A DNA stretch of 59,555 nucleotides from a virus (Duplodnaviria; Caudoviricetes), in IMG/VR virus record IMGVR_UViG_3300050343_000001, positions 1 to 59,555 of that record; one strand, written 5' to 3'. The notes beneath the pieces are model-generated. The model was given only the letters and a program-made list of their open reading frames with translations. It made no database searches and was not told where the DNA came from. Every line of letters starts with the position of its first letter. Positions within the stretch are counted from its first letter, which is position 1. The translations under genes were made by a program, and so were the position numbers. This document shows, in pieces, positions 1-59,555 of the stretch.

Positions 1-289
1 GCCATATGTAAATAAACCCCGCCCATATAAAAAAGAATATCAACAGCAGAAAGCAAGAGGAGAACACGAAGCTCGTATGGAGCGACAACGCGCCAGACGT
101 GCGATGGATAAGAAAGGTAAAGATGCCAACAAGAATGGCAAAGCCGACAAGCGAGAAGGTAAAGATATCGCTCACAAGAAGGCACTAAGTAAAGGCGGCA
201 CAAACAAGGACGGGTACAAAGTCCAGAGCCGTAAGAAAAATCGAGCCGCGGGTGGTGCTATGAGCAGCCCCAAAAAGAAGAAAAAGTAG
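1..289 (+). CDS. Small basic HNH-like protein; true start is probably the ATG at 59553-59555 across the circular junction (MPYVNKPRPYKKEY...)
   Basis: Frame is open from position 2 into the 77..289 ORF; GKDIAHKKALSKGGTN...SRKKNR resembles an HNH core. Confidence 0.65.
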   Translation, partial: PYVNKPRPYKKEYQQQKARGEHEARMERQRARRAMDKKGKDANKNGKADKREGKDIAHKKALSKGGTNKDGYKVQSRKKNRAAGGAMSSPKKKKK

Positions 290-300
290 TGACTCACTAC
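286..300. promoter_or_regulatory. GTAGT-N5-ACTAC operator-like palindrome
   Basis: GTAGTGACTCACTAC immediately upstream of the helicase RBS. Confidence 0.7.
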
Positions 301-313
301 TACGGAGAACAAC

Positions 314-1849
314 ATGGAAATTTTGCGGGATAAAGCAATAATGCTACGGGTACGCAACCCAAAGCAAATAACAACAGCTATCCCCAACAGCAAGGAGCTA
401 CCTATGAACAAGGTCGTCGTAAAGTGGGGGTTAGATGAAGTTCTATCCCTGCGTTCGTTAAATATAAATGCACCATCACCGATTACAAAACGGTACAGTT
501 GGCCGGGGCAATACACGCCCTTCGACCACCAGAAAGACACCGCGTCTTTTATGACGCTGAACAAGAAGTCCTTTTGCTTTAACGAGCAAGGCACAGGTAA
601 AACTGCATCGGCTATATGGGCGGCAGATTATCTTATGACCCAAGGCAAAGTTAAACGTGTACTTGTTGTATGCCCTTTGTCGATTATGGATAGCGCATGG
701 CGCAACGACTTGTTCTCCTTCGCTATGCACCGCACAGTAGATGTAGCGCACGGGAGCAAACAGAAACGCAAGAAAATAATAAATAGCGGTGCTGAGTTCG
801 TAATCATTAACTACGATGGTGTTGAAGTTGTCAGAGACGAGATTGCGGCAGGGGGATTTGATCTGTTTATCGTTGACGAGGCTACACACTACAAGAACGC
901 ACAGACAAAACGGTGGAAGACACTAAACAAACTAATCAAAGAAGACGATTGGTTGTGGATGATGACAGGTACACCCGCCGCGCAAAGTCCAGTTGATGCC
1001 TATGGCCTAGCTAAACTTGTGAACCCATTGGCAGTGCCGAGATTCTTCGGTGCATGGAGAGATATGGTCATGTGGAAAGTCACGCAGTTCTCTTACAAAC
1101 CTAAAGAGACCGCCAAGGATACAGTGTTCCGCGCACTACAACCCGCGATCAGATTTACCAAAGAAGAGTGCCTTGACTTACCCGACATGATCTACACTAA
1201 GCGCTTTGTCGAGATGACACCACAACAGAAGAAGTACTACGAAACATTGCGCAAGCAGATGTTAATGCAGGTAGCAGGGGAGTCCGTGACTTCGGCCAAC
1301 GCCGCGATCAACATGAACAAGCTACTGCAGATTAGCGCAGGGGCAGTATATACTGACGATGGAGATTCGATAGAGTTCGACATCAGGAGCCGATACCAAG
1401 CGTTGAAGGAAACTATTGACGAGAGTAGCAAGAAAGTAATTGTGTTTGTTCCGTTCCGACATACCATCGACATGTTAGTACAGAAGCTCCGAGGAGACGG
1501 CATCACGTCTGAGGTCATACGAGGAGATGTTTCTGCGTCTAACCGCACAGAGATATTTGACAGGTTCCAATCAAAACCTGATCCGAAGGTTCTAGTAATC
1601 CAACCACAGTCTGCCGCGCATGGTGTGACCTTGACTGCGGCGAATACAATAGTATGGTGGGGGCCTACTTCTTCTTTGGAGACTTACCTACAAGCTAACG
1701 CCCGTATTCATCGTGCGGGACAAGACCAAAAGTGTACTGTAATTCAATTAGCGGGGTCTGCCGCGGAAAAACGTATTTACCGCATGCTAGACGAGCGTAT
1801 AAACATACACACTGCGATGATAGATTTATATAAAGAAATACTTGACTAA
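314..1849 (+). CDS. SNF2-family (SF2) helicase
   Basis: Walker A QGTGKT, DEATH, motif III TGTP, motif VI QANARIHRAGQ; RBS GGAG. Confidence 0.92.
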   Translation: MEILRDKAIMLRVRNPKQITTAIPNSKELPMNKVVVKWGLDEVLSLRSLNINAPSPITKRYSWPGQYTPFDHQKDTASFMTLNKKSFCFNEQGTGKTASAIWAADYLMTQGKVKRVLVVCPLSIMDSAWRNDLFSFAMHRTVDVAHGSKQKRKKIINSGAEFVIINYDGVEVVRDEIAAGGFDLFIVDEATHYKNAQTKRWKTLNKLIKEDDWLWMMTGTPAAQSPVDAYGLAKLVNPLAVPRFFGAWRDMVMWKVTQFSYKPKETAKDTVFRALQPAIRFTKEECLDLPDMIYTKRFVEMTPQQKKYYETLRKQMLMQVAGESVTSANAAINMNKLLQISAGAVYTDDGDSIEFDIRSRYQALKETIDESSKKVIVFVPFRHTIDMLVQKLRGDGITSEVIRGDVSASNRTEIFDRFQSKPDPKVLVIQPQSAAHGVTLTAANTIVWWGPTSSLETYLQANARIHRAGQDQKCTVIQLAGSAAEKRIYRMLDERINIHTAMIDLYKEILD

Positions 1850-1900
1850 CTACCATACAGTCGTATATGACAGTAAAACAAGTATAAAACGGAGAACAAC

Positions 1901-2290
1901 ATGGCTGTGTCAATAGACAAGTTAGTTAAGGCGTACACTAAGATACGTGACAAACGATCGGAGTTAACTTCCAAATATAAAGAGGAAGAGGGCAAACTCC
2001 GTGAGCAACAGGACAAGGTAAAACTTGCCCTGTTGGAATACTGCAAGGAACACGAAGTTGATAGTGTACGCACTGCATCGGGTTTGTTCTATCGCACTGT
2101 GAAGCAACGCTACTGGACGAGTGACTGGGAATCTATGCACAATTTTATTATGACTAATGAAGTCCCTGAGTTCTTTGAGAAGCGTTTAAATCAAACCCAT
2201 GTACGTCAGTTCATTGAGGAAAACCCTGACCTAGTACCGGCAGGTCTCAATGTGGATTCTGAGTACGCAATATCTGTGAGGAAAAAATGA
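1901..2290 (+). CDS. Phage replication-module protein with N-terminal coiled coil
   Basis: Strong RBS, operon position between helicase and SSB-like gene. Confidence 0.7.
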   Translation: MAVSIDKLVKAYTKIRDKRSELTSKYKEEEGKLREQQDKVKLALLEYCKEHEVDSVRTASGLFYRTVKQRYWTSDWESMHNFIMTNEVPEFFEKRLNQTHVRQFIEENPDLVPAGLNVDSEYAISVRKK

Positions 2291-2517
2291 GTGATATTGA
2301 ATCGCCATATGTGAATATAAATACTGTAGTGGACTACTTCCAAGTGTCCATATCTACAATTCGCAAGTGGGTATATACAGGTGAAATCCCTGCGAGTAGT
2401 TACATAAAGGTGGGTGATATCTACCGGTTTCGGCTCAATGAAGTGGAAGCGGCATTAGCTTCTAAAACCGACAAGGCTCAAAAAGAAGCCTCAAAAACAA
2501 ATTCAGAAGGAGAATAG
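2287..2517 (+). CDS. Excisionase/AlpA-like HTH DNA-binding protein
   Basis: VVDYFQVSISTIRKWVYTGEIPA...KVGDIYRF pattern; ATGA overlap. Confidence 0.75.
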   Translation: MSDIESPYVNINTVVDYFQVSISTIRKWVYTGEIPASSYIKVGDIYRFRLNEVEAALASKTDKAQKEASKTNSEGE

Positions 2518-2520
2518 TAC

Positions 2521-3399
2521 ATGTCAGAAGTATCATTGTTTGGAGAAGGCAACTCCCTAGTAAGTAGCGACCTGTTTAAACAACTGCAGGAAGCCGACGA
2601 TAATTTAGCCGGTGGCGGCGGTGGCGGCGGATCAAACCGTATCAGCCTACGTGGTGGTCGTTTCCGTCAAATGGTTAGCGGTGAGCAAGTCAATGTTAAG
2701 AGCGATGGTCTCTTGAACGTAGTCGTTATCAACGCGGCAAAGTTATCGCGTACATACTACGCAGGGGCATACGATCCTGAGAACCCAACTCCACCTGCTT
2801 GTTGGTCTCCCGATACACAAACCCCGTCTAAAGATGTACCTGCGGATACCCGCCAAGCGTCTCGTTGTATGGATTGCCCACAGAACATTAAGGGTTCTGG
2901 ACAAGGCGAGAGCCGTGCATGTCGTTACAATCAGCGCGTTGCTGTAATGCTCGAAGGCGAGTACGATACTGTATACCAACTGCAGTTACCCGCTACGTCT
3001 ATATTTGGCGAAGCTAAAGATGGTAAGATGGGCATGCAAGCATACGCTAAGTATCTTAAAGCTCACAAGACGCCGTCTATCGCTGTGCTTACACAGATGT
3101 ATTTTGACGAAAACAGTGACACACCTAAACTGTTCTTCAAGCCAGTCCGTCCATTGACTGAGGAAGAACTAAATCAAGCTGTGTCCATGAAAGATAGCGA
3201 TGACGCTATTAAAGCAATTACGTTGACTGTTTCACAAACCGATAAGGTAGAGACGAAACGTAATGGATCAGTGGCAAAGCAAGAGCCTGTACTCGACGAT
3301 GCACCTGAACCTAAGAAGGTCGCCAAAAAGAAAGAGGTTTCTGCTCCCTCTCCTGACGAGGCCGATCTTGCTTCTATCGTAGACAACTGGGACGACTGA
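2521..3399 (+). CDS. Putative single-stranded DNA-binding protein
   Basis: Acidic C-terminal tail (DEADLASIVDNWDD), Cys cluster (C..CMDCPQN..C), position upstream of primase. Confidence 0.6.
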   Translation: MSEVSLFGEGNSLVSSDLFKQLQEADDNLAGGGGGGGSNRISLRGGRFRQMVSGEQVNVKSDGLLNVVVINAAKLSRTYYAGAYDPENPTPPACWSPDTQTPSKDVPADTRQASRCMDCPQNIKGSGQGESRACRYNQRVAVMLEGEYDTVYQLQLPATSIFGEAKDGKMGMQAYAKYLKAHKTPSIAVLTQMYFDENSDTPKLFFKPVRPLTEEELNQAVSMKDSDDAIKAITLTVSQTDKVETKRNGSVAKQEPVLDDAPEPKKVAKKKEVSAPSPDEADLASIVDNWDD

Positions 3400-3429
3400 G
3401 GGGTCAGTCACCTAGTTTAACGATAGGCA

Positions 3430-3478
3430 GTCGCGGCGGGTTTGTTACCCTTTCGAGAGCCCGCCGCGACATATTTTT
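3430..3478 (+). terminator. GC-rich hairpin, probable terminator or attenuator before the primase
   Basis: GTCGCGGCGGG...CCCGCCGCGAC followed by ATATTTTT. Confidence 0.6.
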
Positions 3479-3490
3479 GGAGCAGAAACA

Positions 3491-6316
3491 ATGAACAACT
3501 TAGACTTTTTAAAAGGATTACTCAGCGACTCAGGTCACTATTGCGTGTTTGCCGCTAAAGGTGATGTACGTATACAGAAGTTTTACGATACTATTGAAGA
3601 CACAGAAAGAGCTACACGTAAGTTTATAGCAGACGGGCTGAACACATACTTTGCTTTAAGCACATTTAAAGAACCAACCAAGGATGCAGGTCGTAAAGGT
3701 ACGAACGCACACGAGTTGAAGTCTTTCTTCCTCGACTTGGATTGTGGACCAACATACGAATACCCTACTAAAGAAGCCGCAGTATCCGCAGTGCGTGATT
3801 TCTGTAAGAAGTTATCCCTACCTAAACCCTTGATGATTAACAGTGGGCGTGGTGTGCATGTATATTGGCCTCTTACCGAAGCACTTTCGGCGGAGCAATG
3901 GGCTGTGGAAGCTGACAGATTAAAGCGATGCTGTTCTGAGAACGGATTACTTGCTGACCCTGCAGTCACTGCTGACGTGGTACGTATACTACGTATGCCA
4001 AACTCAAAGAACTATAAAGAAGAGCCGCCCTTACCAGTAGAGTTCCTTGGTGTATCTATGCCAGAACCTATTGCGTTAGAAGACTTTACATCTAAGCTAG
4101 GTGTACTAGCGAAGCCAGTTATCAAGATTGACTTGGGTACTGACGCTCTTTACGAAGCCTACGCCGAGAACAGCGAGAATGTTTTCAAGACAATTATCAA
4201 GAAAACTGTAGAAGGTCGAGGATGCGGGCAGTTAAAGTATATTGCCATGAACCAAGCAGAAGTTAGCGAACCTCTGTGGAGAGCGGGGCTATCTATTGCA
4301 AAGTTCTGTAGTGACGGGGACATGGCCGCAGTAAAGATATCAGAGAAACACCCTGCATACAACGAAGCAGATATGCGCAAGAAGATGGACGAGATAAAAG
4401 GCCCATACACCTGTGCGCGTTTCAACGACCTTAACGAAGGTACATGTGAGAACTGTCCTTTATGGAACGAGATCAAATCGCCGATTGTACTGGGTAAACG
4501 TATTCGGGAGTCCGAAGGTGAAGTGGTGGTGTCTGCACCGATATTAAAGGCAGGGGTAAAGAAGTCCGAAGACTTTGAGATACCAGAATATCCTAAGCCC
4601 TACTTCCGTGGAGCGGCGGGTGGCGTATTCCTACGCAGTAGTAACTCTGACGGGGACATCGAAGAAGAGGTTATATACCATCACGACATTTATATTACTC
4701 GGCGTCTGCATGACATCGAGCTAGGTGAGACGCTAGTGTTTCGCTTACATCTACCGCGAGACGGTGTGCGCCAGTTTAACGTGCCTCTTACGAGTATAAC
4801 TTCCCGTGAGGAGTTCCGTAAGTGCATGGCAAAGGAAGGCGTAACTGCATTTGGAAAGGGTACAGACAAACTTATGGCATACACAACAAAATGGGTTGAC
4901 GAGCTACAGCGTACAACTGTAGCCGACGAGGCGCACCGACAATTTGGTTGGGCAGACGACAACATGGAAGCGTTCGTATTAGGCGACAAGCTAGTCACTG
5001 CGACAAGTACTGACTTTAATCCATCTTCTTCTAGTACAGCAGGGTTAATGGATTCGTTTGAGGCTAAAGGCACCCGAGAAAAGAACCTTGAACTGTTAGA
5101 GTTCTACAACAAACCAAACTACGAACTGCATCAATACGTGGTTGGCGTTGGTTTCGGCTCACCTCTCATGGCCTTGACGGGTTTAAACAGTATGTCTATC
5201 CACCTATACGGCGGTTCGGGCGTAGGTAAAACTACTGCGCAGATGGCGGCAATCGGTATATGGGGTAGCCCTGACGATCTGATGAACAAACCAGAAGATA
5301 CACATAACTCTCGTATGCTACGTGGTGAGGTGATGCACAACATACCCTTGGTGTCGGACGAGATGACTAACGTAAGTGGTGAACAGATGTCTGACTATGT
5401 TTACCAAGTGTCCGGTGGTCGGCAGAAAAACCGTATGTCTATGAACGGCAACACGGAGCGCGCACGGGGTAAACCTTGGCAACTGCTCGCGTTAAGCTCA
5501 GGCAACACAAGTGCATGGGAAGTACTGGGTCGTCACAAAGCATCGCCGAAAGCAGAGATGTATAGGATGTTTGAGATACGTGTTAAAAAGATGGATTTCG
5601 TTAAAGGGGACAACACTGCTACAGCCTACCTTATAAACGACTTTAAGAATAACTACGGGCATATAGGCGTAGAGTATATCCAATGGGTTATAAACAACAA
5701 AGAAGAAGTACGTCGTATTGTTGAGTCTGTACGTACACGTCTAGACAAAGCGGCTGGACTTAGCACGGAGCATCGGTTCTGGTCTAACGGGAACGCGGTT
5801 ATTATCGCAGGGCTTATCATCGCTAATAAGTTAGGTCTTGTTAACTACGATGTCAGTACTGTGTATAAGTGGGTTGTGGGTGAACTGCTTTCTCGAAACA
5901 GCTACGTCAGCGATACAGGTTCGTCTGTTACTCAAACACTAAACAACTACTTGTCAGAAAACTTCAACAACTTGCTGAAAATCGAAAGCACTGAAGACCT
6001 TCGTGGTAGGAACGAGAATGGCCTAGATCAACTTGTACCTGTCGGGGCATCACCTAAAGGCCATCTGGTTGCACGTTACGAGCCTGATACGAAGCTACTA
6101 TTCCTGCGGATAAAACCGTTTAAAGAGTGGTGTGTAGATCAGCAGATAAACTATCAAGGTATTGTAGACGACTTAAAGAAAAAGTTAGGCGCAAAGCGTA
6201 CCAAGAAACGACTTACTAAAGGCACTGACTTTAACCTACCGCCGGATTGGGTGCTAGAGATGGAGTTTGCAGAGATGGAGCAAGATAATGATGGATCAGA
6301 AGGTATTGAAGGTTGA
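3491..6316 (+). CDS. Primase-helicase (AEP/RepB-like primase, Cys cluster, DUF927-like region, P-loop helicase)
   Basis: FLDLD and SGRGVHVYW primase motifs, RILRMP, C...CENC, Walker A GGSGVGKT, Walker B LVSDE. Confidence 0.85.
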   Translation: MNNLDFLKGLLSDSGHYCVFAAKGDVRIQKFYDTIEDTERATRKFIADGLNTYFALSTFKEPTKDAGRKGTNAHELKSFFLDLDCGPTYEYPTKEAAVSAVRDFCKKLSLPKPLMINSGRGVHVYWPLTEALSAEQWAVEADRLKRCCSENGLLADPAVTADVVRILRMPNSKNYKEEPPLPVEFLGVSMPEPIALEDFTSKLGVLAKPVIKIDLGTDALYEAYAENSENVFKTIIKKTVEGRGCGQLKYIAMNQAEVSEPLWRAGLSIAKFCSDGDMAAVKISEKHPAYNEADMRKKMDEIKGPYTCARFNDLNEGTCENCPLWNEIKSPIVLGKRIRESEGEVVVSAPILKAGVKKSEDFEIPEYPKPYFRGAAGGVFLRSSNSDGDIEEEVIYHHDIYITRRLHDIELGETLVFRLHLPRDGVRQFNVPLTSITSREEFRKCMAKEGVTAFGKGTDKLMAYTTKWVDELQRTTVADEAHRQFGWADDNMEAFVLGDKLVTATSTDFNPSSSSTAGLMDSFEAKGTREKNLELLEFYNKPNYELHQYVVGVGFGSPLMALTGLNSMSIHLYGGSGVGKTTAQMAAIGIWGSPDDLMNKPEDTHNSRMLRGEVMHNIPLVSDEMTNVSGEQMSDYVYQVSGGRQKNRMSMNGNTERARGKPWQLLALSSGNTSAWEVLGRHKASPKAEMYRMFEIRVKKMDFVKGDNTATAYLINDFKNNYGHIGVEYIQWVINNKEEVRRIVESVRTRLDKAAGLSTEHRFWSNGNAVIIAGLIIANKLGLVNYDVSTVYKWVVGELLSRNSYVSDTGSSVTQTLNNYLSENFNNLLKIESTEDLRGRNENGLDQLVPVGASPKGHLVARYEPDTKLLFLRIKPFKEWCVDQQINYQGIVDDLKKKLGAKRTKKRLTKGTDFNLPPDWVLEMEFAEMEQDNDGSEGIEG

Positions 6317-6518
6317 CGATTTAAACCCTGATGGGTTACGAATCACTGTTGACTGGGAGGACATGAGTGTGGGGGCATCCATATTCGTGCCTTGTGTCAA
6401 CACTGAGAAGGGTAAAGAGCAATTAAATAAGGTCGCAAAACGTAAAGAATGGAAGTTTGATACGCAAACCTGCATAGAAGACGGTAAATTAGGTTTACGT
6501 ACGTGGCGTACTGTGTAA
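6288..6518 (+). CDS. Hypothetical protein
   Basis: GGAG RBS before ATG 6288; overlaps primase end; last gene before terminator. Confidence 0.65.
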   Translation: MMDQKVLKVDDLNPDGLRITVDWEDMSVGASIFVPCVNTEKGKEQLNKVAKRKEWKFDTQTCIEDGKLGLRTWRTV

Positions 6519-6569
6519 CAATACTGGTACGACGTTCGCCTGTGAATGTTGTTCTCAACCTGAATACTT

Positions 6570-6595
6570 GCCCCTGCTTCGGCGGGGGCTTTTTT
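6570..6595 (+). terminator. Rho-independent terminator where the two arms converge
   Basis: GCCCCTGC-TTCG-GCGGGGGC-TTTTTT. Confidence 0.85.
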
Positions 6596-9500
6596 ATTCG
6601 TACTCTTCGAAGCTCTTACGCATAGCGTCTGTGTACACGATACCGTTGACCATTTTACCGGTTGTTGTGAGGAACCCGCTGAGAGACTTCTTCAACGCTT
6701 TGCCATCAATCGCATCTTCCTTATATTCTGCAGGCAAGGATTGGTTGAACTCTCGTATATCTTCGCGTATCTTGCGAACCGCTTCTCTATCACCTTGAGT
6801 TTTAGCCATGTTATGCCGACGTAATAACTTACGGCGTCTTTCATCCACAGCGTTTTGTCTACGCCGCTCACTGCTGTTGATCTTTAAATTTTCTACATAG
6901 TCTGCGGGTGCGAAGCCTAACAACTGCATGAACGAGTTGTATGGGTTTATATCATCTACGATTGGGTTGCCCCGCATCGTGTTCGCCCCTTCAGTAGAGA
7001 ACCTTTGGAACTTACTTATGTTGCGCATAGCGGCAGGTGCCATAGCCTCAAGCCCACGTTGAACTTCACCTTCTTGTAAAAGATCATATCCTCGCTCAAC
7101 ACTCAAGCCTACACCAACAACAGGGCCGCCTAGCTGTTCTATAAGTGTGTAGAACCTGCTCTGGTCTTTGTCGATAAACGGCTGGCGATATAACAGGCTG
7201 TTCATAGACACACGACTAGCAATATCCACGCCTAGTAGTTCGTTAGCTAACCCATCATACAACGTACCGGGTAACATCTTACGCATCATAGCTTCGAAGT
7301 CGTCTTCGTCATCATCAGCAAACATATCGTAGATTGCGGCAGCTGCACCCATCAAAGGTAGCCCAGCGACACCGGCCAATGACCCAGTAGTTACCATAAA
7401 GTACGCAAGTTGTTTCCGTGCAATCTTACGGATGTCTGGGTCTGCTTCGGCTAGTGCTTGGTCTACTAAGTGTGCCATGAAGTAATATCGAGACACCGCG
7501 AACCGTTTAAACAAGAAGGCTACGTTACCCACGGGCTTCTGCGCCCACACCGGACGACCTGCGGAAGCCGTGGAACCTAGTGTTAATTCCGTAGTTTTCA
7601 TAGCTTTCTGCGCCGCTGCATCGTAATCGGCTTGGGTCGCTGGCTTTTTACCATTATCAGTACGGTTGTTTAACTCTAAGTCATATGCAGCCATTAACGA
7701 TATTTGGCGTCCAAATCGCTCGCCGTGATGCACAAGGAACCCGCTTACTTGGTTCATCTTAGCTAAAACATCTTTGCGGTTAGTTAGGTCCACATGCTCT
7801 TGATCTATACTTTGGTTAAACATACCTCTAGCACCGGCTTGCTCAACCAATGTCTTATATCTTAAAATATCTTCAGGTGTGTTTGGATCGTCGAAGTTAT
7901 AGTTATCAAACCCTTTGTTATGCTTACCGAGCTGTACTTCTCGTATCTCTGGCTTTCCGTCTGCACCCATAACAGTAATCATCTTTGTAGATGGAGACCC
8001 CATGAACAACTTCGTTGCTCGAGATATAGCTGATGTAGCTTTCCCTCCACCGTACTCCCCAGCTAAATAAGGATGTACCGCCATAGGTATATCAAACATT
8101 ATGTTAAAGGCAGACGATATATTAGCCCCCATCGTCCAGCCGAAACCCATAGAAGTAGCGATTTGTGACCACCGTGCCATTGATGGAGCTTGAGCAAACT
8201 CTGCAACTTGGTCTAGCTTCTCCGCTATATCCATAGTGTCGAGTCGTTTTAGGTAGTTGCCATCTGTAAGTTTGTTTCGGAAAACCTGTATCTTTGCGCC
8301 GTATTCCAACTGCACAAGTTGTTTTTCAATACTTCGAAAGTTATCACGAAATGTTTCTGCGGGATCAACTTCCATTCCCGGCATACCAGATGGAGTAACA
8401 TCACCCAAGGCACCTAGAATACCGCGTTTACCTTCGCTACGCTCTTTACGACTGCGAAACGACTGCATGAACGAGCGTTCTGGAATTGCATCTAAAGACA
8501 GGTCAATAATTCTATCTATAGCTTGTGGGTCTACCCCCGCCACCTGTAGAGCCTGCAACACTTCAAACACAAATGAGGAGGTTGGGGCTTTACCATAGTC
8601 CCTCTTTGCTTCCCGCTTACCAACTTCAATATTGCTGACCTCATCACCACGTCCAATACTTTCTAAGTATTTAACGACGTTTTCCTGTGCTTGCAGCATG
8701 TCTTTTTCAGATGTGTAGTACTCAGTAAACACTTCTAGACCACCATTCCTAAGAGGATCAGGGGCATTGTATGATAGTCTAAAATCTCCATCACGACTTA
8801 GTTTAAAGTAGGGGCGGATGATACCACCTTGAGCGTGTAGTAGGTCAGATAGTTTTTCGAAAGCAGTTTTCTGAGCTTCTGCATCTATACCCAAGGAAGC
8901 GATACGCGCTCTAATGGCAGGCATAATACGGTCCTGCGCGGCCTCACCCATATCACGAGTAATTTTATACAGGTCTTGCCCTTGTTTGCCGAGTAACTCG
9001 TATTCGTCGTTTAAGGTTTTCCAGAGTGCCTTCTTTTCGTCAGACGGTTCACCTGCTTTTTTAGCTTTTGACCTCGGCATGTCTTGACCACCGAACTTTT
9101 GCTTCAAATCGTCATTTAATTTTTTAATCTCTGCGTTCCGCTTTTTAACGTCAACAAAAGATTTCATAACCGTTCTTTCAGTTACCATGTCGTAGTAGGA
9201 TAACCAGTACTTATCATACGTGCTTTGCGGTCGGGCAGGATCAACTTCGTCTTGCGTAGCACGGTTCATCAGTGCCTGCATCCTATTGTACCCTTCAGGG
9301 TTCGCGTTGCGGTAAGCTCTGTAGTCGTTGTATAGTACGTCCACAGGCTCGAATGATTTACGCAGTGCGCCTGATGTTTGGTCGATTAAAACGTTTAACT
9401 CATTAGCAAAAGGTATTCTATCTTCAGCTAATCGTGCCAAGTTGTTTACAGGCTGTACTGCAAGTACCCACTGTTTTAACTTACGAGGCGTGTTCTCGCT

Positions 9501-12500
9501 AATAAAGTCTCTTGCTTGTTCGTAACGACTTTTGTCTCCCAACGGCACTGCTGTAACGTGCTTACGTAACAACTCGGTTGCGCCTTTTGCAGTGCGTCCC
9601 AGCAACAACATGTCAGGTACTGCTCGTGTATCCGGTGCTGGAGTAAGTAACCCCATAACTAAACGATCTATATCGTCGAGCGGTGATTCTGGGGGTTTCG
9701 GCTTAAACCCTAGCATCTTGCGGAAAGCTCGCATGACTGCACTTGCAAACTTCTTCCACCCTGCCATTTTGCCGCCGTCTACACTCATAAGAGCTAGCGC
9801 TCTTTGGAACTCAGGATTACCGAACGCCTCTGCAACAAACTCGTCTAAGTTTTTCGTACCGTACACGTCGCCAAGTTGCGCTCTCGCCGCTTCAAGAAGT
9901 GCTTGCAACTGCTTAACTTCTGGTAAATTAGGGTTAGCTAAAGATGCTGAAGTAACCGCGTGAGCCATCTCGTGTAAAACAGTATGCACGTTCATACCAT
10001 TGTTAGCGTCTATAAATACTGTGTTCGTTGCGGGGCGGAACATACCAGCCGCTTTGCGTCCTACCATTGTAGATAGATCGTCAACTACTTGCACTTGTGT
10101 AGTACCAATAGTTTCGGCCAACTTACCCGCAATCTGACGAACACGCTCTACTGGGTTTGTAGCGGCTATCGCATTAAGAGCAAACTGTAAGTCACCTCTT
10201 TGCAGTGCGTTCTGTATACTAGGTAGCAGTGCTTGGTCTAAACCATGTACCGGATCAGCGAGTAAGAAGCCCAAATCTCGTGAGTGCGCATAGCCATCAT
10301 ACAGACCCATAATTTCTTCGCCTGATATAACTGATTTAGCTTCAGGGTCATACACTATCCTTGTAGTTTGCGGTAGGACGGTAGATACTTTATTATTTTC
10401 TCTAAGCTGAAGACCCGTGCCGATAAGATATGATTCAAACGCAGTGCGACCTCTAACCGGTGTAGTTACGCGGAATAATTCCTCGCCTGACTTCAATGTA
10501 GTTGTTTTAACATCGCTAGCCATAGAACTGTCTAATGCAAGAGTTTTGTTTATCCGTTCGTTTGCAACTTTCAAACGTTCTGCAGCTGCGATTTCTTTTG
10601 CATCTTTGTTTTGCTGCTTTTTAAACGTCCTATCTATACTTTTCTGTATTGATTTAGCGGCATTGACCACGCCTATGTAGGCATCAGACGGATTAAACTT
10701 AGAAGTATCACGGTTAGCCATACGGCGGGCACGTATCATCTCTTGGATAGCACTGTCAGACATGTTTTCGTGAACCCAACGACGTGCGTTCATAGCCGCG
10801 GGCTGTGTTATACCATTATAGAAAGCAAACTGTGCAGGAGTATAATCTTTCTTAATAGTTTGCGTAGCCCCGATAGTCGCTTGCGAACCGATTTCAGCTA
10901 GGGCATCAACAGGTCTACGGAATCGTTTGAAGAATAACTTAGCTTTTTGAGCTGGTTTGTTCCCTTTAAGGGCAGTGTCCGGAGTAGTGAGGAGTTCAAT
11001 AATACCTTCTTTATCCACTGCGGTAGTAACTTCAGGGGCAGCTTGTGCGTCTATCTGTGTATCGTGATACTCTTGTAACCCTTCTGAACGACGCCCGTCT
11101 TCGAATAAGGCGTCAAGTTTAGCCTGAGCTTCTTGGTTGCGAGTATCTTCAGTGGCTTGTAGTTGCTCTTGTGATACTGCTTCCCCTTGAATTTCATTGG
11201 GGGGTGTCGGTGCAAGTGCTGTACCTTCGTTTAGTACGGGCATAACGCGGCGCGGACTATCTTCATCAACACCTTCTACTACTTGCTCGTCAACTTGCTC
11301 TGTAAGGGCTTCAACAGCTTCTGGGGCAACATCTTCGGCTTTGTCTTGAATATCTACTTCAACGATCTCGTTGCCGAAATGTATGTTTCTGCCTCCTCCC
11401 GGAGCATTGTTCTTATCGTTTAAAATCTCTACAGGTATAAGACCTACTCTGGGCTGAACCTCAAAAGTAACAGTTTCACTAGCATCGGAGCCAGCCTTCT
11501 TTTGATTCTTCCCTGTGCCATAAGATTTTAGATGTACAAGTTTAGCTTTGTTGTCGCCAATAGTGGTAAACTGCACAGGCATTTCTTCGTTTTGGAATAA
11601 ACCACCTACTTTAGCGGCTTCCTCATACGGCATGTATATAGTCCTACTTACACGAGGCTGTATTCCTGCACCCTTACCATATTTTTTATCTCGTATTGTA
11701 GTTGCGTCAGGGTACAGATCGTAGATAGAACCTTTCTCTACACTACGCCCCTTTTTCAAAGTCCTAAATCTGCTTACAGGATCGTCTTCTTGTTGGGCTG
11801 CGGCTTCTTCTAGTGTATTGAACTCTGGTCCCGCTGGTCCTCCAGACTCATCAACATTTGACAAATCTGTTCCCACTGGCCCGAGGTTAGATGCTGTAGG
11901 TTTTCCGGAATTTCCACGTTTACCTGACTCATCTCCGACGTTTGCCACGCCGTCTCCACTACCCGAAACGCCTCCTCCAGCTCTTTCGTTTCCAAGTTCA
12001 GATTGTCCATCTGTATCTCCTAACAACGCCCTTACTTTAGCCTTTGTGTCGTCGGAAGTACGAGAGTTTTTTAGGTACTCCTCTAACTGTTCTTTTACTT
12101 TAGGATCAGTAATGGGTAAGCCAAGTATATTCTTATTTTTATTCTTACGTAAAGAGGAGCTTTTAATTATGCCTAGCTCGTCAAACAGCTCGTCAGTTAC
12201 AATAATTTCTTCAGTGACGGGTGTCACTGTACGAGTAGGGATTATGCTTTTACCCTCGCCAAACGCACCAAGTGTAGCTCGTGTACCACCACCGATTAGA
12301 CCACCTGCAATGGCGGCTTCACGATACTCTGCAATGGCATCGTCACTATCAATAGGTAATCCAGCTTGCGCACGTTCTAGCATTTGTTGTCCGACTTCAG
12401 TCAAACTTTCAGTACCAGCACCGCCTGTAGCACGAGAACCTGTACGTGTGAGTACGCCTTTCCAACCTTCTTTAGTAGAACCAACCGGTTTTAGTAACTT

Positions 12501-13205
12501 AAACCCACCTAGCAATAACTTGTCTGCAACACCTTCAAGTGCCGCTTGGCCGAAAGTAGCGGTCAGCGCATCGCCTACATCGACTCTATCTTTTGTACCT
12601 CTAGCTACTTCGTCCTCTTGACGTTGTATGTTGTTACCAAACAGAATCGGAGCGGTTACAAGACCAGCAGCTGTAGCACCAACAACAAACGGCGCAGCTG
12701 CACCCAAAACAGGAGCCGCAACAGGAGCCGCTAGAGTACCTAACGCCGCCGCGCCAAGACCAAGACCTAGTTGTGTACCTTGCTCACCAATAGTTTCACC
12801 TGCGAATGTCAACGCCGAGCCAAAACCATCAACGTCTGTAGACTGTAGTCGCTTAGGTTGTTCAAGGGACAAGAGCCCAAGTTGTTGGCCAGCACGTTCT
12901 TCTACACCGGTACCATACTTCTCAAGAAACCCAAGGCCAGTCTGCTCTCCGATAGTGCCGATAGTCTCACCAACAGCTTGCTTAACTTGTTGGAAACCCC
13001 TAGCACCGCCACGACCTAACGCAGTGCCATCGTCCACGTATAAGTCTTCGCCGTACCTATCTTTGTATGCTTTAAGGTCTTCTTCTCTATCACGCTGAAG
13101 AATCTGCGCTATTTTAGCAAACTCTACGTCTGAAGGATTTTCTCCGGATATAGTAAAGTCGTAACCTTTACCCGTTTGGGAGTCTACGTATTGGAAAATA
13201 CCCAT
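6594..13205 (-). CDS. Giant internal virion/DNA-ejection protein with a zincin-like metallopeptidase motif (large polyvalent protein type)
   Basis: 2203 aa; hydrophobic Gly/Ala N-terminal segment; HEMAH plus downstream EFVAE; last gene of the late arm. Confidence 0.7.
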   Translation of the reverse strand: MGIFQYVDSQTGKGYDFTISGENPSDVEFAKIAQILQRDREEDLKAYKDRYGEDLYVDDGTALGRGGARGFQQVKQAVGETIGTIGEQTGLGFLEKYGTGVEERAGQQLGLLSLEQPKRLQSTDVDGFGSALTFAGETIGEQGTQLGLGLGAAALGTLAAPVAAPVLGAAAPFVVGATAAGLVTAPILFGNNIQRQEDEVARGTKDRVDVGDALTATFGQAALEGVADKLLLGGFKLLKPVGSTKEGWKGVLTRTGSRATGGAGTESLTEVGQQMLERAQAGLPIDSDDAIAEYREAAIAGGLIGGGTRATLGAFGEGKSIIPTRTVTPVTEEIIVTDELFDELGIIKSSSLRKNKNKNILGLPITDPKVKEQLEEYLKNSRTSDDTKAKVRALLGDTDGQSELGNERAGGGVSGSGDGVANVGDESGKRGNSGKPTASNLGPVGTDLSNVDESGGPAGPEFNTLEEAAAQQEDDPVSRFRTLKKGRSVEKGSIYDLYPDATTIRDKKYGKGAGIQPRVSRTIYMPYEEAAKVGGLFQNEEMPVQFTTIGDNKAKLVHLKSYGTGKNQKKAGSDASETVTFEVQPRVGLIPVEILNDKNNAPGGGRNIHFGNEIVEVDIQDKAEDVAPEAVEALTEQVDEQVVEGVDEDSPRRVMPVLNEGTALAPTPPNEIQGEAVSQEQLQATEDTRNQEAQAKLDALFEDGRRSEGLQEYHDTQIDAQAAPEVTTAVDKEGIIELLTTPDTALKGNKPAQKAKLFFKRFRRPVDALAEIGSQATIGATQTIKKDYTPAQFAFYNGITQPAAMNARRWVHENMSDSAIQEMIRARRMANRDTSKFNPSDAYIGVVNAAKSIQKSIDRTFKKQQNKDAKEIAAAERLKVANERINKTLALDSSMASDVKTTTLKSGEELFRVTTPVRGRTAFESYLIGTGLQLRENNKVSTVLPQTTRIVYDPEAKSVISGEEIMGLYDGYAHSRDLGFLLADPVHGLDQALLPSIQNALQRGDLQFALNAIAATNPVERVRQIAGKLAETIGTTQVQVVDDLSTMVGRKAAGMFRPATNTVFIDANNGMNVHTVLHEMAHAVTSASLANPNLPEVKQLQALLEAARAQLGDVYGTKNLDEFVAEAFGNPEFQRALALMSVDGGKMAGWKKFASAVMRAFRKMLGFKPKPPESPLDDIDRLVMGLLTPAPDTRAVPDMLLLGRTAKGATELLRKHVTAVPLGDKSRYEQARDFISENTPRKLKQWVLAVQPVNNLARLAEDRIPFANELNVLIDQTSGALRKSFEPVDVLYNDYRAYRNANPEGYNRMQALMNRATQDEVDPARPQSTYDKYWLSYYDMVTERTVMKSFVDVKKRNAEIKKLNDDLKQKFGGQDMPRSKAKKAGEPSDEKKALWKTLNDEYELLGKQGQDLYKITRDMGEAAQDRIMPAIRARIASLGIDAEAQKTAFEKLSDLLHAQGGIIRPYFKLSRDGDFRLSYNAPDPLRNGGLEVFTEYYTSEKDMLQAQENVVKYLESIGRGDEVSNIEVGKREAKRDYGKAPTSSFVFEVLQALQVAGVDPQAIDRIIDLSLDAIPERSFMQSFRSRKERSEGKRGILGALGDVTPSGMPGMEVDPAETFRDNFRSIEKQLVQLEYGAKIQVFRNKLTDGNYLKRLDTMDIAEKLDQVAEFAQAPSMARWSQIATSMGFGWTMGANISSAFNIMFDIPMAVHPYLAGEYGGGKATSAISRATKLFMGSPSTKMITVMGADGKPEIREVQLGKHNKGFDNYNFDDPNTPEDILRYKTLVEQAGARGMFNQSIDQEHVDLTNRKDVLAKMNQVSGFLVHHGERFGRQISLMAAYDLELNNRTDNGKKPATQADYDAAAQKAMKTTELTLGSTASAGRPVWAQKPVGNVAFLFKRFAVSRYYFMAHLVDQALAEADPDIRKIARKQLAYFMVTTGSLAGVAGLPLMGAAAAIYDMFADDDEDDFEAMMRKMLPGTLYDGLANELLGVDIASRVSMNSLLYRQPFIDKDQSRFYTLIEQLGGPVVGVGLSVERGYDLLQEGEVQRGLEAMAPAAMRNISKFQRFSTEGANTMRGNPIVDDINPYNSFMQLLGFAPADYVENLKINSSERRRQNAVDERRRKLLRRHNMAKTQGDREAVRKIREDIREFNQSLPAEYKEDAIDGKALKKSLSGFLTTTGKMVNGIVYTDAMRKSFEEYE

Positions 13206-13214
13206 TTATTTAAC

Positions 13215-15257
13215 CTATTTAGTTTCGTAATCGTATGCAGTGTTTTTACTACCTGTAGGGTTAACGTTAATGTTAGCACTACGGTATGCTTGTCTTATAG
13301 CCTGTTCTAACTCAGCTATTCGGTCGTTTATTCTTTCACGAGCTACTCTATCAGGATCGACCATTTTCCCCGTGCCAAATCCTAGAATCGACGATTCTTC
13401 AGGTTCTCTAAGCGACTCACGTTCTGCTACTAGCGCCTCTAGCTGCTTTCGCATATCTGTAAGGTACGCCCCAGTAACGGGTTTGCGCATGCCTGCTTTT
13501 GCTTTGGCTAGCTGAATCGACGTTAAGTCTTTATATGCAGATAGGCCAGCTTGCCCTGCTTTACCAAAGTCACCTGTACTCATTAACGTAAGGCCAGCTT
13601 GGGCTAGCGCCAACCACTGATCTTGATTTAGCTTACTTGCACCGGCCTTAAATGACTTGTCATCGGATGTTTCAACCGGAGCCTTTTTAACACTCGCAAT
13701 ACCTACTTTTGACATAGCCTCATCTTCATCCGCTATTCGTTTAGCTCTTTCGGCGTCGTCTTTCTTCTCCTGCATCTTAACTTCATAAGGGGTCGGCGGA
13801 GCGAACACCTCGGCTGCAGCACCCATAGCGTTACCTTGTCTCTCAGCTGCGTTAAACCTAGCGATGTTGTTGTTGGTTTGATCGCGCTTCTCTTGCGCTC
13901 TTTTTTCCACGTCTATAAAATACTGGTCAAGTCCGCTGGGGTTGTTGGGGTCACGCATGAACCCACTAAAAGCAGATTGCCCTTCATATCTAGGGAATCC
14001 CTTAGAAGCACGGTCAAGAAAAGGGCCGACCCCTTCCGCTATTCTTTCTACAAAGCCGGGATTTTCTGGGTCACGGCCATACCCACCATAGATAGAAGTG
14101 GCGTTAGGGTCTAAGATTTGACCTAAGCCCATGCCTCCTTGCACCTGCTGTCCGGGGTATGCTTTAGGAACAAAATTTGGATCAGCGTTTGGATAAAATT
14201 TATCTAACTCAGTAGTCTTAATAGCATCAGGAGCATATAGCCCTTGCTTCTGTGCTAGTATAGCCTGTGCGACTTCGTCCGGAGAGTTAGAAGTTTGGTT
14301 TATCGGGTTAGTCGTAGGATCGTTAAGTAACTTAGAAGTTTGGTTCAACTGCCCAGAGAACTTTAGGCCATAATCCCTTAAAGTCGTGCCGTTGGAATCC
14401 GCTGGGTTATACTCACCCCCAGATTCTATAAACTGACGCATACCACTTTTACCACCTAAATGAGCCATAGCCATGATGCTGTCGTCGTTAATTAACACAC
14501 CATTAATTGTTTGCCCCTTATACTCATCCAAGCCTGTGCCACTTGCATAGTCCGAAATATCTTTTTGGTGCCATTGGACAACTTCTTCTTGTAGAGCTGG
14601 AGTAGCTTTAAACTGCTCCATAGTAAAATCTTTACCTGTCGCGTCACGAAAATCTGTTAGCCTATCTTCTCCAAACTGGTACTTACCAACAAAACCTTCA
14701 CTGTTCTGTGCGTTATACCCCCCACTTCCTTGACTCTCACTCTCGCCAAGCTGTGTTAACATGCTAGAGGATAAAGACGCTGCAATCCGAGCAAGTTCTT
14801 CTGGGTTGTCTTTGTACTGTTCGTATAAAGCTGGATTGCTTACTTTTAATCTTGCAATAGCGCTCATATCATCACCTGACACAAACCCACCGGGGGCTAG
14901 GCGCATAATGCCACCCTCAGCCATACGTTGAGGTTGATTAGGTTGTCCGGGTAGTTTCGATGCTTGCATGTTCGACACGCCTGTATTCTGTGTCATGTCT
15001 GTTTTAGGAGCCATAGACTGTGCAACTTGTGCAATACCTTGTTGTGGTACGCCCGCCGCAGACACAGCTTCCTGAGCAACAGTAGGTTGCATTAATCCTT
15101 CTTGTCGCTGTGCATCTGATCGCATACGCTTTCGACGCTCAATCTCACTCAACACCATGAACTGAGGCGCAGAACCCGTAGGCATTTGCATTTCTCTTAT
15201 CAACTGTTCTTCGGAGAAGTTCTTTAGTTTGTCTTGAGTGTCGATCATATTAAGCAT
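13215..15257 (-). CDS. Internal virion protein with lysozyme/transglycosylase-like domain
   Basis: ESESQGSGGYNAQNSEGFVGKYQF and AMAHLGG motifs; ejection-module position. Confidence 0.7.
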   Translation of the reverse strand: MLNMIDTQDKLKNFSEEQLIREMQMPTGSAPQFMVLSEIERRKRMRSDAQRQEGLMQPTVAQEAVSAAGVPQQGIAQVAQSMAPKTDMTQNTGVSNMQASKLPGQPNQPQRMAEGGIMRLAPGGFVSGDDMSAIARLKVSNPALYEQYKDNPEELARIAASLSSSMLTQLGESESQGSGGYNAQNSEGFVGKYQFGEDRLTDFRDATGKDFTMEQFKATPALQEEVVQWHQKDISDYASGTGLDEYKGQTINGVLINDDSIMAMAHLGGKSGMRQFIESGGEYNPADSNGTTLRDYGLKFSGQLNQTSKLLNDPTTNPINQTSNSPDEVAQAILAQKQGLYAPDAIKTTELDKFYPNADPNFVPKAYPGQQVQGGMGLGQILDPNATSIYGGYGRDPENPGFVERIAEGVGPFLDRASKGFPRYEGQSAFSGFMRDPNNPSGLDQYFIDVEKRAQEKRDQTNNNIARFNAAERQGNAMGAAAEVFAPPTPYEVKMQEKKDDAERAKRIADEDEAMSKVGIASVKKAPVETSDDKSFKAGASKLNQDQWLALAQAGLTLMSTGDFGKAGQAGLSAYKDLTSIQLAKAKAGMRKPVTGAYLTDMRKQLEALVAERESLREPEESSILGFGTGKMVDPDRVARERINDRIAELEQAIRQAYRSANINVNPTGSKNTAYDYETK

Positions 15258-16312
15258 TATGCGAAAGCCTTATATAGAGATAGTCCAGTTAAACCTGCAC
15301 CAACCGCTTGCTGTGCCGCGCCGGGTTGTTGTCTAGGAGTAGTCGTAGTGCTTGTTCCTGACGTTGAACCCGTTGCAGCAATAGGCATACCAGATAAGAT
15401 ACCCGTCATATTACCAATCTGCTCACGAGTGTAGCCTTGCTGTTCAAGGAAGTTAGCATAGTCTAAATCGAGCCCTGCTTGACCTTCAGCTTGTATGTCT
15501 TGGCCTACGCCTTCACGCAACTGCTCGTTCTGTATTTGTGTCTGCCGTTCAATCTCACCCAAACGAGTAAGCTCTGTACCCATACCAGCACCGGCTCTAA
15601 GTGCCGCAAGTCCTTGCCCTGCACCGAATTGATCCGATGCTTCTTGACCTGTTTGTACTCGTCCAAGCTCTGCGGCTTGTCGTTGCTCTGCGGTCATCTG
15701 TGCGGCTCTATCGGCACCGAACTGTTTCGATGCAGCGTCAAATGCACTCTGTGAGCCTTTGGCTTGGATGTTAGCCAACTGACCTAGTAGTTGTTCTTCC
15801 GCTAGACCTTGTTGTACTGCTTGTCGTGACCCACCGAAAGCACCGGCTTGGACTGCCTTAGCATCTCTAGCACCCTGTAAACGATTAAAGTCTGTGACCG
15901 CTGCTTCTTTTTGCTGGTCTGTCACTAGCTGTTGATACGGAGACATGTACTGAGATACGTTGTCACCAGTAAACATAGCTGGGTCAGAGTAGCCAAACTG
16001 TGAATAGTTGTCAGCGTTGTAATTACCAAGCTCAGTAGCACGATCCATGCCTGCAGCAGCGTAGTCTTGTGCATCTCCAAGTCCAGAAACTCCGGTATCG
16101 GCTATGCCCAGCATGTTATCACGAGATGCGGTTACATTCGGATCGGTTGCCGCTAGGCGATCACCCGTGTAGGCCTCATACGGTTTGTTAAACTCTGCCT
16201 CTGCTTTGGCTATGTTGCGCTCAAAGTAAGGCTTCGCCCAATCTGGTAAATCTGACTGAGTAGTTGTCTGCCCAGTAGTTTGATCGTATACAGTTTTACT
16301 GCCACCACACAT
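15257..16312 (-). CDS. Internal virion (pilot/ejection) protein
   Basis: Gln/Ala/Gly-rich, GAFGGSR motif, hydrophobic C-terminus, MCGG N-terminus. Confidence 0.65.
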   Translation of the reverse strand: MCGGSKTVYDQTTGQTTTQSDLPDWAKPYFERNIAKAEAEFNKPYEAYTGDRLAATDPNVTASRDNMLGIADTGVSGLGDAQDYAAAGMDRATELGNYNADNYSQFGYSDPAMFTGDNVSQYMSPYQQLVTDQQKEAAVTDFNRLQGARDAKAVQAGAFGGSRQAVQQGLAEEQLLGQLANIQAKGSQSAFDAASKQFGADRAAQMTAEQRQAAELGRVQTGQEASDQFGAGQGLAALRAGAGMGTELTRLGEIERQTQIQNEQLREGVGQDIQAEGQAGLDLDYANFLEQQGYTREQIGNMTGILSGMPIAATGSTSGTSTTTTPRQQPGAAQQAVGAGLTGLSLYKAFA

Positions 16313-16323
16313 AATTTAGCTCC

Positions 16324-18090
16324 TTACGCTGTTCTAGCTGCAAGCTCGCGTATAACACGCGGTGCATTATCTTCGGATTCGTTTATAGTGTCGAGAAACC
16401 CGCCACCGTACATCTTTTCAAGTGCTTTTGCAGTTTTTGCACGGAGTACATATTCTCCATCTGCAAGTAACACATCTTCCTGTCCTTCAAGGGACGCAGG
16501 TACTTTGTCGTCAACACCAGAACCATCGCCCGGCCCGTTGACTTCACCAGCTTCACCATTAGCGAAACGCTCTATTGTATCGTCTAGCTCGCCAGACTGT
16601 ACTGCCTCAACTAAGTTTTTAAGAGCTTCTTCACCGTAGGTAGCTAAGAATTTACCTAACGCAACGGATGCTTCCTCTTTAGACATATCACCTTTTACAG
16701 CTCTAACTGCATCGACTATATCAGTCTTCTCATTACCACCTTCTTGTGGGACAGCTGCAATACCTTCTTGTGGGACTACTTCAAGCTCACCACCCGGTGC
16801 AAAACCTCTCACTGAGCCTAGAATGTTCTGTGGGAAAGTGCCTTGATCGACGATATTCCTTTGAAGTTCTGCGAAACCTTGGAAGTTATTGGGTCCACGA
16901 GGATCGGGTCTAGGCTGTGCCATAAACATGCTCGAGAGTCCGCCACCAGCAGTAGGAAGAACTCCACTGTTACTAAATGTCTGCCGTTCTTTCATGTTGA
17001 CTTCTTCTAGAAAGTTATCCTTCTTTTGCTCAAAGCCAGCATCGCCGTATTCACCCTCTAGGTAGTTACCGTACTGCTTTAAAGGCTCGCTATACGCAGG
17101 TCGTCGCATTTTAAATGCTGCATTTGCTGATAGCATTTGACCCGGATACCCACCGCCGCGCATCTTTGTTACTTGGCTTTGTTGGTACTCAAGTAACTGT
17201 GCATAGCTTGGGTTGATTATGAATCTAGGAGACATCGGATCGTTAGGGTCGTAGTCAGGATTTGGAATCGGCTCAAATGCACCTTCTGCAGCTGCCGCAC
17301 TCATATTAGACATAGCTGGCCCTGCTGGCCCTGCAACTGTAGGTGTAGCTACTGTTTGTCTAACTCTATCGTCATTATTGTCAGAGCCATCTGCCATAGA
17401 CCGCCCAGCTTCAACAGCTTTCCGTTTTTGTTCGAGCATGTATTTTGATCGTTCTTCAGCACTGCTAAACTCCGGACCTGCAAAAAAGCCTCCGGGTTGG
17501 AACATACCTTTAAAACCACCATCGTTTGTTGTACCGTAATGTACGCCTTTAGTATAGGTACTTGGGTCTCCCATTCCCCCCGGAACTATGCCTGAAGCAA
17601 TCCCCGTAGCGCCTTGTATAGTACTGCCGTTACGCCCGCTCAGTATACCGGTATTAACATTTGTATTTGCTGCAGAAACGTTTCTTCTATCCCTGTTACC
17701 GTCACCGCCACCGGAGAACAAAGCGTTTTTTACAGCGTTCCCGCCTATACCAAGAGCTACACCACCAAGTCCACCAGTCAGCCCGCCAATAACAGCTGCC
17801 CTAACTATGCCATCGTTATATGCTTTAGTTTCGCTTTTCGGCACAAAGAACGACCCCGTGTCATCGTTATTGCGTACAAGGATATTTCTGTCTCGCTCTT
17901 CGTTAGGGTTTGAGGATACTGCTGTATAAGTATTCCTAGCCCTATCGGCAGTTAACACACCGTCTCGATACGAAAACCCGTCGTTCGGAGTGATAGCGTT
18001 GGCTAACTTTTCTCCAGCACTGTTGCCAGAGCCTTTTTTCTTGTCGTTATCTTTATTGTTTGATCCGCCTAAGTCACCGCCGCCACACAT
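16324..18090 (-). CDS. Gly-rich putative virion protein
   Basis: MCGG start; C-terminal GPGDGSGVDDKVPA...LADGEYV segment. Confidence 0.6.
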   Translation of the reverse strand: MCGGGDLGGSNNKDNDKKKGSGNSAGEKLANAITPNDGFSYRDGVLTADRARNTYTAVSSNPNEERDRNILVRNNDDTGSFFVPKSETKAYNDGIVRAAVIGGLTGGLGGVALGIGGNAVKNALFSGGGDGNRDRRNVSAANTNVNTGILSGRNGSTIQGATGIASGIVPGGMGDPSTYTKGVHYGTTNDGGFKGMFQPGGFFAGPEFSSAEERSKYMLEQKRKAVEAGRSMADGSDNNDDRVRQTVATPTVAGPAGPAMSNMSAAAAEGAFEPIPNPDYDPNDPMSPRFIINPSYAQLLEYQQSQVTKMRGGGYPGQMLSANAAFKMRRPAYSEPLKQYGNYLEGEYGDAGFEQKKDNFLEEVNMKERQTFSNSGVLPTAGGGLSSMFMAQPRPDPRGPNNFQGFAELQRNIVDQGTFPQNILGSVRGFAPGGELEVVPQEGIAAVPQEGGNEKTDIVDAVRAVKGDMSKEEASVALGKFLATYGEEALKNLVEAVQSGELDDTIERFANGEAGEVNGPGDGSGVDDKVPASLEGQEDVLLADGEYVLRAKTAKALEKMYGGGFLDTINESEDNAPRVIRELAARTA

Positions 18091-18120
18091 GTAAAAACCC
18101 TTTTTCTTAAACTTGTTGTG

Positions 18121-18579
18121 TTATTCTACTACACGTTGCTTATAATTTCCACCCACAACATTATATCCTAACTTTTGTAACATTGCACCGGTTTTACCGG
18201 CACTTAAACCACTAGAAACACCCATGTATATCTCTGCGGCTTTACGCTCTTTAGCCCATTTTTCAAAGGCTCTCAGCAACTGCAGTCCAACGCGAGAACC
18301 TCTACTTTGTGTAGACACATACCACACTGTGTCGGATGCTATCAAGTCAGTACCGAAATAATGTTCGCCTATAGACCCAAGAAGAATACTATTAGGTACG
18401 CCATTAGCAGTGCCAATGTATGCAAAACGTGTGTCTGGGTTAGTCATAAAGTCATATATTAATCGACCACACTTATCTGGGTCGTAGTTAAAATGCCTAT
18501 AAACACTTTCTTGGTGCATCTGATAGCCAAGATCAATAGCCGCAGGTACATCTTTTGGTTCTATAGGACGTATAGGCAT
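18121..18579 (-). CDS. GNAT-family acetyltransferase
   Basis: IRP start, WYVSTQSRGSRVGLQLL acetyl-CoA motif A, terminal KLGY. Confidence 0.85.
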   Translation of the reverse strand: MPIRPIEPKDVPAAIDLGYQMHQESVYRHFNYDPDKCGRLIYDFMTNPDTRFAYIGTANGVPNSILLGSIGEHYFGTDLIASDTVWYVSTQSRGSRVGLQLLRAFEKWAKERKAAEIYMGVSSGLSAGKTGAMLQKLGYNVVGGNYKQRVVE

Positions 18580-18580
18580 A

Positions 18581-19195
18581 CTAGCTTAACCACCCATGTA
18601 TCTTATTAGTTTGCTCTATACGGTCGTCTAACCCATGATACCCACCATTAACACGCTTAGTAATCCGTTTGATTACATCCTCGGTTACACCTTCGTCGGC
18701 GATATCAAAGAGTTTGTTCTTCTTAAAGAACCACAACGCTGTCTCAAACGCATAGTCTGTAGCAGCTAGGTCGGGGTCAGTCATTACATCAGGTAAACCC
18801 ATATCACTAGAGAAAGAGCGGTAATTTGCCTTACCGGTTAATTGTAAAAATCCTCGACCGATAAAATCTTTAGCATCTTGCTCCGTGAGGTTTCCAAGTG
18901 ATTTACGTAAGTATACTTTCCCTGCAATCTTACTAGGCTGTCTTTCGTACTCTTTGGCTTCTTCTTCCGTAAACCTGCTAGGCCAAGTTCTCATAAGAGC
19001 TTCCCAACCGTAGTTTAAGTTTTCTCGGCAAAGTCTAAAGCCGCCGCTTTCGTGCGCGGCTTGCCCCAGTAAGTGCGCCCCATGTTCAGGAGACAACTCG
19101 TAGTGAGATACAATAGCACGGGCTGTATTTGGCCCGAAGCCTCCGTCGGGTGTAACCCCACATTTCTCTTGCAGTAGTTTTAAAGAGTCACTCAT
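18581..19195 (-). CDS. Endolysin, glycoside hydrolase family 19, with N-terminal peptidoglycan-binding motif
   Basis: PDGGFGPNT, HESGGF...ENLNY, GRGFLQLTGKANY, ITKRVNGG. Confidence 0.9.
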   Translation of the reverse strand: MSDSLKLLQEKCGVTPDGGFGPNTARAIVSHYELSPEHGAHLLGQAAHESGGFRLCRENLNYGWEALMRTWPSRFTEEEAKEYERQPSKIAGKVYLRKSLGNLTEQDAKDFIGRGFLQLTGKANYRSFSSDMGLPDVMTDPDLAATDYAFETALWFFKKNKLFDIADEGVTEDVIKRITKRVNGGYHGLDDRIEQTNKIHGWLS

Positions 19196-19596
19196 TTTGT
19201 AATTCCTTGTTTCTTCTCGTAGCTGCGGAGTCCGCCCAATCCTAACATTCCCATCATCACAGTCATCAAGCTACCCATATCAAACTCTGGTAACGCAGGT
19301 ATGTCAACTCCAGCAGCAGTTACACCAAAGACTATAAGAGGTTGCAACACAAAATGGTAGGCAAAAGCAACGCCACATACCCAACCTATGAATGGTCGCC
19401 ACCCACCTTTGAACAAAGAACCCGATGCAGCTTCGGCTTTGTTTATCTCTAACTGCCCCATTAAGGCTTGCTGGGCATGGTTATCGGACATTGTGGCAAT
19501 CTCATGGGCTAACTTGGCCTTTTGATCTTTGTCCTCAATAACTTTGTCTAGTAGGCCAGTGACAGGCCCTACCAAATTACTTACTAAACTCATCAT
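19192..19596 (-). CDS. Holin (3TM, GTA-type)
   Basis: GWRPFIGWVCG and LGLGGLRSYEK signatures; adjacent to endolysin. Confidence 0.85.
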   Translation of the reverse strand: MMSLVSNLVGPVTGLLDKVIEDKDQKAKLAHEIATMSDNHAQQALMGQLEINKAEAASGSLFKGGWRPFIGWVCGVAFAYHFVLQPLIVFGVTAAGVDIPALPEFDMGSLMTVMMGMLGLGGLRSYEKKQGITK

Positions 19597-19916
19597 TAGT
19601 TATTTTCCTTCCCTTTTGTGTAGGCTTCTTTACCATAAAATGCGGCAACTATAGCAGCTACAGAAACAAAATACACACCAGCGATAGAAGCTAGCGACTT
19701 CATGGCTTCGTCGAGACTAGCCAAGTTACAAATAATTATTGCAAAAGGGTACAACAACATGCCGAATAATGCAAACCATGCCATCTGTCTTTGGGCATCT
19801 CTTTGAGCATCCTCATCAGCCATTTTAAGACGTTTGTCTTCTAATGCTAATTTATCCCATTCGGCTTGGTCTATTGTACCGCTACCATCTAAATCGGCTT
19901 TGTCAAATTCTGTCAT
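19596..19916 (-). CDS. Two-TM membrane protein with N-terminal EF-hand loop
   Basis: DLDGSGTIDQAE canonical 12-residue loop; two hydrophobic helices. Confidence 0.7.
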   Translation of the reverse strand: MTEFDKADLDGSGTIDQAEWDKLALEDKRLKMADEDAQRDAQRQMAWFALFGMLLYPFAIIICNLASLDEAMKSLASIAGVYFVSVAAIVAAFYGKEAYTKGKENN

Positions 19917-19925
19917 AATAATCTC

Positions 19926-20435
19926 CTAATCTGCAAGGGGGTTGTCTAATGCCCGCTGTAGTTTGCCCATTAATTTATCTTCTAACTCTTTCATATCGCC
20001 ACTTTGGGATACTCTAACACGTTCTCGTTGATTTTCGAAGCGAACTTCTGCGTTATCAATCATAGTACGAACCTTGTCTTCAGATTTACGCACCATATCC
20101 TCTATACGATCTGTCTGTTGTTCTATGCGTAGTATATCATCCTTCAAGCCGTTCTTGATATCACGACTGTACTCCACAGATTCTTCTACCTTATCAGCGA
20201 TACCCGTGACTTTTGCATCCATGACATCCATCGCTTGTTGGTACGCACCTAGGTCTAGCCCTGCGACCTCCTCGATCTTTTGGTACATAACAAACCCACC
20301 GTACAGACCACCTACCACTGTAGATAAGAACGCAAGTATAGCCATGATAGAACCAAACGACATCTTCATGCCACCGGTCTTAAACTCACGATCTGCGAGT
20401 CCATCAATGTTATCGGCTATCTTGGTAGTATCCAT
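19926..20435 (-). CDS. Single-TM coiled-coil protein (possibly spanin-like)
   Basis: One TM helix followed by a long charged coiled coil. Confidence 0.55.
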   Translation of the reverse strand: MDTTKIADNIDGLADREFKTGGMKMSFGSIMAILAFLSTVVGGLYGGFVMYQKIEEVAGLDLGAYQQAMDVMDAKVTGIADKVEESVEYSRDIKNGLKDDILRIEQQTDRIEDMVRKSEDKVRTMIDNAEVRFENQRERVRVSQSGDMKELEDKLMGKLQRALDNPLAD

Positions 20436-20833
20436 TAGTTCTCAAACTCCATCTCTCCACCGGCGTTCTGTAAGTTTTTCAATGCTTCTAGCTCGTCTCG
20501 TAGCTTTTGTATCTCTAGCCTACGTTGCGCTAACTCTATTTGGTAAAGGTCGTCGCAGTTAATACGAGCCTTGGGTTTATCCAAGGGTATGACTATACGT
20601 GCGTACACGCCTATGTCCTTGCCTCTACTCACTGTATTTAGCCCTGATAGTACACCTGTTACGCCATACTCTAAGTTTACACCACCACCTACAGCATTAC
20701 TGCACCGTGTAGTACCTGTTGAAAACGAATCCGATTGATAGTTCATCGGAGGGCTCGGCAACGCAAGAGAAAGAGAGCTACTGTCTGCTACAGCAGAACT
20801 AGATAACAAGCAAAGAGCTAATACTAATCTCAT
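20435..20833 (-). CDS. Secreted protein with amphipathic beta-strands and C-terminal coiled coil
   Basis: Signal peptide MRLVLALCLLSSSAVA; two mature Cys; VNLEYGV and GVYARIVIPL strands. Confidence 0.65.
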   Translation of the reverse strand: MRLVLALCLLSSSAVADSSSLSLALPSPPMNYQSDSFSTGTTRCSNAVGGGVNLEYGVTGVLSGLNTVSRGKDIGVYARIVIPLDKPKARINCDDLYQIELAQRRLEIQKLRDELEALKNLQNAGGEMEFEN

Positions 20834-21216
20834 GCAGGTTCACCATCTAACCTTGAGCATATCCTAGAAGATATAAGAGTTCTTGATTGGTTAGTCTTCC
20901 TTACCTTTGACGTTGTGCATAGGTATACAGCTTCGGGCATATCTCTTTTTCTTATGTAGACATCAAAAGCTTTATGCTCTTTGTACTCAACTTTCATAAT
21001 CCTATACGTTGTAGAAAAAGGTATATTCATCCAGTTTAAATCAAACAAATCAATCTGGTAATACCTTATCTCTTCTCTTGAATTAAAGAGAGACATCTCT
21101 ACCTTAACCACGTCCTTGACGTGAGACATCTTTACTTCTGGGTATGCGGGGGTCATCTCATGCGGAATTGCACAAGTCCCCCAAACCAAAAAGGCTATGG
21201 TTATCCTACTTAGCAA
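20830..21216 (-). CDS. Secreted beta-rich protein, possibly pilus chaperone/assembly-like
   Basis: Signal-like N-terminus, alternating beta pattern, C-terminal Cys pair; directly follows the pilin-like gene. Confidence 0.5.
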   Translation of the reverse strand: MLSRITIAFLVWGTCAIPHEMTPAYPEVKMSHVKDVVKVEMSLFNSREEIRYYQIDLFDLNWMNIPFSTTYRIMKVEYKEHKAFDVYIRKRDMPEAVYLCTTSKVRKTNQSRTLISSRICSRLDGEPA

Positions 21217-21694
21217 TGCAACTTGCCTGCACTACTGCCGTGTAATTGCCACCGGGTAAGGGTTTAGCTGAACCATACGTAGCACTAGAAGCAGTAGAGA
21301 ACCACGTCGATCCTGCTAGTGTTAAGTTGAAGTTTGTAGTGTTTCCCACAACTGTCTTAGCGGCTTCGTAGGCTGACATCCCAGAGACAGACGTTTGTGT
21401 AACGCTTGTGCTACCTGTCCATGCAACTGTGTCAGATAAGGAAGGCGATGAGCTAAAAGCTGTTGGGTGTGTTATACTAGCTATATAAGCATCTGCTATT
21501 GAAACGTCATACCTCATTATAGGTAGGACACCTCCGTCTGCAGGGGTAGTGCTTAACTTACTAGCAATAGGGTTGCCGTACGCCCCTGCTTTAGTTGTTT
21601 GAATAACACATTTAGCTTCTACGCTACCTGTGATCTCGACGTTAGCTAATGCAGGAAACGCGAATAGCGAAAGTATCGCAATAGAATATTTCAT
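21206..21694 (-). CDS. Fimbrial/pilin-like secreted subunit
   Basis: Signal peptide ending ALA; mature start NVEITGSVEAKC; C-terminal PGGNYTAVVQASC resembling a chaperone-usher pilin last strand; start reassigned to MKYS. Confidence 0.6.
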   Translation of the reverse strand: MKYSIAILSLFAFPALANVEITGSVEAKCVIQTTKAGAYGNPIASKLSTTPADGGVLPIMRYDVSIADAYIASITHPTAFSSSPSLSDTVAWTGSTSVTQTSVSGMSAYEAAKTVVGNTTNFNLTLAGSTWFSTASSATYGSAKPLPGGNYTAVVQASCIAK

Positions 21695-21702
21695 ATTAAA
21701 CC

Positions 21703-22575
21703 TCATTTGTTATACTGCATATCGACCATTTGTTCGTGCAGAATCTGTTGTGCTAAGTTATTACGCAAGGCTTTCTTGTTGTCAGCTATCTCTGAATCAG
21801 CAAGACCGGGGGCGTCAGCATACACGCCTCCATTGATAGACGCATTGTAGTACATAGCTATATTAGTCTGTTGGTTAATAGCCATAATAATGTCATCTTG
21901 TCCTTGTGTCTTAAACAGGGTCAGTGCATTGGCAGATGCAGTCAAACCCATTTCAATCCTATTCTCTTCCTCTTCCTCTTCTTCAGAAAGTATCAGATTG
22001 CCATCTTCATCATACTGAAAGTCTGTATCCGCGTCTATAGCAGCCATAGCATCTTCATCTTCTAGTACATCATACAGCTCAACTACGGGTATTACAGGTA
22101 TAGGTTTGACATATCCCGGACATGCAGGGTTAGATTGTTCGTCGTAACATTCGTCTATTCTATAGCTATATATAACCATAGCATCTTCGACCGTACCTTC
22201 CCCTTCAATGTCAATCGAACCCGTACCCCATTGGGGAGCTGGAATATTCGATAAAGGAAATGATCTAACGATAGTGTTACCGGGAACTCCTGACCAATCG
22301 TCTGTTTTTCGAAAGATATAGCCACCGCCATCAACATTCTTGTTGCCAACGTGGACTTTCATATCATCTTCAGGGTTCTTCACAGTGGTATATCTATACA
22401 GGAGACCATTGATATCAATCCCGGGAATATCCGGTAAAACGGAACCCATGCTCCAGCTCAGTGCTGTGGACGCCGCGTTCCCTGTTGCCCCGTAGCTATA
22501 GGGGTCACAAGAAGAGTAAGAAGGCCAAAGTGCTAATAATAACACTAAGACCTGTTTTTGTTTCAACGTTTTCAT
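21703..22575 (-). CDS. Secreted protein with acidic linker
   Basis: Signal-like N-terminus, beta-rich domain, C...PACPGY, Asp/Glu tract. Confidence 0.6.
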   Translation of the reverse strand: MKTLKQKQVLVLLLALWPSYSSCDPYSYGATGNAASTALSWSMGSVLPDIPGIDINGLLYRYTTVKNPEDDMKVHVGNKNVDGGGYIFRKTDDWSGVPGNTIVRSFPLSNIPAPQWGTGSIDIEGEGTVEDAMVIYSYRIDECYDEQSNPACPGYVKPIPVIPVVELYDVLEDEDAMAAIDADTDFQYDEDGNLILSEEEEEEENRIEMGLTASANALTLFKTQGQDDIIMAINQQTNIAMYYNASINGGVYADAPGLADSEIADNKKALRNNLAQQILHEQMVDMQYNK

Positions 22576-23071
22576 TGAAAATCTTTCTCATTGGGTTGTT
22601 CTGTTCGCGTTGAATAGTTTGCTCAACAGCTTCCATTTCCCATGCTAGCCTAGCTTTATCCCCCACCAACCCATCCTTGGGGCAGGGCGTCCCCGCGTTG
22701 AGCATGGCTTCAAACACGCGAGAATCTTGGCACATTACAGATACCGCTGCCACTTTCATACCCATATCATACATGGTTTTGGCGTTCTTTAACTTTTCAC
22801 AGTTCATATCCCGTACAGTTCTACCTGCGGATATACCTAGTATTTGTGTTTGCACAGCACCAGCAACGCCTACAGTACATAAGTCAGAGTTACTTGCGCT
22901 AATCTGGGGTGATATAGCAGAAGGTGGTGGACTATTAATTGTAGTGTCCATCGTGCCGCTAGAAGTGACTGTGCTTTCCGACTTAATTGTGTCGTCTTCG
23001 TTAGCAGGGACAACGTTACCTATAGCAAGACCTGCAACAAAGAAGAGTATCGCTATAAATAAACGTTTCAT
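22505..23071 (-). CDS. Secreted, C-terminally membrane-anchored Cys-containing protein
   Basis: Signal peptide, four Cys, hydrophobic C-terminus. Confidence 0.65.
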   Translation of the reverse strand: MKRLFIAILFFVAGLAIGNVVPANEDDTIKSESTVTSSGTMDTTINSPPPSAISPQISASNSDLCTVGVAGAVQTQILGISAGRTVRDMNCEKLKNAKTMYDMGMKVAAVSVMCQDSRVFEAMLNAGTPCPKDGLVGDKARLAWEMEAVEQTIQREQNNPMRKIFNENVETKTGLSVIISTLAFLLFL

Positions 23072-23304
23072 TTTCTTTCCACCAGTCTGTCTAGCTTTTC
23101 TTCTATCTTGTCAAATTTACTCATTATTTGACCAAGCACTTGGTTAGAGTCGTACTTAGTGACGTACTCTTTAGCTAGTTCTTCTCGAGTTCTGTTAAGT
23201 AGGATAGTTACCCGCTTGACTTCTTCATGGTGGGATTTAATCCACCACACCAAAAAACCGCCCCCTGCGGTTAAGCCAATATTCCAAATTGCAGCCATCT
23301 CCAC
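23068..23304 (-). CDS. Small TM plus coiled-coil protein
   Basis: N-terminal hydrophobic helix; ATGA overlap with the next gene. Confidence 0.6.
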   Translation of the reverse strand: MEMAAIWNIGLTAGGGFLVWWIKSHHEEVKRVTILLNRTREELAKEYVTKYDSNQVLGQIMSKFDKIEEKLDRLVERK

Positions 23305-23383
23305 TAGAATACGCCCCCGCCAGCAGGTTTCGGCGCAGTGATCGGCACAGATATATCTTTACGTTCAGGTGTTGTTTTATCAG

Positions 23384-23635
23384 TCATACTACTATCCTTA
23401 GTTCTCCAGTTGCGGTCTTATATACATCATTAACCGCAAGACCACCAGACACGGCGGCCGCATTGTTTGCGTAGACGGAAAGTCCGGTCAAGTTAAGCGT
23501 ACTAGCCCTACTCGGACCGGGGTTCTGCTGCTGTTGTGCATACAAGGCAAACGCTCTTGTAACTTGCGCCATGTAGGACTGCGTGTACTCTTGAGGAGCA
23601 TCAGCGAAGAATGGTATTGTTGTTTGTTGGGCCAT
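23384..23635 (-). CDS. Hypothetical virion-module protein (start reassigned to MAQQ)
   Basis: GGAGG RBS and TAATG coupling with the upstream gene. Confidence 0.6.
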   Translation of the reverse strand: MAQQTTIPFFADAPQEYTQSYMAQVTRAFALYAQQQQNPGPSRASTLNLTGLSVYANNAAAVSGGLAVNDVYKTATGELRIVV

Positions 23636-25491
23636 TACCGCCTCCCATCTGTACGCATATCTGCGCGTGGTGTGCCAAGTCTCCACTGCGTTCCAAGAGT
23701 ATTCGAGGAAACTTTCAAGGCCATAGATCGGCCCCGTAACCGGAAGAACAACTGCTCCGTAAACTGTTCGACGGGTGCTATTGATGTACGTACTGCGCTA
23801 CCAGAATTTGTCTGATCGAAGCTGGCTCCGGGGAAGTCCCTCGCACTTACTTCAAACGTAGCCTGTGGAGTAGACGTGGAGTTTCGGAATGTCAGGTCTG
23901 GTAAAACCCTTGACATAAACATAAATTGATCTCCGTCACCCATATCTATAGAACTAGATTCTATGTAGCTACTTATCGGGCTAGGTGGGTTGGTACTTCC
24001 GTCGTCTACACCGTTTTCTTGGAAATATAAGTACCCATCGGGTGAAGCAGCGATAGGTAAATTAGAAACAGCATTATCGAACCACGCAGTGCGGGGTAGA
24101 GTCCCGTAATACCAACTGTTTTCTACATAGTTAAATACAACGTAGCTATCGTTTGTTTGGCTAGTAGCTGAAGGATAAAACCACCATATCTCATTAAACT
24201 TACTATTGGCTGCAGCAGTGACTTTAGAACGTTGTGGAATGTTCATGTTTTCAAATACATATTCTTCTATAGGGCATGGTATAGGTTGTACGTTACCGTC
24301 ATACTTGTAAAATACTTGATCGCCCATCCAATACACTGCATCTCCAAAAGCAACAGCAGCGTTTTGCCCTGCGATAGACGTGTTTGTGGAGACTTCAGTA
24401 AGGCCAAAAGTAAACGGAGCACCAATAAATTGCATCGAAGACACGGAACGATCTGTAAAAATTATAACTTGTTGCTTTGTTTGTACTGCAGCTATAATTT
24501 CAGACCCGGTACCAATGCGTAGCTCTCCAGCAGTGTTAGTTGACGTTGCCGCCCAATCAGTAAAACTCTCTTGGTCAGAAAAACGTATAGTTAAAGGGTC
24601 AAGGTTTCCGGGATCACCTTGTGGGTCACAACCAAATGCAATGACGTGTCTATCTCTTTCAGAAACAAGAACAATATTAGCAACTTGAGGTTGATTGCTA
24701 CCACTTAAAGTAGTTATATCTACAGCACGGGAAGAAGTACCTGTAGAAGTATCCCAATAATAAATACCCCCGCCCCGTACATTTGCTAATAAATCTTCTC
24801 CGAAGTTGTCCATAGACCATAAACGAAGTTGCGCACCCGGAATTGTTACGTCGGCTGGAGAGTTCCATGTACTACGCCCCCAAACGCCCGCACCCCATCC
24901 ACTACCAGTAGCGGGAGATTCTAATCCTGTGTTTATTTGGTAAACACCTACTACGGAACTCCCACCATTCCCTGTATCTGAAGAATTAGCCGTAGCTGAA
25001 ACGGTAATAGTGTAGGAATTAGCATTTATAATAGAAGTTACCTGATACTCTTTGTTTAGTACTGCGGCGGTTATAGCTCCCCCAAGGCTGGCAGCCCCGG
25101 AAAACGTAACGAAATCATTTAAAAAAACGGCGTTGCTTGCATCTGAAACAGTAATTGTAGAAGAGCCATTTGTAGCCGCAAAGGTAACATCCCCTGCAGA
25201 AGTAGTTTGTCTGATAGGCGTAATGTCTACAGGGCTATTGCCGTCTAAAACATATAGTTTTAAATTAGTACCCGCTGAAACAAACCTTGTACCCGCCAAA
25301 GAAGTCCACGCATGCAGGTCGCGGCAAATACCAAGCATAACTGAGTTTGTGTACTGAGTCCAACCACCTATAGTTTCGGGGAAACCCAAACGAAAACGGA
25401 TTTTATCCCCGTCACGCCAACCGCCTTCGTTAGTGTAATCAGTTGTATCCCTTACAATCCCGGGGCGAAACTGGAGTTTTTGTAGTGGCAT
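23635..25491 (-). CDS. Tail nozzle/stabilisation protein (P22 gp10 / tail tubular B-like)
   Basis: Beta-propeller-like sequence, IRFSDQES..DW..TSTNTAG, EIWWFYPS. Confidence 0.7.
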   Translation of the reverse strand: MPLQKLQFRPGIVRDTTDYTNEGGWRDGDKIRFRLGFPETIGGWTQYTNSVMLGICRDLHAWTSLAGTRFVSAGTNLKLYVLDGNSPVDITPIRQTTSAGDVTFAATNGSSTITVSDASNAVFLNDFVTFSGAASLGGAITAAVLNKEYQVTSIINANSYTITVSATANSSDTGNGGSSVVGVYQINTGLESPATGSGWGAGVWGRSTWNSPADVTIPGAQLRLWSMDNFGEDLLANVRGGGIYYWDTSTGTSSRAVDITTLSGSNQPQVANIVLVSERDRHVIAFGCDPQGDPGNLDPLTIRFSDQESFTDWAATSTNTAGELRIGTGSEIIAAVQTKQQVIIFTDRSVSSMQFIGAPFTFGLTEVSTNTSIAGQNAAVAFGDAVYWMGDQVFYKYDGNVQPIPCPIEEYVFENMNIPQRSKVTAAANSKFNEIWWFYPSATSQTNDSYVVFNYVENSWYYGTLPRTAWFDNAVSNLPIAASPDGYLYFQENGVDDGSTNPPSPISSYIESSSIDMGDGDQFMFMSRVLPDLTFRNSTSTPQATFEVSARDFPGASFDQTNSGSAVRTSIAPVEQFTEQLFFRLRGRSMALKVSSNTLGTQWRLGTPRADMRTDGRR

Positions 25492-25512
25492 TATAAACCT
25501 CCAACGAGATAG

Positions 25513-26301
25513 TTATGAAATAGTTCCATTAGTAGTTATATCACCCGATGCTATTAAGTTGCCGGAGCTATCTACACGAAGAACATTTGTGCCGTTATAA
25601 GCAAAGGTTAAATTTGTTCCCGCCGCTGTTACTGTCCAGCTTTGTGTGCCACCTGTTATTGTGATAGTACCACCAAGGGTAGGGTTTGAAGAGGGTGCTT
25701 TAGTGTTAAGTTGTGTTTGTACGTTGGATGTGACCCCGTCAACGTAGTTAATTTCAGCTGCTGTAGCTGTAACACCATCCATTATGTTTAACTCTGCGGC
25801 AGTTGCAGTGACCCCGTCTAGTATATTGAGTTCTGCCGCCGTAGAAGTGACAGTTACGCCTCCTACTATCAGTGCGCCAAGGTCCAAAGAGCCCGTAACA
25901 TCTACAACAGCTGCACCTGCACCTGCCCCATCACAGTATATAACCTTAGTTGTACCTGTTAATACATTGACATTTGCCCCAGAACCTTGAGTAAATACAG
26001 CTGTTTGGCCGCTATTGTTCTTAACAATGTATATATGTTGTCCGTTATTTGGGGATACAGTCACCGTATTGGTACCTGAAGGAGACCCTCCAAGCACGAG
26101 GGTTTTATACTGTCCATCCGAGAGAGCGCCGTCACTAATCGCTAGAGTATGTGTTGTACCAGATAAAGTAATAGCACCGACACCGTTTGTTAAGCGGTCT
26201 ATAATGCTCATGTTATCGTTTACGGTGTTGCCCCATGTAGCGGACTGTTCTCCGCTGGCTGGAAGCTCAATGCCACCGTTGTCTGTGTATGTACTAGGCA
26301 T
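25513..26301 (-). CDS. Tail fibre/structural protein with AELNxxDGVT repeats
   Basis: Three AE(L/I)NxxDGVT repeats; tail-module position. Confidence 0.65.
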   Translation of the reverse strand: MPSTYTDNGGIELPASGEQSATWGNTVNDNMSIIDRLTNGVGAITLSGTTHTLAISDGALSDGQYKTLVLGGSPSGTNTVTVSPNNGQHIYIVKNNSGQTAVFTQGSGANVNVLTGTTKVIYCDGAGAGAAVVDVTGSLDLGALIVGGVTVTSTAAELNILDGVTATAAELNIMDGVTATAAEINYVDGVTSNVQTQLNTKAPSSNPTLGGTITITGGTQSWTVTAAGTNLTFAYNGTNVLRVDSSGNLIASGDITTNGTIS

Positions 26302-26310
26302 TGTTCATCC

Positions 26311-26946
26311 TTACGCTGCTATTCTTGTCCATATTGTACCGGGATCAGGTTTAATCCTACCCCATACAAGTGCTTGTCCAACGGTTCCTGTAGCTGATAC
26401 TCCAGTAGTAGTTACCAATGCTGCGGCCGTCGTTGTTACAGAGCCTACACTACCTGTAGCTAAAACTCCAGTAACATCCGCACCTGCACCTGCTTGGCCT
26501 TGTGCGCTGCCCACAGACATAGTTCCAGCTACACCGGTTACGGAGAATGTAGCGTTAGAGATAGTAGAAACACTAGGGGTATTCGTAGTACCCGCAAGTC
26601 CCGTAGGGCTAATAACCGAGGCGTTTATTATAGTAACAGTGCCCAGCGACCCAGTAGCCGCAACGCCTGTAAGTGTAAGCTCTAAGTCTGTAGAAGCTAT
26701 AACTGTGCCTAGACCACTTACCATAGCGTTTGGAGATGTGATTACAGGTGTTCCGCCAGCGTCTACTGCCACGCCACCGATTGTTGCAGAACCTTGCACT
26801 GAGCCAAGAGTTAACCCGCTCTGATTCCCCGTAACTGATACCGTACCAACAGCCCCAGTACTAACAACGCCTGTAGCAACAAATAGCTGTTCCCCACTAC
26901 CTACATCGGAAAAGGCTGCAGCTGAATATGGGGAAAATCCTAACAT
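26311..26946 (-). CDS. Gly/Thr/Val-rich virion structural protein
   Basis: Repeated TGVxATGxVG units. Confidence 0.6.
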   Translation of the reverse strand: MLGFSPYSAAAFSDVGSGEQLFVATGVVSTGAVGTVSVTGNQSGLTLGSVQGSATIGGVAVDAGGTPVITSPNAMVSGLGTVIASTDLELTLTGVAATGSLGTVTIINASVISPTGLAGTTNTPSVSTISNATFSVTGVAGTMSVGSAQGQAGAGADVTGVLATGSVGSVTTTAAALVTTTGVSATGTVGQALVWGRIKPDPGTIWTRIAA

Positions 26947-26947
26947 G

Positions 26948-28108
26948 TTATGTTAATCCAAGTCCTTTAGTGTTTTGAGAGAACGAACCCTCCCACCAGT
27001 TTTTATACAACGCTTCAAAATGTTCGGTCATAACAGGGGGCAGTTTAAATACGTCAGAATACGAACCTGTACTACTAGGCTCTTTCGAGTTTTTAATCAT
27101 GTAATCCAAGCTAGGGTCTGCATTTTCCATACATTTTATACCTCTTTCTTTAGCGTAGGACCAAAAGTCACTTTTGAAAGAAGACCCCGATGCGTAGTGC
27201 AACATTATAATGTTTTCGCAGGCGTCTAAATTAGCGTGATATCTAAGGTTCGATAGCTCTAAAGAAGTATTCCCAAACCATCTTTGAACCGCCATAGTAT
27301 TAACATTGTCTACAGTAGCGAACGAAGTAGCTTCAAGAGGTTCTAAAAAGAAAGAAGCATTGCCGTTATACACAATATTGTCTTTAAAATTACTCTTACG
27401 CCTATAGTTAGAAAAGCTAAATGAGTTAGTATCCCCATTAGGCACTAAGTTATATTCGTTTAATATAACCTCTACATCCGCTTTAACTTCTTCTAAAGTA
27501 TTTATATCTTTATTGTACATATACCCTACAGAGCAGCGGTTTTTAAGGGGTATACCAAACACCCAACCATAAGGTCTTGCGATAGCTAATGTCTCACTAA
27601 ACCGTGGATATTCCCAAGAACACTGTGTTACATGTACGGCGTTTACAGGAATATACTTTGACATCTCAAAGTCTTCAAAAGAGGAAGGTCTGCCAGAACA
27701 GTCAATAATATAGTCTGCATCTATGTCATCTGAAGATACGTTAGCTTCTTTTATAGACACTGAATCTTTTAACTTATCATAGACAAAACCCTGCAATAGA
27801 GTTGCATCAAAATGCAAAGCCGTTGAAGGGCTCGGGAAGTCATGGATAAAAGGCTTTCGTTTACTCCCCCAACCTTCTTTATAGATACCTGTCTTTACAG
27901 TCGCGCCTACAGAATCAAAATGTCTTGGCGAAAAGTTTAAAGAATCGTTAAGCCTATTAGGTAGATTTAAAGTTGACCCTTCGCCTACAGCCTGCGGTTT
28001 TATAGAAGGGTCAAAGTACCACTCTATTTCGTCCGCATTTATCCATCTTTTGCAGTGCGCGGCTGTCATACATCCCGCTGTACCTTTACCTATTATAGCA
28101 ACCTTCAA
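26948..28108 (-). CDS. Flavin-dependent (tryptophan) halogenase-like protein; likely TTG start at 28108
   Basis: KVAIIGKGTAG, VGEGS, ATVKTGI (catalytic Lys position), IDCSG, GWVFGIP, FLEPLEATS. Confidence 0.8.
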   Translation of the reverse strand: MKVAIIGKGTAGCMTAAHCKRWINADEIEWYFDPSIKPQAVGEGSTLNLPNRLNDSLNFSPRHFDSVGATVKTGIYKEGWGSKRKPFIHDFPSPSTALHFDATLLQGFVYDKLKDSVSIKEANVSSDDIDADYIIDCSGRPSSFEDFEMSKYIPVNAVHVTQCSWEYPRFSETLAIARPYGWVFGIPLKNRCSVGYMYNKDINTLEEVKADVEVILNEYNLVPNGDTNSFSFSNYRRKSNFKDNIVYNGNASFFLEPLEATSFATVDNVNTMAVQRWFGNTSLELSNLRYHANLDACENIIMLHYASGSSFKSDFWSYAKERGIKCMENADPSLDYMIKNSKEPSSTGSYSDVFKLPPVMTEHFEALYKNWWEGSFSQNTKGLGLT

Positions 28109-28377
28109 TCCATCATCCCCGCGCCAAGGAGCATCCATTTTTCCCACTCCCACTCTGTGAAATAATCATCATCTAGGCCATTAAGGAAATTAAGTTGGTT
28201 TTGGGGTATATCCCTTAGTTTTTGACGGAACTGATTCCATCGCTCATCAGGGTTTCTATCAGGCATGATAATCGCATCTGTTTTTTTCAGCATATTATTT
28301 CTATTAACACGAAACTGTGCGGTAAGATTGTTAATCTCTGTTTCAGTGAGGTTCCAAACATTGTCAAAGTCGCTCAT
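28105..28377 (-). CDS. Tail fibre assembly chaperone-like protein
   Basis: RVNRNNMLKKTD...PD...W..FRQKLRDIPQ pattern directly after a fibre gene. Confidence 0.75.
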   Translation of the reverse strand: MSDFDNVWNLTETEINNLTAQFRVNRNNMLKKTDAIIMPDRNPDERWNQFRQKLRDIPQNQLNFLNGLDDDYFTEWEWEKWMLLGAGMMD

Positions 28378-28391
28378 TTTCTATCTCCCTA

Positions 28392-29597
28392 TTACTGCGG
28401 CTGTCTATAAATTCGAATATTACCTGCGGCGCTAGTACCCCCAGTGGTTCCAGAGTAGCTGGTTGGGCCGCCTCCGGCGCCGCCCGGATAAGTTCCATTT
28501 GCGCCAAAACTGGCGCCCCCGTTTCCAGAATAAAGACTTACCGATCCCGCTGCAGATGTTTCACCAAATCCAGTACTTCTACCATTCCCGCCACTAAATA
28601 TACTAGGTCCTACTACCCCGGGGTTTTGGCCAGAGCTGTCGTGGTCTCTATTACCGAACGTTACACTTAAACTTACTGTACCCGTGTTTATAGGGTTAAC
28701 TGTAGACTGTGTATATGACATATAAGAGTCCTGTACCGCTGAAGCGCTGGTCGCAGTAAAGTTTGTCGTAGAGACGATCTGTCCTATATTAGTGTATGTA
28801 CCGACGCTTTCAGACCCTGTAACTAATGCGCTGTATGTATTAACGCCTAAATTGTCCGTTATCTTCGTTTCTTGATCGTTCTGTAAAGGTTGCCTATTCC
28901 AGCTGGTCGAAGTGGCTCCACTACCACAAACATAAGCAGCTCCGTCAAAATCTGAAACATTACCGATAAAGAATCTGGCTGAACCACCAGTCCCTCCCGG
29001 CTGCCAACTTTGTCCTGAGTATATAAAGGCCGCCGCTTTGGAACCCCCGCATGTAAGATACATAACTATAATGTCTTCTTCTCTCCAACTAGCTGGGGCG
29101 TTCCATGTCCCCGATCCTGTTAGTGTTACATCTGGTGAAGTCCAATCACTAGGTATAAACAACAGTGAGGGGAACTCGCCCGAGACAGTTTGTTTAAAGT
29201 ACCATGCTCCGTCTGCTCTATATATAAATTCAAGCGCTTTAGATTGGTTGAAAGCTGTACTATTAGACGCTGTAATTCCTCTCTCGTCTGTAATCGTTTT
29301 GCCACTAGCAGCTACAGTTAAACTGTTGGTCACCCAAGACCTATTAACATCTATTATACCTACTGAATCGCCCGCCGAAGGATTTGAAGGCAGTGTTATG
29401 GTAAAAGCTCCGCCAGTGGTGTTAGCTGTCAATAAATCCCCCGCCGAAGCAGTATAGTTAGCGGTTTTATTAGCATAAGAAGAACCTCCAACACCGGCGT
29501 TGTTCAAAGCTGTCACTGTAGCTGAATCAACAGACGAAATATTCTGTAAAGCCCTACTATCGTTAATAACAGTAGTATTATTTACTTTTATAGCCAT
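28392..29597 (-). CDS. Tail fibre/receptor-binding protein with Gly-rich C-terminus
   Basis: NTTGGAFTITLPSNPSAGD motif, Gly-rich end. Confidence 0.7.
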   Translation of the reverse strand: MAIKVNNTTVINDSRALQNISSVDSATVTALNNAGVGGSSYANKTANYTASAGDLLTANTTGGAFTITLPSNPSAGDSVGIIDVNRSWVTNSLTVAASGKTITDERGITASNSTAFNQSKALEFIYRADGAWYFKQTVSGEFPSLLFIPSDWTSPDVTLTGSGTWNAPASWREEDIIVMYLTCGGSKAAAFIYSGQSWQPGGTGGSARFFIGNVSDFDGAAYVCGSGATSTSWNRQPLQNDQETKITDNLGVNTYSALVTGSESVGTYTNIGQIVSTTNFTATSASAVQDSYMSYTQSTVNPINTGTVSLSVTFGNRDHDSSGQNPGVVGPSIFSGGNGRSTGFGETSAAGSVSLYSGNGGASFGANGTYPGGAGGGPTSYSGTTGGTSAAGNIRIYRQPQ

Positions 29598-29615
29598 CTT
29601 CGTTTTCCTTTACTA

Positions 29616-31787
29616 TTAGCCGTTAAGTTTTTGTTTTAGCTCGTCAATCTGAGCCTGTTGTTCTTTGATTGCTTCGATTAACAAACCAACCATGTTGCCG
29701 TACTGTACAGATAGGAGCCCTTCAGCACCTTCTTGAACTAGCTCTGGCATAACTTTTTGTACCTCTTGAGCTATAACACCTGAAGACTTCTCGTCAGTTG
29801 CTTTAAGAGTAAATGAATACCCACCCAGCTGTTGAACCTTATCCAAAGCATCAGTGATCGGCGTTATGTCGTCTTTAGCACGTTCGTCTGAAGTGGTATT
29901 AATTGTACCCGCGTTAACCGTAGTAAACGTTACCGTGCTATTTGTGTTCGTAGCCTGATTAGAGGTGTACGTTGTGTACCCAGAACCGTTAGTAAGCTGG
30001 TTATTGTTTGTAATATAGTTAGCGTTTGTTGCACCAGTATAGCCTAAGTTAGCTAAAGTCAGGGTGTGAGAGCCAAGCCCTGTAACATGCCCATATGTAT
30101 CAAGCGTAACGTCTTGGATGACTGTAGCACCGGAGTTGTTAACACTGCTTTGTGAGGAAGTGTCAGAGTGGCTTAGTGTTACATTGCCAGTGCCGCCGCC
30201 TGATAACCCAGAACCTGCAGTGATTGTCTGATCCGCTGTAGCTCCGGTCTCAATACCATCTAACTTAGAGCCGTCTGCAGCTACGTCACGTCCGTCAAAG
30301 GTTGAGTTAGTTGTGATAGCACCTGTCATAGCCCCGCCAGCTTTAGGTAAAGCAGCGTCAGCCTTAGTTCCTTGTCCCGCTGTAGCATATGCGGAGCTTG
30401 CAGTGGTAGCGGCTGTGCCTAAACCTAATGTTGATCTAGCTGTAGCAGCGTCGGCATCGTCAACTAGCGTTTTACCAAATGCACTGATAGTTGTATTAGC
30501 CGGTAACGACAAAGTCTTAATATCACCATCTACTTCAGAATCCATCAAGGCTCCTGCGGCAGTAACGTTGGCGGTGTCTGTCTGATCTGCACCGGACTCT
30601 ATGCCATCAAGTTTTGTGCCGTCTGTAGCTACATCTCGACCATCGAAGGTGCTGTTGGTAGTAATCGGACCTGTCATTGCACCACCAGATAGTGCCAAGG
30701 TGGTTGATTCATTAGCTAACGGAACCCATGCACCAGAGTGTGCGAAGTAGGCTTTTCCTGTTGCATGGACGTGAGCAAACATACCGTGATAAGTAGTAGC
30801 ACTTGGCAAGTTAACTAGGTTTGAATACATGTTAGCGAATAGCATCTTGTTGCCGTTGCCATCTATATCACCCGACATAGTACCACCAGACAAGTTCAAC
30901 TTAGTGGATAAATCTACAGTTGACCAAGCGTAATCACTACCGTTCCAACCAAGATACTGCCCACTGCCCGCACTACTGACATTTACATGTGAATCCACTA
31001 GCGGGTTTACGTTAGCCGCATCTGTTACGTTCGCGCCATCTTCTACGTTTAGTGCAGATAACAGTCCGCTTTTTGATACAGACCCAGTTAAACCCACAAC
31101 AGCTTGTACGGCGTCTGTCTGATCGTGTTTTGACCAATTATTTGCATAAGTAGAAGTAGACGCATTGTCTGTAGTAGCAACGATGTTGTCCCCCACTACA
31201 AACGATATACCATTAACCGTACCCGCCCCTGAAACGTAATAGAACCAGCCTGTTTGAGCAGAGCCACCACCGGGGAAACTACCTGAACCTGCGTTCCAAT
31301 CACCTTTATAGACCATACCGTTTTCAAGTGCGGCAATATCAGTTTCCATTTGGTCAAGATCGACCGCTTGTGTAACCGTAACAAAGTCTAACTTAGTTCC
31401 GTCAGCGGCTACATCACGCCCGTCAACTGTGCCGCCCACAACTAAGTTGTTACCAATGGCTACATTATTACTCGCATCCTCAACTACAGCCTTATCTGCT
31501 GGGTAGGTCAGGAATATATTCTTTGTTCCTATACCCCAGTTAACAGCGTTGTTGGAGTTAGACGATGTAAATACCGTCGTGCGGGTAATAGTCCCCCCAC
31601 TAGACGCATAAGTTCCAAGGCCAACCTCGAAATCCGCATTATCCGTTACCGAGTAATAGACAGTGTCAGCGTTAGATACCTCGGAAGAAAATGTTTGAAA
31701 GCCCGGAACCGCGCCTCCCAGAGTATAAGCCCCAGTCCCCGTAGAGTTAGTGGTTTCTTGTACGCGATCAGCGACGATTAAGGCCAT
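29616..31787 (-). CDS. Tail fibre with C-terminal intramolecular chaperone (peptidase S74-like)
   Basis: SDERAKDDI...GVIAQEVQKVMPELV...YGNMVGLLIEAIKE; three DGRDVAxDGxKLD repeats. Confidence 0.85.
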   Translation of the reverse strand: MALIVADRVQETTNSTGTGAYTLGGAVPGFQTFSSEVSNADTVYYSVTDNADFEVGLGTYASSGGTITRTTVFTSSNSNNAVNWGIGTKNIFLTYPADKAVVEDASNNVAIGNNLVVGGTVDGRDVAADGTKLDFVTVTQAVDLDQMETDIAALENGMVYKGDWNAGSGSFPGGGSAQTGWFYYVSGAGTVNGISFVVGDNIVATTDNASTSTYANNWSKHDQTDAVQAVVGLTGSVSKSGLLSALNVEDGANVTDAANVNPLVDSHVNVSSAGSGQYLGWNGSDYAWSTVDLSTKLNLSGGTMSGDIDGNGNKMLFANMYSNLVNLPSATTYHGMFAHVHATGKAYFAHSGAWVPLANESTTLALSGGAMTGPITTNSTFDGRDVATDGTKLDGIESGADQTDTANVTAAGALMDSEVDGDIKTLSLPANTTISAFGKTLVDDADAATARSTLGLGTAATTASSAYATAGQGTKADAALPKAGGAMTGAITTNSTFDGRDVAADGSKLDGIETGATADQTITAGSGLSGGGTGNVTLSHSDTSSQSSVNNSGATVIQDVTLDTYGHVTGLGSHTLTLANLGYTGATNANYITNNNQLTNGSGYTTYTSNQATNTNSTVTFTTVNAGTINTTSDERAKDDITPITDALDKVQQLGGYSFTLKATDEKSSGVIAQEVQKVMPELVQEGAEGLLSVQYGNMVGLLIEAIKEQQAQIDELKQKLNG

Positions 31788-31805
31788 AGGGCAACCCCTT
31801 TATTT

Positions 31806-32243
31806 TTAAGCGATTCGAATAATAGCGTTCGAAGCGTCCGCTGTTGGGAACTGAATAGTAAATGTACCAGTAGTCGAAGTTTTGTCTGCACCGAAGTCCA
31901 ACACTGCAACTGTTGGATCACCTGCGGCAGTGTCGTTATATATTAACGCGCCCCGTGCTGTAATCGTAGCAGATGTAAACGCAAGGTCAGCAAAGTCTGT
32001 TAACCCTGTTGTCCCTGAAGATGTCGGTGTCACGTTTGTAAGTGTACCCCCACCAGCGCTGTACGAACCTGAGTTAGATACTTCGTTTGCAGAAGTATAC
32101 GCAGTAGTAGTCGCGTTGAACGATGCGCTATTTGTATATAGAGCAAGTTTGAATGTATTGCCTGAAGAAGCAGTGAAGTTGTGTTTACCTTGAAGAAGTT
32201 CTTTCTTGAACGATGTACACATGAAGTTACCTGAAAAGGCCAT
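31806..32243 (-). CDS. Virion structural protein
   Basis: FKLALYT...GGGTL...ARGALIYN...VLDFGADK pattern typical of phage tail-associated proteins. Confidence 0.65.
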   Translation of the reverse strand: MAFSGNFMCTSFKKELLQGKHNFTASSGNTFKLALYTNSASFNATTTAYTSANEVSNSGSYSAGGGTLTNVTPTSSGTTGLTDFADLAFTSATITARGALIYNDTAAGDPTVAVLDFGADKTSTTGTFTIQFPTADASNAIIRIA

Positions 32244-32534
32244 TTAAAGTCTCCTAAGTTGATTTGCGAGGTCAGGAAACCCAGCCTCTTGTAGTTTTAC
32301 GCACGTTGTTGCGCGGTCTTCCTTAACCGCTACTTTAATATAATGCGCGATAATTTGCAACATCTGCGATTTATACGCTTCTGCTTGCATTCGTATCTCG
32401 GGCGGGGCAGAAGTAGACACACTCATTAGCTTGTCTACACACATTTCCGCTACAGAATCAGGACTGTGCCCTCCTTTGTTAGCGGTATGTACTTTTATGG
32501 CGTCAAAGCCAAAATCCATTTCAACTTGCATCAA
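32244..32534 (-). CDS. Hypothetical protein
   Basis: Tightly packed in the late operon. Confidence 0.65.
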   Translation of the reverse strand: MMQVEMDFGFDAIKVHTANKGGHSPDSVAEMCVDKLMSVSTSAPPEIRMQAEAYKSQMLQIIAHYIKVAVKEDRATTCVKLQEAGFPDLANQLRRL

Positions 32535-33166
32535 AGTCTCCCATCTCTGTACTCGTCTGTCGAGCTACGTATTTGAACCCCGGTAAGCTGCCCAAGAGCT
32601 TCGTCGTAACGAGTAGTGTATAGTTGGATGAGGTCGGCCTCACCCTTCATGTATGTGTACGCCTCAATCAAAGAACCATAAAGCAAAGCGGATTCGGCGT
32701 TGTCGCCATACCAAGATGTCCCTGCAGCAACGATTGAAGCCGGGTCGTAGTAGTAATGTAGCTCAACTGTGTAGGTGTCGTCAGGTGTTGGGCCAAGAAT
32801 AAAGTTACCTTGCTCCCCCTCGTAGTCTCCGTCAAACTGAGCGTAGTATTTTGGTAATGCAGAAGTACTCGCTGAAGGGTAGGCTTCACGAATAAAGTTA
32901 ACGTCTTTGTCTATAAGGAACGAATAATCCCCAGACGAATCTATAACAGCTAAAGAAAACACAGAGAGAAAATCATCTGGTCGGCCTAAATATACACTGC
33001 CATTAGAAGTAAGTCCCGTAACATTTTTACGTAGTTCAGGTACCATAATAGATCGGTTAAGGCGTTCTTCTGACTGCCTAACGAACGTAGGAATGTTAGA
33101 GACGAAGCTCGTCTCCTCATTCTGTGTATAATCTTTTATCGCTGCAACCAGCTCTGTGTAGTTCAT
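32531..33166 (-). CDS. Head-tail adaptor (tail tubular A-like)
   Basis: MNYTEL start, LGPTPD..Y.VELHYY, LLYGSLIEAY. Confidence 0.7.
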   Translation of the reverse strand: MNYTELVAAIKDYTQNEETSFVSNIPTFVRQSEERLNRSIMVPELRKNVTGLTSNGSVYLGRPDDFLSVFSLAVIDSSGDYSFLIDKDVNFIREAYPSASTSALPKYYAQFDGDYEGEQGNFILGPTPDDTYTVELHYYYDPASIVAAGTSWYGDNAESALLYGSLIEAYTYMKGEADLIQLYTTRYDEALGQLTGVQIRSSTDEYRDGRL

Positions 33167-33172
33167 TAGAAC

Positions 33173-33463
33173 TTACCCCGCCTTATAACCGCCACCACGA
33201 GTAGCAGCTCCCATACCACGGCATTGACCGCCGGAAGCCGTCATTAGTTTGCCACCCGGAGCCATCTTCTTGACTTTGCCACCGTAAGCCTTCTTCTTAA
33301 CGTCTTCCCTCTCGCGGCCTTCCATCTTTTGAATACGGAAACCTCGGTCCATTGCGTCCATCTCTTCTTTAGTAGCACCCAAACCTGCTGGGCGAAGTTT
33401 AGGTTTATTCGAAGATTTTTTCTTCTTGCCTAAGTTTTTTGGTCTAAGTCTAGGGGTCTGCAT
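33173..33463 (-). CDS. Small basic protein with repeated xAxGG motifs
   Basis: GGAG RBS; Lys/Arg-rich; RGMGAATRG. Confidence 0.6.
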   Translation of the reverse strand: MQTPRLRPKNLGKKKKSSNKPKLRPAGLGATKEEMDAMDRGFRIQKMEGREREDVKKKAYGGKVKKMAPGGKLMTASGGQCRGMGAATRGGGYKAG

Positions 33464-33464
33464 A

Positions 33465-33785
33465 TTAGTCTCCATCTGTTGTTGCTATGGTAACGCTTCC
33501 TACAGAGCCTACCATATATTGAGCCGGGTTCCAAATAGGATTCCAACCAAATAAACCTCTTCCCGGATTAACATCTGGGCGTGGGTTAAGTAAAGATTGC
33601 GGGTCTGTCGAATTAACGTCCCCAAGAAAGTTCTGTGGTTGGTCAGGATCAAGCACATCCTTACCAACACGTAGCCCTGTACGTACTCCATGTTGAACCT
33701 CATATATAAGGTCTTCCAGCTTGTAGCGAAACCCAGTCCGGTCACATATACCGTATGCGTGTTTACCACTAGCATATCCGGGCAT
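33465..33785 (-). CDS. Hypothetical protein
   Basis: YASGKHAYGICDRTGFRY; coupled to neighbours. Confidence 0.65.
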   Translation of the reverse strand: MPGYASGKHAYGICDRTGFRYKLEDLIYEVQHGVRTGLRVGKDVLDPDQPQNFLGDVNSTDPQSLLNPRPDVNPGRGLFGWNPIWNPAQYMVGSVGSVTIATTDGD

Positions 33786-34462
33786 TACATAGCTCCTCTA
33801 AACGGAACCATACGAAGAGTAGACCTGTCTTGGTCTTGGTCTGCAGCCATACGGAATTGCTCTTCATACTCTTGTTTTAAAGGGCCAACTCTTTCTGCGA
33901 CTTCGGGTTTTTTCATAGCGATGTAGTACGCTAAACCAGACACAAGAGCGGGTACAAAACGTGGTGGTATAGAAGTAGTAGCTCCTCCAACACCACTTGA
34001 TAGCCCATCTATACCTTTAAGACGGTAGTAAGCTAACTTGTATGTAGTATCATCATTTGGTACAGGCCAAAGGGTAACTTGCACGTCTGTGGCATTACGC
34101 TGTACATATATTTGGGACGGACGCCCTTGTGTGTTCTTATTCCCTTGCTGTGAATATGTAGAAACACTCATACGTTGGATATACGAATCAAGTTGTTGCG
34201 TCGTGCCTTCATCAGTGCGAAGTTGATGTTCTATCAGGTCAATAGTATCAGAAGGCAGTGTATAAGTAGCTGTACCTGCAGTGAGAGGTATAGTTCCAGC
34301 CTCTATAGTAAATAGGTTTAAACCACGGTTCTGCCACTCTAGCGTCATAATATTAAGGCTTCGACGGGCGGTTTTTAAGTCATACCCCGAACGCATTTCA
34401 AGTCCCGCACGTTCGTACGCCTCTTCAAATAATTCATTTAGCTCTGGTACAACAACTGCCAT
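33785..34462 (-). CDS. Second head-tail adaptor/connector-like protein
   Basis: ARRSLN...W.NRGLN, GRPSQ, LWPVP, LAYYIA. Confidence 0.65.
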   Translation of the reverse strand: MAVVVPELNELFEEAYERAGLEMRSGYDLKTARRSLNIMTLEWQNRGLNLFTIEAGTIPLTAGTATYTLPSDTIDLIEHQLRTDEGTTQQLDSYIQRMSVSTYSQQGNKNTQGRPSQIYVQRNATDVQVTLWPVPNDDTTYKLAYYRLKGIDGLSSGVGGATTSIPPRFVPALVSGLAYYIAMKKPEVAERVGPLKQEYEEQFRMAADQDQDRSTLRMVPFRGAM

Positions 34463-34465
34463 GAT

Positions 34466-34723
34466 CTAGGTCTTTCTATACTTTGCCGTCTTCTTGGCTA
34501 TCTTTTTAGGTTGCTTAGAAACCTGTTTACCTTTTTTAGTAGCCGCTCGTTTAGCCTTGGTAGTAGCAGCGTATTCTTTAGATGACAAAGCTTTTATAGC
34601 TTTAGCGGGTAGATACCGCTCACCTGTAGCCTTTTTCCCTTGCGTCGATGGCTTACCAGACTTTGTACGCCATTTCTGCTTAGTCCATTTACTAAGACTT
34701 TTTTGACTTTTTGCTTTTGCCAT
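34466..34723 (-). CDS. Small Lys-rich protein (resembles C-terminal half of DUF5872-type proteins)
   Basis: SQKSLSKWTKQKW, ERYLPAKA. Confidence 0.6.
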   Translation of the reverse strand: MAKAKSQKSLSKWTKQKWRTKSGKPSTQGKKATGERYLPAKAIKALSSKEYAATTKAKRAATKKGKQVSKQPKKIAKKTAKYRKT

Positions 34724-34883
34724 CGGCTTTAGCCTTCGCTTTCTTACTCAAATCTTTGTAGTGGGATAACTTAACACTTGTTTTGCCGTGGGTCTTGCCT
34801 GTGTGCAACGAACCGTTAGGCATCTTGTGTGTACCTCCTGTATAAAGAGTCCCATCTTTTTTATAGTGCTTTACACCCTTCAT
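34692..34883 (-). CDS. Small Lys/His-rich protein
   Basis: THKMPNGSLHTGKTH; ATGA overlap. Confidence 0.6.
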   Translation of the reverse strand: MKGVKHYKKDGTLYTGGTHKMPNGSLHTGKTHGKTSVKLSHYKDLSKKAKAKADGKSKKSKKS

Positions 34884-35152
34884 TTCCTGTAGCCCCCACC
34901 TTTAGCTTTATACTGTTTTGCGAGCATCTGAGCTTTACGTGCAGACCACTGTCCGGGTTTACCACCTTTACCACCAGCCTTAATCTTGTTGAATAATGCC
35001 TTACGCATTGTAGGTTTAGTGTAATTACCAGCCTCGTTCACACGACTCTTGGCCTTACCACCCTTAGCCATAGCCGCTACAGGTTTACGGGGCACTGCTT
35101 TTTTAACGCGGTTTCCTGTAAGTTGTCTTCCCATAGAACTACGTCCCATCAT
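34880..35152 (-). CDS. Small Lys-rich protein (resembles N-terminal half of DUF5872-type proteins)
   Basis: NYTKPTMRK...GGKGGKPGQWSARKAQML...GGGY. Confidence 0.65.
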   Translation of the reverse strand: MMGRSSMGRQLTGNRVKKAVPRKPVAAMAKGGKAKSRVNEAGNYTKPTMRKALFNKIKAGGKGGKPGQWSARKAQMLAKQYKAKGGGYRK

Positions 35153-35153
35153 A

Positions 35154-35447
35154 TCAACATTTCCACCTTTTTCTAGCTTGCCGCAATCTACTGTTAGGGT
35201 CTTTGGCCGCTTTAGGGAATTGTTTCATCTGTCCCGCAGAACGTGCGCAATAGGACTTACGGCGTTTAGCTGCCGCACTTCCCTTTTTAACCTTGCCAGT
35301 AACGGCTGTTTTTAGTTTAGAGCCGGGGTTATCCCGACGATACTTGGCCACACCTTTTTTAGTCATCCCCGCGCCAGACTTAGTTGGGCGTTTTTGACCA
35401 CCTTTTATGGTGTGACCTTTCATTGTACCTTTTTTCTTAGCAGCCAT
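35154..35447 (-). CDS. Small Lys/Arg-rich protein
   Basis: NPGSKLK...RRKSYCARS...DPNSR...RKRWKC. Confidence 0.65.
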   Translation of the reverse strand: MAAKKKGTMKGHTIKGGQKRPTKSGAGMTKKGVAKYRRDNPGSKLKTAVTGKVKKGSAAAKRRKSYCARSAGQMKQFPKAAKDPNSRLRQARKRWKC

Positions 35448-35448
35448 G

Positions 35449-35733
35449 TTACTCTATAAGCAATGTCATCTTGTTTCCTGAACCTGTAAAGGCAGAAACA
35501 AAACAACCGTTATCAGCTAAAATACCATCGTTGGGGATATAAACATCGTTCCAACCAGTAGGTAAAGTTAACTGTAGTATAATAGGGCCGGTAGCTGACC
35601 CACTACGAATAGTGAAAGCGGCTGCAGATGCAGCGTTCACTAGAACCCCCTGCAGTCTACCGCGTGATGGGCCTACAAGTGCGGCGCTATCGCCTACCGC
35701 AAAGTTATAAGCTCGTACTTCTTGACCAGCCAT
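35449..35733 (-). CDS. Hypothetical virion-module protein
   Basis: Operon packing. Confidence 0.6.
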   Translation of the reverse strand: MAGQEVRAYNFAVGDSAALVGPSRGRLQGVLVNAASAAAFTIRSGSATGPIILQLTLPTGWNDVYIPNDGILADNGCFVSAFTGSGNKMTLLIE

Positions 35734-35736
35734 AAT

Positions 35737-35922
35737 CTAGTCCTTTTTCTTTGCAGGACGGCCACGTTTCTTAACAGGTTTTTCTTCCCACGCCTCATTT
35801 ACATCAGGTGTAGAAGGATCATCCGCTTGGAGAGTGCCGTCTTTTTTTCGTGCGCGAACTTTAACAGTACCAATTCCTCGGGCTGCTAGTTCTTCTTCGG
35901 ATGGAGGGGCAAATCTACTCAT
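35737..35922 (-). CDS. Small protein with AT-hook-like tail
   Basis: ADDPSTPDVNEAW; KKRGRPAKK. Confidence 0.6.
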   Translation of the reverse strand: MSRFAPPSEEELAARGIGTVKVRARKKDGTLQADDPSTPDVNEAWEEKPVKKRGRPAKKKD

Positions 35923-35932
35923 TAGATACCCC

Positions 35933-36157
35933 CTATGCTGCTGCTATTGTGCCGCCTGTGTCAGAACGCTTCCAGTTTGTTCCGTCAGAGAAAGCTAATA
36001 TTGCTGCGCCTGCTGCGCCGTTTGAAACAAATACAACAGTACCTGCGCCAGCCGCTGAAGCTGAAGGTGCATTTGCAACTGTATATGTTGGGACGACAAT
36101 GTCGCCAATAAATCCAGCAGTTGAAGTCACTGGACCTGAGAATGTAGTTGAAGCCAT
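35933..36157 (-). CDS. Small putative capsid-associated protein
   Basis: MASTTFSGPV start; first gene after the capsid terminator. Confidence 0.6.
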   Translation of the reverse strand: MASTTFSGPVTSTAGFIGDIVVPTYTVANAPSASAAGAGTVVFVSNGAAGAAILAFSDGTNWKRSDTGGTIAAA

Positions 36158-36275
36158 TTTAGTACCCTTTGCATAAGGATTCGCCTTGTAGTCTATGCAA
36201 CGTCAGGTGGGTATATAAACCTGTCTACAAAGCTAATGTTGTACCCGTTAACTGGATCATACAACACCTTTAGAC

Positions 36276-36302
36276 AAAAAGAAAGCCCCACCGAAGCGGA
36301 GC
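36276..36302 (-). terminator. Rho-independent terminator after the major capsid gene
   Basis: On - strand GCTCCGC-TTCG-GTGGGGC-TTTCTTTTT. Confidence 0.8.
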
Positions 36303-36326
36303 CTTCCAAATTTAAGTATTAGGAGC

Positions 36327-37232
36327 TTACGCGCCTTGTGATCCGTAGATACCTAATGGGTCAGAAACACCGAAGCTGTAACGCTCACGCGCTTTGTAGC
36401 GCACGTTGCCAGTGTCGAAGTCTCCATCCATTCCTGTAGCCATCGCAGAACGTACGAAGTGCTTCATACCATTAGGGATGTCTGTAGTCAGGAACCAAGC
36501 GTCAGCGTCTGTAAGATAATGGTTTACGCCATATCCTTCAGCAACTGCACCGTTAGAGCTGATTGCATTGATATCGTTATCCGCTGTACCTACACGTAAA
36601 GTTGTTTCCAACAAACGAGTTGCTACGAACTGTAACGCAGACGGGATGATTAGCTTTCTAGCGCGAGCTGCGATAAGTAAGCCACGTTCGTCTGTGTATC
36701 CACCAATGTCGATAATCGCTTGTTCAAGCGAAGTCTCGTTAAGGTCAGCACTAACCGCTGGACGGTTAGAGTTTGTACCGCCACCAACTGTTGGGTGTGC
36801 AGTGTTGAACAATGTTACACCATCACCAGACTGGAAAGTGTCAAAGCCCGTGTTGAGCAATGAGGCGGCTTTAACCTGCTTAGTGTATGCCATAGCGCGA
36901 GCTAAAGCTTTTGTGTAACGTGAGGACAAAGAATCGTACAAGTTATCTTCCATCGCTTCTTCAGTGATGGCGAAACCCATAGCGATAGTTTCGTGTGTGT
37001 AGCGAGCTGTGAACGCCTCTTGCGCATTATCGTACGCAATAGATGAACCTTCAGCCTTTGTTGGTGCTGCACCGAAACCAGACAATTTAACTTCTTCTTC
37101 AAAGCTACGCTCTGAATTTTCTGTCTCATAGATGTCCGCGTGTTCGTTTTCGTATTTGCCGTACTCAAGCCCAAATAAGGCATTAAGTCCGGGTAAGAGC
37201 TCTTTAAGCGCCTGTGCGCGTGAAATAGCCAT
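36327..37232 (-). CDS. Major capsid protein
   Basis: 301 aa; follows scaffold; KARERYSFGVSDP C-terminal pattern; strong RBS AAGGAGG; own terminator. Confidence 0.85.
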   Translation of the reverse strand: MAISRAQALKELLPGLNALFGLEYGKYENEHADIYETENSERSFEEEVKLSGFGAAPTKAEGSSIAYDNAQEAFTARYTHETIAMGFAITEEAMEDNLYDSLSSRYTKALARAMAYTKQVKAASLLNTGFDTFQSGDGVTLFNTAHPTVGGGTNSNRPAVSADLNETSLEQAIIDIGGYTDERGLLIAARARKLIIPSALQFVATRLLETTLRVGTADNDINAISSNGAVAEGYGVNHYLTDADAWFLTTDIPNGMKHFVRSAMATGMDGDFDTGNVRYKARERYSFGVSDPLGIYGSQGA

Positions 37233-37245
37233 GTGTTATCCCTCC

Positions 37246-37851
37246 TTACAAGCCAACAGCGTTAGTCATGCTGCTGTAGCCGGGGTTAAGTTTAACCAAA
37301 AGATCAGGAAACGCATCACCAATAGGTGATACAGCGGCCACGATACGGAAGGCGGCGGTGGTAGTCTTAGTTGTCGCGTCAACGGCACTTGTAGAGTTAC
37401 CAGTAGCAGTTCTGCCAGTAGATGTAGACTGAGCAGCTGCGAAGAAAGTGTTCGCACCTATATCAGACTGGTCCATAGCGCCATCTGCTTGTACTTGGAA
37501 TAGTACGTTTGGATCGTCTACAACCAATGCTTTCGCGTTTATTGCACCAGACGGGTAATATTGCGAGTATACAGTCTGACCAAGGTCATTCTCGTACTCA
37601 CACCCTACAAACACACCAAGAGAACCAGTTAAGGTTGTTCCTGTTGGTAATGCGTTTGTAGTACCGTCGGCACCTGTTGCAGTTGATAGTGCGATGTAAC
37701 CATCAGCACCGATATGAACGACTTGACCGTTAAAGAGGTTTGTTGCCTCTCCAGCGGGGTCGATCAAGTACTGGGATGTCGCCCCAGCGTAGGCCATTCC
37801 GTCGGCACGTTTTACCGGCTTTAGACCATAGGGAGCAGCTGTAGTAGCCAT
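37246..37851 (-). CDS. Capsid-associated/decoration protein
   Basis: APYGLKP, GVFVGCEY, VDDPNVLF; immediately upstream of capsid gene. Confidence 0.6.
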   Translation of the reverse strand: MATTAAPYGLKPVKRADGMAYAGATSQYLIDPAGEATNLFNGQVVHIGADGYIALSTATGADGTTNALPTGTTLTGSLGVFVGCEYENDLGQTVYSQYYPSGAINAKALVVDDPNVLFQVQADGAMDQSDIGANTFFAAAQSTSTGRTATGNSTSAVDATTKTTTAAFRIVAAVSPIGDAFPDLLVKLNPGYSSMTNAVGL

Positions 37852-37915
37852 GATGCTCTTCCTCCAGATTTATTTACTTTTGAAGTAAAGAGCCTCATTG
37901 CCCCTTACCTTATAG

Positions 37916-38344
37916 TTACCGCGAACTACGCTCAGGTTTAAGCATAGGCATCCGCGGGTCAGACTCACGCATGTAGTTTCTATCGACAGCCTCAGCCTGA
38001 TTTTGTGCAGACTCAAGTTGACCATGAATACGATCATCTCTTAGTTCGGTCGGGATAGCGCAAAGCAATAACCCACCAACTTCGATATTGTCTTTAAATC
38101 GAGAATCAATATCTGACATGATGTGTAGCTCAGGATAATCCACTGCCTTTACGGGCACATAGCCATCACGAAACCTCCCAGAGACATTTGTCATATCTGC
38201 GTTACCCAATGTAGATGTGCGAATCCAGCGAAACGAAAGTCCGTCTCGTGGTTCGGGGGTAGGTAGCATTGACGAGCGCTTCCAAGGTTTACGACGTTCT
38301 CCCGCTTCGCGGGTTTCGGTTGTACGTGGTTTTCTATCAGCCAT
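37916..38344 (-). CDS. Head-module hypothetical protein
   Basis: FRWIR...GY.PV...VGGLLLC. Confidence 0.65.
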   Translation of the reverse strand: MADRKPRTTETREAGERRKPWKRSSMLPTPEPRDGLSFRWIRTSTLGNADMTNVSGRFRDGYVPVKAVDYPELHIMSDIDSRFKDNIEVGGLLLCAIPTELRDDRIHGQLESAQNQAEAVDRNYMRESDPRMPMLKPERSSR

Positions 38345-39296
38345 TTTGCATATCCTTTAGCTTTTGCGCCGCATATTCTTTATTAGATAATCCAAGGCGC
38401 TTGGCGATTGCGGCCTCAGATGAGGTGATGACAACTTTATTGCGTGATGCGGCGGTACTTCTACCGCCCGGGGCCACCACGGAGCCAGCTTTACGTTGTG
38501 GTTGTCGAACCTCTGGTTCCACGTCCGCAAAGCGATCTGGGTATCGAGACCGCATGGCCTCGTTTATCTTACTATAGTACACATCTGACGTAGAATCAAC
38601 GCCTGTCTCTAATAGTTCTTCATGTATGAGCATAGCATACCTTGTCATGCCCGTGTCTTTCTGGAACCAATCGTTCTCAGCTACCCATTCCTGTGCCTTA
38701 CGATCTGGTACAGGAACACGAGGCGCTGCTTGCGGTGCTGGAGCTTGAGACTGGTCTTGTACAACCCTCTCTGCTGGTTTCCAGTTTTCTACACGATCAG
38801 CTTCAAGCTGTAGCTTAGACAATGACATTTGCGCTTCAAGCACAGCATCGGTGTCCCCAGCTTCATAAGCTTCTTTGTAGGCGCGTTTAGCACTATTAAG
38901 TTCTGATGCTACTCGTGCCTTGGCTTCATTAACCAATACACCTTCACCTTCAGAAAGATTTTTACGGAGACGCGCTGCTTCGTTCTTCTGCGATTCTGCA
39001 TACTGAACTGCCACTTCACGTTCGCGTTCAGCTTCTTCCTTACGACGACGTTCTTCGTGATACTCGAACTTTAGCTTCTTGATACGCTTCTGTACCGAGT
39101 CGCTGTGCTTCTCAAGCTCTTCGTCTTCTGGGATATCCGCCTCGGCATCAGCTGCCCTACGCGGGCGACCTTTGTCCTCTTCAGGAGTATCGTCAGCGAT
39201 TTCGACTTCAAAATCATCTTCACCTTCAACGTCTACTTCTAACGCTCCGGTCTCTACTACTGTGTCTTCAACGACTGTTTCTAATTCTTCACTCAT
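38337..39296 (-). CDS. Capsid scaffolding protein
   Basis: Acidic N-terminus, coiled coil, C-terminal AIAKRLGLSNKEYA; between portal and capsid. Confidence 0.7.
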   Translation of the reverse strand: MSEELETVVEDTVVETGALEVDVEGEDDFEVEIADDTPEEDKGRPRRAADAEADIPEDEELEKHSDSVQKRIKKLKFEYHEERRRKEEAEREREVAVQYAESQKNEAARLRKNLSEGEGVLVNEAKARVASELNSAKRAYKEAYEAGDTDAVLEAQMSLSKLQLEADRVENWKPAERVVQDQSQAPAPQAAPRVPVPDRKAQEWVAENDWFQKDTGMTRYAMLIHEELLETGVDSTSDVYYSKINEAMRSRYPDRFADVEPEVRQPQRKAGSVVAPGGRSTAASRNKVVITSSEAAIAKRLGLSNKEYAAQKLKDMQNG

Positions 39297-39661
39297 GCTC
39301 TACTGTACCCCCGTGGGTCTTCGACTACCGCTTCAACAGTATCGTCGTTGATAATACGGAACTCTTTGTTATGTAATTTAAAACGTGTACCTGAATACGA
39401 ACGGAAGATGATAAAATCACCTTTTTCGCACCAAGGTCCATTCGGGAACCGCTCTTTATCTGTATAGGCTTCTTCACCTATACTGATGACATATCCAATA
39501 ATGGTCGCGGTTTCTTCCATTTTGGTTAAAGAATCGGGCATATAAACACCGCCATCTGTCTTGCCTTCAAGTTCTGGTATTGCGATAAGCAGCTTATAAC
39601 CTTTCGGTTCGGGCAATTTTGCCAGTAGTTGCTTGTCGTCTACTTTGTCGGTAGCGTACAT
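39293..39661 (-). CDS. groES: Co-chaperonin GroES (Cpn10)-like protein
   Basis: P.GYKLLI, KTDGGVYMP mobile loop, GDFIIF..YSGT, RIINDD. Confidence 0.85.
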   Translation of the reverse strand: MYATDKVDDKQLLAKLPEPKGYKLLIAIPELEGKTDGGVYMPDSLTKMEETATIIGYVISIGEEAYTDKERFPNGPWCEKGDFIIFRSYSGTRFKLHNKEFRIINDDTVEAVVEDPRGYSRA

Positions 39662-39746
39662 CTTCGTCTCCTGCAGTGATTAAAGGCTCACAGCGCCCTT
39701 TGCATGGATTATTCCACGTTATGTCATATATGTACACGTATGATAT

Positions 39747-39935
39747 CTAATCTTCAATATACCTTTGTTCAATATCTTTAACATCATTACGTATAATAGT
39801 TAATGCTTCATACTTCCCTACTAGCTTCCAGTAGGTCTCTTGGTCTTTAGCGCCGCCCTCTGCGAGATGTTCGGCGATAGATGTGCGACTTTCTTCAAGT
39901 CGGGTTAGTACATGGTGAAATACAGTATCAGCCAT
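39747..39935 (-). CDS. Hypothetical protein
   Basis: Overlaps portal stop; short helical protein. Confidence 0.6.
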   Translation of the reverse strand: MADTVFHHVLTRLEESRTSIAEHLAEGGAKDQETYWKLVGKYEALTIIRNDVKDIEQRYIED

Positions 39936-42360
39936 CTAAGTTCACTTTCTCTGCAATATCTAGGGCTAGGCGGGCTGCAGATTCTTTCTGGTCTGTTTCA
40001 AGCTCGGCCACCTTAACGCCGATACGTGCCGCCTCTTTCTCTTCCTCAGAGTCGATACGCGCTTGTTGTAGTCGGGCGTTCTCTTGTTTAGCCATAGCGT
40101 CGATGTTTACTTTCAGCTTGTCCATCTCGATCTTATGTTTCAGCTCAGTCTCTTTAATCATCAACTCACGCTGCTGTATTTGAGTAAGTGGGTCGGCTTG
40201 TTGTGCCGCTGCTTTCTCTGCAGACGCTTCAGCTTGGTCTTTCTTGAACAACTTCTCTGCGGCTTGTGCAGCTAGACGTGAAACTTGAAGTTCTACATCT
40301 TCTGGTAGCGGTGCCTCTGGGTCTGGTAGTTCTACACCCAACTGTTTCTGTATCTCCACACGGTACTGCAGGGCTACGTGTTCCGTAATATGGGACATCA
40401 TAGCAGACTGAATTGCGCTTGCGAACGGTGATTGTCCCACAATTTGCATGATCTTAGGGTCTTGCATCGCCATCATGTGTGTCTGGATGTGCGCTTCGTG
40501 GTCTTGGTAAGCGAAAGGTTTGACTGGTTCTTGTTTAAGAATAGCCATATTCTCCGTTACTGGGTCAGCAGGTTTAATATCATCTGGTAATTTAATGATG
40601 TCCTCCGCATCCTTGATGCCTAGAACCTCTAACATTTGGCGATGTAGTTTGCCCATGTCGTACATTTGAGGTGCTTGTTGCGCTAACTGTAGGGCTGCTT
40701 GGTACTGCATTATGCGCTGTGCCATTGTAGCTGCGTTAGGGTCAGATACCGGAATAACGTCCACCCGACCATCAAAGTCAGATATACGGTCTGCAGGTTC
40801 ATCCATCTCGTACGCATATTCAGCGGGCATGTAGTCATGTACGATCCCAGCTAAGATACGAAGCTCTTGTTTCATAGCTGCGTGTAAGCGAGCCTGAATA
40901 CCAGACATAACCTGCATAGAACGCTCCATAAGCGCCAGAGTTGTGCCTACAGGAGCTTGGGCGTTGATATCACCCACTTGTATGTCACCTACAGCTCCAA
41001 TACGTCTTCCCTCGTCTACGACGTTGCCTAAAAGACTGTAAAGTACGCTTGATGGCTCTTTATAAGGTAATGGAACAATCGCATCCTTAATAGTACCTGC
41101 CGGTACATCTACATCTCGGAACTCACCGGGCATGATGGGAGTGTTGTCCCCGGTGATACGCATGCCTCGGGCTTTAAAGCCTGCAGGGAGGTTAGACAGC
41201 GTACCTGCGTCAATAAGTTGGCGCATGATGGAGGTGGCAGACTTTGTAAGGCCACCAAGCGTATGTATAAGCCCTGTGCCGTAGAAGCCCATACCGGGCA
41301 AATACGGGTAGTGTACGACGTGCATACGTTTCTCACGTTTGCTATCGTCTTCGTACCAATTTCGGCGAATAGACAGGACGATGCTAGATGATTTATCAAC
41401 TGTCACTACGTAAGGTAGCGCAACGCCATCTATATCGTCAAAAGGTTCCGGCAAGTCTAAATCTACGTGCATCTCTAAGATAGTATGTCGTGGATCGTCA
41501 GAGAAAGTAGGTTCAGAACCTTCTAGCTCGTTGTATTTTTCTTCAATGTCAGTAACATCCCTAGTTGCTTCAGGGAGCTCAACATCACGATAGAACCCGT
41601 TAACCTGTAGCTTGAGTACTTCTTCAGGTGTCTTCTTCATAACGTGCGTAAACCGCGGGGCTGTACGTAAGTTAGACGCACCGTAGGACACTACGAGGTC
41701 TTCTGCAGGTACAAACTGGGATACAGGACGTTCTGTAATAGGATCGAAGTATATTTTCTTGAACGCAGAGCCCGCCATAGGTAATTTAAACAGCATCTGC
41801 TCCATTTCGTCACGATAGTCGGGCATTTTCTCAGTGATGAGGTAGTTAAGTTCAGTCTCGACACGTTGTGCCTGCTCAAACTTCTCAGTTGTTACTTTGC
41901 CTACAATCTTACTACGTACTGGGCCTGATGCTGGAAGAAGTTCCCCCATCGCTTGTGCTTGGAATTTAACCACTGCCTCGGTCATCATAGGGTGGTACAC
42001 GCCAGAAGCACCGTTCCACGGCTCCGTACGCTCCTCCACTTTCATCCCTAAAAGGTCCATACCCTTAATATAGGCACTAGCCCACTCACCACGAGACTCA
42101 CGATCAGATGAAAAATGTTCTATCAGTTCGTTTGCTATTTCTTCTAGTTCGTCATCCTCAATGTATTCGGCGAGGTTAGAGTCGTGAGAGACATCTTCGT
42201 CCATTTCAGGAGTGTCGCCAAACTCAATAACAACTGATCCATCGTCCATTTCGACTTCTACAGCCTCGGGGTCTTCTACTACGACCGTTAGATCGGGGGA
42301 TAAAGACTCCTCGGATGTTTCAAGGATATCACTAGGTTCCATAGGTTTTTCGACTGCCAT
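39928..42360 (-). CDS. Portal protein
   Basis: 810 aa after TerL; GSAFKKIY, RQLIDAGTLSN, PGEFRDVD; Gln-rich helical C-terminus. Confidence 0.85.
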   Translation of the reverse strand: MAVEKPMEPSDILETSEESLSPDLTVVVEDPEAVEVEMDDGSVVIEFGDTPEMDEDVSHDSNLAEYIEDDELEEIANELIEHFSSDRESRGEWASAYIKGMDLLGMKVEERTEPWNGASGVYHPMMTEAVVKFQAQAMGELLPASGPVRSKIVGKVTTEKFEQAQRVETELNYLITEKMPDYRDEMEQMLFKLPMAGSAFKKIYFDPITERPVSQFVPAEDLVVSYGASNLRTAPRFTHVMKKTPEEVLKLQVNGFYRDVELPEATRDVTDIEEKYNELEGSEPTFSDDPRHTILEMHVDLDLPEPFDDIDGVALPYVVTVDKSSSIVLSIRRNWYEDDSKREKRMHVVHYPYLPGMGFYGTGLIHTLGGLTKSATSIMRQLIDAGTLSNLPAGFKARGMRITGDNTPIMPGEFRDVDVPAGTIKDAIVPLPYKEPSSVLYSLLGNVVDEGRRIGAVGDIQVGDINAQAPVGTTLALMERSMQVMSGIQARLHAAMKQELRILAGIVHDYMPAEYAYEMDEPADRISDFDGRVDVIPVSDPNAATMAQRIMQYQAALQLAQQAPQMYDMGKLHRQMLEVLGIKDAEDIIKLPDDIKPADPVTENMAILKQEPVKPFAYQDHEAHIQTHMMAMQDPKIMQIVGQSPFASAIQSAMMSHITEHVALQYRVEIQKQLGVELPDPEAPLPEDVELQVSRLAAQAAEKLFKKDQAEASAEKAAAQQADPLTQIQQRELMIKETELKHKIEMDKLKVNIDAMAKQENARLQQARIDSEEEKEAARIGVKVAELETDQKESAARLALDIAEKVNLDG

Positions 42361-42539
42361 GTTTTTGCCTCACTCTGTGCGTTTGATGGCACTATAGCAG
42401 ATATAGTACCTAAATAGAAAGATATCTTCGTAGGGTGGAGACACAACGAACGAGGGAGAGCCGATGCGCAGTGTCCCCACGGACGCTACCAACGTCCTGT
42501 AGACAGCCATACTACACATGTACATGTATGTCATCCCCA

Positions 42540-44120
42540 TCAATAATACGCCGCCCTGCGATGTAAATACGAATCATCGTCTTCCATATCCGTAGGTAAG
42601 CGGATAAATCCACCCTGACGGAATCTTAGGAGAGCCATGACCGTGCTATCGACCAAGTCATCGTTCGACATGAACGGAAACCCAGCCACTTCTTCTACAA
42701 GCTCGTCCGCCCAGCGTGTCGCCGGTACCCAGACCATGCCTGAAGATATAATATCTGATACAGAGTTGAGCCTTGCCAGCTTATCACCAGTCCCCCGGTG
42801 GGGTGTATACTCGGTGACGGGCAGTCCCATGCGTCTCATCTCTTGATAAAGTGCAACTCCAGAGCTTTTCTTCTCCACAATGAACGCATCAGGGTCCCAA
42901 TGTCTGTAGTTTTCCATCGCCAACTCTTTGAGTTCGGGAAATTCTAGCCGTTCTTTTATGCTATCAAGTAAAATAATGTTGTGTGAGCCTGATTCTTCGT
43001 GAAAGAACACGCCCCAAGTGGTAAGTGCGGTGTAATCGGCCCTATTATGCTTCTCTGCGGCCGCATCTAAGGACATAATCACGTACTCAACGCTTGGCAT
43101 AGTGTCATTTTCCCATATATTCCACCATTCACGCTTAACAATCGACGCTTCTTCGGACGTGGGCTGCTGTTGATACTGCGAGTTCCACTGGAACGCAGGC
43201 ATCGAAGCCTTGGTTCGTTCTAACGCAGGGAGATCAAAGAACTCCGGCCACAAAGGTTTCTGTATTGGCTTACCATCTTTGTCCTCAGAGTCTAAAATAG
43301 CTGGAAACTCAACGATTTCGTACTGATCGGCCATCTCATTCTTGACCATATCGTTGGTTACACGCCCTGTCAGGTCGTCCATATGCCATCTAGTCTGCAC
43401 GATAGCTACACGCCCGCCGGGCATTAGCCTTGTTCGCGCTCCGAAGGTAAACCATTCGTAAGCTTTTTCAAAGACAGAAAAGTTCCCGTTGATAACATCT
43501 TGTTCAGAGTGTGGGTCGTCGACCAGCAATAGGTCAGCGCCACGCCCAGCCAAAGCAGAACCAATACCACACGCAAAATACTCTCCTCCAAAGTTTGTAT
43601 TCCATCTCCCCGCTGATTTACTGTCCACCGCAAGAGAAACCTCCGGGAATATGGACTTATAGTCGTCTAAGGCGATCAAATTACGGACTTTACGTCCAAA
43701 ATCCACCGCCAAGTCTGTGGTGTGCGACACCATCATTACTTTCTTATCAGGATTCCGCCCTAAAAACCAAGCGGGGTAAAATATTGACACGAGCTGCGAC
43801 TTACCATGACGCGGGGGTATGTTTACGCACACCCTGTCCTTACCATCCTTAGCTGTCGGCCCACGTTCAACGTCCATTAACATGTTTGCAAGTATGCGGT
43901 GATGCCTCCCAACCTTATAATCTGGCTGCATCCGCTTGCAAAACTCTATCAGATCGTCGTGCGCGGCCTTGTTTGTCTGCCGTGAGGACAATTCCCCCAC
44001 GATTGAGTCTATCTCGACCAGCTCTTCAGGACTAAACGAGTCTAGATTGTCCAATATGTGCTGGATATCCTCCGGAGAGAAATCCATATCTTTAGCTAAA
44101 CTAGCTAAATTGTCAGACAT
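42540..44120 (-). CDS. terL: Terminase large subunit
   Basis: PPRHGKS Walker A, LLVDDP Walker B, QTRWH, nuclease DAA...DLVDS. Confidence 0.92.
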   Translation of the reverse strand: MSDNLASLAKDMDFSPEDIQHILDNLDSFSPEELVEIDSIVGELSSRQTNKAAHDDLIEFCKRMQPDYKVGRHHRILANMLMDVERGPTAKDGKDRVCVNIPPRHGKSQLVSIFYPAWFLGRNPDKKVMMVSHTTDLAVDFGRKVRNLIALDDYKSIFPEVSLAVDSKSAGRWNTNFGGEYFACGIGSALAGRGADLLLVDDPHSEQDVINGNFSVFEKAYEWFTFGARTRLMPGGRVAIVQTRWHMDDLTGRVTNDMVKNEMADQYEIVEFPAILDSEDKDGKPIQKPLWPEFFDLPALERTKASMPAFQWNSQYQQQPTSEEASIVKREWWNIWENDTMPSVEYVIMSLDAAAEKHNRADYTALTTWGVFFHEESGSHNIILLDSIKERLEFPELKELAMENYRHWDPDAFIVEKKSSGVALYQEMRRMGLPVTEYTPHRGTGDKLARLNSVSDIISSGMVWVPATRWADELVEEVAGFPFMSNDDLVDSTVMALLRFRQGGFIRLPTDMEDDDSYLHRRAAYY

Positions 44121-44700
44121 CGAGCCCTAGCTCCTTATCTACGTCGATAACATCCCCATTTATTGTAATCGCGTCCTCAATCTCTTCAGGATTCACCAGT
44201 CGAGACAGCTTTTCGCGCAATTTGTCCTTCAGATCGTCCGATGTCTGGTGCGTTATAGTCACTTCAGACTTCTCAGCGAATAACCCAACGTCTGAGACCT
44301 TACCCAACAGCTCCAACGCACGTATTCGTATCCGCGGATCAGGGTTCTCGGTCTCTTCTATCAGTTTATTTGTAACTAGGTGGCGTACCTGCGTCGCACT
44401 TTTCACCACAGAGTGCCCAAAGTCCTTCAGGATTCTATCTGTCAGCAATAAAGTCGCGGGTGTCAGCTGGGCCACTCGTTTCGGCGTTGCAACTTTGGAT
44501 GTTTTGTGAGGGTTCTCAGCATAAGATACAGCTAAAGCCGCCGCATTATCCTTGTCTTCACTGGTTGCTTCGACCTCTAACCCGTTGGCATGCAGATACT
44601 CTACCGTCTTCGCAGCTGCAGACGTTTTGATCGCAAGGTCTTTCATGTCCGGAGCTTTGCGGGTCGGTACTCCGCGCTCAGGTTCAATATGTATAGTCAT
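44113..44700 (-). CDS. terS: Terminase small subunit (start reassigned to MTIHIE)
   Basis: Upstream of and overlapping terL; RIRALELLGK motif; GAGGG RBS. Confidence 0.65.
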   Translation of the reverse strand: MTIHIEPERGVPTRKAPDMKDLAIKTSAAAKTVEYLHANGLEVEATSEDKDNAAALAVSYAENPHKTSKVATPKRVAQLTPATLLLTDRILKDFGHSVVKSATQVRHLVTNKLIEETENPDPRIRIRALELLGKVSDVGLFAEKSEVTITHQTSDDLKDKLREKLSRLVNPEEIEDAITINGDVIDVDKELGLDV

Positions 44701-44720
44701 TTTTAGCCCTCGTTTGTGCA

Positions 44721-44749
44721 ACTATACAAAAAATTTTACAGCATTTCAA
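44721..44749 (-). promoter_or_regulatory. Sigma70-like promoter for the late arm
   Basis: On - strand TTGAAA-N17-TATAGT, 20 nt upstream of the terS ATG. Confidence 0.6.
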
Positions 44750-44961
44750 TCCAGTTTGATAGGAGACGTTTTTATATACGAGGGGGTGGGGTAACTTAGC
44801 GCGCCGAAAACGCTAGGTAGGGGGGTCTGTTTTGATACCCGTGACGATACTTTGTGGAGTCAGATTCGTTTTTGGAAAAACGTAAAATATTTGTGAATAA
44901 TAGTATTATATAGGCGCGCGGACAGGTAGCCGTACTGGGGGGTGGGGGGTAGGTGGGGTAT

Positions 44962-44976
44962 GTAGTTTAAAACTAC
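44962..44976. promoter_or_regulatory. GTAGT-N5-ACTAC operator-like palindrome
   Basis: GTAGTTTAAAACTAC upstream of the first early gene. Confidence 0.7.
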
Positions 44977-45081
44977 ACTCGCGATACTGTGACATAACAC
45001 ACACAAACAAGTATACTGGTGTTATCAAAAGCGAAACATGATGTGACGCTACGATAAAATATTCTATGAAAGGAATATAAA

Positions 45082-45690
45082 ATGACTAAAACTAAAACAA
45101 ACCAAAAGATCAATAAATCAAACGTGGTGTTAGGAGAAAAGTTTCTAACACTATTACAAGAGGATGGCGACGCGCAAACAGCTGGCAAGCTAAAGCGCGG
45201 CGAGCTTATAACTCAGGCCATGGACGATGGTATCGACTTTACAAGTAAGACAATGTCTAAAGAGCAAATAATAGAAGTTAAAGCTCTTATTGCTTTACGC
45301 CATCCTATAGCGGCTCAGGAATTACTAAAAATGGGCGCGGCAAAGGCAGATGGCGCAATCGCGGCAGACCATGATGGTAATCGTTTTACTAGCCAAGGTA
45401 GAGCCAAAAATTGGAACTACTGGAATAGTAGACAAAAAGACATCTTTAAGAAATTAGGTGAAGCGGTTGTTGCTCGCAATATCAAAAAGGCTCGTATCGC
45501 AGAAGGTGGCAACCAATCAAGAGGTCTAGTCGAGCGTCTTGCTACTGAATGTAACAAGCTTTTCAACGCGGTTGTTAGGGCAGACGTTGACACATTGCCA
45601 GATGATTTCGATACCTTGGAAGTAATTGCAGGTTTCAAGACCATCGCAAGAAATTCTGGATTTCAATTAGTAAAGAAATCTAAAAAGTAA
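45082..45690 (+). CDS. Hypothetical early protein
   Basis: AAGGA RBS, 202 aa. Confidence 0.75.
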   Translation: MTKTKTNQKINKSNVVLGEKFLTLLQEDGDAQTAGKLKRGELITQAMDDGIDFTSKTMSKEQIIEVKALIALRHPIAAQELLKMGAAKADGAIAADHDGNRFTSQGRAKNWNYWNSRQKDIFKKLGEAVVARNIKKARIAEGGNQSRGLVERLATECNKLFNAVVRADVDTLPDDFDTLEVIAGFKTIARNSGFQLVKKSKK

Positions 45691-45700
45691 AACTTAACTT

Positions 45701-45720
45701 GGAGCGGCCGCGGCCGCTCC
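45701..45720. repeat. Perfect 20-bp GC-rich palindrome
   Basis: GGAGCGGCCGCGGCCGCTCC. Confidence 0.85.
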
Positions 45721-45751
45721 TTACTAACATTCAAATACAGGAAACAAAACA

Positions 45752-46012
45752 ATGTTAAAAGAATTACCTTATACTGTCGGAGATCAAGACCTAATTGACG
45801 AAAGATGGCATTGGAACCGCATCGGTAAAGTAATGATCGGTGTTATGATCAAATGGGATGACGAAAAGTTTGATAGGTTTTTTAATGCAATCAAACCGCA
45901 ATTACCGCCAGACGAAGTCGAAGAAATTTTAAATCGTCGTGCATGGTATACTTCGTGCCATGATATATTAAAACAACCTAGCCAAATGTCTTTTACATTT
46001 ATGCCAAAATAA
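45752..46012 (+). CDS. Hypothetical early protein
   Basis: AGGA RBS; followed by terminator. Confidence 0.7.
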   Translation: MLKELPYTVGDQDLIDERWHWNRIGKVMIGVMIKWDDEKFDRFFNAIKPQLPPDEVEEILNRRAWYTSCHDILKQPSQMSFTFMPK

Positions 46013-46018
46013 CTACAC

Positions 46019-46049
46019 GCGCCGAGCCGAAAGGTTCGGCGCTTTTTTT
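46019..46049 (+). terminator. Rho-independent terminator
   Basis: GCGCCGAGCC-GAAA-GGTTCGGCGC-TTTTTTT. Confidence 0.9.
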
Positions 46050-46068
46050 GTGTCTTTTTTTGCGGAAG

Positions 46069-46297
46069 CCAGTTCTCTGAATAGCTTCGCGTCACAGAGC
46101 AATCGGCTTTGTTGCGATGCTTACTAAAACATGTAGTTACAAACTACACTGTGGAAACCAGTTCTCTGAGTAGCTTCGCGGATCATGTGTACTTCGTGTG
46201 TACATCTCCTCGTATGTTTATGTATGTTAACTCATCGGGCCCGTTACGTGTAGTTTTAAACTACGAGACGTATACCAGTTCTCTAAGTAGCTTCGCG
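46069..46297 (+). repeat. Three 23-bp direct repeats CCAGTTCTCTRARTAGCTTCGCG with a palindrome in each gap
   Basis: Copies at 46069, 46158, 46275; GTAGT-N5-ACTAC at 46133 and 46250. Confidence 0.9.
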
Positions 46298-46329
46298 GAG
46301 CAACATGTACGCAGATGCCTTGTTTTTAT

Positions 46330-46605
46330 AATGTTCCATTATAATGTTCCTAATGTTCCACAAGAAGTTCCATAATAGGCAAAAATAAGTCATTGATTTT
46401 ATTACAATGTTCCTAATGTTCCTAATGTTCCCTATAAAAAAATATAGCACTACGTACGCGACCCCCTCTATAATGAAAAATCAACGGAACATTTGGAACA
46501 TTGGAACATTCCAATGATTTCAAGGACTTACAGACACCCTAAATGGAACATTATAAAACCCGATTGGAACATTGTAATCATATCAATAACTTAGCACGGA
46601 ACATT
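46330..46605. repeat. Iteron-like array (6 AATGTTCC then 6 inverted GGAACATT) with IHF-consensus sites; putative origin
   Basis: Forward 46330, 46343, 46352, 46406, 46415, 46424; inverted 46486, 46495, 46503, 46545, 46566, 46598. Confidence 0.8.
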
Positions 46606-46691
46606 ACCTTTTAACCCTGTAGTTTAAAACTACGTCACACAACCTCGCAATACCTGACGATACCTGACACAACAGGACACGCTCAGAAAGC

Positions 46692-46720
46692 TTGACATTG
46701 GCCGTATACTATGGTATAGT
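46692..46720 (+). promoter_or_regulatory. Near-consensus sigma70 early promoter flanked by palindromes at 46619 and 46783
   Basis: TTGACA-N17-TATAGT with extended -10 TG. Confidence 0.85.
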
Positions 46721-46834
46721 AGTATATGTTCTGGAGTGATAGTCAACATATCGGCTCTCTCTTCAGACTGTATCTACTTCGTGTAGTTACTAACTACTAA
46801 TCAAAACTAACTAATCAAACCAATGGAGATTATC

Positions 46835-47047
46835 ATGCCTATCAAAGCTCACTGCATATCATGCGACCAACCCTACTCACAACGCCGAAAAGAATTGGGA
46901 TACAACTTCTGCCTAGACTGTGGCGAATACCAAGCGACTAAGCAACGCGCAGGTTGGTGTGTCGCACCTATCGCGCACAAGCAAGGCGCAACACTTGTCA
47001 CCAACTTCAACGACCTCAAAGGTCTCAACAAATACACGGGAGAGTAA
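46835..47047 (+). CDS. C4 zinc-finger protein (DksA/TraR-like finger)
   Basis: CISC...RRKELGYNFCLDC; GGAG RBS; first gene after the promoter. Confidence 0.65.
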   Translation: MPIKAHCISCDQPYSQRRKELGYNFCLDCGEYQATKQRAGWCVAPIAHKQGATLVTNFNDLKGLNKYTGE

Positions 47048-47048
47048 G

Positions 47049-47297
47049 ATGAAGTTCGAAAACTACAGCGTGGTGAAATGCCCTATGGGTATATCTATCA
47101 AACCTAACAATGGTGACAGCGATTTAGAAGTAACCTTAACTATAGAAAATGATACTCTACACGTAACTTTGCACGCACACGACAATGATTGGTGTGGCTC
47201 TGACCACATCGTAAGTGAAGCTCGATACCCAATCAAACATTACTGTGAATGTCACGCAACATACCAAGACTGTGGCTATCAGGATTGTTGCAGATGA
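47049..47297 (+). CDS. Hypothetical protein (start MKFENY)
   Basis: GGAG RBS; Cys-rich C-terminus. Confidence 0.55.
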   Translation: MKFENYSVVKCPMGISIKPNNGDSDLEVTLTIENDTLHVTLHAHDNDWCGSDHIVSEARYPIKHYCECHATYQDCGYQDCCR

Positions 47298-47524
47298 TGA
47301 AATTCTGGACAGTACTTCTACTGACGTATCACGCAGGGTCTGACGATGTCGAACCTATGACTTCAAGTATCCTGTTACCTTCGATGGAAATATGTGGCGA
47401 TGTGATGGACGACTTCTATCCAACTATATTCGCGCACTATCCTGACAGCATGGCTCAATGCCTAGAAACCGCCGAGGCTTCAACAACTATGACAAGCCCA
47501 ATGCCAAAACTAAGACCGTTCTAA
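47294..47524 (+). CDS. Hypothetical protein (start MMKFW)
   Basis: ATGA overlap; Cys pair. Confidence 0.55.
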   Translation: MMKFWTVLLLTYHAGSDDVEPMTSSILLPSMEICGDVMDDFYPTIFAHYPDSMAQCLETAEASTTMTSPMPKLRPF

Positions 47525-47535
47525 AGGAGAACATT

Positions 47536-48453
47536 ATGAACAACGTACACCAACTAACCGCCGAGTGTAGTCAACAACTACACACAGATGCACCAACACT
47601 TGGCTCATCTGCAATGCTCGTAGAAGTCAACATCTCTACATGGGCAGGTCGAAAGAAAGACAAGCGGGCTTCCGCTGATGTCGCTTCCGCGAACCACGCC
47701 GACAAAGAGGTTGCTAACGTGATCAAGAAGTTACTCGCTAACTCTGACACACTCAAAGCAATACAGACACATGTCACCGCGGCTCGCAACATGCACTCGA
47801 ACATGACGATGCCTTGGTCTAACTCTGGGCTACGTCTGTTACCTACAGCGCAATACTTCAACTACAGCGAAGCTATGTCGCAAATGCAGAATGAGTTCGA
47901 AGCACTCAAGACTAAGTTTCTAAATTCGTACAACGACGAAGTAATAAACGTACAGCTAAAGCTCGGCTCGTTGTTCTCGCGTGACGACTATCCCACGATT
48001 GAAACACTCGACAGTAAGTTTGCTTTCCGTATGAACTACATGCCATTGCCAGATGTCGGTGACTTCCGTGTCGATGTGGGTAATGAAGCACTACTCGAAA
48101 TCAAGCAGAAGTATGAGGACTTCTATTCCAAACAATACAATACAGCTATGAATGACGTGTGGACACGTTTGCACAAGGCACTGACAAATATGTCTGAGCG
48201 CCTAGACTACAGCGGTAAAGAGGACAAGAAAGTATTTCGTGATACGCTCGTTGGTAATGTCACTGACATGATAGAACTACTACGTGTGTGTAATGTTACG
48301 CAGTCTACCCAGATGTCCGACATGGCAAACAAACTCGAAGATGCAATGTCTGGTGTATCCGCCGTGGTATTGCGTGACGACAATACGTTCCGCGTCAGAA
48401 CCAAAGCGAAGGTCGACGACATTATCAAATCACTACCATCATTAGATATATAA
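47536..48453 (+). CDS. Helical phage protein (DUF3150-like)
   Basis: AAGGAG RBS; H...TMPW..SG.RLLP, F..DDYP motifs; precedes AAA ATPase. Confidence 0.6.
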   Translation: MNNVHQLTAECSQQLHTDAPTLGSSAMLVEVNISTWAGRKKDKRASADVASANHADKEVANVIKKLLANSDTLKAIQTHVTAARNMHSNMTMPWSNSGLRLLPTAQYFNYSEAMSQMQNEFEALKTKFLNSYNDEVINVQLKLGSLFSRDDYPTIETLDSKFAFRMNYMPLPDVGDFRVDVGNEALLEIKQKYEDFYSKQYNTAMNDVWTRLHKALTNMSERLDYSGKEDKKVFRDTLVGNVTDMIELLRVCNVTQSTQMSDMANKLEDAMSGVSAVVLRDDNTFRVRTKAKVDDIIKSLPSLDI

Positions 48454-48471
48454 ACAAGAAGGAAGAACAAC

Positions 48472-49566
48472 ATGACTAATCAAACACACGCAATGTATCA
48501 CATAGATTTACCACAATGCGTCGATCTTATCGTAGGCGTAGCTAAAATACGAACCGTACTCGCACAGGGTCATATGGGTAGTGGCAAATCATCTATGTTG
48601 GATATGGTAGCAGAAAGACTACCGAACCATCGCAAAGTATATTTCGACGCAACCACAAAAGACCTCGGTGACATTATGATACCGTCTTTGCAGTCTATAC
48701 AAGAAGAAGGTTGCGTCCGTATGATTCCTCACGAAGAACTCGGTCTACATATAGACGGGCCGATTATTCTTATGCTCGACGAGTATGGCAAGGCGAACCC
48801 TGCAGTGAAGACCGCTATGCTACGTCTGATGTTGGAACGTAAAATGGGTAGTTACAAACTACACCCTGACAGTGTTGTCTTTGCTACAACGAACATGGGT
48901 AGCGAAGGAGTTGGTGACATACTACCACCACACGCACGTAACCGTATAACTGTAGTACAGATCAAAAAGACTAATAACATGGATTTGATTGAATACGGTA
49001 TCAACAAGAATTGGGATCACAGCCTACTTGGTTGGCTCAAAGACAACCCACACTTGATGCACTCGTTTGAAGATGTGAAAGACCCAGACGAAAACCCATA
49101 TATCTTCCATCCAAAAGCGCAACGTGCCGCCTTTGTTACAGGTCGCTCACTCGAAGCCGCGTCTGACATACTCAAAGCACGAGCAGGGTTTGACGATATT
49201 ACTCTGACCGCCGCATTGATAGGTACGATTGGTGATCGCGGTGCGATGGACTTGATGGCGTTTGTGTCACTATCCGATCAGCTACCTACCTTGCAAGCTA
49301 TCAAAGACAATCCAAAGAGTGCCAAAGTACCTGACAGCGCCGCCGCCATATGTATGGTTGTGTATAGAACTCTGTCCGCGTTGGACAAAGACTGGCTCAA
49401 CAGCTGGATGGATTACTTGCCGCGCCTCGATACCGAAGCACAAGCTATGTTCGCTAATGGTGTACGCGCACCGAAGTATTCAAAGCAGTCAATGGTTATG
49501 ACTAACAAGAAGTTCACCGAGTGGGCTATGAAGAACAACCACCTATACACAGCAGATAAAATATAA
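48472..49566 (+). CDS. MoxR-type AAA+ ATPase
   Basis: GHMGSGKS Walker A, LMLDE Walker B, ATTN sensor, NR finger. Confidence 0.85.
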   Translation: MTNQTHAMYHIDLPQCVDLIVGVAKIRTVLAQGHMGSGKSSMLDMVAERLPNHRKVYFDATTKDLGDIMIPSLQSIQEEGCVRMIPHEELGLHIDGPIILMLDEYGKANPAVKTAMLRLMLERKMGSYKLHPDSVVFATTNMGSEGVGDILPPHARNRITVVQIKKTNNMDLIEYGINKNWDHSLLGWLKDNPHLMHSFEDVKDPDENPYIFHPKAQRAAFVTGRSLEAASDILKARAGFDDITLTAALIGTIGDRGAMDLMAFVSLSDQLPTLQAIKDNPKSAKVPDSAAAICMVVYRTLSALDKDWLNSWMDYLPRLDTEAQAMFANGVRAPKYSKQSMVMTNKKFTEWAMKNNHLYTADKI

Positions 49567-49577
49567 GGAGAGATATA

Positions 49578-49940
49578 ATGGGTAAACGATGGACAGATAA
49601 AGAGGACGGTATCCTCGAAACACTACGCGATGGTGGCATGACCTTTGAGGAGATTGCTTCCGTAATGGGTCGCACAAAGCAAGCAGTACAGCAACGTGCG
49701 CATATGTTGAAACGTAACGAGCCTACGTTTCGTGAAGTTGTGGATACAGCTTTTGAGAAGCACGGTATCGAGTTCGGTGAACCTGATCAGGAGCTTAAAG
49801 AGCTATTACCCGGAATCAATGCCTTATTCGGTGAACCTGATAAGCCGTTGCCGAGAATACAATACATGCTCAGTCAAATGGAAAGAGACTTAAAGCCGAA
49901 GCCGCAGTGGTGGAAAGCTATGATGTGGTGGAGGAAATAA
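49578..49940 (+). CDS. GcrA/Myb-like HTH protein containing a copy of the capsid N-terminal peptide
   Basis: WTDKED..L..L...GMTFEEIASVMGRTKQAV; QELKELLPGINALFG. Confidence 0.75.
   Translation: MGKRWTDKEDGILETLRDGGMTFEEIASVMGRTKQAVQQRAHMLKRNEPTFREVVDTAFEKHGIEFGEPDQELKELLPGINALFGEPDKPLPRIQYMLSQMERDLKPKPQWWKAMMWWRK
49773..49841 (+). repeat. 15-bp direct repeats flanking a capsid-gene-like segment
   Basis: TTCGGTGAACCTGAT at 49773 and 49827. Confidence 0.9.
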
Positions 49941-49941
49941 C

Positions 49942-50223
49942 ATGAAATATTGGATCGCAAATATTGATGAACGTAATGGGGAGTTTGAGTACGAGCAAAC
50001 TATAATATTCACAGCCGCAACCAAAGCGGAAGCTGACGATACGCATGAGTTTTATGCAAGTACATGGTACGGCGAAGACAATATGCGGTGGGACGAAGAC
50101 GATAATTGTTGGTGGAACGAACCCGTTGCTGTCACTGAAGGTCGTATGACCGAGATTGATGAACACACGTTCGATCAAATACGTAAACATGGTCTGCCAG
50201 ACCTAACAAGAAAGGGAGCATAA
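49942..50223 (+). CDS. Acidic hypothetical protein
   Basis: GGAGG RBS; operon packing. Confidence 0.65.
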   Translation: MKYWIANIDERNGEFEYEQTIIFTAATKAEADDTHEFYASTWYGEDNMRWDEDDNCWWNEPVAVTEGRMTEIDEHTFDQIRKHGLPDLTRKGA

Positions 50224-51495
50224 ATGCTAGCAATCAAACAACTAACTGAGGAGCAACGACTAACAAAAGCCGTTGTATCTATTATGAGTAGCCCGAAGTA
50301 TGTCGCACTCGCAGGGGTGCTAATGATCGGGGAGCGTTCTGTAGTGGACGACCCGAGCGTACCGACGGCATGTACCAATGGACGTGACGAGTTCTACGGA
50401 CGTGAGTTTGTAAGTAAGCTCAACGATGCCGAGCTTAGATTTCTGGTGTTGCACGAAGTGTACCACAAGTTGTTCCGTCACTTGACCACATGGAAACATC
50501 TATACATGCAAGACGCATACCTTGCGAACGTAGCGTGTGACTACGTGATCAACCTAAAGATTGTAGATGATAACTACCAAGATGGGTTTGCTACTATGAC
50601 AGGCGAACTTTCAAAAGGTTGCTATGATCGTAAGTATGTGGGTATGGACACCGCGCAGGTGTACAACTTGCTACGTAAAGACCAACCGCAAGGCGGCGCG
50701 GGTCGTGGTGGTGTTATCGTAATCGGTGATCCCGAAGATGGTGATGGTACACCGCAGAACGGTAGTGGCTCACTACCTGATGGACAAGAACCATTCGATG
50801 CACATGATTGGGAAGGCGCACAAGAAATGACCGCCGACGAACAACGTGATCTTGCCAGAGAGATTGACGAGGCAGTACGTCAAGGTGCATTGGTTGCAGG
50901 GAAGATGGGCAGTGGTGGTGATCGTGACCTAGAAGCATTGCTAGAACCACAAGTCGATTGGCGTGAAGTGTTGCGTGAGTTTGTGCAGACTACATGTACA
51001 GGCAGTGACTACTCTACATACCGCAGACCTAATCGTAGGTATCTGAGTAGTGGTATCTACATGCCAAGTGGTGTCAGTGAACAGGTCGGGGAACTGGTGG
51101 TCGCAATCGACACGTCTGGATCAATCGGTCAGGAAGAAATCACCGCGTTTCTTTCCGAGGTCAAAGCAATATGTGACACGGTACACCCAGATAAAGTACG
51201 TCTGTTGTATTGGGACACACAGATATGTTGTGACGAGACGTATGAAACGCACGAACTCGATACACTCGTACAATCTACTAAGCCGAAAGGCGGTGGTGGT
51301 ACAGATGTAGAATGTGTGACTGAGTACATTCGTGAAGAAAGCATCAACGCGCAAGCATGTATCGTGATTACTGATGGCGACCTATACAGTGGTTGGGGTC
51401 AGTGGACTATGCCTGTGTTGTGGTGCGTTATCGACAACAAGCACAAAGTGCCAGACGTAGGTAAATGTGTACACATAAAATCGAGGGACATGTAA
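50224..51495 (+). CDS. Metallopeptidase-VWA protein (DUF2201-like)
   Basis: PTACTNG, HEVYH, N.ACDY.IN, MIDAS DTSGS, GGGGT, ITDG. Confidence 0.85.
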   Translation: MLAIKQLTEEQRLTKAVVSIMSSPKYVALAGVLMIGERSVVDDPSVPTACTNGRDEFYGREFVSKLNDAELRFLVLHEVYHKLFRHLTTWKHLYMQDAYLANVACDYVINLKIVDDNYQDGFATMTGELSKGCYDRKYVGMDTAQVYNLLRKDQPQGGAGRGGVIVIGDPEDGDGTPQNGSGSLPDGQEPFDAHDWEGAQEMTADEQRDLAREIDEAVRQGALVAGKMGSGGDRDLEALLEPQVDWREVLREFVQTTCTGSDYSTYRRPNRRYLSSGIYMPSGVSEQVGELVVAIDTSGSIGQEEITAFLSEVKAICDTVHPDKVRLLYWDTQICCDETYETHELDTLVQSTKPKGGGGTDVECVTEYIREESINAQACIVITDGDLYSGWGQWTMPVLWCVIDNKHKVPDVGKCVHIKSRDM

Positions 51496-51947
51496 TGGGG
51501 TATCGTAGTGAAGTGCATATTGCTGTAGCCTTTGACAGCAAGAAAAACATGGACGAAGTCATAGCGGCGTACGCCTTGAACATAAATGTAGAGAAGCACA
51601 ACTTAGTAAATGACTGGGTCATAAAAGACGACAACATTCTGTATTTCCACGCAGACCATGTAAAGTGGTACGACAACTACGAGTGGGTGCAGGGCTACGA
51701 GTATATGTTCGAGCTTGTGAAGGAGTTTTGTGAGGCGCGAGGTTTTTCTTCCGCCTTCCGCCTCTTGCGTGTTGGTGAAAGCGACGACGATGTAGAGGAT
51801 AGGCACGATTGGTTTGATGGCGATTATGAACATAACGCCGACGACGATCCCCTCTTTGAAAATGAAGACGACGATACAGACACCACGTTGATGGACAAGC
51901 TAATGCTAAATATGGAGATTGTGAGAAAGGTAGAGGTAACACTATGA
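51495..51947 (+). CDS. Acidic hypothetical protein (start MGYRSEV)
   Basis: TAATG coupling; VKWY, RVGE..DD. Confidence 0.65.
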   Translation: MGYRSEVHIAVAFDSKKNMDEVIAAYALNINVEKHNLVNDWVIKDDNILYFHADHVKWYDNYEWVQGYEYMFELVKEFCEARGFSSAFRLLRVGESDDDVEDRHDWFDGDYEHNADDDPLFENEDDDTDTTLMDKLMLNMEIVRKVEVTL

Positions 51948-52165
51948 GTAAGATTGGCAACTATGTAGTAGGACTACAGGAGCAAGAGATTTTCATCGAA
52001 TGTCCTGAGTGCAAAGACACAGACCGACAGGGCAAAGTTACAGGCGAGGAGTTCAAGTGGACAGGTGACATGTACGAGCCGTTTGAAACATGGGTTGATT
52101 GCGAAAACTGTAATGGACTTGGGGAGATCGAACGTGACTTCGACGACGATTCGTGTGGGCAATAA
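51944..52165 (+). CDS. DnaJ-type zinc-finger-like small protein
   Basis: CPEC...G...CENCNGLG. Confidence 0.65.
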   Translation: MSKIGNYVVGLQEQEIFIECPECKDTDRQGKVTGEEFKWTGDMYEPFETWVDCENCNGLGEIERDFDDDSCGQ

Positions 52166-52222
52166 ATGCCCACGCAGATGCTTTAAACTAAACAATAACA
52201 TTTAACAACAGGATAAAAACAA

Positions 52223-53308
52223 ATGGCACTAACATATTCATCATTCAGTAGCTTTGACGACGTAGTTTATAACTACGAAAACACAAAGCCAATGGGCGGT
52301 AGCACTAACAAGGGTAAAGATATCAGACCCATAGGTGATCGCAAACGTAAGTACGAACGTATCGTAAAGATCAGCAACAACTGCTACGCACTATCAGATG
52401 GCTTTCACTTTGGCGACGCACACTTTAATTGGGGTTGGGGCTATACAGCTTCTGCTGAGTATGTACCTACACTAAAGGACATGGAGAAGTATGCACCTAT
52501 CATATGGCGCAAGAAACGTGATGGCACAGAACAAGTCACAATACGCAACGGGTATGGAGATCATGCACACAACTCACGTTATGCTTTTATAAACAGACAC
52601 ACACCGAGAGGTTTGGGGTTCACTATTGCTAGCGGCAAACAGTACATAACTAAGACAATGGGTAGGTATCCTGACCATAGGCATGATGAACGGTACTATC
52701 TAGCCAAGACCCATACCGCACCGCGTGTTATCTACGACCACATAAAAGATCAGCTGAACGCTAGTTGGTATCAAGAGAACGCTAAGAAGTGGGTCATGTT
52801 ACACGACGACAACTCTGCCTTAGTGTTCAACAAAGCCGAAAGTAAAGATCGGTTCTCTGGTATTGAGTGGGTACATGTTGAGGGGACAGGACGCACACTG
52901 CCGAAAGCGCCGCGTGTGAACATAGAACTCAAAGCCAAGTACAAGGACTCAATCAAAAAGTTTTTCGAATGGGGTATGACTATGTCACCGCTAATGCCAT
53001 TGGAGGACAACGAGTACCTACACAAACACAATCAAGACTTGGTTGAAGCCTATGGTCACGTAAGGGGCAACTATTGGCGTAAGGTAAACGCAAGTATAGG
53101 ACGTGAAATTGTACGAGGCGAAAGACACCCTGTACGACTAGCGTTTTGGGTAGAGTTTGCCAAACAATGCTACGCGCCAGACGAGCAGAGTTGGAGTTTC
53201 AACAGTACGCCGTTGCTGACTAAAATAAAAACCAAAGAAGATATTTCCCATGTACGGGCATGCTTCAACAGATTTATCAACACAGAACTTGGGTTCGTAA
53301 CAAAGTAA
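52223..53308 (+). CDS. Hypothetical protein
   Basis: 361 aa, AGGA RBS; palindrome at 52262 inside the 5' end. Confidence 0.75.
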   Translation: MALTYSSFSSFDDVVYNYENTKPMGGSTNKGKDIRPIGDRKRKYERIVKISNNCYALSDGFHFGDAHFNWGWGYTASAEYVPTLKDMEKYAPIIWRKKRDGTEQVTIRNGYGDHAHNSRYAFINRHTPRGLGFTIASGKQYITKTMGRYPDHRHDERYYLAKTHTAPRVIYDHIKDQLNASWYQENAKKWVMLHDDNSALVFNKAESKDRFSGIEWVHVEGTGRTLPKAPRVNIELKAKYKDSIKKFFEWGMTMSPLMPLEDNEYLHKHNQDLVEAYGHVRGNYWRKVNASIGREIVRGERHPVRLAFWVEFAKQCYAPDEQSWSFNSTPLLTKIKTKEDISHVRACFNRFINTELGFVTK

Positions 53309-53319
53309 GGAAAACAACT

Positions 53320-54210
53320 ATGAGTGACTTAGAATTAAAATTAGTAAGAGATTTAGAAAAACCAAACCCAGATGATAAGGTGTATACACCTAATCTAGAT
53401 GTGCAGATGATGGCAGATGCACTAACCAAAAAGGTTCGTGGTTACAAGACCGCGCCTAAAAGTTGGGAATCCATATGGGTTTACAGGCCGCAAGATACCT
53501 ACGCTATGGGTTGGATAAGATACGCAGACGTGTTTGAAGGCGGTACAGGTGACAAGCGGCATGCTGTTTATTCGCCTAACATACAGAACGGCAAGTACTC
53601 GTATGGGGATAATTGCTTTATGTCTTCAGCACTGCATTTCAACAAGGGGTTACTTAACGCATGTAAATACCTACGCCCACCAACCGCAAAGCAAGTTGTG
53701 GAACAAGTGCAAAGGGATTTTGCTAGAGGTGTGTCTCGTTCGTTGGACGAAGTAAAGACCAAGGCGCACAAGATAACGAACAAGATCGACACCGATGTAT
53801 TTGGTAGGACACGCCTAAACACTGCACCTCTTAAAAGAGAACTCGCTAACATACTAAAGTCAGACTATGAGTTTCTCGACAAAGAACTTGAAGTGCAACT
53901 AACCGAAGCCTTTGAAGCGGTTAAGGAGCTACATGATGGCAGAGATATACATGATAGAGACCACACATTTATTGAGGTCATACAAGCTCAAGGTGCTAAT
54001 CTATATCGAGGCTTCAAGAGAGTAAGCCAAAGCTACTCACTGTTTCGTCACGACGATAGCGCTGAGAACAAGATAGTGTACACACAGGAAGAACTACCAG
54101 AGAACCTACTCGGTGCGATGTCTGTGCTATCTATGGTCGAGGAAGATCAGTATGTTGCAGGTGTTGGGTATCGTGCAGGGGCAAATATGTTCTACATTAA
54201 AGGCGAGTGA
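53320..54210 (+). CDS. Hypothetical protein (start MSDLEL)
   Basis: AAGGA RBS. Confidence 0.7.
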   Translation: MSDLELKLVRDLEKPNPDDKVYTPNLDVQMMADALTKKVRGYKTAPKSWESIWVYRPQDTYAMGWIRYADVFEGGTGDKRHAVYSPNIQNGKYSYGDNCFMSSALHFNKGLLNACKYLRPPTAKQVVEQVQRDFARGVSRSLDEVKTKAHKITNKIDTDVFGRTRLNTAPLKRELANILKSDYEFLDKELEVQLTEAFEAVKELHDGRDIHDRDHTFIEVIQAQGANLYRGFKRVSQSYSLFRHDDSAENKIVYTQEELPENLLGAMSVLSMVEEDQYVAGVGYRAGANMFYIKGE

Positions 54211-54470
54211 GTGTGGGAACAACTGACACTATCACGTACCGCGTGACAATACATCCTACTACAAATAAGGTTAATGTAATGTCTTTTGATCTAGACGCTA
54301 TTGACGCGACAGGTTTAGGAGTATATGACACTATAAACCAAACACCTAAATGGATCAGGGAGCGCATTGCTACACTTATGCTTGTTGATCCTACACCACC
54401 GACTGAACCAATAGAAGGTGTAGGTCATAGGATCGACAAAACTACTTATTGGATTTACGCTGATCGGTAG
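54207..54470 (+). CDS. Hypothetical protein
   Basis: GTGA overlap; PKWIRERIATLM...GVGHR echoes the C-terminus of the preceding protein. Confidence 0.65.
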   Translation: MSVGTTDTITYRVTIHPTTNKVNVMSFDLDAIDATGLGVYDTINQTPKWIRERIATLMLVDPTPPTEPIEGVGHRIDKTTYWIYADR

Positions 54471-54549
54471 TTACTAACTACTATTTTAACTTTGGGGGGC
54501 GGACATCTGCCCTCCATCGAAGCCAGTTATTTTTACATGGAGACTATCA

Positions 54550-54858
54550 ATGGCAACAACACCAGAAGCTAAAGTAAAGAAGGTAGTTACAAACTACTTA
54601 AAGAAGATGGGAGCATACTACTTCTACCCTGTTACGGGTGGATTTGGACGAAGCGGCGTACCTGATATAGTCGCATGTTACAAAGGGTTGTTCCTTGGTA
54701 TTGAATGTAAAGCAGGGAAGGGGAAAACTACCGCACTACAACAAAAGAACCTAGACGATATTAAAACAGCAGGGGGTTTTGATTGGGTCGTAAATGAAAC
54801 AAACATGCACCAAACAGAAACACAGATTAAGTATTGGGCATCAACACAACAGGAATAA
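54550..54858 (+). CDS. VRR-NUC-type nuclease / Holliday junction resolvase
   Basis: TPEAKVK, GVPDI, IECKAG, TALQ. Confidence 0.85.
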   Translation: MATTPEAKVKKVVTNYLKKMGAYYFYPVTGGFGRSGVPDIVACYKGLFLGIECKAGKGKTTALQQKNLDDIKTAGGFDWVVNETNMHQTETQIKYWASTQQE

Positions 54859-54863
54859 ACAAT

Positions 54864-55397
54864 ATGAACATTTTGAATAACATGGAATCGCAAGAAGTTT
54901 TTATCGTACATCAAATGCCTACAGGCACTGCCTTTGGGGTACGTGTCGATAACGGCGAAAAGGTTTTTATAAACTCTAAGCTAGCTAAGAAGCACACTGT
55001 CGCAGAAGAACAAGTACGGACACTTATACTAATCCCGAACACTAAGATCGACACACCTTGGCAAGCTGTTGGTGTATCTGGGATTGATATTTCGCACTTT
55101 GAAAAGCCGACACCTCGAGTAAACACTATCGACTTAGAAGATCGTATTGTGAAGTATTTCAGAGAGGATGAAAATATGCACGCGATTGATGCTGAAAAAT
55201 TGGCGGAAGCATTAGACGTAGACGTTATATCTATGCAAAAAACACTGGAATATATGCACACTGCAGGGGAAATAAGTAGGGCTGAGGTACATTGTGAGAG
55301 TGGGCAACATGCACCCGATTGGGTTTTATGGTCTCCCCACAACGAATGGTTCGAGCTACGGGTAGATACTTCTGCGGTGGATGGGTATAGAGATTAA
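54864..55397 (+). CDS. Hypothetical protein with possible C-terminal winged helix
   Basis: AEKLAEALDV...KTLEYMHTAGEI. Confidence 0.6.
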   Translation: MNILNNMESQEVFIVHQMPTGTAFGVRVDNGEKVFINSKLAKKHTVAEEQVRTLILIPNTKIDTPWQAVGVSGIDISHFEKPTPRVNTIDLEDRIVKYFREDENMHAIDAEKLAEALDVDVISMQKTLEYMHTAGEISRAEVHCESGQHAPDWVLWSPHNEWFELRVDTSAVDGYRD

Positions 55398-55588
55398 TGC
55401 ACGACAAAAAGAAACTAACACCCGCCCTCGAGTACGAATTACAGTTCTTACGAAAACAAGTAGACTTCTGGCAACAGCAATACGTACAGCCAACTGCATC
55501 ACCATCTGCACGGGATCGTTACGATTACGCCAAAACAGATTTGACTAAGTTTGTAAGCAACCGCCGCAAAGAAGGATATAACATATGA
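55397..55588 (+). CDS. Hypothetical protein
   Basis: TAATG and ATGA coupling. Confidence 0.6.
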   Translation: MHDKKKLTPALEYELQFLRKQVDFWQQQYVQPTASPSARDRYDYAKTDLTKFVSNRRKEGYNI

Positions 55589-56040
55589 CCAAGAAAGAAG
55601 AACGTGTGTGGACGTATCTACTTGCCAACCGCAAGGCAAGTTCTAGCCAAGTAGCTGAAGCCGTAGGGGTAACTGTAAAATATGTAGACAAGATGATAGA
55701 ACGTATATCGTCGCCCAACTGGAGAGAAGAAGTACCTGTGCCTAAGTTTGTAAAGGATGACAACGCTAAGACTAGGTACGATCTACTGCCGCCAGAGTTG
55801 CTCGAAGAAACAGCAAAAGTTCTTACGTTTGGCGCACAGAAGTATAGCGCGCACAACTGGGCGCAAGGTGCATCTTGGAGTAGATACTTTAGCGCAATGA
55901 TGCGTCACATGTGGGCTTGGTGGAGAGGTGAAGATAACGATCCCGAAACAGGGTTCTCACATTTAGCTCACGCCGCATGCTGTCTTAGCTTTCTCATAGC
56001 TTATCAGCGGCGCGGCCTCGGGGAAGATGATAGAGTATGA
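55585..56040 (+). CDS. HTH fused to dATP/dGTP diphosphohydrolase-like (DUF5664) domain
   Basis: KDDNAKTRYDLLP, FGAQKY..HNW, RH..AW..GED.DPETG.SHLAHA. Confidence 0.8.
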   Translation: MTKKEERVWTYLLANRKASSSQVAEAVGVTVKYVDKMIERISSPNWREEVPVPKFVKDDNAKTRYDLLPPELLEETAKVLTFGAQKYSAHNWAQGASWSRYFSAMMRHMWAWWRGEDNDPETGFSHLAHAACCLSFLIAYQRRGLGEDDRV

Positions 56041-56255
56041 TGGGACGTAACGTGAAAGCTATAAAAGACATAGCAACCTTTAGACGTAAGTACATAGTAA
56101 AGACAGGTAGTGTTGGCACTACTTTGGTTGAGAACACTAACCAAGAAGTATGGGAGTTCGCCGCAGATCAAATTATACGGCATGGCTACCCTAGTTTAGC
56201 AGATTATCTTGTCGATCTGTTGGTAGATGAATACTACAGTAAGAAAGATAAATAA
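56037..56255 (+). CDS. Hypothetical protein
   Basis: Coupled to both neighbours. Confidence 0.6.
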   Translation: MMGRNVKAIKDIATFRRKYIVKTGSVGTTLVENTNQEVWEFAADQIIRHGYPSLADYLVDLLVDEYYSKKDK

Positions 56256-58081
56256 TGGATGTATATACACTCGACTTTGAGACCTACTACGATCAGGAAT
56301 ACTCACTGTCTAAGATGACGACAGAAGATTATGTGCGCGACTCAAGGTTCGAAGTAATCGGCCTTGCTATAAAAAAGAATGATAAAGCCACTCAGTACTT
56401 AAACGACCCCCAGGTAATTGAACGTCTACTATCATACATAGACTTCTCTGAGAGCGCTATCTTAGCACAGAACACTATGTTCGATGGAGCTATACTAAGT
56501 TGGAGGTATGGTGTGAAGCCGAAGGTTTGGTTCGATACTATGTGCATGGGTAGAGGTTTACACGGCGTGGATGCAGGCGCATCATTGCGGGCTTTGTCTG
56601 AACGCTACGGTATTGGCGAGAAAGGTTTCGAAGTACACAACGCCAAGGGCAAACGCCGCGCCGATTTCACTGCGGAAGAAGCTAAGAAGTATGGCGAGTA
56701 TTGCATACAAGATGTCGAGCTAACGTATAAACTGTTTAAGATCATGGGGGCTAACTTTCCGCGCACTGAGTTAAAGCTGATCGACGTTACACTGCGTATG
56801 TTTATTGATCCGATACTCGATCTAGACCTTGGGTTGTTGGAACAGCACTTGGAAGACACGCAAGACCGTAAGGATAAACTACTGCGCGATGCAGGGGTGA
56901 CAGATAAGAAAGACTTGATGTCAAATCTCAAGTTCGCTGACATGCTACGTGATCTTGGTGTCGAGCCGCCTATGAAGACCAGTCTGACAACAGGTAAGGA
57001 GACGTACGCCTTTGCTAAGAGTGACGAAGACTTCAAGGCATTGCAGGAACATGAGGATGATCGTGTGCAATCCCTAGTAGCGGCGCGCCTTGGGAATAAA
57101 TCTACCCTTGAGGAAACACGTACACAGAGGTTTATAGGTATCTCTAAACGTGGGCGTTTACCTGTACCGATTAGGTACTACGCGGCGCACACGGGTCGAT
57201 GGGGTGGAGCAGATAAGATTAACTTACAGAACCTACCGAGCCGTGGACTAAATGGTAAGAAGTTAAAGAAGGCCATCATTGCACCAGAAGGACACACAGT
57301 TGTCGAAGCCGATTCGTCCCAAATCGAGGCACGGGTACTCGCGTGGTTTGCGGGACAGAATGATTTAGTAGACCAGTTCTCCAAGGGTGAGGACGTGTAT
57401 AAGTACATGGCTTCAAGTATATATAACGTGGCTGTAGAAGATGTAACTAAAGATCAAAGGTTTGTAGGTAAGACTACAATTCTAGGTGCGGGCTACGGCA
57501 TGGGCGCAGAGAAGTTCGGCATGCAGTTGAAGACGTTCGGGTTTGAGGTGTCTGAGGACGAAGCGAGACGGATTATATCTATCTACCGAGAAGCTAACTT
57601 CAAGATAAGCAAGGTATGGAGAGACGCTAACTATATGGTTAAGCAGTTGGCTAACCATAGAGCAGTGCAGTTTGGAAAGAAGGGTATCATTGGAGTAGAC
57701 CCTGAGAACCAAGCCTTGATAGTACCTAACGGGCTAAAGATATTTTATCCTGATTTACATGGGGAGCAGTCTGAGAGTGGTTTCGAATATACATACAAAG
57801 TACGTCGGGGTCGAACCCGTATATACGGCGGTAAAGTTATCGAGAACGTGTGTCAGGCTATAGCGCGTTGCATAATAGGTGAGCAGATGCTACTAATTAA
57901 TAAGAAGTATAAAGTAGTGCTTACTGTACACGATTCGATTGCATGTTGTGTACCCGACGAGGAGGTCGCCGAAGCACAAGCATACGTGGAGAGATGTATG
58001 AGATGGACACCAGACTGGGCAGAGGGCCTACCTGTCGATTGCGAAAGTGGTACTGGCAAATCGTACGGAGATTGTGAATAA
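56255..58081 (+). CDS. polA: Family A DNA polymerase with 3'-5' exonuclease
   Basis: ExoI DFET, ExoIII YCIQD, TGRW, NLQNLP, motif A DSSQIEAR, motif B RFVGKTTILGAGYG, motif C VHDS. Confidence 0.93.
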   Translation: MDVYTLDFETYYDQEYSLSKMTTEDYVRDSRFEVIGLAIKKNDKATQYLNDPQVIERLLSYIDFSESAILAQNTMFDGAILSWRYGVKPKVWFDTMCMGRGLHGVDAGASLRALSERYGIGEKGFEVHNAKGKRRADFTAEEAKKYGEYCIQDVELTYKLFKIMGANFPRTELKLIDVTLRMFIDPILDLDLGLLEQHLEDTQDRKDKLLRDAGVTDKKDLMSNLKFADMLRDLGVEPPMKTSLTTGKETYAFAKSDEDFKALQEHEDDRVQSLVAARLGNKSTLEETRTQRFIGISKRGRLPVPIRYYAAHTGRWGGADKINLQNLPSRGLNGKKLKKAIIAPEGHTVVEADSSQIEARVLAWFAGQNDLVDQFSKGEDVYKYMASSIYNVAVEDVTKDQRFVGKTTILGAGYGMGAEKFGMQLKTFGFEVSEDEARRIISIYREANFKISKVWRDANYMVKQLANHRAVQFGKKGIIGVDPENQALIVPNGLKIFYPDLHGEQSESGFEYTYKVRRGRTRIYGGKVIENVCQAIARCIIGEQMLLINKKYKVVLTVHDSIACCVPDEEVAEAQAYVERCMRWTPDWAEGLPVDCESGTGKSYGDCE

Positions 58082-58869
58082 TGGCATTTAATATTTTTAA
58101 ACGTAAAGAAGAACCTATATATTTAGACTGCTATACACATAGCCATTACGCATACAATCACGCTAAAATTAATTACGCGAAGAATTACATTCCTGATTGG
58201 TGGAAGAAAGAGCCCTCAAAGACTAAAGACGGGGCTGCAACTATAAAGCATTGTTCTGCGTTTTCTAGATTCTATGCAAAGGGTATTGTAATACCTTTAT
58301 GGGGCGAAGTTGAAATAACTATTAACCCTTTAAATAGTGATAAGAACGGATATGATTGGAAATCATCAAATGAAGATTTTGATTTACATAGCTATTGCCA
58401 CAGCAGAGAACAGTGGAATGGGTTTGGCGACGACAGCTTCTGTAATATAAAGTTTCATTCCCCTTGGGTATTTAAGACAAGAGATGCTGTTGATTTTGTT
58501 TGGAGTAGCCCAACTTGGAGTACGCCTGACACGTTTAATACTTTAACTGTACTACCCGCCGTAGTACAATTTAAAACGCAGCATGGTTCAGAAATAAACT
58601 TTATTATACAGCAGAAAGAAAAAGAGCAGAAAGTAAATCTGCCGGCATTAACACCTCTAGCGATATTGCATCCTATGACTGAGCGTAGGGTAGAGATAAG
58701 ACACCACCTTATAAGTTTAGAAAAGTATTATAAGATAGGTCGCAAAAGTGGTGGTATGATTTTAGGCGGTACAAATGAAGACGCAATAGCAGGAACGCCT
58801 AAACGTCTAACAAAGAACGAAAAGTTTTGGCAAAAAGCCGACGAACTAAACAAATGTCCATTCGAATGA
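58081..58869 (+). CDS. Hypothetical protein, AT-rich, inserted between polymerase and nuclease
   Basis: 262 aa; TIKHC, G.VIPLW, KFHSPW, TPL...HP motifs. Confidence 0.7.
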   Translation: MAFNIFKRKEEPIYLDCYTHSHYAYNHAKINYAKNYIPDWWKKEPSKTKDGAATIKHCSAFSRFYAKGIVIPLWGEVEITINPLNSDKNGYDWKSSNEDFDLHSYCHSREQWNGFGDDSFCNIKFHSPWVFKTRDAVDFVWSSPTWSTPDTFNTLTVLPAVVQFKTQHGSEINFIIQQKEKEQKVNLPALTPLAILHPMTERRVEIRHHLISLEKYYKIGRKSGGMILGGTNEDAIAGTPKRLTKNEKFWQKADELNKCPFE

Positions 58870-58878
58870 GGAAATAAA

Positions 58879-59553
58879 ATGAGTAAAGCCGCGCCGTGGT
58901 CGTTTAGTCGGATCAAAGCATTTGAGCAATGCCCTAAACAGTTCTACCATGAGAAGGTACTCAAGCAGTACCCGTTCAGAGAAACCGAGGCCATGCGCTA
59001 CGGTACTGAGTTTCACAAGGCATGTGAGGATTACATAGGTAAAGGTACTCCTGTACCCGCCAAGTTTAACTTTATAAAACCTACGTTGGATTCCCTTAAC
59101 GACAAAAAAGGCAAGAAGATAGTGGAGCAGAAGTTAGGCTTGACCGCTGACCTAGAACCCTGCAGTTTCTTTGCAAAAGATGTATGGTTTCGAGGCATTG
59201 TTGATCTTGCGATCATAGACAAAGAAACTGGGGTGGGTTGGATCATTGACTACAAGACAGGCAGATCGGCGAAGTATGCTGACAAAGGCCAGTTGGAGTT
59301 GATGGCGTTGACAATCTTTAAACATTACCCCGAGGTCACTAAGCTAAATGCAGGTCTGTTGTTCGTTATTGCCAAGAGCCTTGTCAAAGCCGAATATGAA
59401 ATAGACTTACAGCAACTTCTATGGGGGAAATGGTTAGCAAACTATGCTAAGATGGAGAAAGCGTTCGAGGTGGATGTTTGGAATCCAAAGCCATCTGGTC
59501 TGTGTAAACGACACTGTCAAGTAGTTGAGTGTCCCCATAATGGAGCAAACTAA
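58879..59553 (+). CDS. Cas4/RecB-like PD-(D/E)XK exonuclease
   Basis: WSFS...CP, G..FH, GIVD, IDYKTG, QL, C-terminal C..C...C. Confidence 0.88.
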   Translation: MSKAAPWSFSRIKAFEQCPKQFYHEKVLKQYPFRETEAMRYGTEFHKACEDYIGKGTPVPAKFNFIKPTLDSLNDKKGKKIVEQKLGLTADLEPCSFFAKDVWFRGIVDLAIIDKETGVGWIIDYKTGRSAKYADKGQLELMALTIFKHYPEVTKLNAGLLFVIAKSLVKAEYEIDLQQLLWGKWLANYAKMEKAFEVDVWNPKPSGLCKRHCQVVECPHNGAN

Positions 59554-59555
59554 TG

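Follow-up and report, generated by a model that had tools for sequence, protein, structure and literature searches.

Genetic Organization of the Cassette

The window considered here is the whole stretch of 59,555 nucleotides (positions 1 to 59,555) of the IMG/VR virus record IMGVR_UViG_3300050343_000001, a 97%-complete genome of the Caudoviricetes (Duplodnaviria). An initial annotation of this DNA described a cassette of seven open reading frames, and all seven have been confirmed at their positions between 19926 and 23304, on the minus strand (Table 1). Judged from the coordinates, neighboring genes overlap, from P78 to C in order, by 4, 71, 4, 11, 4, and 1 nt, the longest overlap joining the start of P290 with the end of A. 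Beyond C, a gap of 9 nt precedes P106, which overlaps the holin gene by 1 nt, and a further overlap of 4 nt leads into the endolysin gene. The block is packed without breaks from P78 through the holin and endolysin genes, and promoter-like and terminator-like sites are not in excess. The cassette represents this genome's version of a more widespread module composed of a conserved A protein, a variable B slot (here four genes), and a conserved C protein.

Table 1. Genes of the cassette and of the adjoining lysis region
Gene	Coordinates	Strand	Length (aa)	Description
P78	23068-23304	-	78	N-terminal membrane segment and helical tail; accessory element of the module
A (P188)	22505-23071	-	188	Signature protein of the module
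P290	21703-22575	-	290	Predicted exported, acidic; first B-slot gene
P166	21206-21706	-	166	Predicted exported Ig-like beta-sandwich with pilin-like topology
P128	20830-21216	-	128	Small, predicted exported, beta-rich
P132	20435-20833	-	132	Predicted exported; last B-slot gene
C (P169)	19926-20435	-	169	N-terminal anchor, long helical domain, C-terminal NPL
P106	19596-19916	-	106	EF-hand-like loop and two hydrophobic segments; between C and holin
Holin	19192-19596	-		PF11351 GTA_holin_3TM, E 1.2e-23; phrog_3427 holin, E 1.5e-33
Endolysin, GH19 type	18581-19195	-		PF00182, E 4.1e-8; phrog_181 endolysin, E 6.3e-47

At the level of its neighborhood, the cassette is located between a virion structural gene and a set of genes encoding an ejection protein as well as large internal proteins. 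Its proposed position beside the holin and endolysin genes holds, whereas the upstream 618-aa gene, which had been taken as a tail nozzle, matches only phrog_3287, annotated as 'virion structural protein'. P106 is probably another lysis membrane protein. Its match to PF13202 (E 2.9e-5) falls below the family cut-off, and it is 52% identical to CRP-207 gp72, which comes after the C gene of CRP-207.

Export Signals and Features of the Cassette Proteins

Signal-peptide-like starts were sought with a crude rule of our own in 77 genes, called greedily across the whole window. The rule flagged five, and these are the five consecutive genes between 20435 and 23071. The mature products of A, P290, P166, P128, and P132 carry 4, 2, 2, 2, and 2 cysteines, respectively, so that the claim of five adjoining genes combining such starts with cysteines is confirmed. 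In the family alignments, conservation is lower in the leader columns than in the mature part for four of the five families and nearly the same for the fifth (0.55-0.83 for leaders versus 0.84-0.91 for mature parts), and conserved mature N-termini follow directly upon A-x-A-type sites, as in P128 (HEMTPAYP) and P290 (DPYSYG). Leaders are present in all five genes by the crude rule, and a periplasmic location of A and of the B-slot proteins is predicted from these sequence features.

Protein A comprises a cleavable-looking leader ending in an A-x-A-type site without a Cys, a Ser/Thr-rich linker, a conserved four-Cys domain (approximately residues 63-131), and a C-terminal hydrophobic segment that is missing from most other lineages. 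It matches the A proteins of 10 cultured phages with a probability of 100% (hhalign, E 4.9e-41) as well as phrog_20531 (E 1.9e-14), and 16 columns of the family are invariant, including C65, C91, C114, and C130. The AF2 model is poor (mean pLDDT 60) and consists of a hairpin at residues 66-87 and three short helices; a search with it for structural relatives found none. The Cys-bracketed stretch, described before as amphipathic beta-strands, is modeled as a beta-hairpin at a pLDDT of only about 50. P78, whose identity across window-type relatives ranges from 41 to 98%, matches phrog_462 (E 7.4e-8) and is 42% identical to CRP-810 gp54, itself encoded just upstream of the CRP-810 A gene.

P78 and C had been described as flanking transmembrane coiled-coil genes. 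In both, a single hydrophobic segment at the N-terminus precedes a helical region devoid of Pro, coiled-coil-like in C, but matches to coiled-coil-type Pfam families are weak. A protein search retrieved 2024 relatives of C at E<=0.001, and hhalign aligned it with the C proteins of nine cultured phages over the C-terminal 22 residues (89.9%, E 1.7e-6). A charge heuristic on the residues flanking the membrane segment favors an N-in/C-out orientation in 42 of 44 unique window-type sequences, and in 34/34 and 2/2 sequences of other sets. By this measure C would resemble an i-spanin, with an N-terminal anchor, a helical domain facing the periplasm, and a C-terminal motif (NPL) that is conserved. 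One C-type protein bears a DUF2730 label in one GenBank record; current Pfam gave no DUF2730 match at E<=1 for nine C-type proteins and one P78-like protein, nor for P169 and P78.

Within the B slot, neither P290 nor P128 has a relative in Pfam, NCBIfam, or PDB. The C-terminus of P290 is weakly like HTVC115P gp53 (hhalign 21%), and its Cys23 is not conserved among relatives, for which reason P290 is not regarded as a lipoprotein. P128 is small and beta-rich, as had been claimed for the product following P166; its mature form starts with an invariant His, and C100 and C120 form a putative disulfide pair. P132 contains a Gly-rich stretch between C44 and C93 and a C-terminal helix, and its sequence invariably ends in FEN. 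It matches phrog_37374 (E 1.2e-8), its Cys8 is not conserved, and searches for a significant relative in PDB and for longer fused forms found none.

P166 and the Proposed Surface Fiber

The initial annotation saw in P166 the outline of a chaperone-usher pilin and proposed that the phage builds a pilus or surface fiber. The AF2 model of P166 is indeed an Ig-like beta-sandwich (mean pLDDT 88.2, pTM 0.75), in which a predicted disulfide pair, C33/C163, joins the first and last strands. Its best Foldseek matches in PDB are the PapG pilin domain, CfaB, FimF/G, Caf1, CsuA/B, and CupE, but they are weak (E 3e-3 to 7e-2, TM 0.4-0.5; none at E<=0.001). At the family level, the Pfam scan is empty at E<=1 and there is no Fimbrial (PF00419) or SCPU (PF05229) match at E<=10; the resemblance to a pilin is weak. 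Only 79 representatives make up the P166 family at 50% identity, a small number. In the genome as a whole, no match at E<=10 was found for an usher (PF00577), as previously noted, for a PapD-like chaperone (PF00345), or for the curli proteins CsgG (PF03783) and CsgF (PF10614). Pfam gave no curlin repeat hit, and no outer-membrane channel of any kind was recognized. A chaperone-usher pilus was rejected on these grounds, and the proposal of a surface fiber is not upheld by any of these six family searches.

In the reading of the initial annotation, a minimal fiber or pilus would form in the periplasm or at the surface by polymerization of P166 through strand complementation, with help from P128 and with the other cassette proteins as anchor, and would serve aggregation or exclusion; this is considered quite unlikely. 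Such a fiber would fit with the confidently modeled sandwich, for which donor-strand pilins are the top PDB matches, with a conserved alternating motif (V-x-I-x-G-x-V) that precedes the first Cys of P166 and is unstructured in the monomer model, and with a weak lead from a language-model search to a cluster in which 15% of members carry the SCPU family (rank 26, score 0.95). It should also be noted that related phages carry a fiber secretion system, the curli T8SS (PMC9599517). Nevertheless, the low structural scores and the lack of fimbrial, chaperone, usher, and curli matches speak against it. PapD-type chaperones are about twice the size of mature P128, which at approximately 105 aa amounts to half of one. 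In other lineages the B slot is filled by an unrelated protein of 250-610 aa in place of the four genes, and the pilin is therefore not essential to the module.

Co-Inheritance and Distribution of the Module

Scans of IMG/VR yielded 546 confirmed relatives of A and 323 of P166. The order A-P290-P166-P128-P132-C is colinear in 99 of 142 window-type loci, the other 43 being cut by the locus end, with no exceptions. In a second lineage, whose P166 is only 41-60% identical and whose contigs span 4.7-328 kb, the six-gene order is complete in 44 of 55 loci; among the remaining 11, the coordinates suggest that ten are cut by an end, and no C could be detected in one (L342). More generally, C lies downstream of A in 88/88, 51/51, and 61/66 loci with room for it in three divergent lineages. 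The A and C pair is likewise found in nine of the ten cultured or named phages inspected, RSP15 having the A domain only. The conserved co-occurrence of these genes is thus strong, and it supports the view of the cassette as a co-inherited set of predicted exported envelope proteins beside lysis genes, with a B slot that differs between host groups. Most of the conditions that the initial annotation set for its claim thus speak for a real system, with leaders, co-occurrence, and an Ig-like fold in the P166 model. Of 80 loci in the CRP-810-type lineage, 66 carry in addition a small lipoprotein ORF that overlaps the start of A and resembles half of the A domain, which ties the module to the outer membrane. 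No description of the A-(B slot)-C module was found in the literature searched, in line with its earlier presentation as a candidate undescribed system.

Cultured phages that carry the module include pelagiphages and roseophages of different morphotypes (with podovirus, T7-like, and myovirus genomes), across which the genes travel with the lysis genes and not with tail type. This argues against the cassette encoding ordinary virion or ejection proteins with chance hydrophobic N-termini, a reading suggested by its location between the phrog_3287 structural gene and the ejection and large internal protein genes. The five cleavable-looking leaders, the conserved mature N-termini, and the even Cys counts are all signs of export, and no structural PHROG annotation was found for the cassette proteins. 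It is highly improbable that they belong to the particle in this way.

Linkage to Lysis Genes and Absence of Canonical Spanins

Using three endolysin seeds only, endolysin matches were obtained in 32/78, 22/30, and 33/41 loci of at least 9 kb, and all 111 matches fall within -1.0 to +1.5 kb of the module. The 46 of 78 window-type loci of that size without a match weaken the case, with the caveat that the seed panel was narrow and that many loci end early. The same linkage is evident in named phages. In HTVC023P an M15 endolysin gene directly follows C; in the T7-like MedDCM-S28-C10 the module is placed between the tail fibre and large terminase genes, and in Baldr and HTVC202P it lies directly upstream of the large terminase gene. 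In these three genomes it takes the position of the holin and spanin genes in T7.

With regard to spanins themselves, no lipobox ORF occurs on the coding strand at 17.5-24.5 kb, and the 18 lipobox patterns matched in the whole window are all implausible (antisense or without a real leader). There is no match at E<=10 to the Rz family (Pfam Phage_lysis / Rz) in six frames and no match to a spanin-annotated PHROG. A canonical spanin is absent, as this 97%-complete genome does not contain any lipoprotein gene. In terms of the spanin definitions in PMC6139136, P169 displays i-spanin features by the charge heuristic with no o-spanin lipoprotein to accompany it, and P188 has the C-terminal hydrophobic segment of a unimolecular spanin and no N-terminal lipoprotein signal. 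According to Kongari et al. 2018, a spanin was not found in 91 of 677 phages, from which alternative devices are to be expected.

A Candidate Device for the Last Step of Lysis

Disruption of the outer membrane was one of three roles initially offered, and it fits the gene context best, whereas the surface fiber fares poorly. On the basis of this context, the module may constitute a device that spans the periplasm and carries out the last step of lysis in the absence of a lipoprotein, an interpretation that is given about an even chance of being correct. A, the B slot, and C would form a three-part envelope module made late, together with holin and endolysin. A, P290, P166, P128, and P132 would be exported through Sec and fold in the periplasm with the aid of disulfides, while C, helped here by P78 and the C-terminal segment of A, would provide anchoring in the inner membrane and extend its helical domain into the periplasm. 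The proteins may then assemble into a periplasm-spanning complex restrained by the cell wall. Once the endolysin cuts the wall, this complex would break or fuse the outer membrane, doing the job of a spanin without a lipoprotein. Contact with the outer membrane could be made by the Gly-rich, Cys-bracketed loops of A and P132, by the beta-sandwich proteins of the host-specific B slot, or by both. Several points limit this interpretation. No part is homologous to any spanin, the window lacks an outer-membrane lipoprotein, no protein is predicted to extend to the outer membrane or to become inserted in it, and a device of six parts would greatly exceed any known spanin in complexity.

A regulatory role would account just as well for the linkage to lysis genes. 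The module proteins could control the timing of lysis by sensing the periplasm or superinfection and restraining or releasing holin or endolysin, as T4 RI/T and the Mu releasin do. Precedents can be found in Mu gp25, a membrane-anchored helical protein encoded beside the endolysin gene that faces the cytoplasm and acts on endolysin release (PMC9239132), and in periplasmic antiholins (PMC11413866), and the cluster does contain two extra small membrane proteins, P78 and P106. However, DUF2730 is not matched, the charge heuristic places the helical domain of C on the periplasmic side, and the endolysin, from a reading of its sequence, has no signal-anchor segment. Known regulators consist of one or two proteins, not six, and a purely regulatory module would leave the phage without any outer-membrane step. 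Control of lysis is judged unlikely.

Superinfection exclusion or envelope remodeling, in which the exported proteins would hide receptors or keep other phages from delivering their DNA, is very unlikely. The proteins are predicted to be exported to the envelope, the B slot varies between host groups, and exclusion is among the roles proposed for curli in related phages (PMC9599517). Against this, the six genes are embedded among the late structural and lysis genes, in a tight translational arrangement with holin and endolysin, and in T7-like genomes the module stands in the spanin position. Known exclusion proteins are the products of single genes expressed early or from prophages.

Returning to the outer-membrane device, a bolder version can be formulated, which is considered rather improbable. 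The module would be a third-step lysis machine of a new category, a lipoprotein-free complex of six proteins that spans the periplasm and is used by some of the most abundant ocean phages. Host-specific beta-sandwich subunits would connect its inner-membrane anchors, A and C, with the outer membrane; the pilin-fold subunit might assemble by strand complementation; and the disulfide-bracketed Gly-rich loops might act as analogues of viral fusion loops, entering the outer membrane and rupturing or fusing it after the wall is cut.

The question addressed is how spanin-free phages breach the outer membrane. The module, present here in a marine phage that is abundant, is very common in marine viromes, and if the proposed function is true, it would explain progeny release for a large share of SAR11- and Roseobacter-type phages and provide a second, modular architecture for membrane disruption. 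It is directly testable in culturable roseophage hosts. Even if its role proves regulatory, it represents a new set of conserved genes in the lysis cluster, the middle part of which is host-specific and can be swapped.

Comparison with Known Systems

The closest functional parallel would be with spanins of the lambda Rz/Rz1 and T1 gp11 types, with which the module shares its position in the lysis cluster, partly overlapping genes, and conserved cysteines. C would correspond to an i-spanin, and A, with its N-terminal export signal and C-terminal membrane segment, has the same end-to-end layout as a u-spanin; nothing else in the window phage is a candidate for the outer-membrane step. It differs in lacking a lipoprotein or lipobox and any sequence relation to Rz, and in comprising six or seven proteins, beta-sandwich subunits included, instead of one or two.

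The phage curli T8SS (CsgG/CsgF/CsgA-B), known from HTVC023P-type podoviruses and pelagimyophages, resembles the module in phage lineage and ocean habitat. It too consists of several genes in conserved order that encode exported envelope proteins; it is lacking in the host, is shared between phage families, and has been suggested to play a role in lysis (PMC9599517, PMC9004378). Curli blocks include a kinase, FecR, and a cyclase, none of which was seen in the window module; the latter is joined to holin and endolysin, and neither CsgG nor CsgF is matched in its genome at E<=10. P166 resembles chaperone-usher pilins (Fim, Pap, CFA/I, Caf1, Csu) in size, leader, modeled Ig-like sandwich (nearest solved structures: pilins), and N-terminal strand-like motif, but usher, chaperone, and family HMM matches are lacking and structural scores are weak. 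In addition, the Cys pair of type 1 pilins links neighboring strands, whereas that of P166 lies on the first and last.

Like C, the Mu gp25 releasin (DUF2730) is a small membrane-anchored helical protein encoded within a few genes of the endolysin (PMC9239132). The predicted topology of C is the opposite (N-in/C-out, versus N-out/C-in for the releasin), DUF2730 is not matched, and C is always accompanied by exported partners. Finally, disruptin (phiKT gp28) was the only non-spanin route across the outer membrane found in the literature searched, and it would fill the same gap as the module; it is a single small cationic peptide (bioRxiv 10.1101/515445), in contrast to the multi-protein set of exported and anchored components predicted here.

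Genomic setting of the cassette

The window is an entire IMG/VR virus record, 59,555 bases long. This genome, whose completeness is estimated at 97%, encodes a portal protein sharing 41-45% identity with those of Pelagibacter phages HTVC023P and HTVC027P, Roseobacter phages CRP-901 and CRP-902 and a few others, and this identity places it with the HTVC023P type of marine podoviruses, as an uncultured member. The minus-strand order starts with the portal and goes on to tail-fibre-like genes, one halogenase-like gene and the gene of a 618-aa virion structural protein. After these comes the cassette, and then a 106-aa membrane protein (P106), the holin, a GH19 endolysin, a GNAT acetyltransferase, a 588-aa protein, an ejection protein, and proteins of 680 and 2203 aa. 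The initial annotation placed seven ORFs in the cassette, and all of them were found at their positions. Neighbouring ORFs overlap by 4, 71, 4, 11, 4 and 1 nt, and the cassette runs on almost gap-free into P106, the holin and the endolysin. A consensus scan revealed no excess of promoter- or terminator-like sites over 16-26 kb. Contigs from RNA libraries (four runs, four studies) cover 17-26 of the 30 bins of 17.5-24.5 kb; they were rejected as proof of expression, given that DNA carry-over is possible and that contigs carry neither level nor strand. One RNA-library contig (run X3) lacks 119 nt where P132 and P128 meet; strain variation or faulty assembly may account for this.

Several neighbouring genes deserve a remark. 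The gene of the 2203-aa protein comes after ejection-protein-like genes, and its product is probably a large injected internal protein. Acetyltransferase-type annotations recur near the module in other phages: a "toxin-activating lysine-acyltransferase" lies a few genes downstream in HTVC115P, and a "putative acetyltransferase" is found near it in Baldr. P106 is 52% identical to CRP-207 gp72, is present in 72 of the 78 loci of at least 9 kb from close relatives of the window, and may be a Ca-sensing partner of the holin.

Coordinates of the cassette genes and of other features discussed in the text
Feature	Position	Strand	Remark
2203-aa protein	6594-13205	-	last ~400 residues match a DarB-like antirestriction PHROG, E 1.5e-47
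GNAT acetyltransferase	18121-18579	-	immediately after endolysin
P106	19596-19916	-	EF-hand-like Ca-binding loop (PF13202, E 2.9e-5, under cut-off), then two hydrophobic segments
P169 (C)	19926-20435	-	
P132 (B slot)	20435-20833	-	
Skipped segment	20704-20824		P132/P128 junction
P128 (B slot)	20830-21216	-	
P166 (B slot)	21206-21706	-	
P290 (B slot)	21703-22575	-	
P188 (A)	22505-23071	-	
P78	23068-23304	-	
Halogenase-like gene	26948-28153	-	tryptophan-halogenase-like, phrog_2928 E 1.1e-68, among tail-fibre-like genes
Small lipoprotein ORF, unannotated	L147:1725-1940; L148:5558-5818		CRP-207, CRP-810 loci; lipobox LLAGC or LLSAC

Five putatively exported proteins

Five consecutive genes had been described as starting with signal-peptide-like sequences, and a simple leader rule devised by us and applied to the 77 called genes of the window flags exactly these five. 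In four of the five family alignments the leaders are more variable than the mature regions, and mature N-termini are conserved directly after A-x-A-type sites. The paired cysteines pointed out earlier are likewise present, with 4, 2, 2, 2 and 2 residues in mature P188, P290, P166, P128 and P132, respectively. This pattern is the one expected of Sec-exported, disulfide-bonded periplasmic proteins. None of the five is a lipoprotein: this status was considered for P290, P128 and P132 and rejected, since the sole cysteines near the leaders (C23, C15 and C8, respectively) are not conserved.

None of the five has a significant relative in Pfam, NCBIfam or profile-versus-PDB searches, and comparison of the cassette proteins with one another by hhalign detected no homology (best 4.4%). 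The AF2 model of P188 (mean pLDDT 60) contains a disordered Ser/Thr linker, a C65-C91 hairpin, three short helices bearing C114 and C130, and long C-terminal helices; a Foldseek search of the PDB with this low-confidence model returned no structural relatives (best E 2.6), and the protein atlas offered no lead for the A domain. P290 is an acidic protein in which motifs near both ends are conserved. P128 has a conserved Cys pair and an invariant mature N-terminal His, the mature protein beginning with HEMTPAYP in the window and with H-[EQ]-M-[TS]-P-[AT]-Y in a distant lineage. N-terminal-His metal sites exist in CopC- and LPMO-type proteins, and the N-terminus of P128, itself a protein with no family match, recalls them. 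In P132, C44 and C93 bracket a Gly-rich stretch; the protein also has a C-terminal helix and ends in an invariant FEN. The best hit of all the searches with the five proteins, LptH for P132 (E 0.93), was judged to be noise, and no longer fused forms of P132 were found, which constitutes weak evidence.

A conserved module with a swappable centre

Cultured relatives were obtained for P188 and P169 only. The Cys domain of P188 (hereafter A) occurs in 13 GenBank phage records, its carriers including pelagiphages of several types (HTVC115P, HTVC202P, HTVC033P, HTVC023P, Baldr and the myovirus Mosig), the roseophages CRP-207 and CRP-810, a T7-like uncultured phage and Ralstonia phage RSP15. In nine of the ten phages inspected, the gene after A encodes a single exported protein of ~250-610 aa (B), and the next one encodes C, a small P169-type protein that has a membrane segment at its N-terminus, then a helical region, and NPL at its C-terminal end; RSP15 carries the A domain only. 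Profile comparison links the A of the window to that of the other phages with a probability of 100% (E 4.9e-41), and its C with 89.9% (E 1.7e-6), on the C-terminal motif. By hhalign, the four B-slot proteins of the window are unrelated to the single B of other phages, save for a weak C-terminal match between P290 and HTVC115P gp53. Among three divergent IMG/VR lineages, C lies downstream of A in 88/88, 51/51 and 61/66 loci with enough sequence. The module thus comprises A and C, with a B slot between them whose content can be exchanged.

In the window lineage the B slot always consists of P290-P166-P128-P132. Conserved co-occurrence of the cassette genes is borne out by 142 loci of this lineage, 99 of which hold the six genes colinearly, the remaining 43 being cut by the end of the locus, with no exceptions. 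A second lineage, with P166 proteins 41-60% identical, keeps the six-gene order on contigs of 4.7 to 328 kb (44 of 55 loci complete). The six-gene set is also carried by 70-328 kb contigs (IMG/VR loci L317-L371), and therefore the module has passed between phages whose genomes differ greatly in size. A search of bacterial genomes with the CRP-810-type A alignment yielded two short MAG contigs only and no cellular homologue context.

Some A and C homologues (CRP-207 gp73, CRP-810 gp51/gp53, MedDCM-S28-C10 BAQ94058) are named "putative lysozyme", "lysozyme", "OmpA family protein" or "DUF2730" in GenBank; these names were rejected, as they found no support in current Pfam. The JGI name "septal ring factor EnvC" is attached to 6 of the 120 P169 relatives listed.

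Association with lysis genes

Three endolysin seeds (GH19, M15 and amidase) matched 32/78, 22/30 and 33/41 loci of at least 9 kb in the three lineages, and none of the 111 matches lies farther than 1.0 kb upstream of A or 1.5 kb downstream of C. An M15 endolysin directly follows C in HTVC023P, an amidase is located three genes upstream of A in HTVC033P, and in one second-lineage locus the gene immediately before A, judging by its N-terminal sequence, presumably encodes a T4-type lysozyme. The module lies between the tail fibre and the large terminase in the T7-like MedDCM-S28-C10, and in Baldr and HTVC202P it directly precedes the large terminase, the position occupied in T7 by genes 17.5, 18.5 and 18.7.

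An extra ORF for a small lipoprotein is present in 66 of 80 CRP-810-type loci. It overlaps the beginning of the A gene and is similar to the helical second half of the A domain. No plausible lipobox ORF was found on either strand of the window, nor any Rz-family match, and for these reasons the phage would be scored as spanin-less by the definitions of Kongari et al. (2018), where 91 of 677 surveyed phages fall in that class.

P166 and the question of a pilus

The initial annotation envisaged an usher-less pilus or envelope-assembly cassette beside the lysis genes. Its description of the cassette was right, including the lack of a large usher, and its pilus reading is not upheld. The AF2 model of P166 (mean pLDDT 88, pTM 0.75) is an Ig-like sandwich with the mature N-terminal 11 residues unstructured. 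The proposed resemblance to pilins stands insofar as chaperone-usher pilins and further fibre subunits with strand complementation are its best PDB matches, but none reaches E<=0.001 and TM scores stay at 0.4-0.5. The sole result for P166 in the protein atlas, an SCPU lead, was not confirmed by HMM, neither the Fimbrial nor the SCPU model matching the protein. The family is small, with 79 representatives at 50% identity, all of them of viral or metagenomic origin. A Foldseek comparison of the P166 model with viral models gave no useful information, a viral scan with its most distant relative (P0199) gave no matches, and neither did nucleotide and tblastn searches of a GenBank phage collection with the cassette and P166.

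A surface pilus is unlikely, since usher, chaperone and curli channel are all missing from the genome at E<=10, no outer-membrane channel is recognisable in it, and unrelated proteins fill the P166 slot in other lineages. Prediction of a three-copy complex of mature P166 scored 0.17 against a mark of 0.42, which speaks neither for nor against self-assembly. From the modelled fold and a conserved N-terminal strand-like motif, a strand-complemented P166 assembly is possible, as would be a short periplasmic P166 polymer acting as a component of a bridge.

Proposed role and comparison with known systems

Building on the observed anatomy, conservation and genomic context of the module, we infer its function, location, assembly and membrane contacts, and give roughly even credence to a periplasm-spanning complex dedicated to the final step of lysis. 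Anchoring in the inner membrane would fall to C, to the C-terminal segment of A and possibly also to P78, and A and the B-slot proteins would be exported. The helical domain of C would face the periplasm, the side favoured by a flank-charge heuristic in 42/44, 34/34 and 2/2 sequences. Contact with the outer membrane may be made by the proteins of the host-specific B slot and by the Gly-rich loops that cysteines bracket in A and P132. Degradation of the wall would then free the complex, and the membranes would be ruptured or fused, as proposed for spanins. The main rival holds that the module acts in lysis timing or release control; the Mu releasin, an anchored helical protein of similar appearance, illustrates an orientation towards the cytoplasm, whereas DUF2730 matched none of the nine C-type and one P78-like proteins tested, nor P169 or P78. 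Its placement among the lysis genes of a spanin-less genome makes the module a good candidate, open to direct testing, for a new device that disrupts the outer membrane.

The gene module is real, conserved and abundant, and it is undescribed in the accessible literature on lysis and spanins of these phages, the CRP-810 paper and the HTVC027P transcriptome paper included. Wittmers et al. (2022; PMC9599517) report a curli T8SS block in nine HTVC023P-type genomes, and Buchholz et al. (2022; PMC9004378) suggest that phage CsgGF may act in lysis. The curli T8SS and CsgGF genes differ from those of the A-B-C module, and movement between phages has been reported for the curli block, as is seen here for the six-gene module.

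Follow-up and report, generated by a model that had tools for sequence, protein, structure and literature searches.

The stretch of DNA analysed here (the window) is a complete virus record of 59,555 bp. Its major capsid protein is 66–74% identical to the capsid proteins of the Pelagibacter phages HTVC023P and HTVC027P and of the Planktothrix phage Pag-Yong1. The capsid, scaffold-like, Cpn10, portal and large terminase genes lie on the minus strand, and replication-type genes are found on the plus strand from approximately 45 kb (Table 1). The gene under study encodes a putative 120-aa early-region regulator and belongs to a trio, in which it directly follows an AAA ATPase gene and precedes a DUF2201 peptidase-VWA gene.

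Between the regulator and VWA genes lies a 93-aa ORF (49942–50223), which is missing in several relatives. In locus L048 the VWA gene directly follows the regulator, and contigs from sequencing runs X6 and X14 part from the window at 49944 and continue at once with a VWA-like start. The 93-aa ORF matched nothing in Pfam, PHROG or PADLOC and appears to be an inserted small gene. Elsewhere in the window, the non-coding region 46040–46640 contains three copies of a 57-nt repeat, 9-nt tandem units (46338–46431) and a 28-nt inverted pair (46386/46566), and is a candidate origin or early control region. A 2203-aa ORF on the minus strand (6594–13205), with LPD39 as its sole domain match (E 4e-9), probably encodes a large virion or ejected protein.

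Table 1. Positions of the features in the window, and sources in the window of sequence patches found in the hinges of regulator homologues
Feature	Position	Strand	Basis or remark
Major capsid protein gene	36327..37232	-	Pfam Phage_capsid_4, E 1.3e-12; Mu-like_gpT
Capsid codons 7-21, copied stretch	37171..37214	-	Donor is the window's own capsid gene or a relative's
Capsid N-terminus patch			tblastn; 5/111 clusters, four at E 2e-4 to 4e-4, the fifth frameshifted
Scaffold-like acidic coiled-coil protein	38337..39296	-	Upstream of capsid gene
Cpn10 homologue	39293..39661	-	Upstream of capsid gene
Portal gene	39928..42360	-	PHROG 1216
Portal patch, source	41494..41515	-	tblastn, E 5e-4 to 5e-3; 2/111 clusters
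Large terminase gene	42540..44120	-	Upstream of capsid gene
15-nt palindrome sites (44962-54597)	44962, 46133, 46250, 46619, 46783, 48848, 52262, 54467, 54583		Nine copies
AAA ATPase gene	48472..49566	+	Directly before regulator in AAA/regulator/VWA trio
AAA patch, source	49414..49455	+	tblastn, 11/14 residues, E 0.014; 2/111 clusters; protein level only
Regulator gene (120 aa, early region)	49578..49940	+	ORF with upstream Shine-Dalgarno-like word
First 15-bp direct repeat copy	49773..49787	+	Single copy kept in relatives without insert
Capsid-derived 39 nt (codons 7-19), in capsid frame	49788..49826	+	39/44-nt match, blastn-short
Second 15-bp repeat copy	49827..49841	+	First 5 nt match capsid codons 20-21 at 4/5 (microhomology junction)
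Conserved C-terminal module	49842..49940	+	Homologue alignment; predicted helices at residues 92-103 and 110-119
DUF2201 peptidase-VWA gene	50224..51495	+	Third member of AAA/regulator/VWA trio
VWA patch, source	50626..50685	+	tblastn, E 0.003-0.04; 11/111 clusters
Antisense match	52237..52266	-	10/10 residues, hinge of 3 clusters; E 0.22, not significant alone

The 120-aa regulator is predicted to comprise an N-terminal three-helix helix-turn-helix domain, a hinge and a Trp-rich C-terminal helix. Residues 3–46 match PHROG 323, 'transcriptional regulator' (E 2.6e-10). A match to Pfam Sigma70_r4_2 reached 21 bits, under the cut-off of 25.7, and NCBIfam gave no match for the protein. In an AlphaFold2 model built with 67 aligned sequences, helices were predicted at residues 7–18, 23–30 and 34–44 with pLDDT 77–87; past residue 45 the pLDDT was 51–65, and in the cassette described below (residues 71–88) approximately 51–56. 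Foldseek returned weak matches only (E at least 0.046), to Myb-like, Tc3 and LuxR-type domains, and nothing in the PDB at E up to 0.001. A sequence search of the PDB had designed repeat proteins as its sole matches. A DNA search of a phage collection with 48400–51600 yielded no match, and tblastn of the same collection with the regulator yielded just three weak matches at 25% identity. PADLOC, which covers defence and not counter-defence proteins, gave no match for the regulator or the next ORF. In one clade of relatives (loci L015, L017, L022 and L087–L105), a basic amphipathic tail replaces the Trp-rich C-terminus after the same hinge, which suggests that the C-terminal helix can be swapped as a module and may serve to bind a membrane or a partner.

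Within the hinge-coding part of the gene, positions 49788–49831 are identical at 39 of 44 nt to the reverse complement of 37171–37214, which encodes capsid codons 7–21. The initial annotation had reported this match, and recomputation returned the same value with sharp edges, the similarity breaking off abruptly at both ends. With blastn-short, searched against approximately 0.6–0.75 Mb of related phage DNA, the copy gave E 1.6e-7 and 4.5e-9. A repeat search of the window ranked the capsid/regulator pair (44 nt, 89% identity) first in length among 219 inverted pairs, the remaining listed pairs measuring 22–32 nt. The 15-bp word previously reported to bracket the copy was found on the plus strand at 49773 and 49827 only, and never on the minus strand. 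Also borne out were the preserved frame, which is identical in the regulator ORF and the capsid gene, and the nature of the five base differences: one changes Ala to Glu, two in a single codon change Leu to Ile, and the rest are synonymous. Synonymous base differences make up 2–3 of the five, which at n = 5 is not significant (approximately p = 0.1, binomial estimate).

The same insert was found in two more public contigs, L001 from IMG/VR and L047 from a marine metagenome. The flanks of L047 are 97.4% and 98.3% identical to those of the window, with 100% identity in the gene's N-terminal part, indicating a second genomic background. Sequencing runs were examined as assembled contigs, not as raw reads, and the insert was spanned by contigs from X6 (647 nt, no differences), X8 (1357 nt, one difference) and X14 (192 nt, no differences). 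Of these, X8 may be the run from which the window itself derives. At least 83% of the words sampled from 49300–50200 were present in 14 DNA runs from 13 studies (24 runs listed). The initial annotation had advised a check for misassembly. Nothing beyond the general risk of metagenome assemblers joining repeats speaks for an assembly chimera or sequencing artefact, which we reject, as far as assembled contigs allow, as extremely improbable, given three contigs from different data sets, three spanning runs and four further protein variants that carry the structure.

The alignment of homologues, suggested in the same annotation as a way of learning whether the insert is present or variable, found it to be variable. 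In L002–L005 exactly 54 bp are absent and one 15-bp copy is retained. The insert-free form is also encoded by L051–L053, L055, L057, L058, L061 and L064; despite its absence, two of these, L055 and L057, show 99.8% identity with the window over 509–512 bp rightward of the insert site. L007, which belongs to record G001, carries an unrelated 84-bp cassette after the same base. The capsids of G001 and of a further record without the capsid copy, G004, are 98% and 99% identical to that of the window. In run X14 a second contig tracks the window to 49787 and then diverges, and the RNA run X15 contains the insert-free form of a relative's gene, for which DNA carry-over is possible.

Homologues of the regulator formed 111 clusters of 79–164 residues, among which 40 different lengths occur. 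The N-terminal domain through a Phe-Gly-Glu-Pro-Asp word and the Trp-rich C-terminus are conserved across the clusters, and the stretch between them is a mosaic built from more than fifteen types of cassette. In some hinges the conserved word is duplicated in tandem. Between clades, the DNA identity is 64–66% in the N-terminal part and 86–90% from the repeat word to the stop codon, a step at the word, which indicates that it is also a junction of homologous exchange. A frameshift just after the hinge is present in seven of the 111 clusters (P0057–P0060, P0063, P0067 and P0108), whose C-terminal module is read in a different frame; sequencing errors, gene decay or alternative products may account for this.

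To trace the sources of the hinge cassettes, all 111 clusters were compared by tblastn with the window, in which the regulator gene had been masked (Table 1). Clusters bearing the capsid cassette include P0001, P0002, P0003, P0005 and the frameshifted P0108, and the cassette occurs with three different downstream cassettes and two N-terminal alleles. The VWA cassette was also recognizable in DNA (57 nt, 68–77% identical to VWA genes, best E 1.2e-7), and its differences from the source are mostly non-synonymous, which is what a lack of constraint would produce. For the portal patch, the hinge of L060 contains a 22-nt exact match to the source in the portal gene. A match to the minus-strand reading of 52237–52266, which adjoins a dispersed palindrome at 52262–52276, would be an antisense capture.

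The commonest cassettes, C, D and E, could not be traced to a source: a tblastn search of six related phage records and 19 loci with the 111 homologues as queries gave none, and neither did a word-based search among longer proteins, the latter being weak evidence. Cassette D, the commonest (31 of the 111 clusters), aligns with residues 36–78 of the acidic portal N-terminus (42130–42255, minus strand) with a score of 49–50 and a shuffle p of 0.001–0.005 for this comparison, which was chosen after the fact. The DNA comparison of cassette D with the portal gene gave no support (p 0.02–0.99), and the resemblance is either an old capture or an effect of composition.

At the right junction of the capsid patch, 4 of 5 nt are shared with the window's capsid gene and 6 of 6 with the capsid allele of G002, and the left junction shares 2 nt. 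At the patch end, the Phe-Gly codons of the capsid gene meet the Phe-Gly codons that open the 15-bp word. The portal patch consists of 12 nt between homologies of 7 nt and 3 nt, the VWA patch has an Asp codon on one side and Asp-(Gln/Lys)-Pro codons on the other, and the AAA patch terminates, at the protein level, with Met-Phe in place of the Met-Leu of the hinge. Each of the four patches has its homologies in the same reading phase in donor and target. Glu-Pro codon words like those at the hotspot are slightly more frequent in the window than expected (49 copies of one 6-mer, compared with approximately 29), so that, in an acid-rich proteome, microhomology partners are plentiful. For the window's clade, the DNA at the hotspot folds no better than shuffled sequences (z −0.9 and −0.7); without a significant hairpin, the term 'hotspot' may reflect tolerance as much as breakage.

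We consider it probable that microhomology-mediated templated insertion created the insert, and that the hinge, which is prone to recombination, tolerates it as a heritable change. During copying, the growing strand would exit the regulator gene at the end of the 15-bp word, copy 39 nt of a capsid gene, and re-enter via the shared Phe-Gly codons, 15 nt upstream of the exit point. Because of this upstream return, 15 bp would be copied twice, creating the direct repeat, and because the homologies are in phase in donor and target, the patch would be read in the capsid's own frame. The pathway might alternatively be described as short-patch ectopic repair. The product would survive since a flexible hinge between a DNA-binding domain and a C-terminal helix may tolerate almost any in-frame insert. 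We infer both the template-switch pathway and the lack of a function of the peptide itself. Microhomology capture had been among the interpretations offered by the initial annotation, and it fits the junctions and the family pattern; the decoy, poison and transcription-link interpretations offered beside it received no direct support from any result.

Among capsid homologues (the best 120 of at least 8000, a sample biased towards the query), the capsid stretch varies at residue 8 alone, where A or L is found. The cassette has Glu at capsid residue 8 and Ile for Leu, neither of which occurs in these 120 capsids, and cassette variant P0003 retains Leu. The copy therefore drifts where the barely varying capsid stretch does not. 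This drift, the absence of the insert from relatives with 98–99% identical capsids, and the location of the cassette in the low-confidence hinge speak against the earlier idea of a decoy or assembly poison. A complex prediction with the C-terminal 95 residues of the scaffold-like protein and residues 58–100 of the regulator scored 0.00, which counts neither for nor against binding.

In related phages, the hinge also holds palindromes. In L008, L009 and L014, clade-specific palindromes of 19–21 nt recur 8–10 times per contig (for example, L009 6116–18670), and many copies outside the hinge sit 4–6 nt before an ATG. One copy of each palindrome type is in frame within the regulator hinge in these loci and in G002, whose type recurs solely as close variants. 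The window has a 15-nt palindrome (6-nt arms, 3-nt centre), in place of which the relatives carry other clade-specific types. Its copy number (Table 1) compares with 0.02 expected, and all copies lie in the early region; 3–4 are in frame inside ORFs (the AAA gene, 52223–53308 and 54550–54858), and none is in the regulator gene. This palindrome may serve as an operator or a processing site, or it may be a hairpin that is mobile. Classification of the window cassette as a dispersed palindromic (RPE-like) element was rejected, since the cassette is a capsid fragment. In G002, the first 15 codons of a scaffold-like gene (9541–10623) together with 6 nt upstream (10526–10578, minus strand) resemble the word-bearing part of the regulator; the resemblance is approximately 70% over 53 nt, with E 8e-4 to 7e-3 per query, borderline after multiple queries.

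Several observations count against reading the insert as a scar of templated insertion, and some of them favour selection on the peptide. The capsid, portal and VWA patches in DNA, and the AAA patch in protein, are all in the donor's sense frame, an outcome of approximately 1-in-30 to 1-in-80 if the frame were random (about half of the six frames being open). This bias may stem from the in-phase position of the microhomologies and from conserved frames being easier to detect. The capsid cassette persists in five of the 111 clusters, in two backgrounds and in 14 runs from 13 studies. The 2–3 synonymous differences out of five also count against a scar, though they would be expected as well from a diverged capsid donor, the commonest cassettes C, D and E are without a found source, and no hairpin or other structure in the window's clade accounts for breaks concentrating at the hinge.

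One rival explanation holds that the hinge displays self-peptides, presenting pieces of the capsid N-arm, portal, VWA and AAA proteins to a partner that binds, titrates or senses them. The sense frame of every gene-derived patch seen in DNA, the occurrence of the capsid cassette with varied neighbour cassettes and in two backgrounds, the weak likeness of the commonest cassette to the portal N-terminus (shuffle p 0.001–0.005), and the position of the regulator gene between the AAA and VWA genes are all in keeping with it. We nevertheless judge it unlikely. The cassette is missing from relatives whose capsids are 98–99% identical, it has two substitutions unseen in the best 120 of at least 8000 capsids, and it falls in a low-confidence part of the AlphaFold2 model; the VWA patch evolves about neutrally; and the translated palindromes and the apparent antisense patch in the same hinge cannot be mimics. 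In addition, PADLOC gave no match, and the portal resemblance is absent in DNA. Such a display might arise through recurrent in-phase capture, with variants kept if their motif binds the partner of the parent protein, for which a scaffold, a chaperone or chaperonin, a protease, the MoxR-VWA pair or a host sensor would be candidates; we regard this route, too, as improbable. A functional role is retained as a minority reading on two grounds: the patches are biased to the sense frame, and the cassette has persisted in several combinations.

Diversifying selection on the hinge as such, for example for escape from a host factor, would make the origin of the letters irrelevant. The more than fifteen cassette types and 40 lengths among 111 clusters, the co-occurrence of variants within one sample, and the mostly non-synonymous differences between cassettes would agree with such selection. 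The counts are small and compatible with neutrality, however, and some cassettes are near-identical in DNA across clades, which points to exchange and not to continual change. We know of no host factor for the regulator hinge, and give this explanation a low probability.

A role at the nucleic acid level is very unlikely. The 44 nt, which match the 5' part of the capsid coding sequence at 89% identity and lie inverted to it, could in principle provide an RNA decoy or antisense target for the 5' end of the capsid mRNA, or support inversion of the intervening 12.6 kb; but the regulator and capsid mRNAs have the same sense and cannot pair, the compared relatives G001 and G004 are without the copy, and other cassettes derive from internal gene parts.

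Three known kinds of element were rejected as well. No reverse transcriptase was found in the 28 window ORFs scanned, and the differences are not adenine-specific from template to copy, which excludes a diversity-generating retroelement. A CRISPR-like unit is excluded by the presence of just two 15-bp copies, in frame inside a gene, and of no cas family among the scanned ORFs. A transposon with target-site duplication is excluded because the insert is 39 nt of a phage gene and no transposase family was found among the scanned ORFs.

In the modular theory of phage evolution, genes are exchanged at conserved boundary or linker sequences. The regulator hinge resembles such exchange in that a conserved DNA word parts regions of different history (64–66% and 86–90% identity); it differs in that the junction is intragenic and the units are cassettes of 12–120 nt, not genes. 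Capsid sensing is known from defence systems, in which Lit acts with the Gol peptide of the T4 capsid and CapRel senses the major capsid protein. The likeness to these systems is confined to the involvement of a short capsid-derived peptide. Here, by contrast, no sensor, toxin or defence context was seen at the regulator, and it is the phage itself that carries the peptide, within its regulator; close relatives do without it, and its sequence has diverged from that of the capsid.

The preferred reading, a templated insertion by microhomology, has parallels in template switching. One report describes template switching that created new protein sequence in the Saccharomyces cerevisiae lineage (PMC8604942), and a second report, together with the first, describes template-switch mutagenesis at quasipalindromes or inverted repeats in bacteria and yeast (PMC7202029, PMC8604942). 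The cases share with the regulator hinge an ectopic short copy, junction homology of a few bases, duplication at the return point and new in-frame coding sequence. They differ in that the donor here is 12.6 kb away in another gene, not a nearby imperfect repeat, and in that the same bond took patches from at least four genes across the phage family.

Rickettsia palindromic elements are inserted in frame in protein-coding genes, according to a MITE review (PMC10969869). The in-frame palindromes in the hinges of relatives, and the window's 15-nt palindrome in 3–4 ORFs, are similar to these elements. They differ in that the Rickettsia elements are approximately 150 bp long and the palindromes here 15–21 nt, and in that the window cassette is a gene fragment. 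No account of the regulator gene or its hotspot was found in the literature searched on the phage group (including PMC9599517), templated insertions in phages, in-frame palindromes and template switching, supplements excepted, which may hold gene tables.

The hinge provides a clean natural example, in an abundant ocean phage group, of short ectopic copying that makes new coding sequence. One can see the donor, the unoccupied site, the homologies at the junctions and the drift that followed, as well as repeated hits on the same bond across the gene family. The example also carries a caution, that striking self-similarity need not mean function. If self-peptide display were true, it would represent a new viral route to peptide mimics of a virus's own proteins, by which early regulation would be coupled to assembly, or a host factor blunted by a decoy. 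As it stands, the hinge is a concrete site for measuring the rates and the tolerance of templated insertion in phages.
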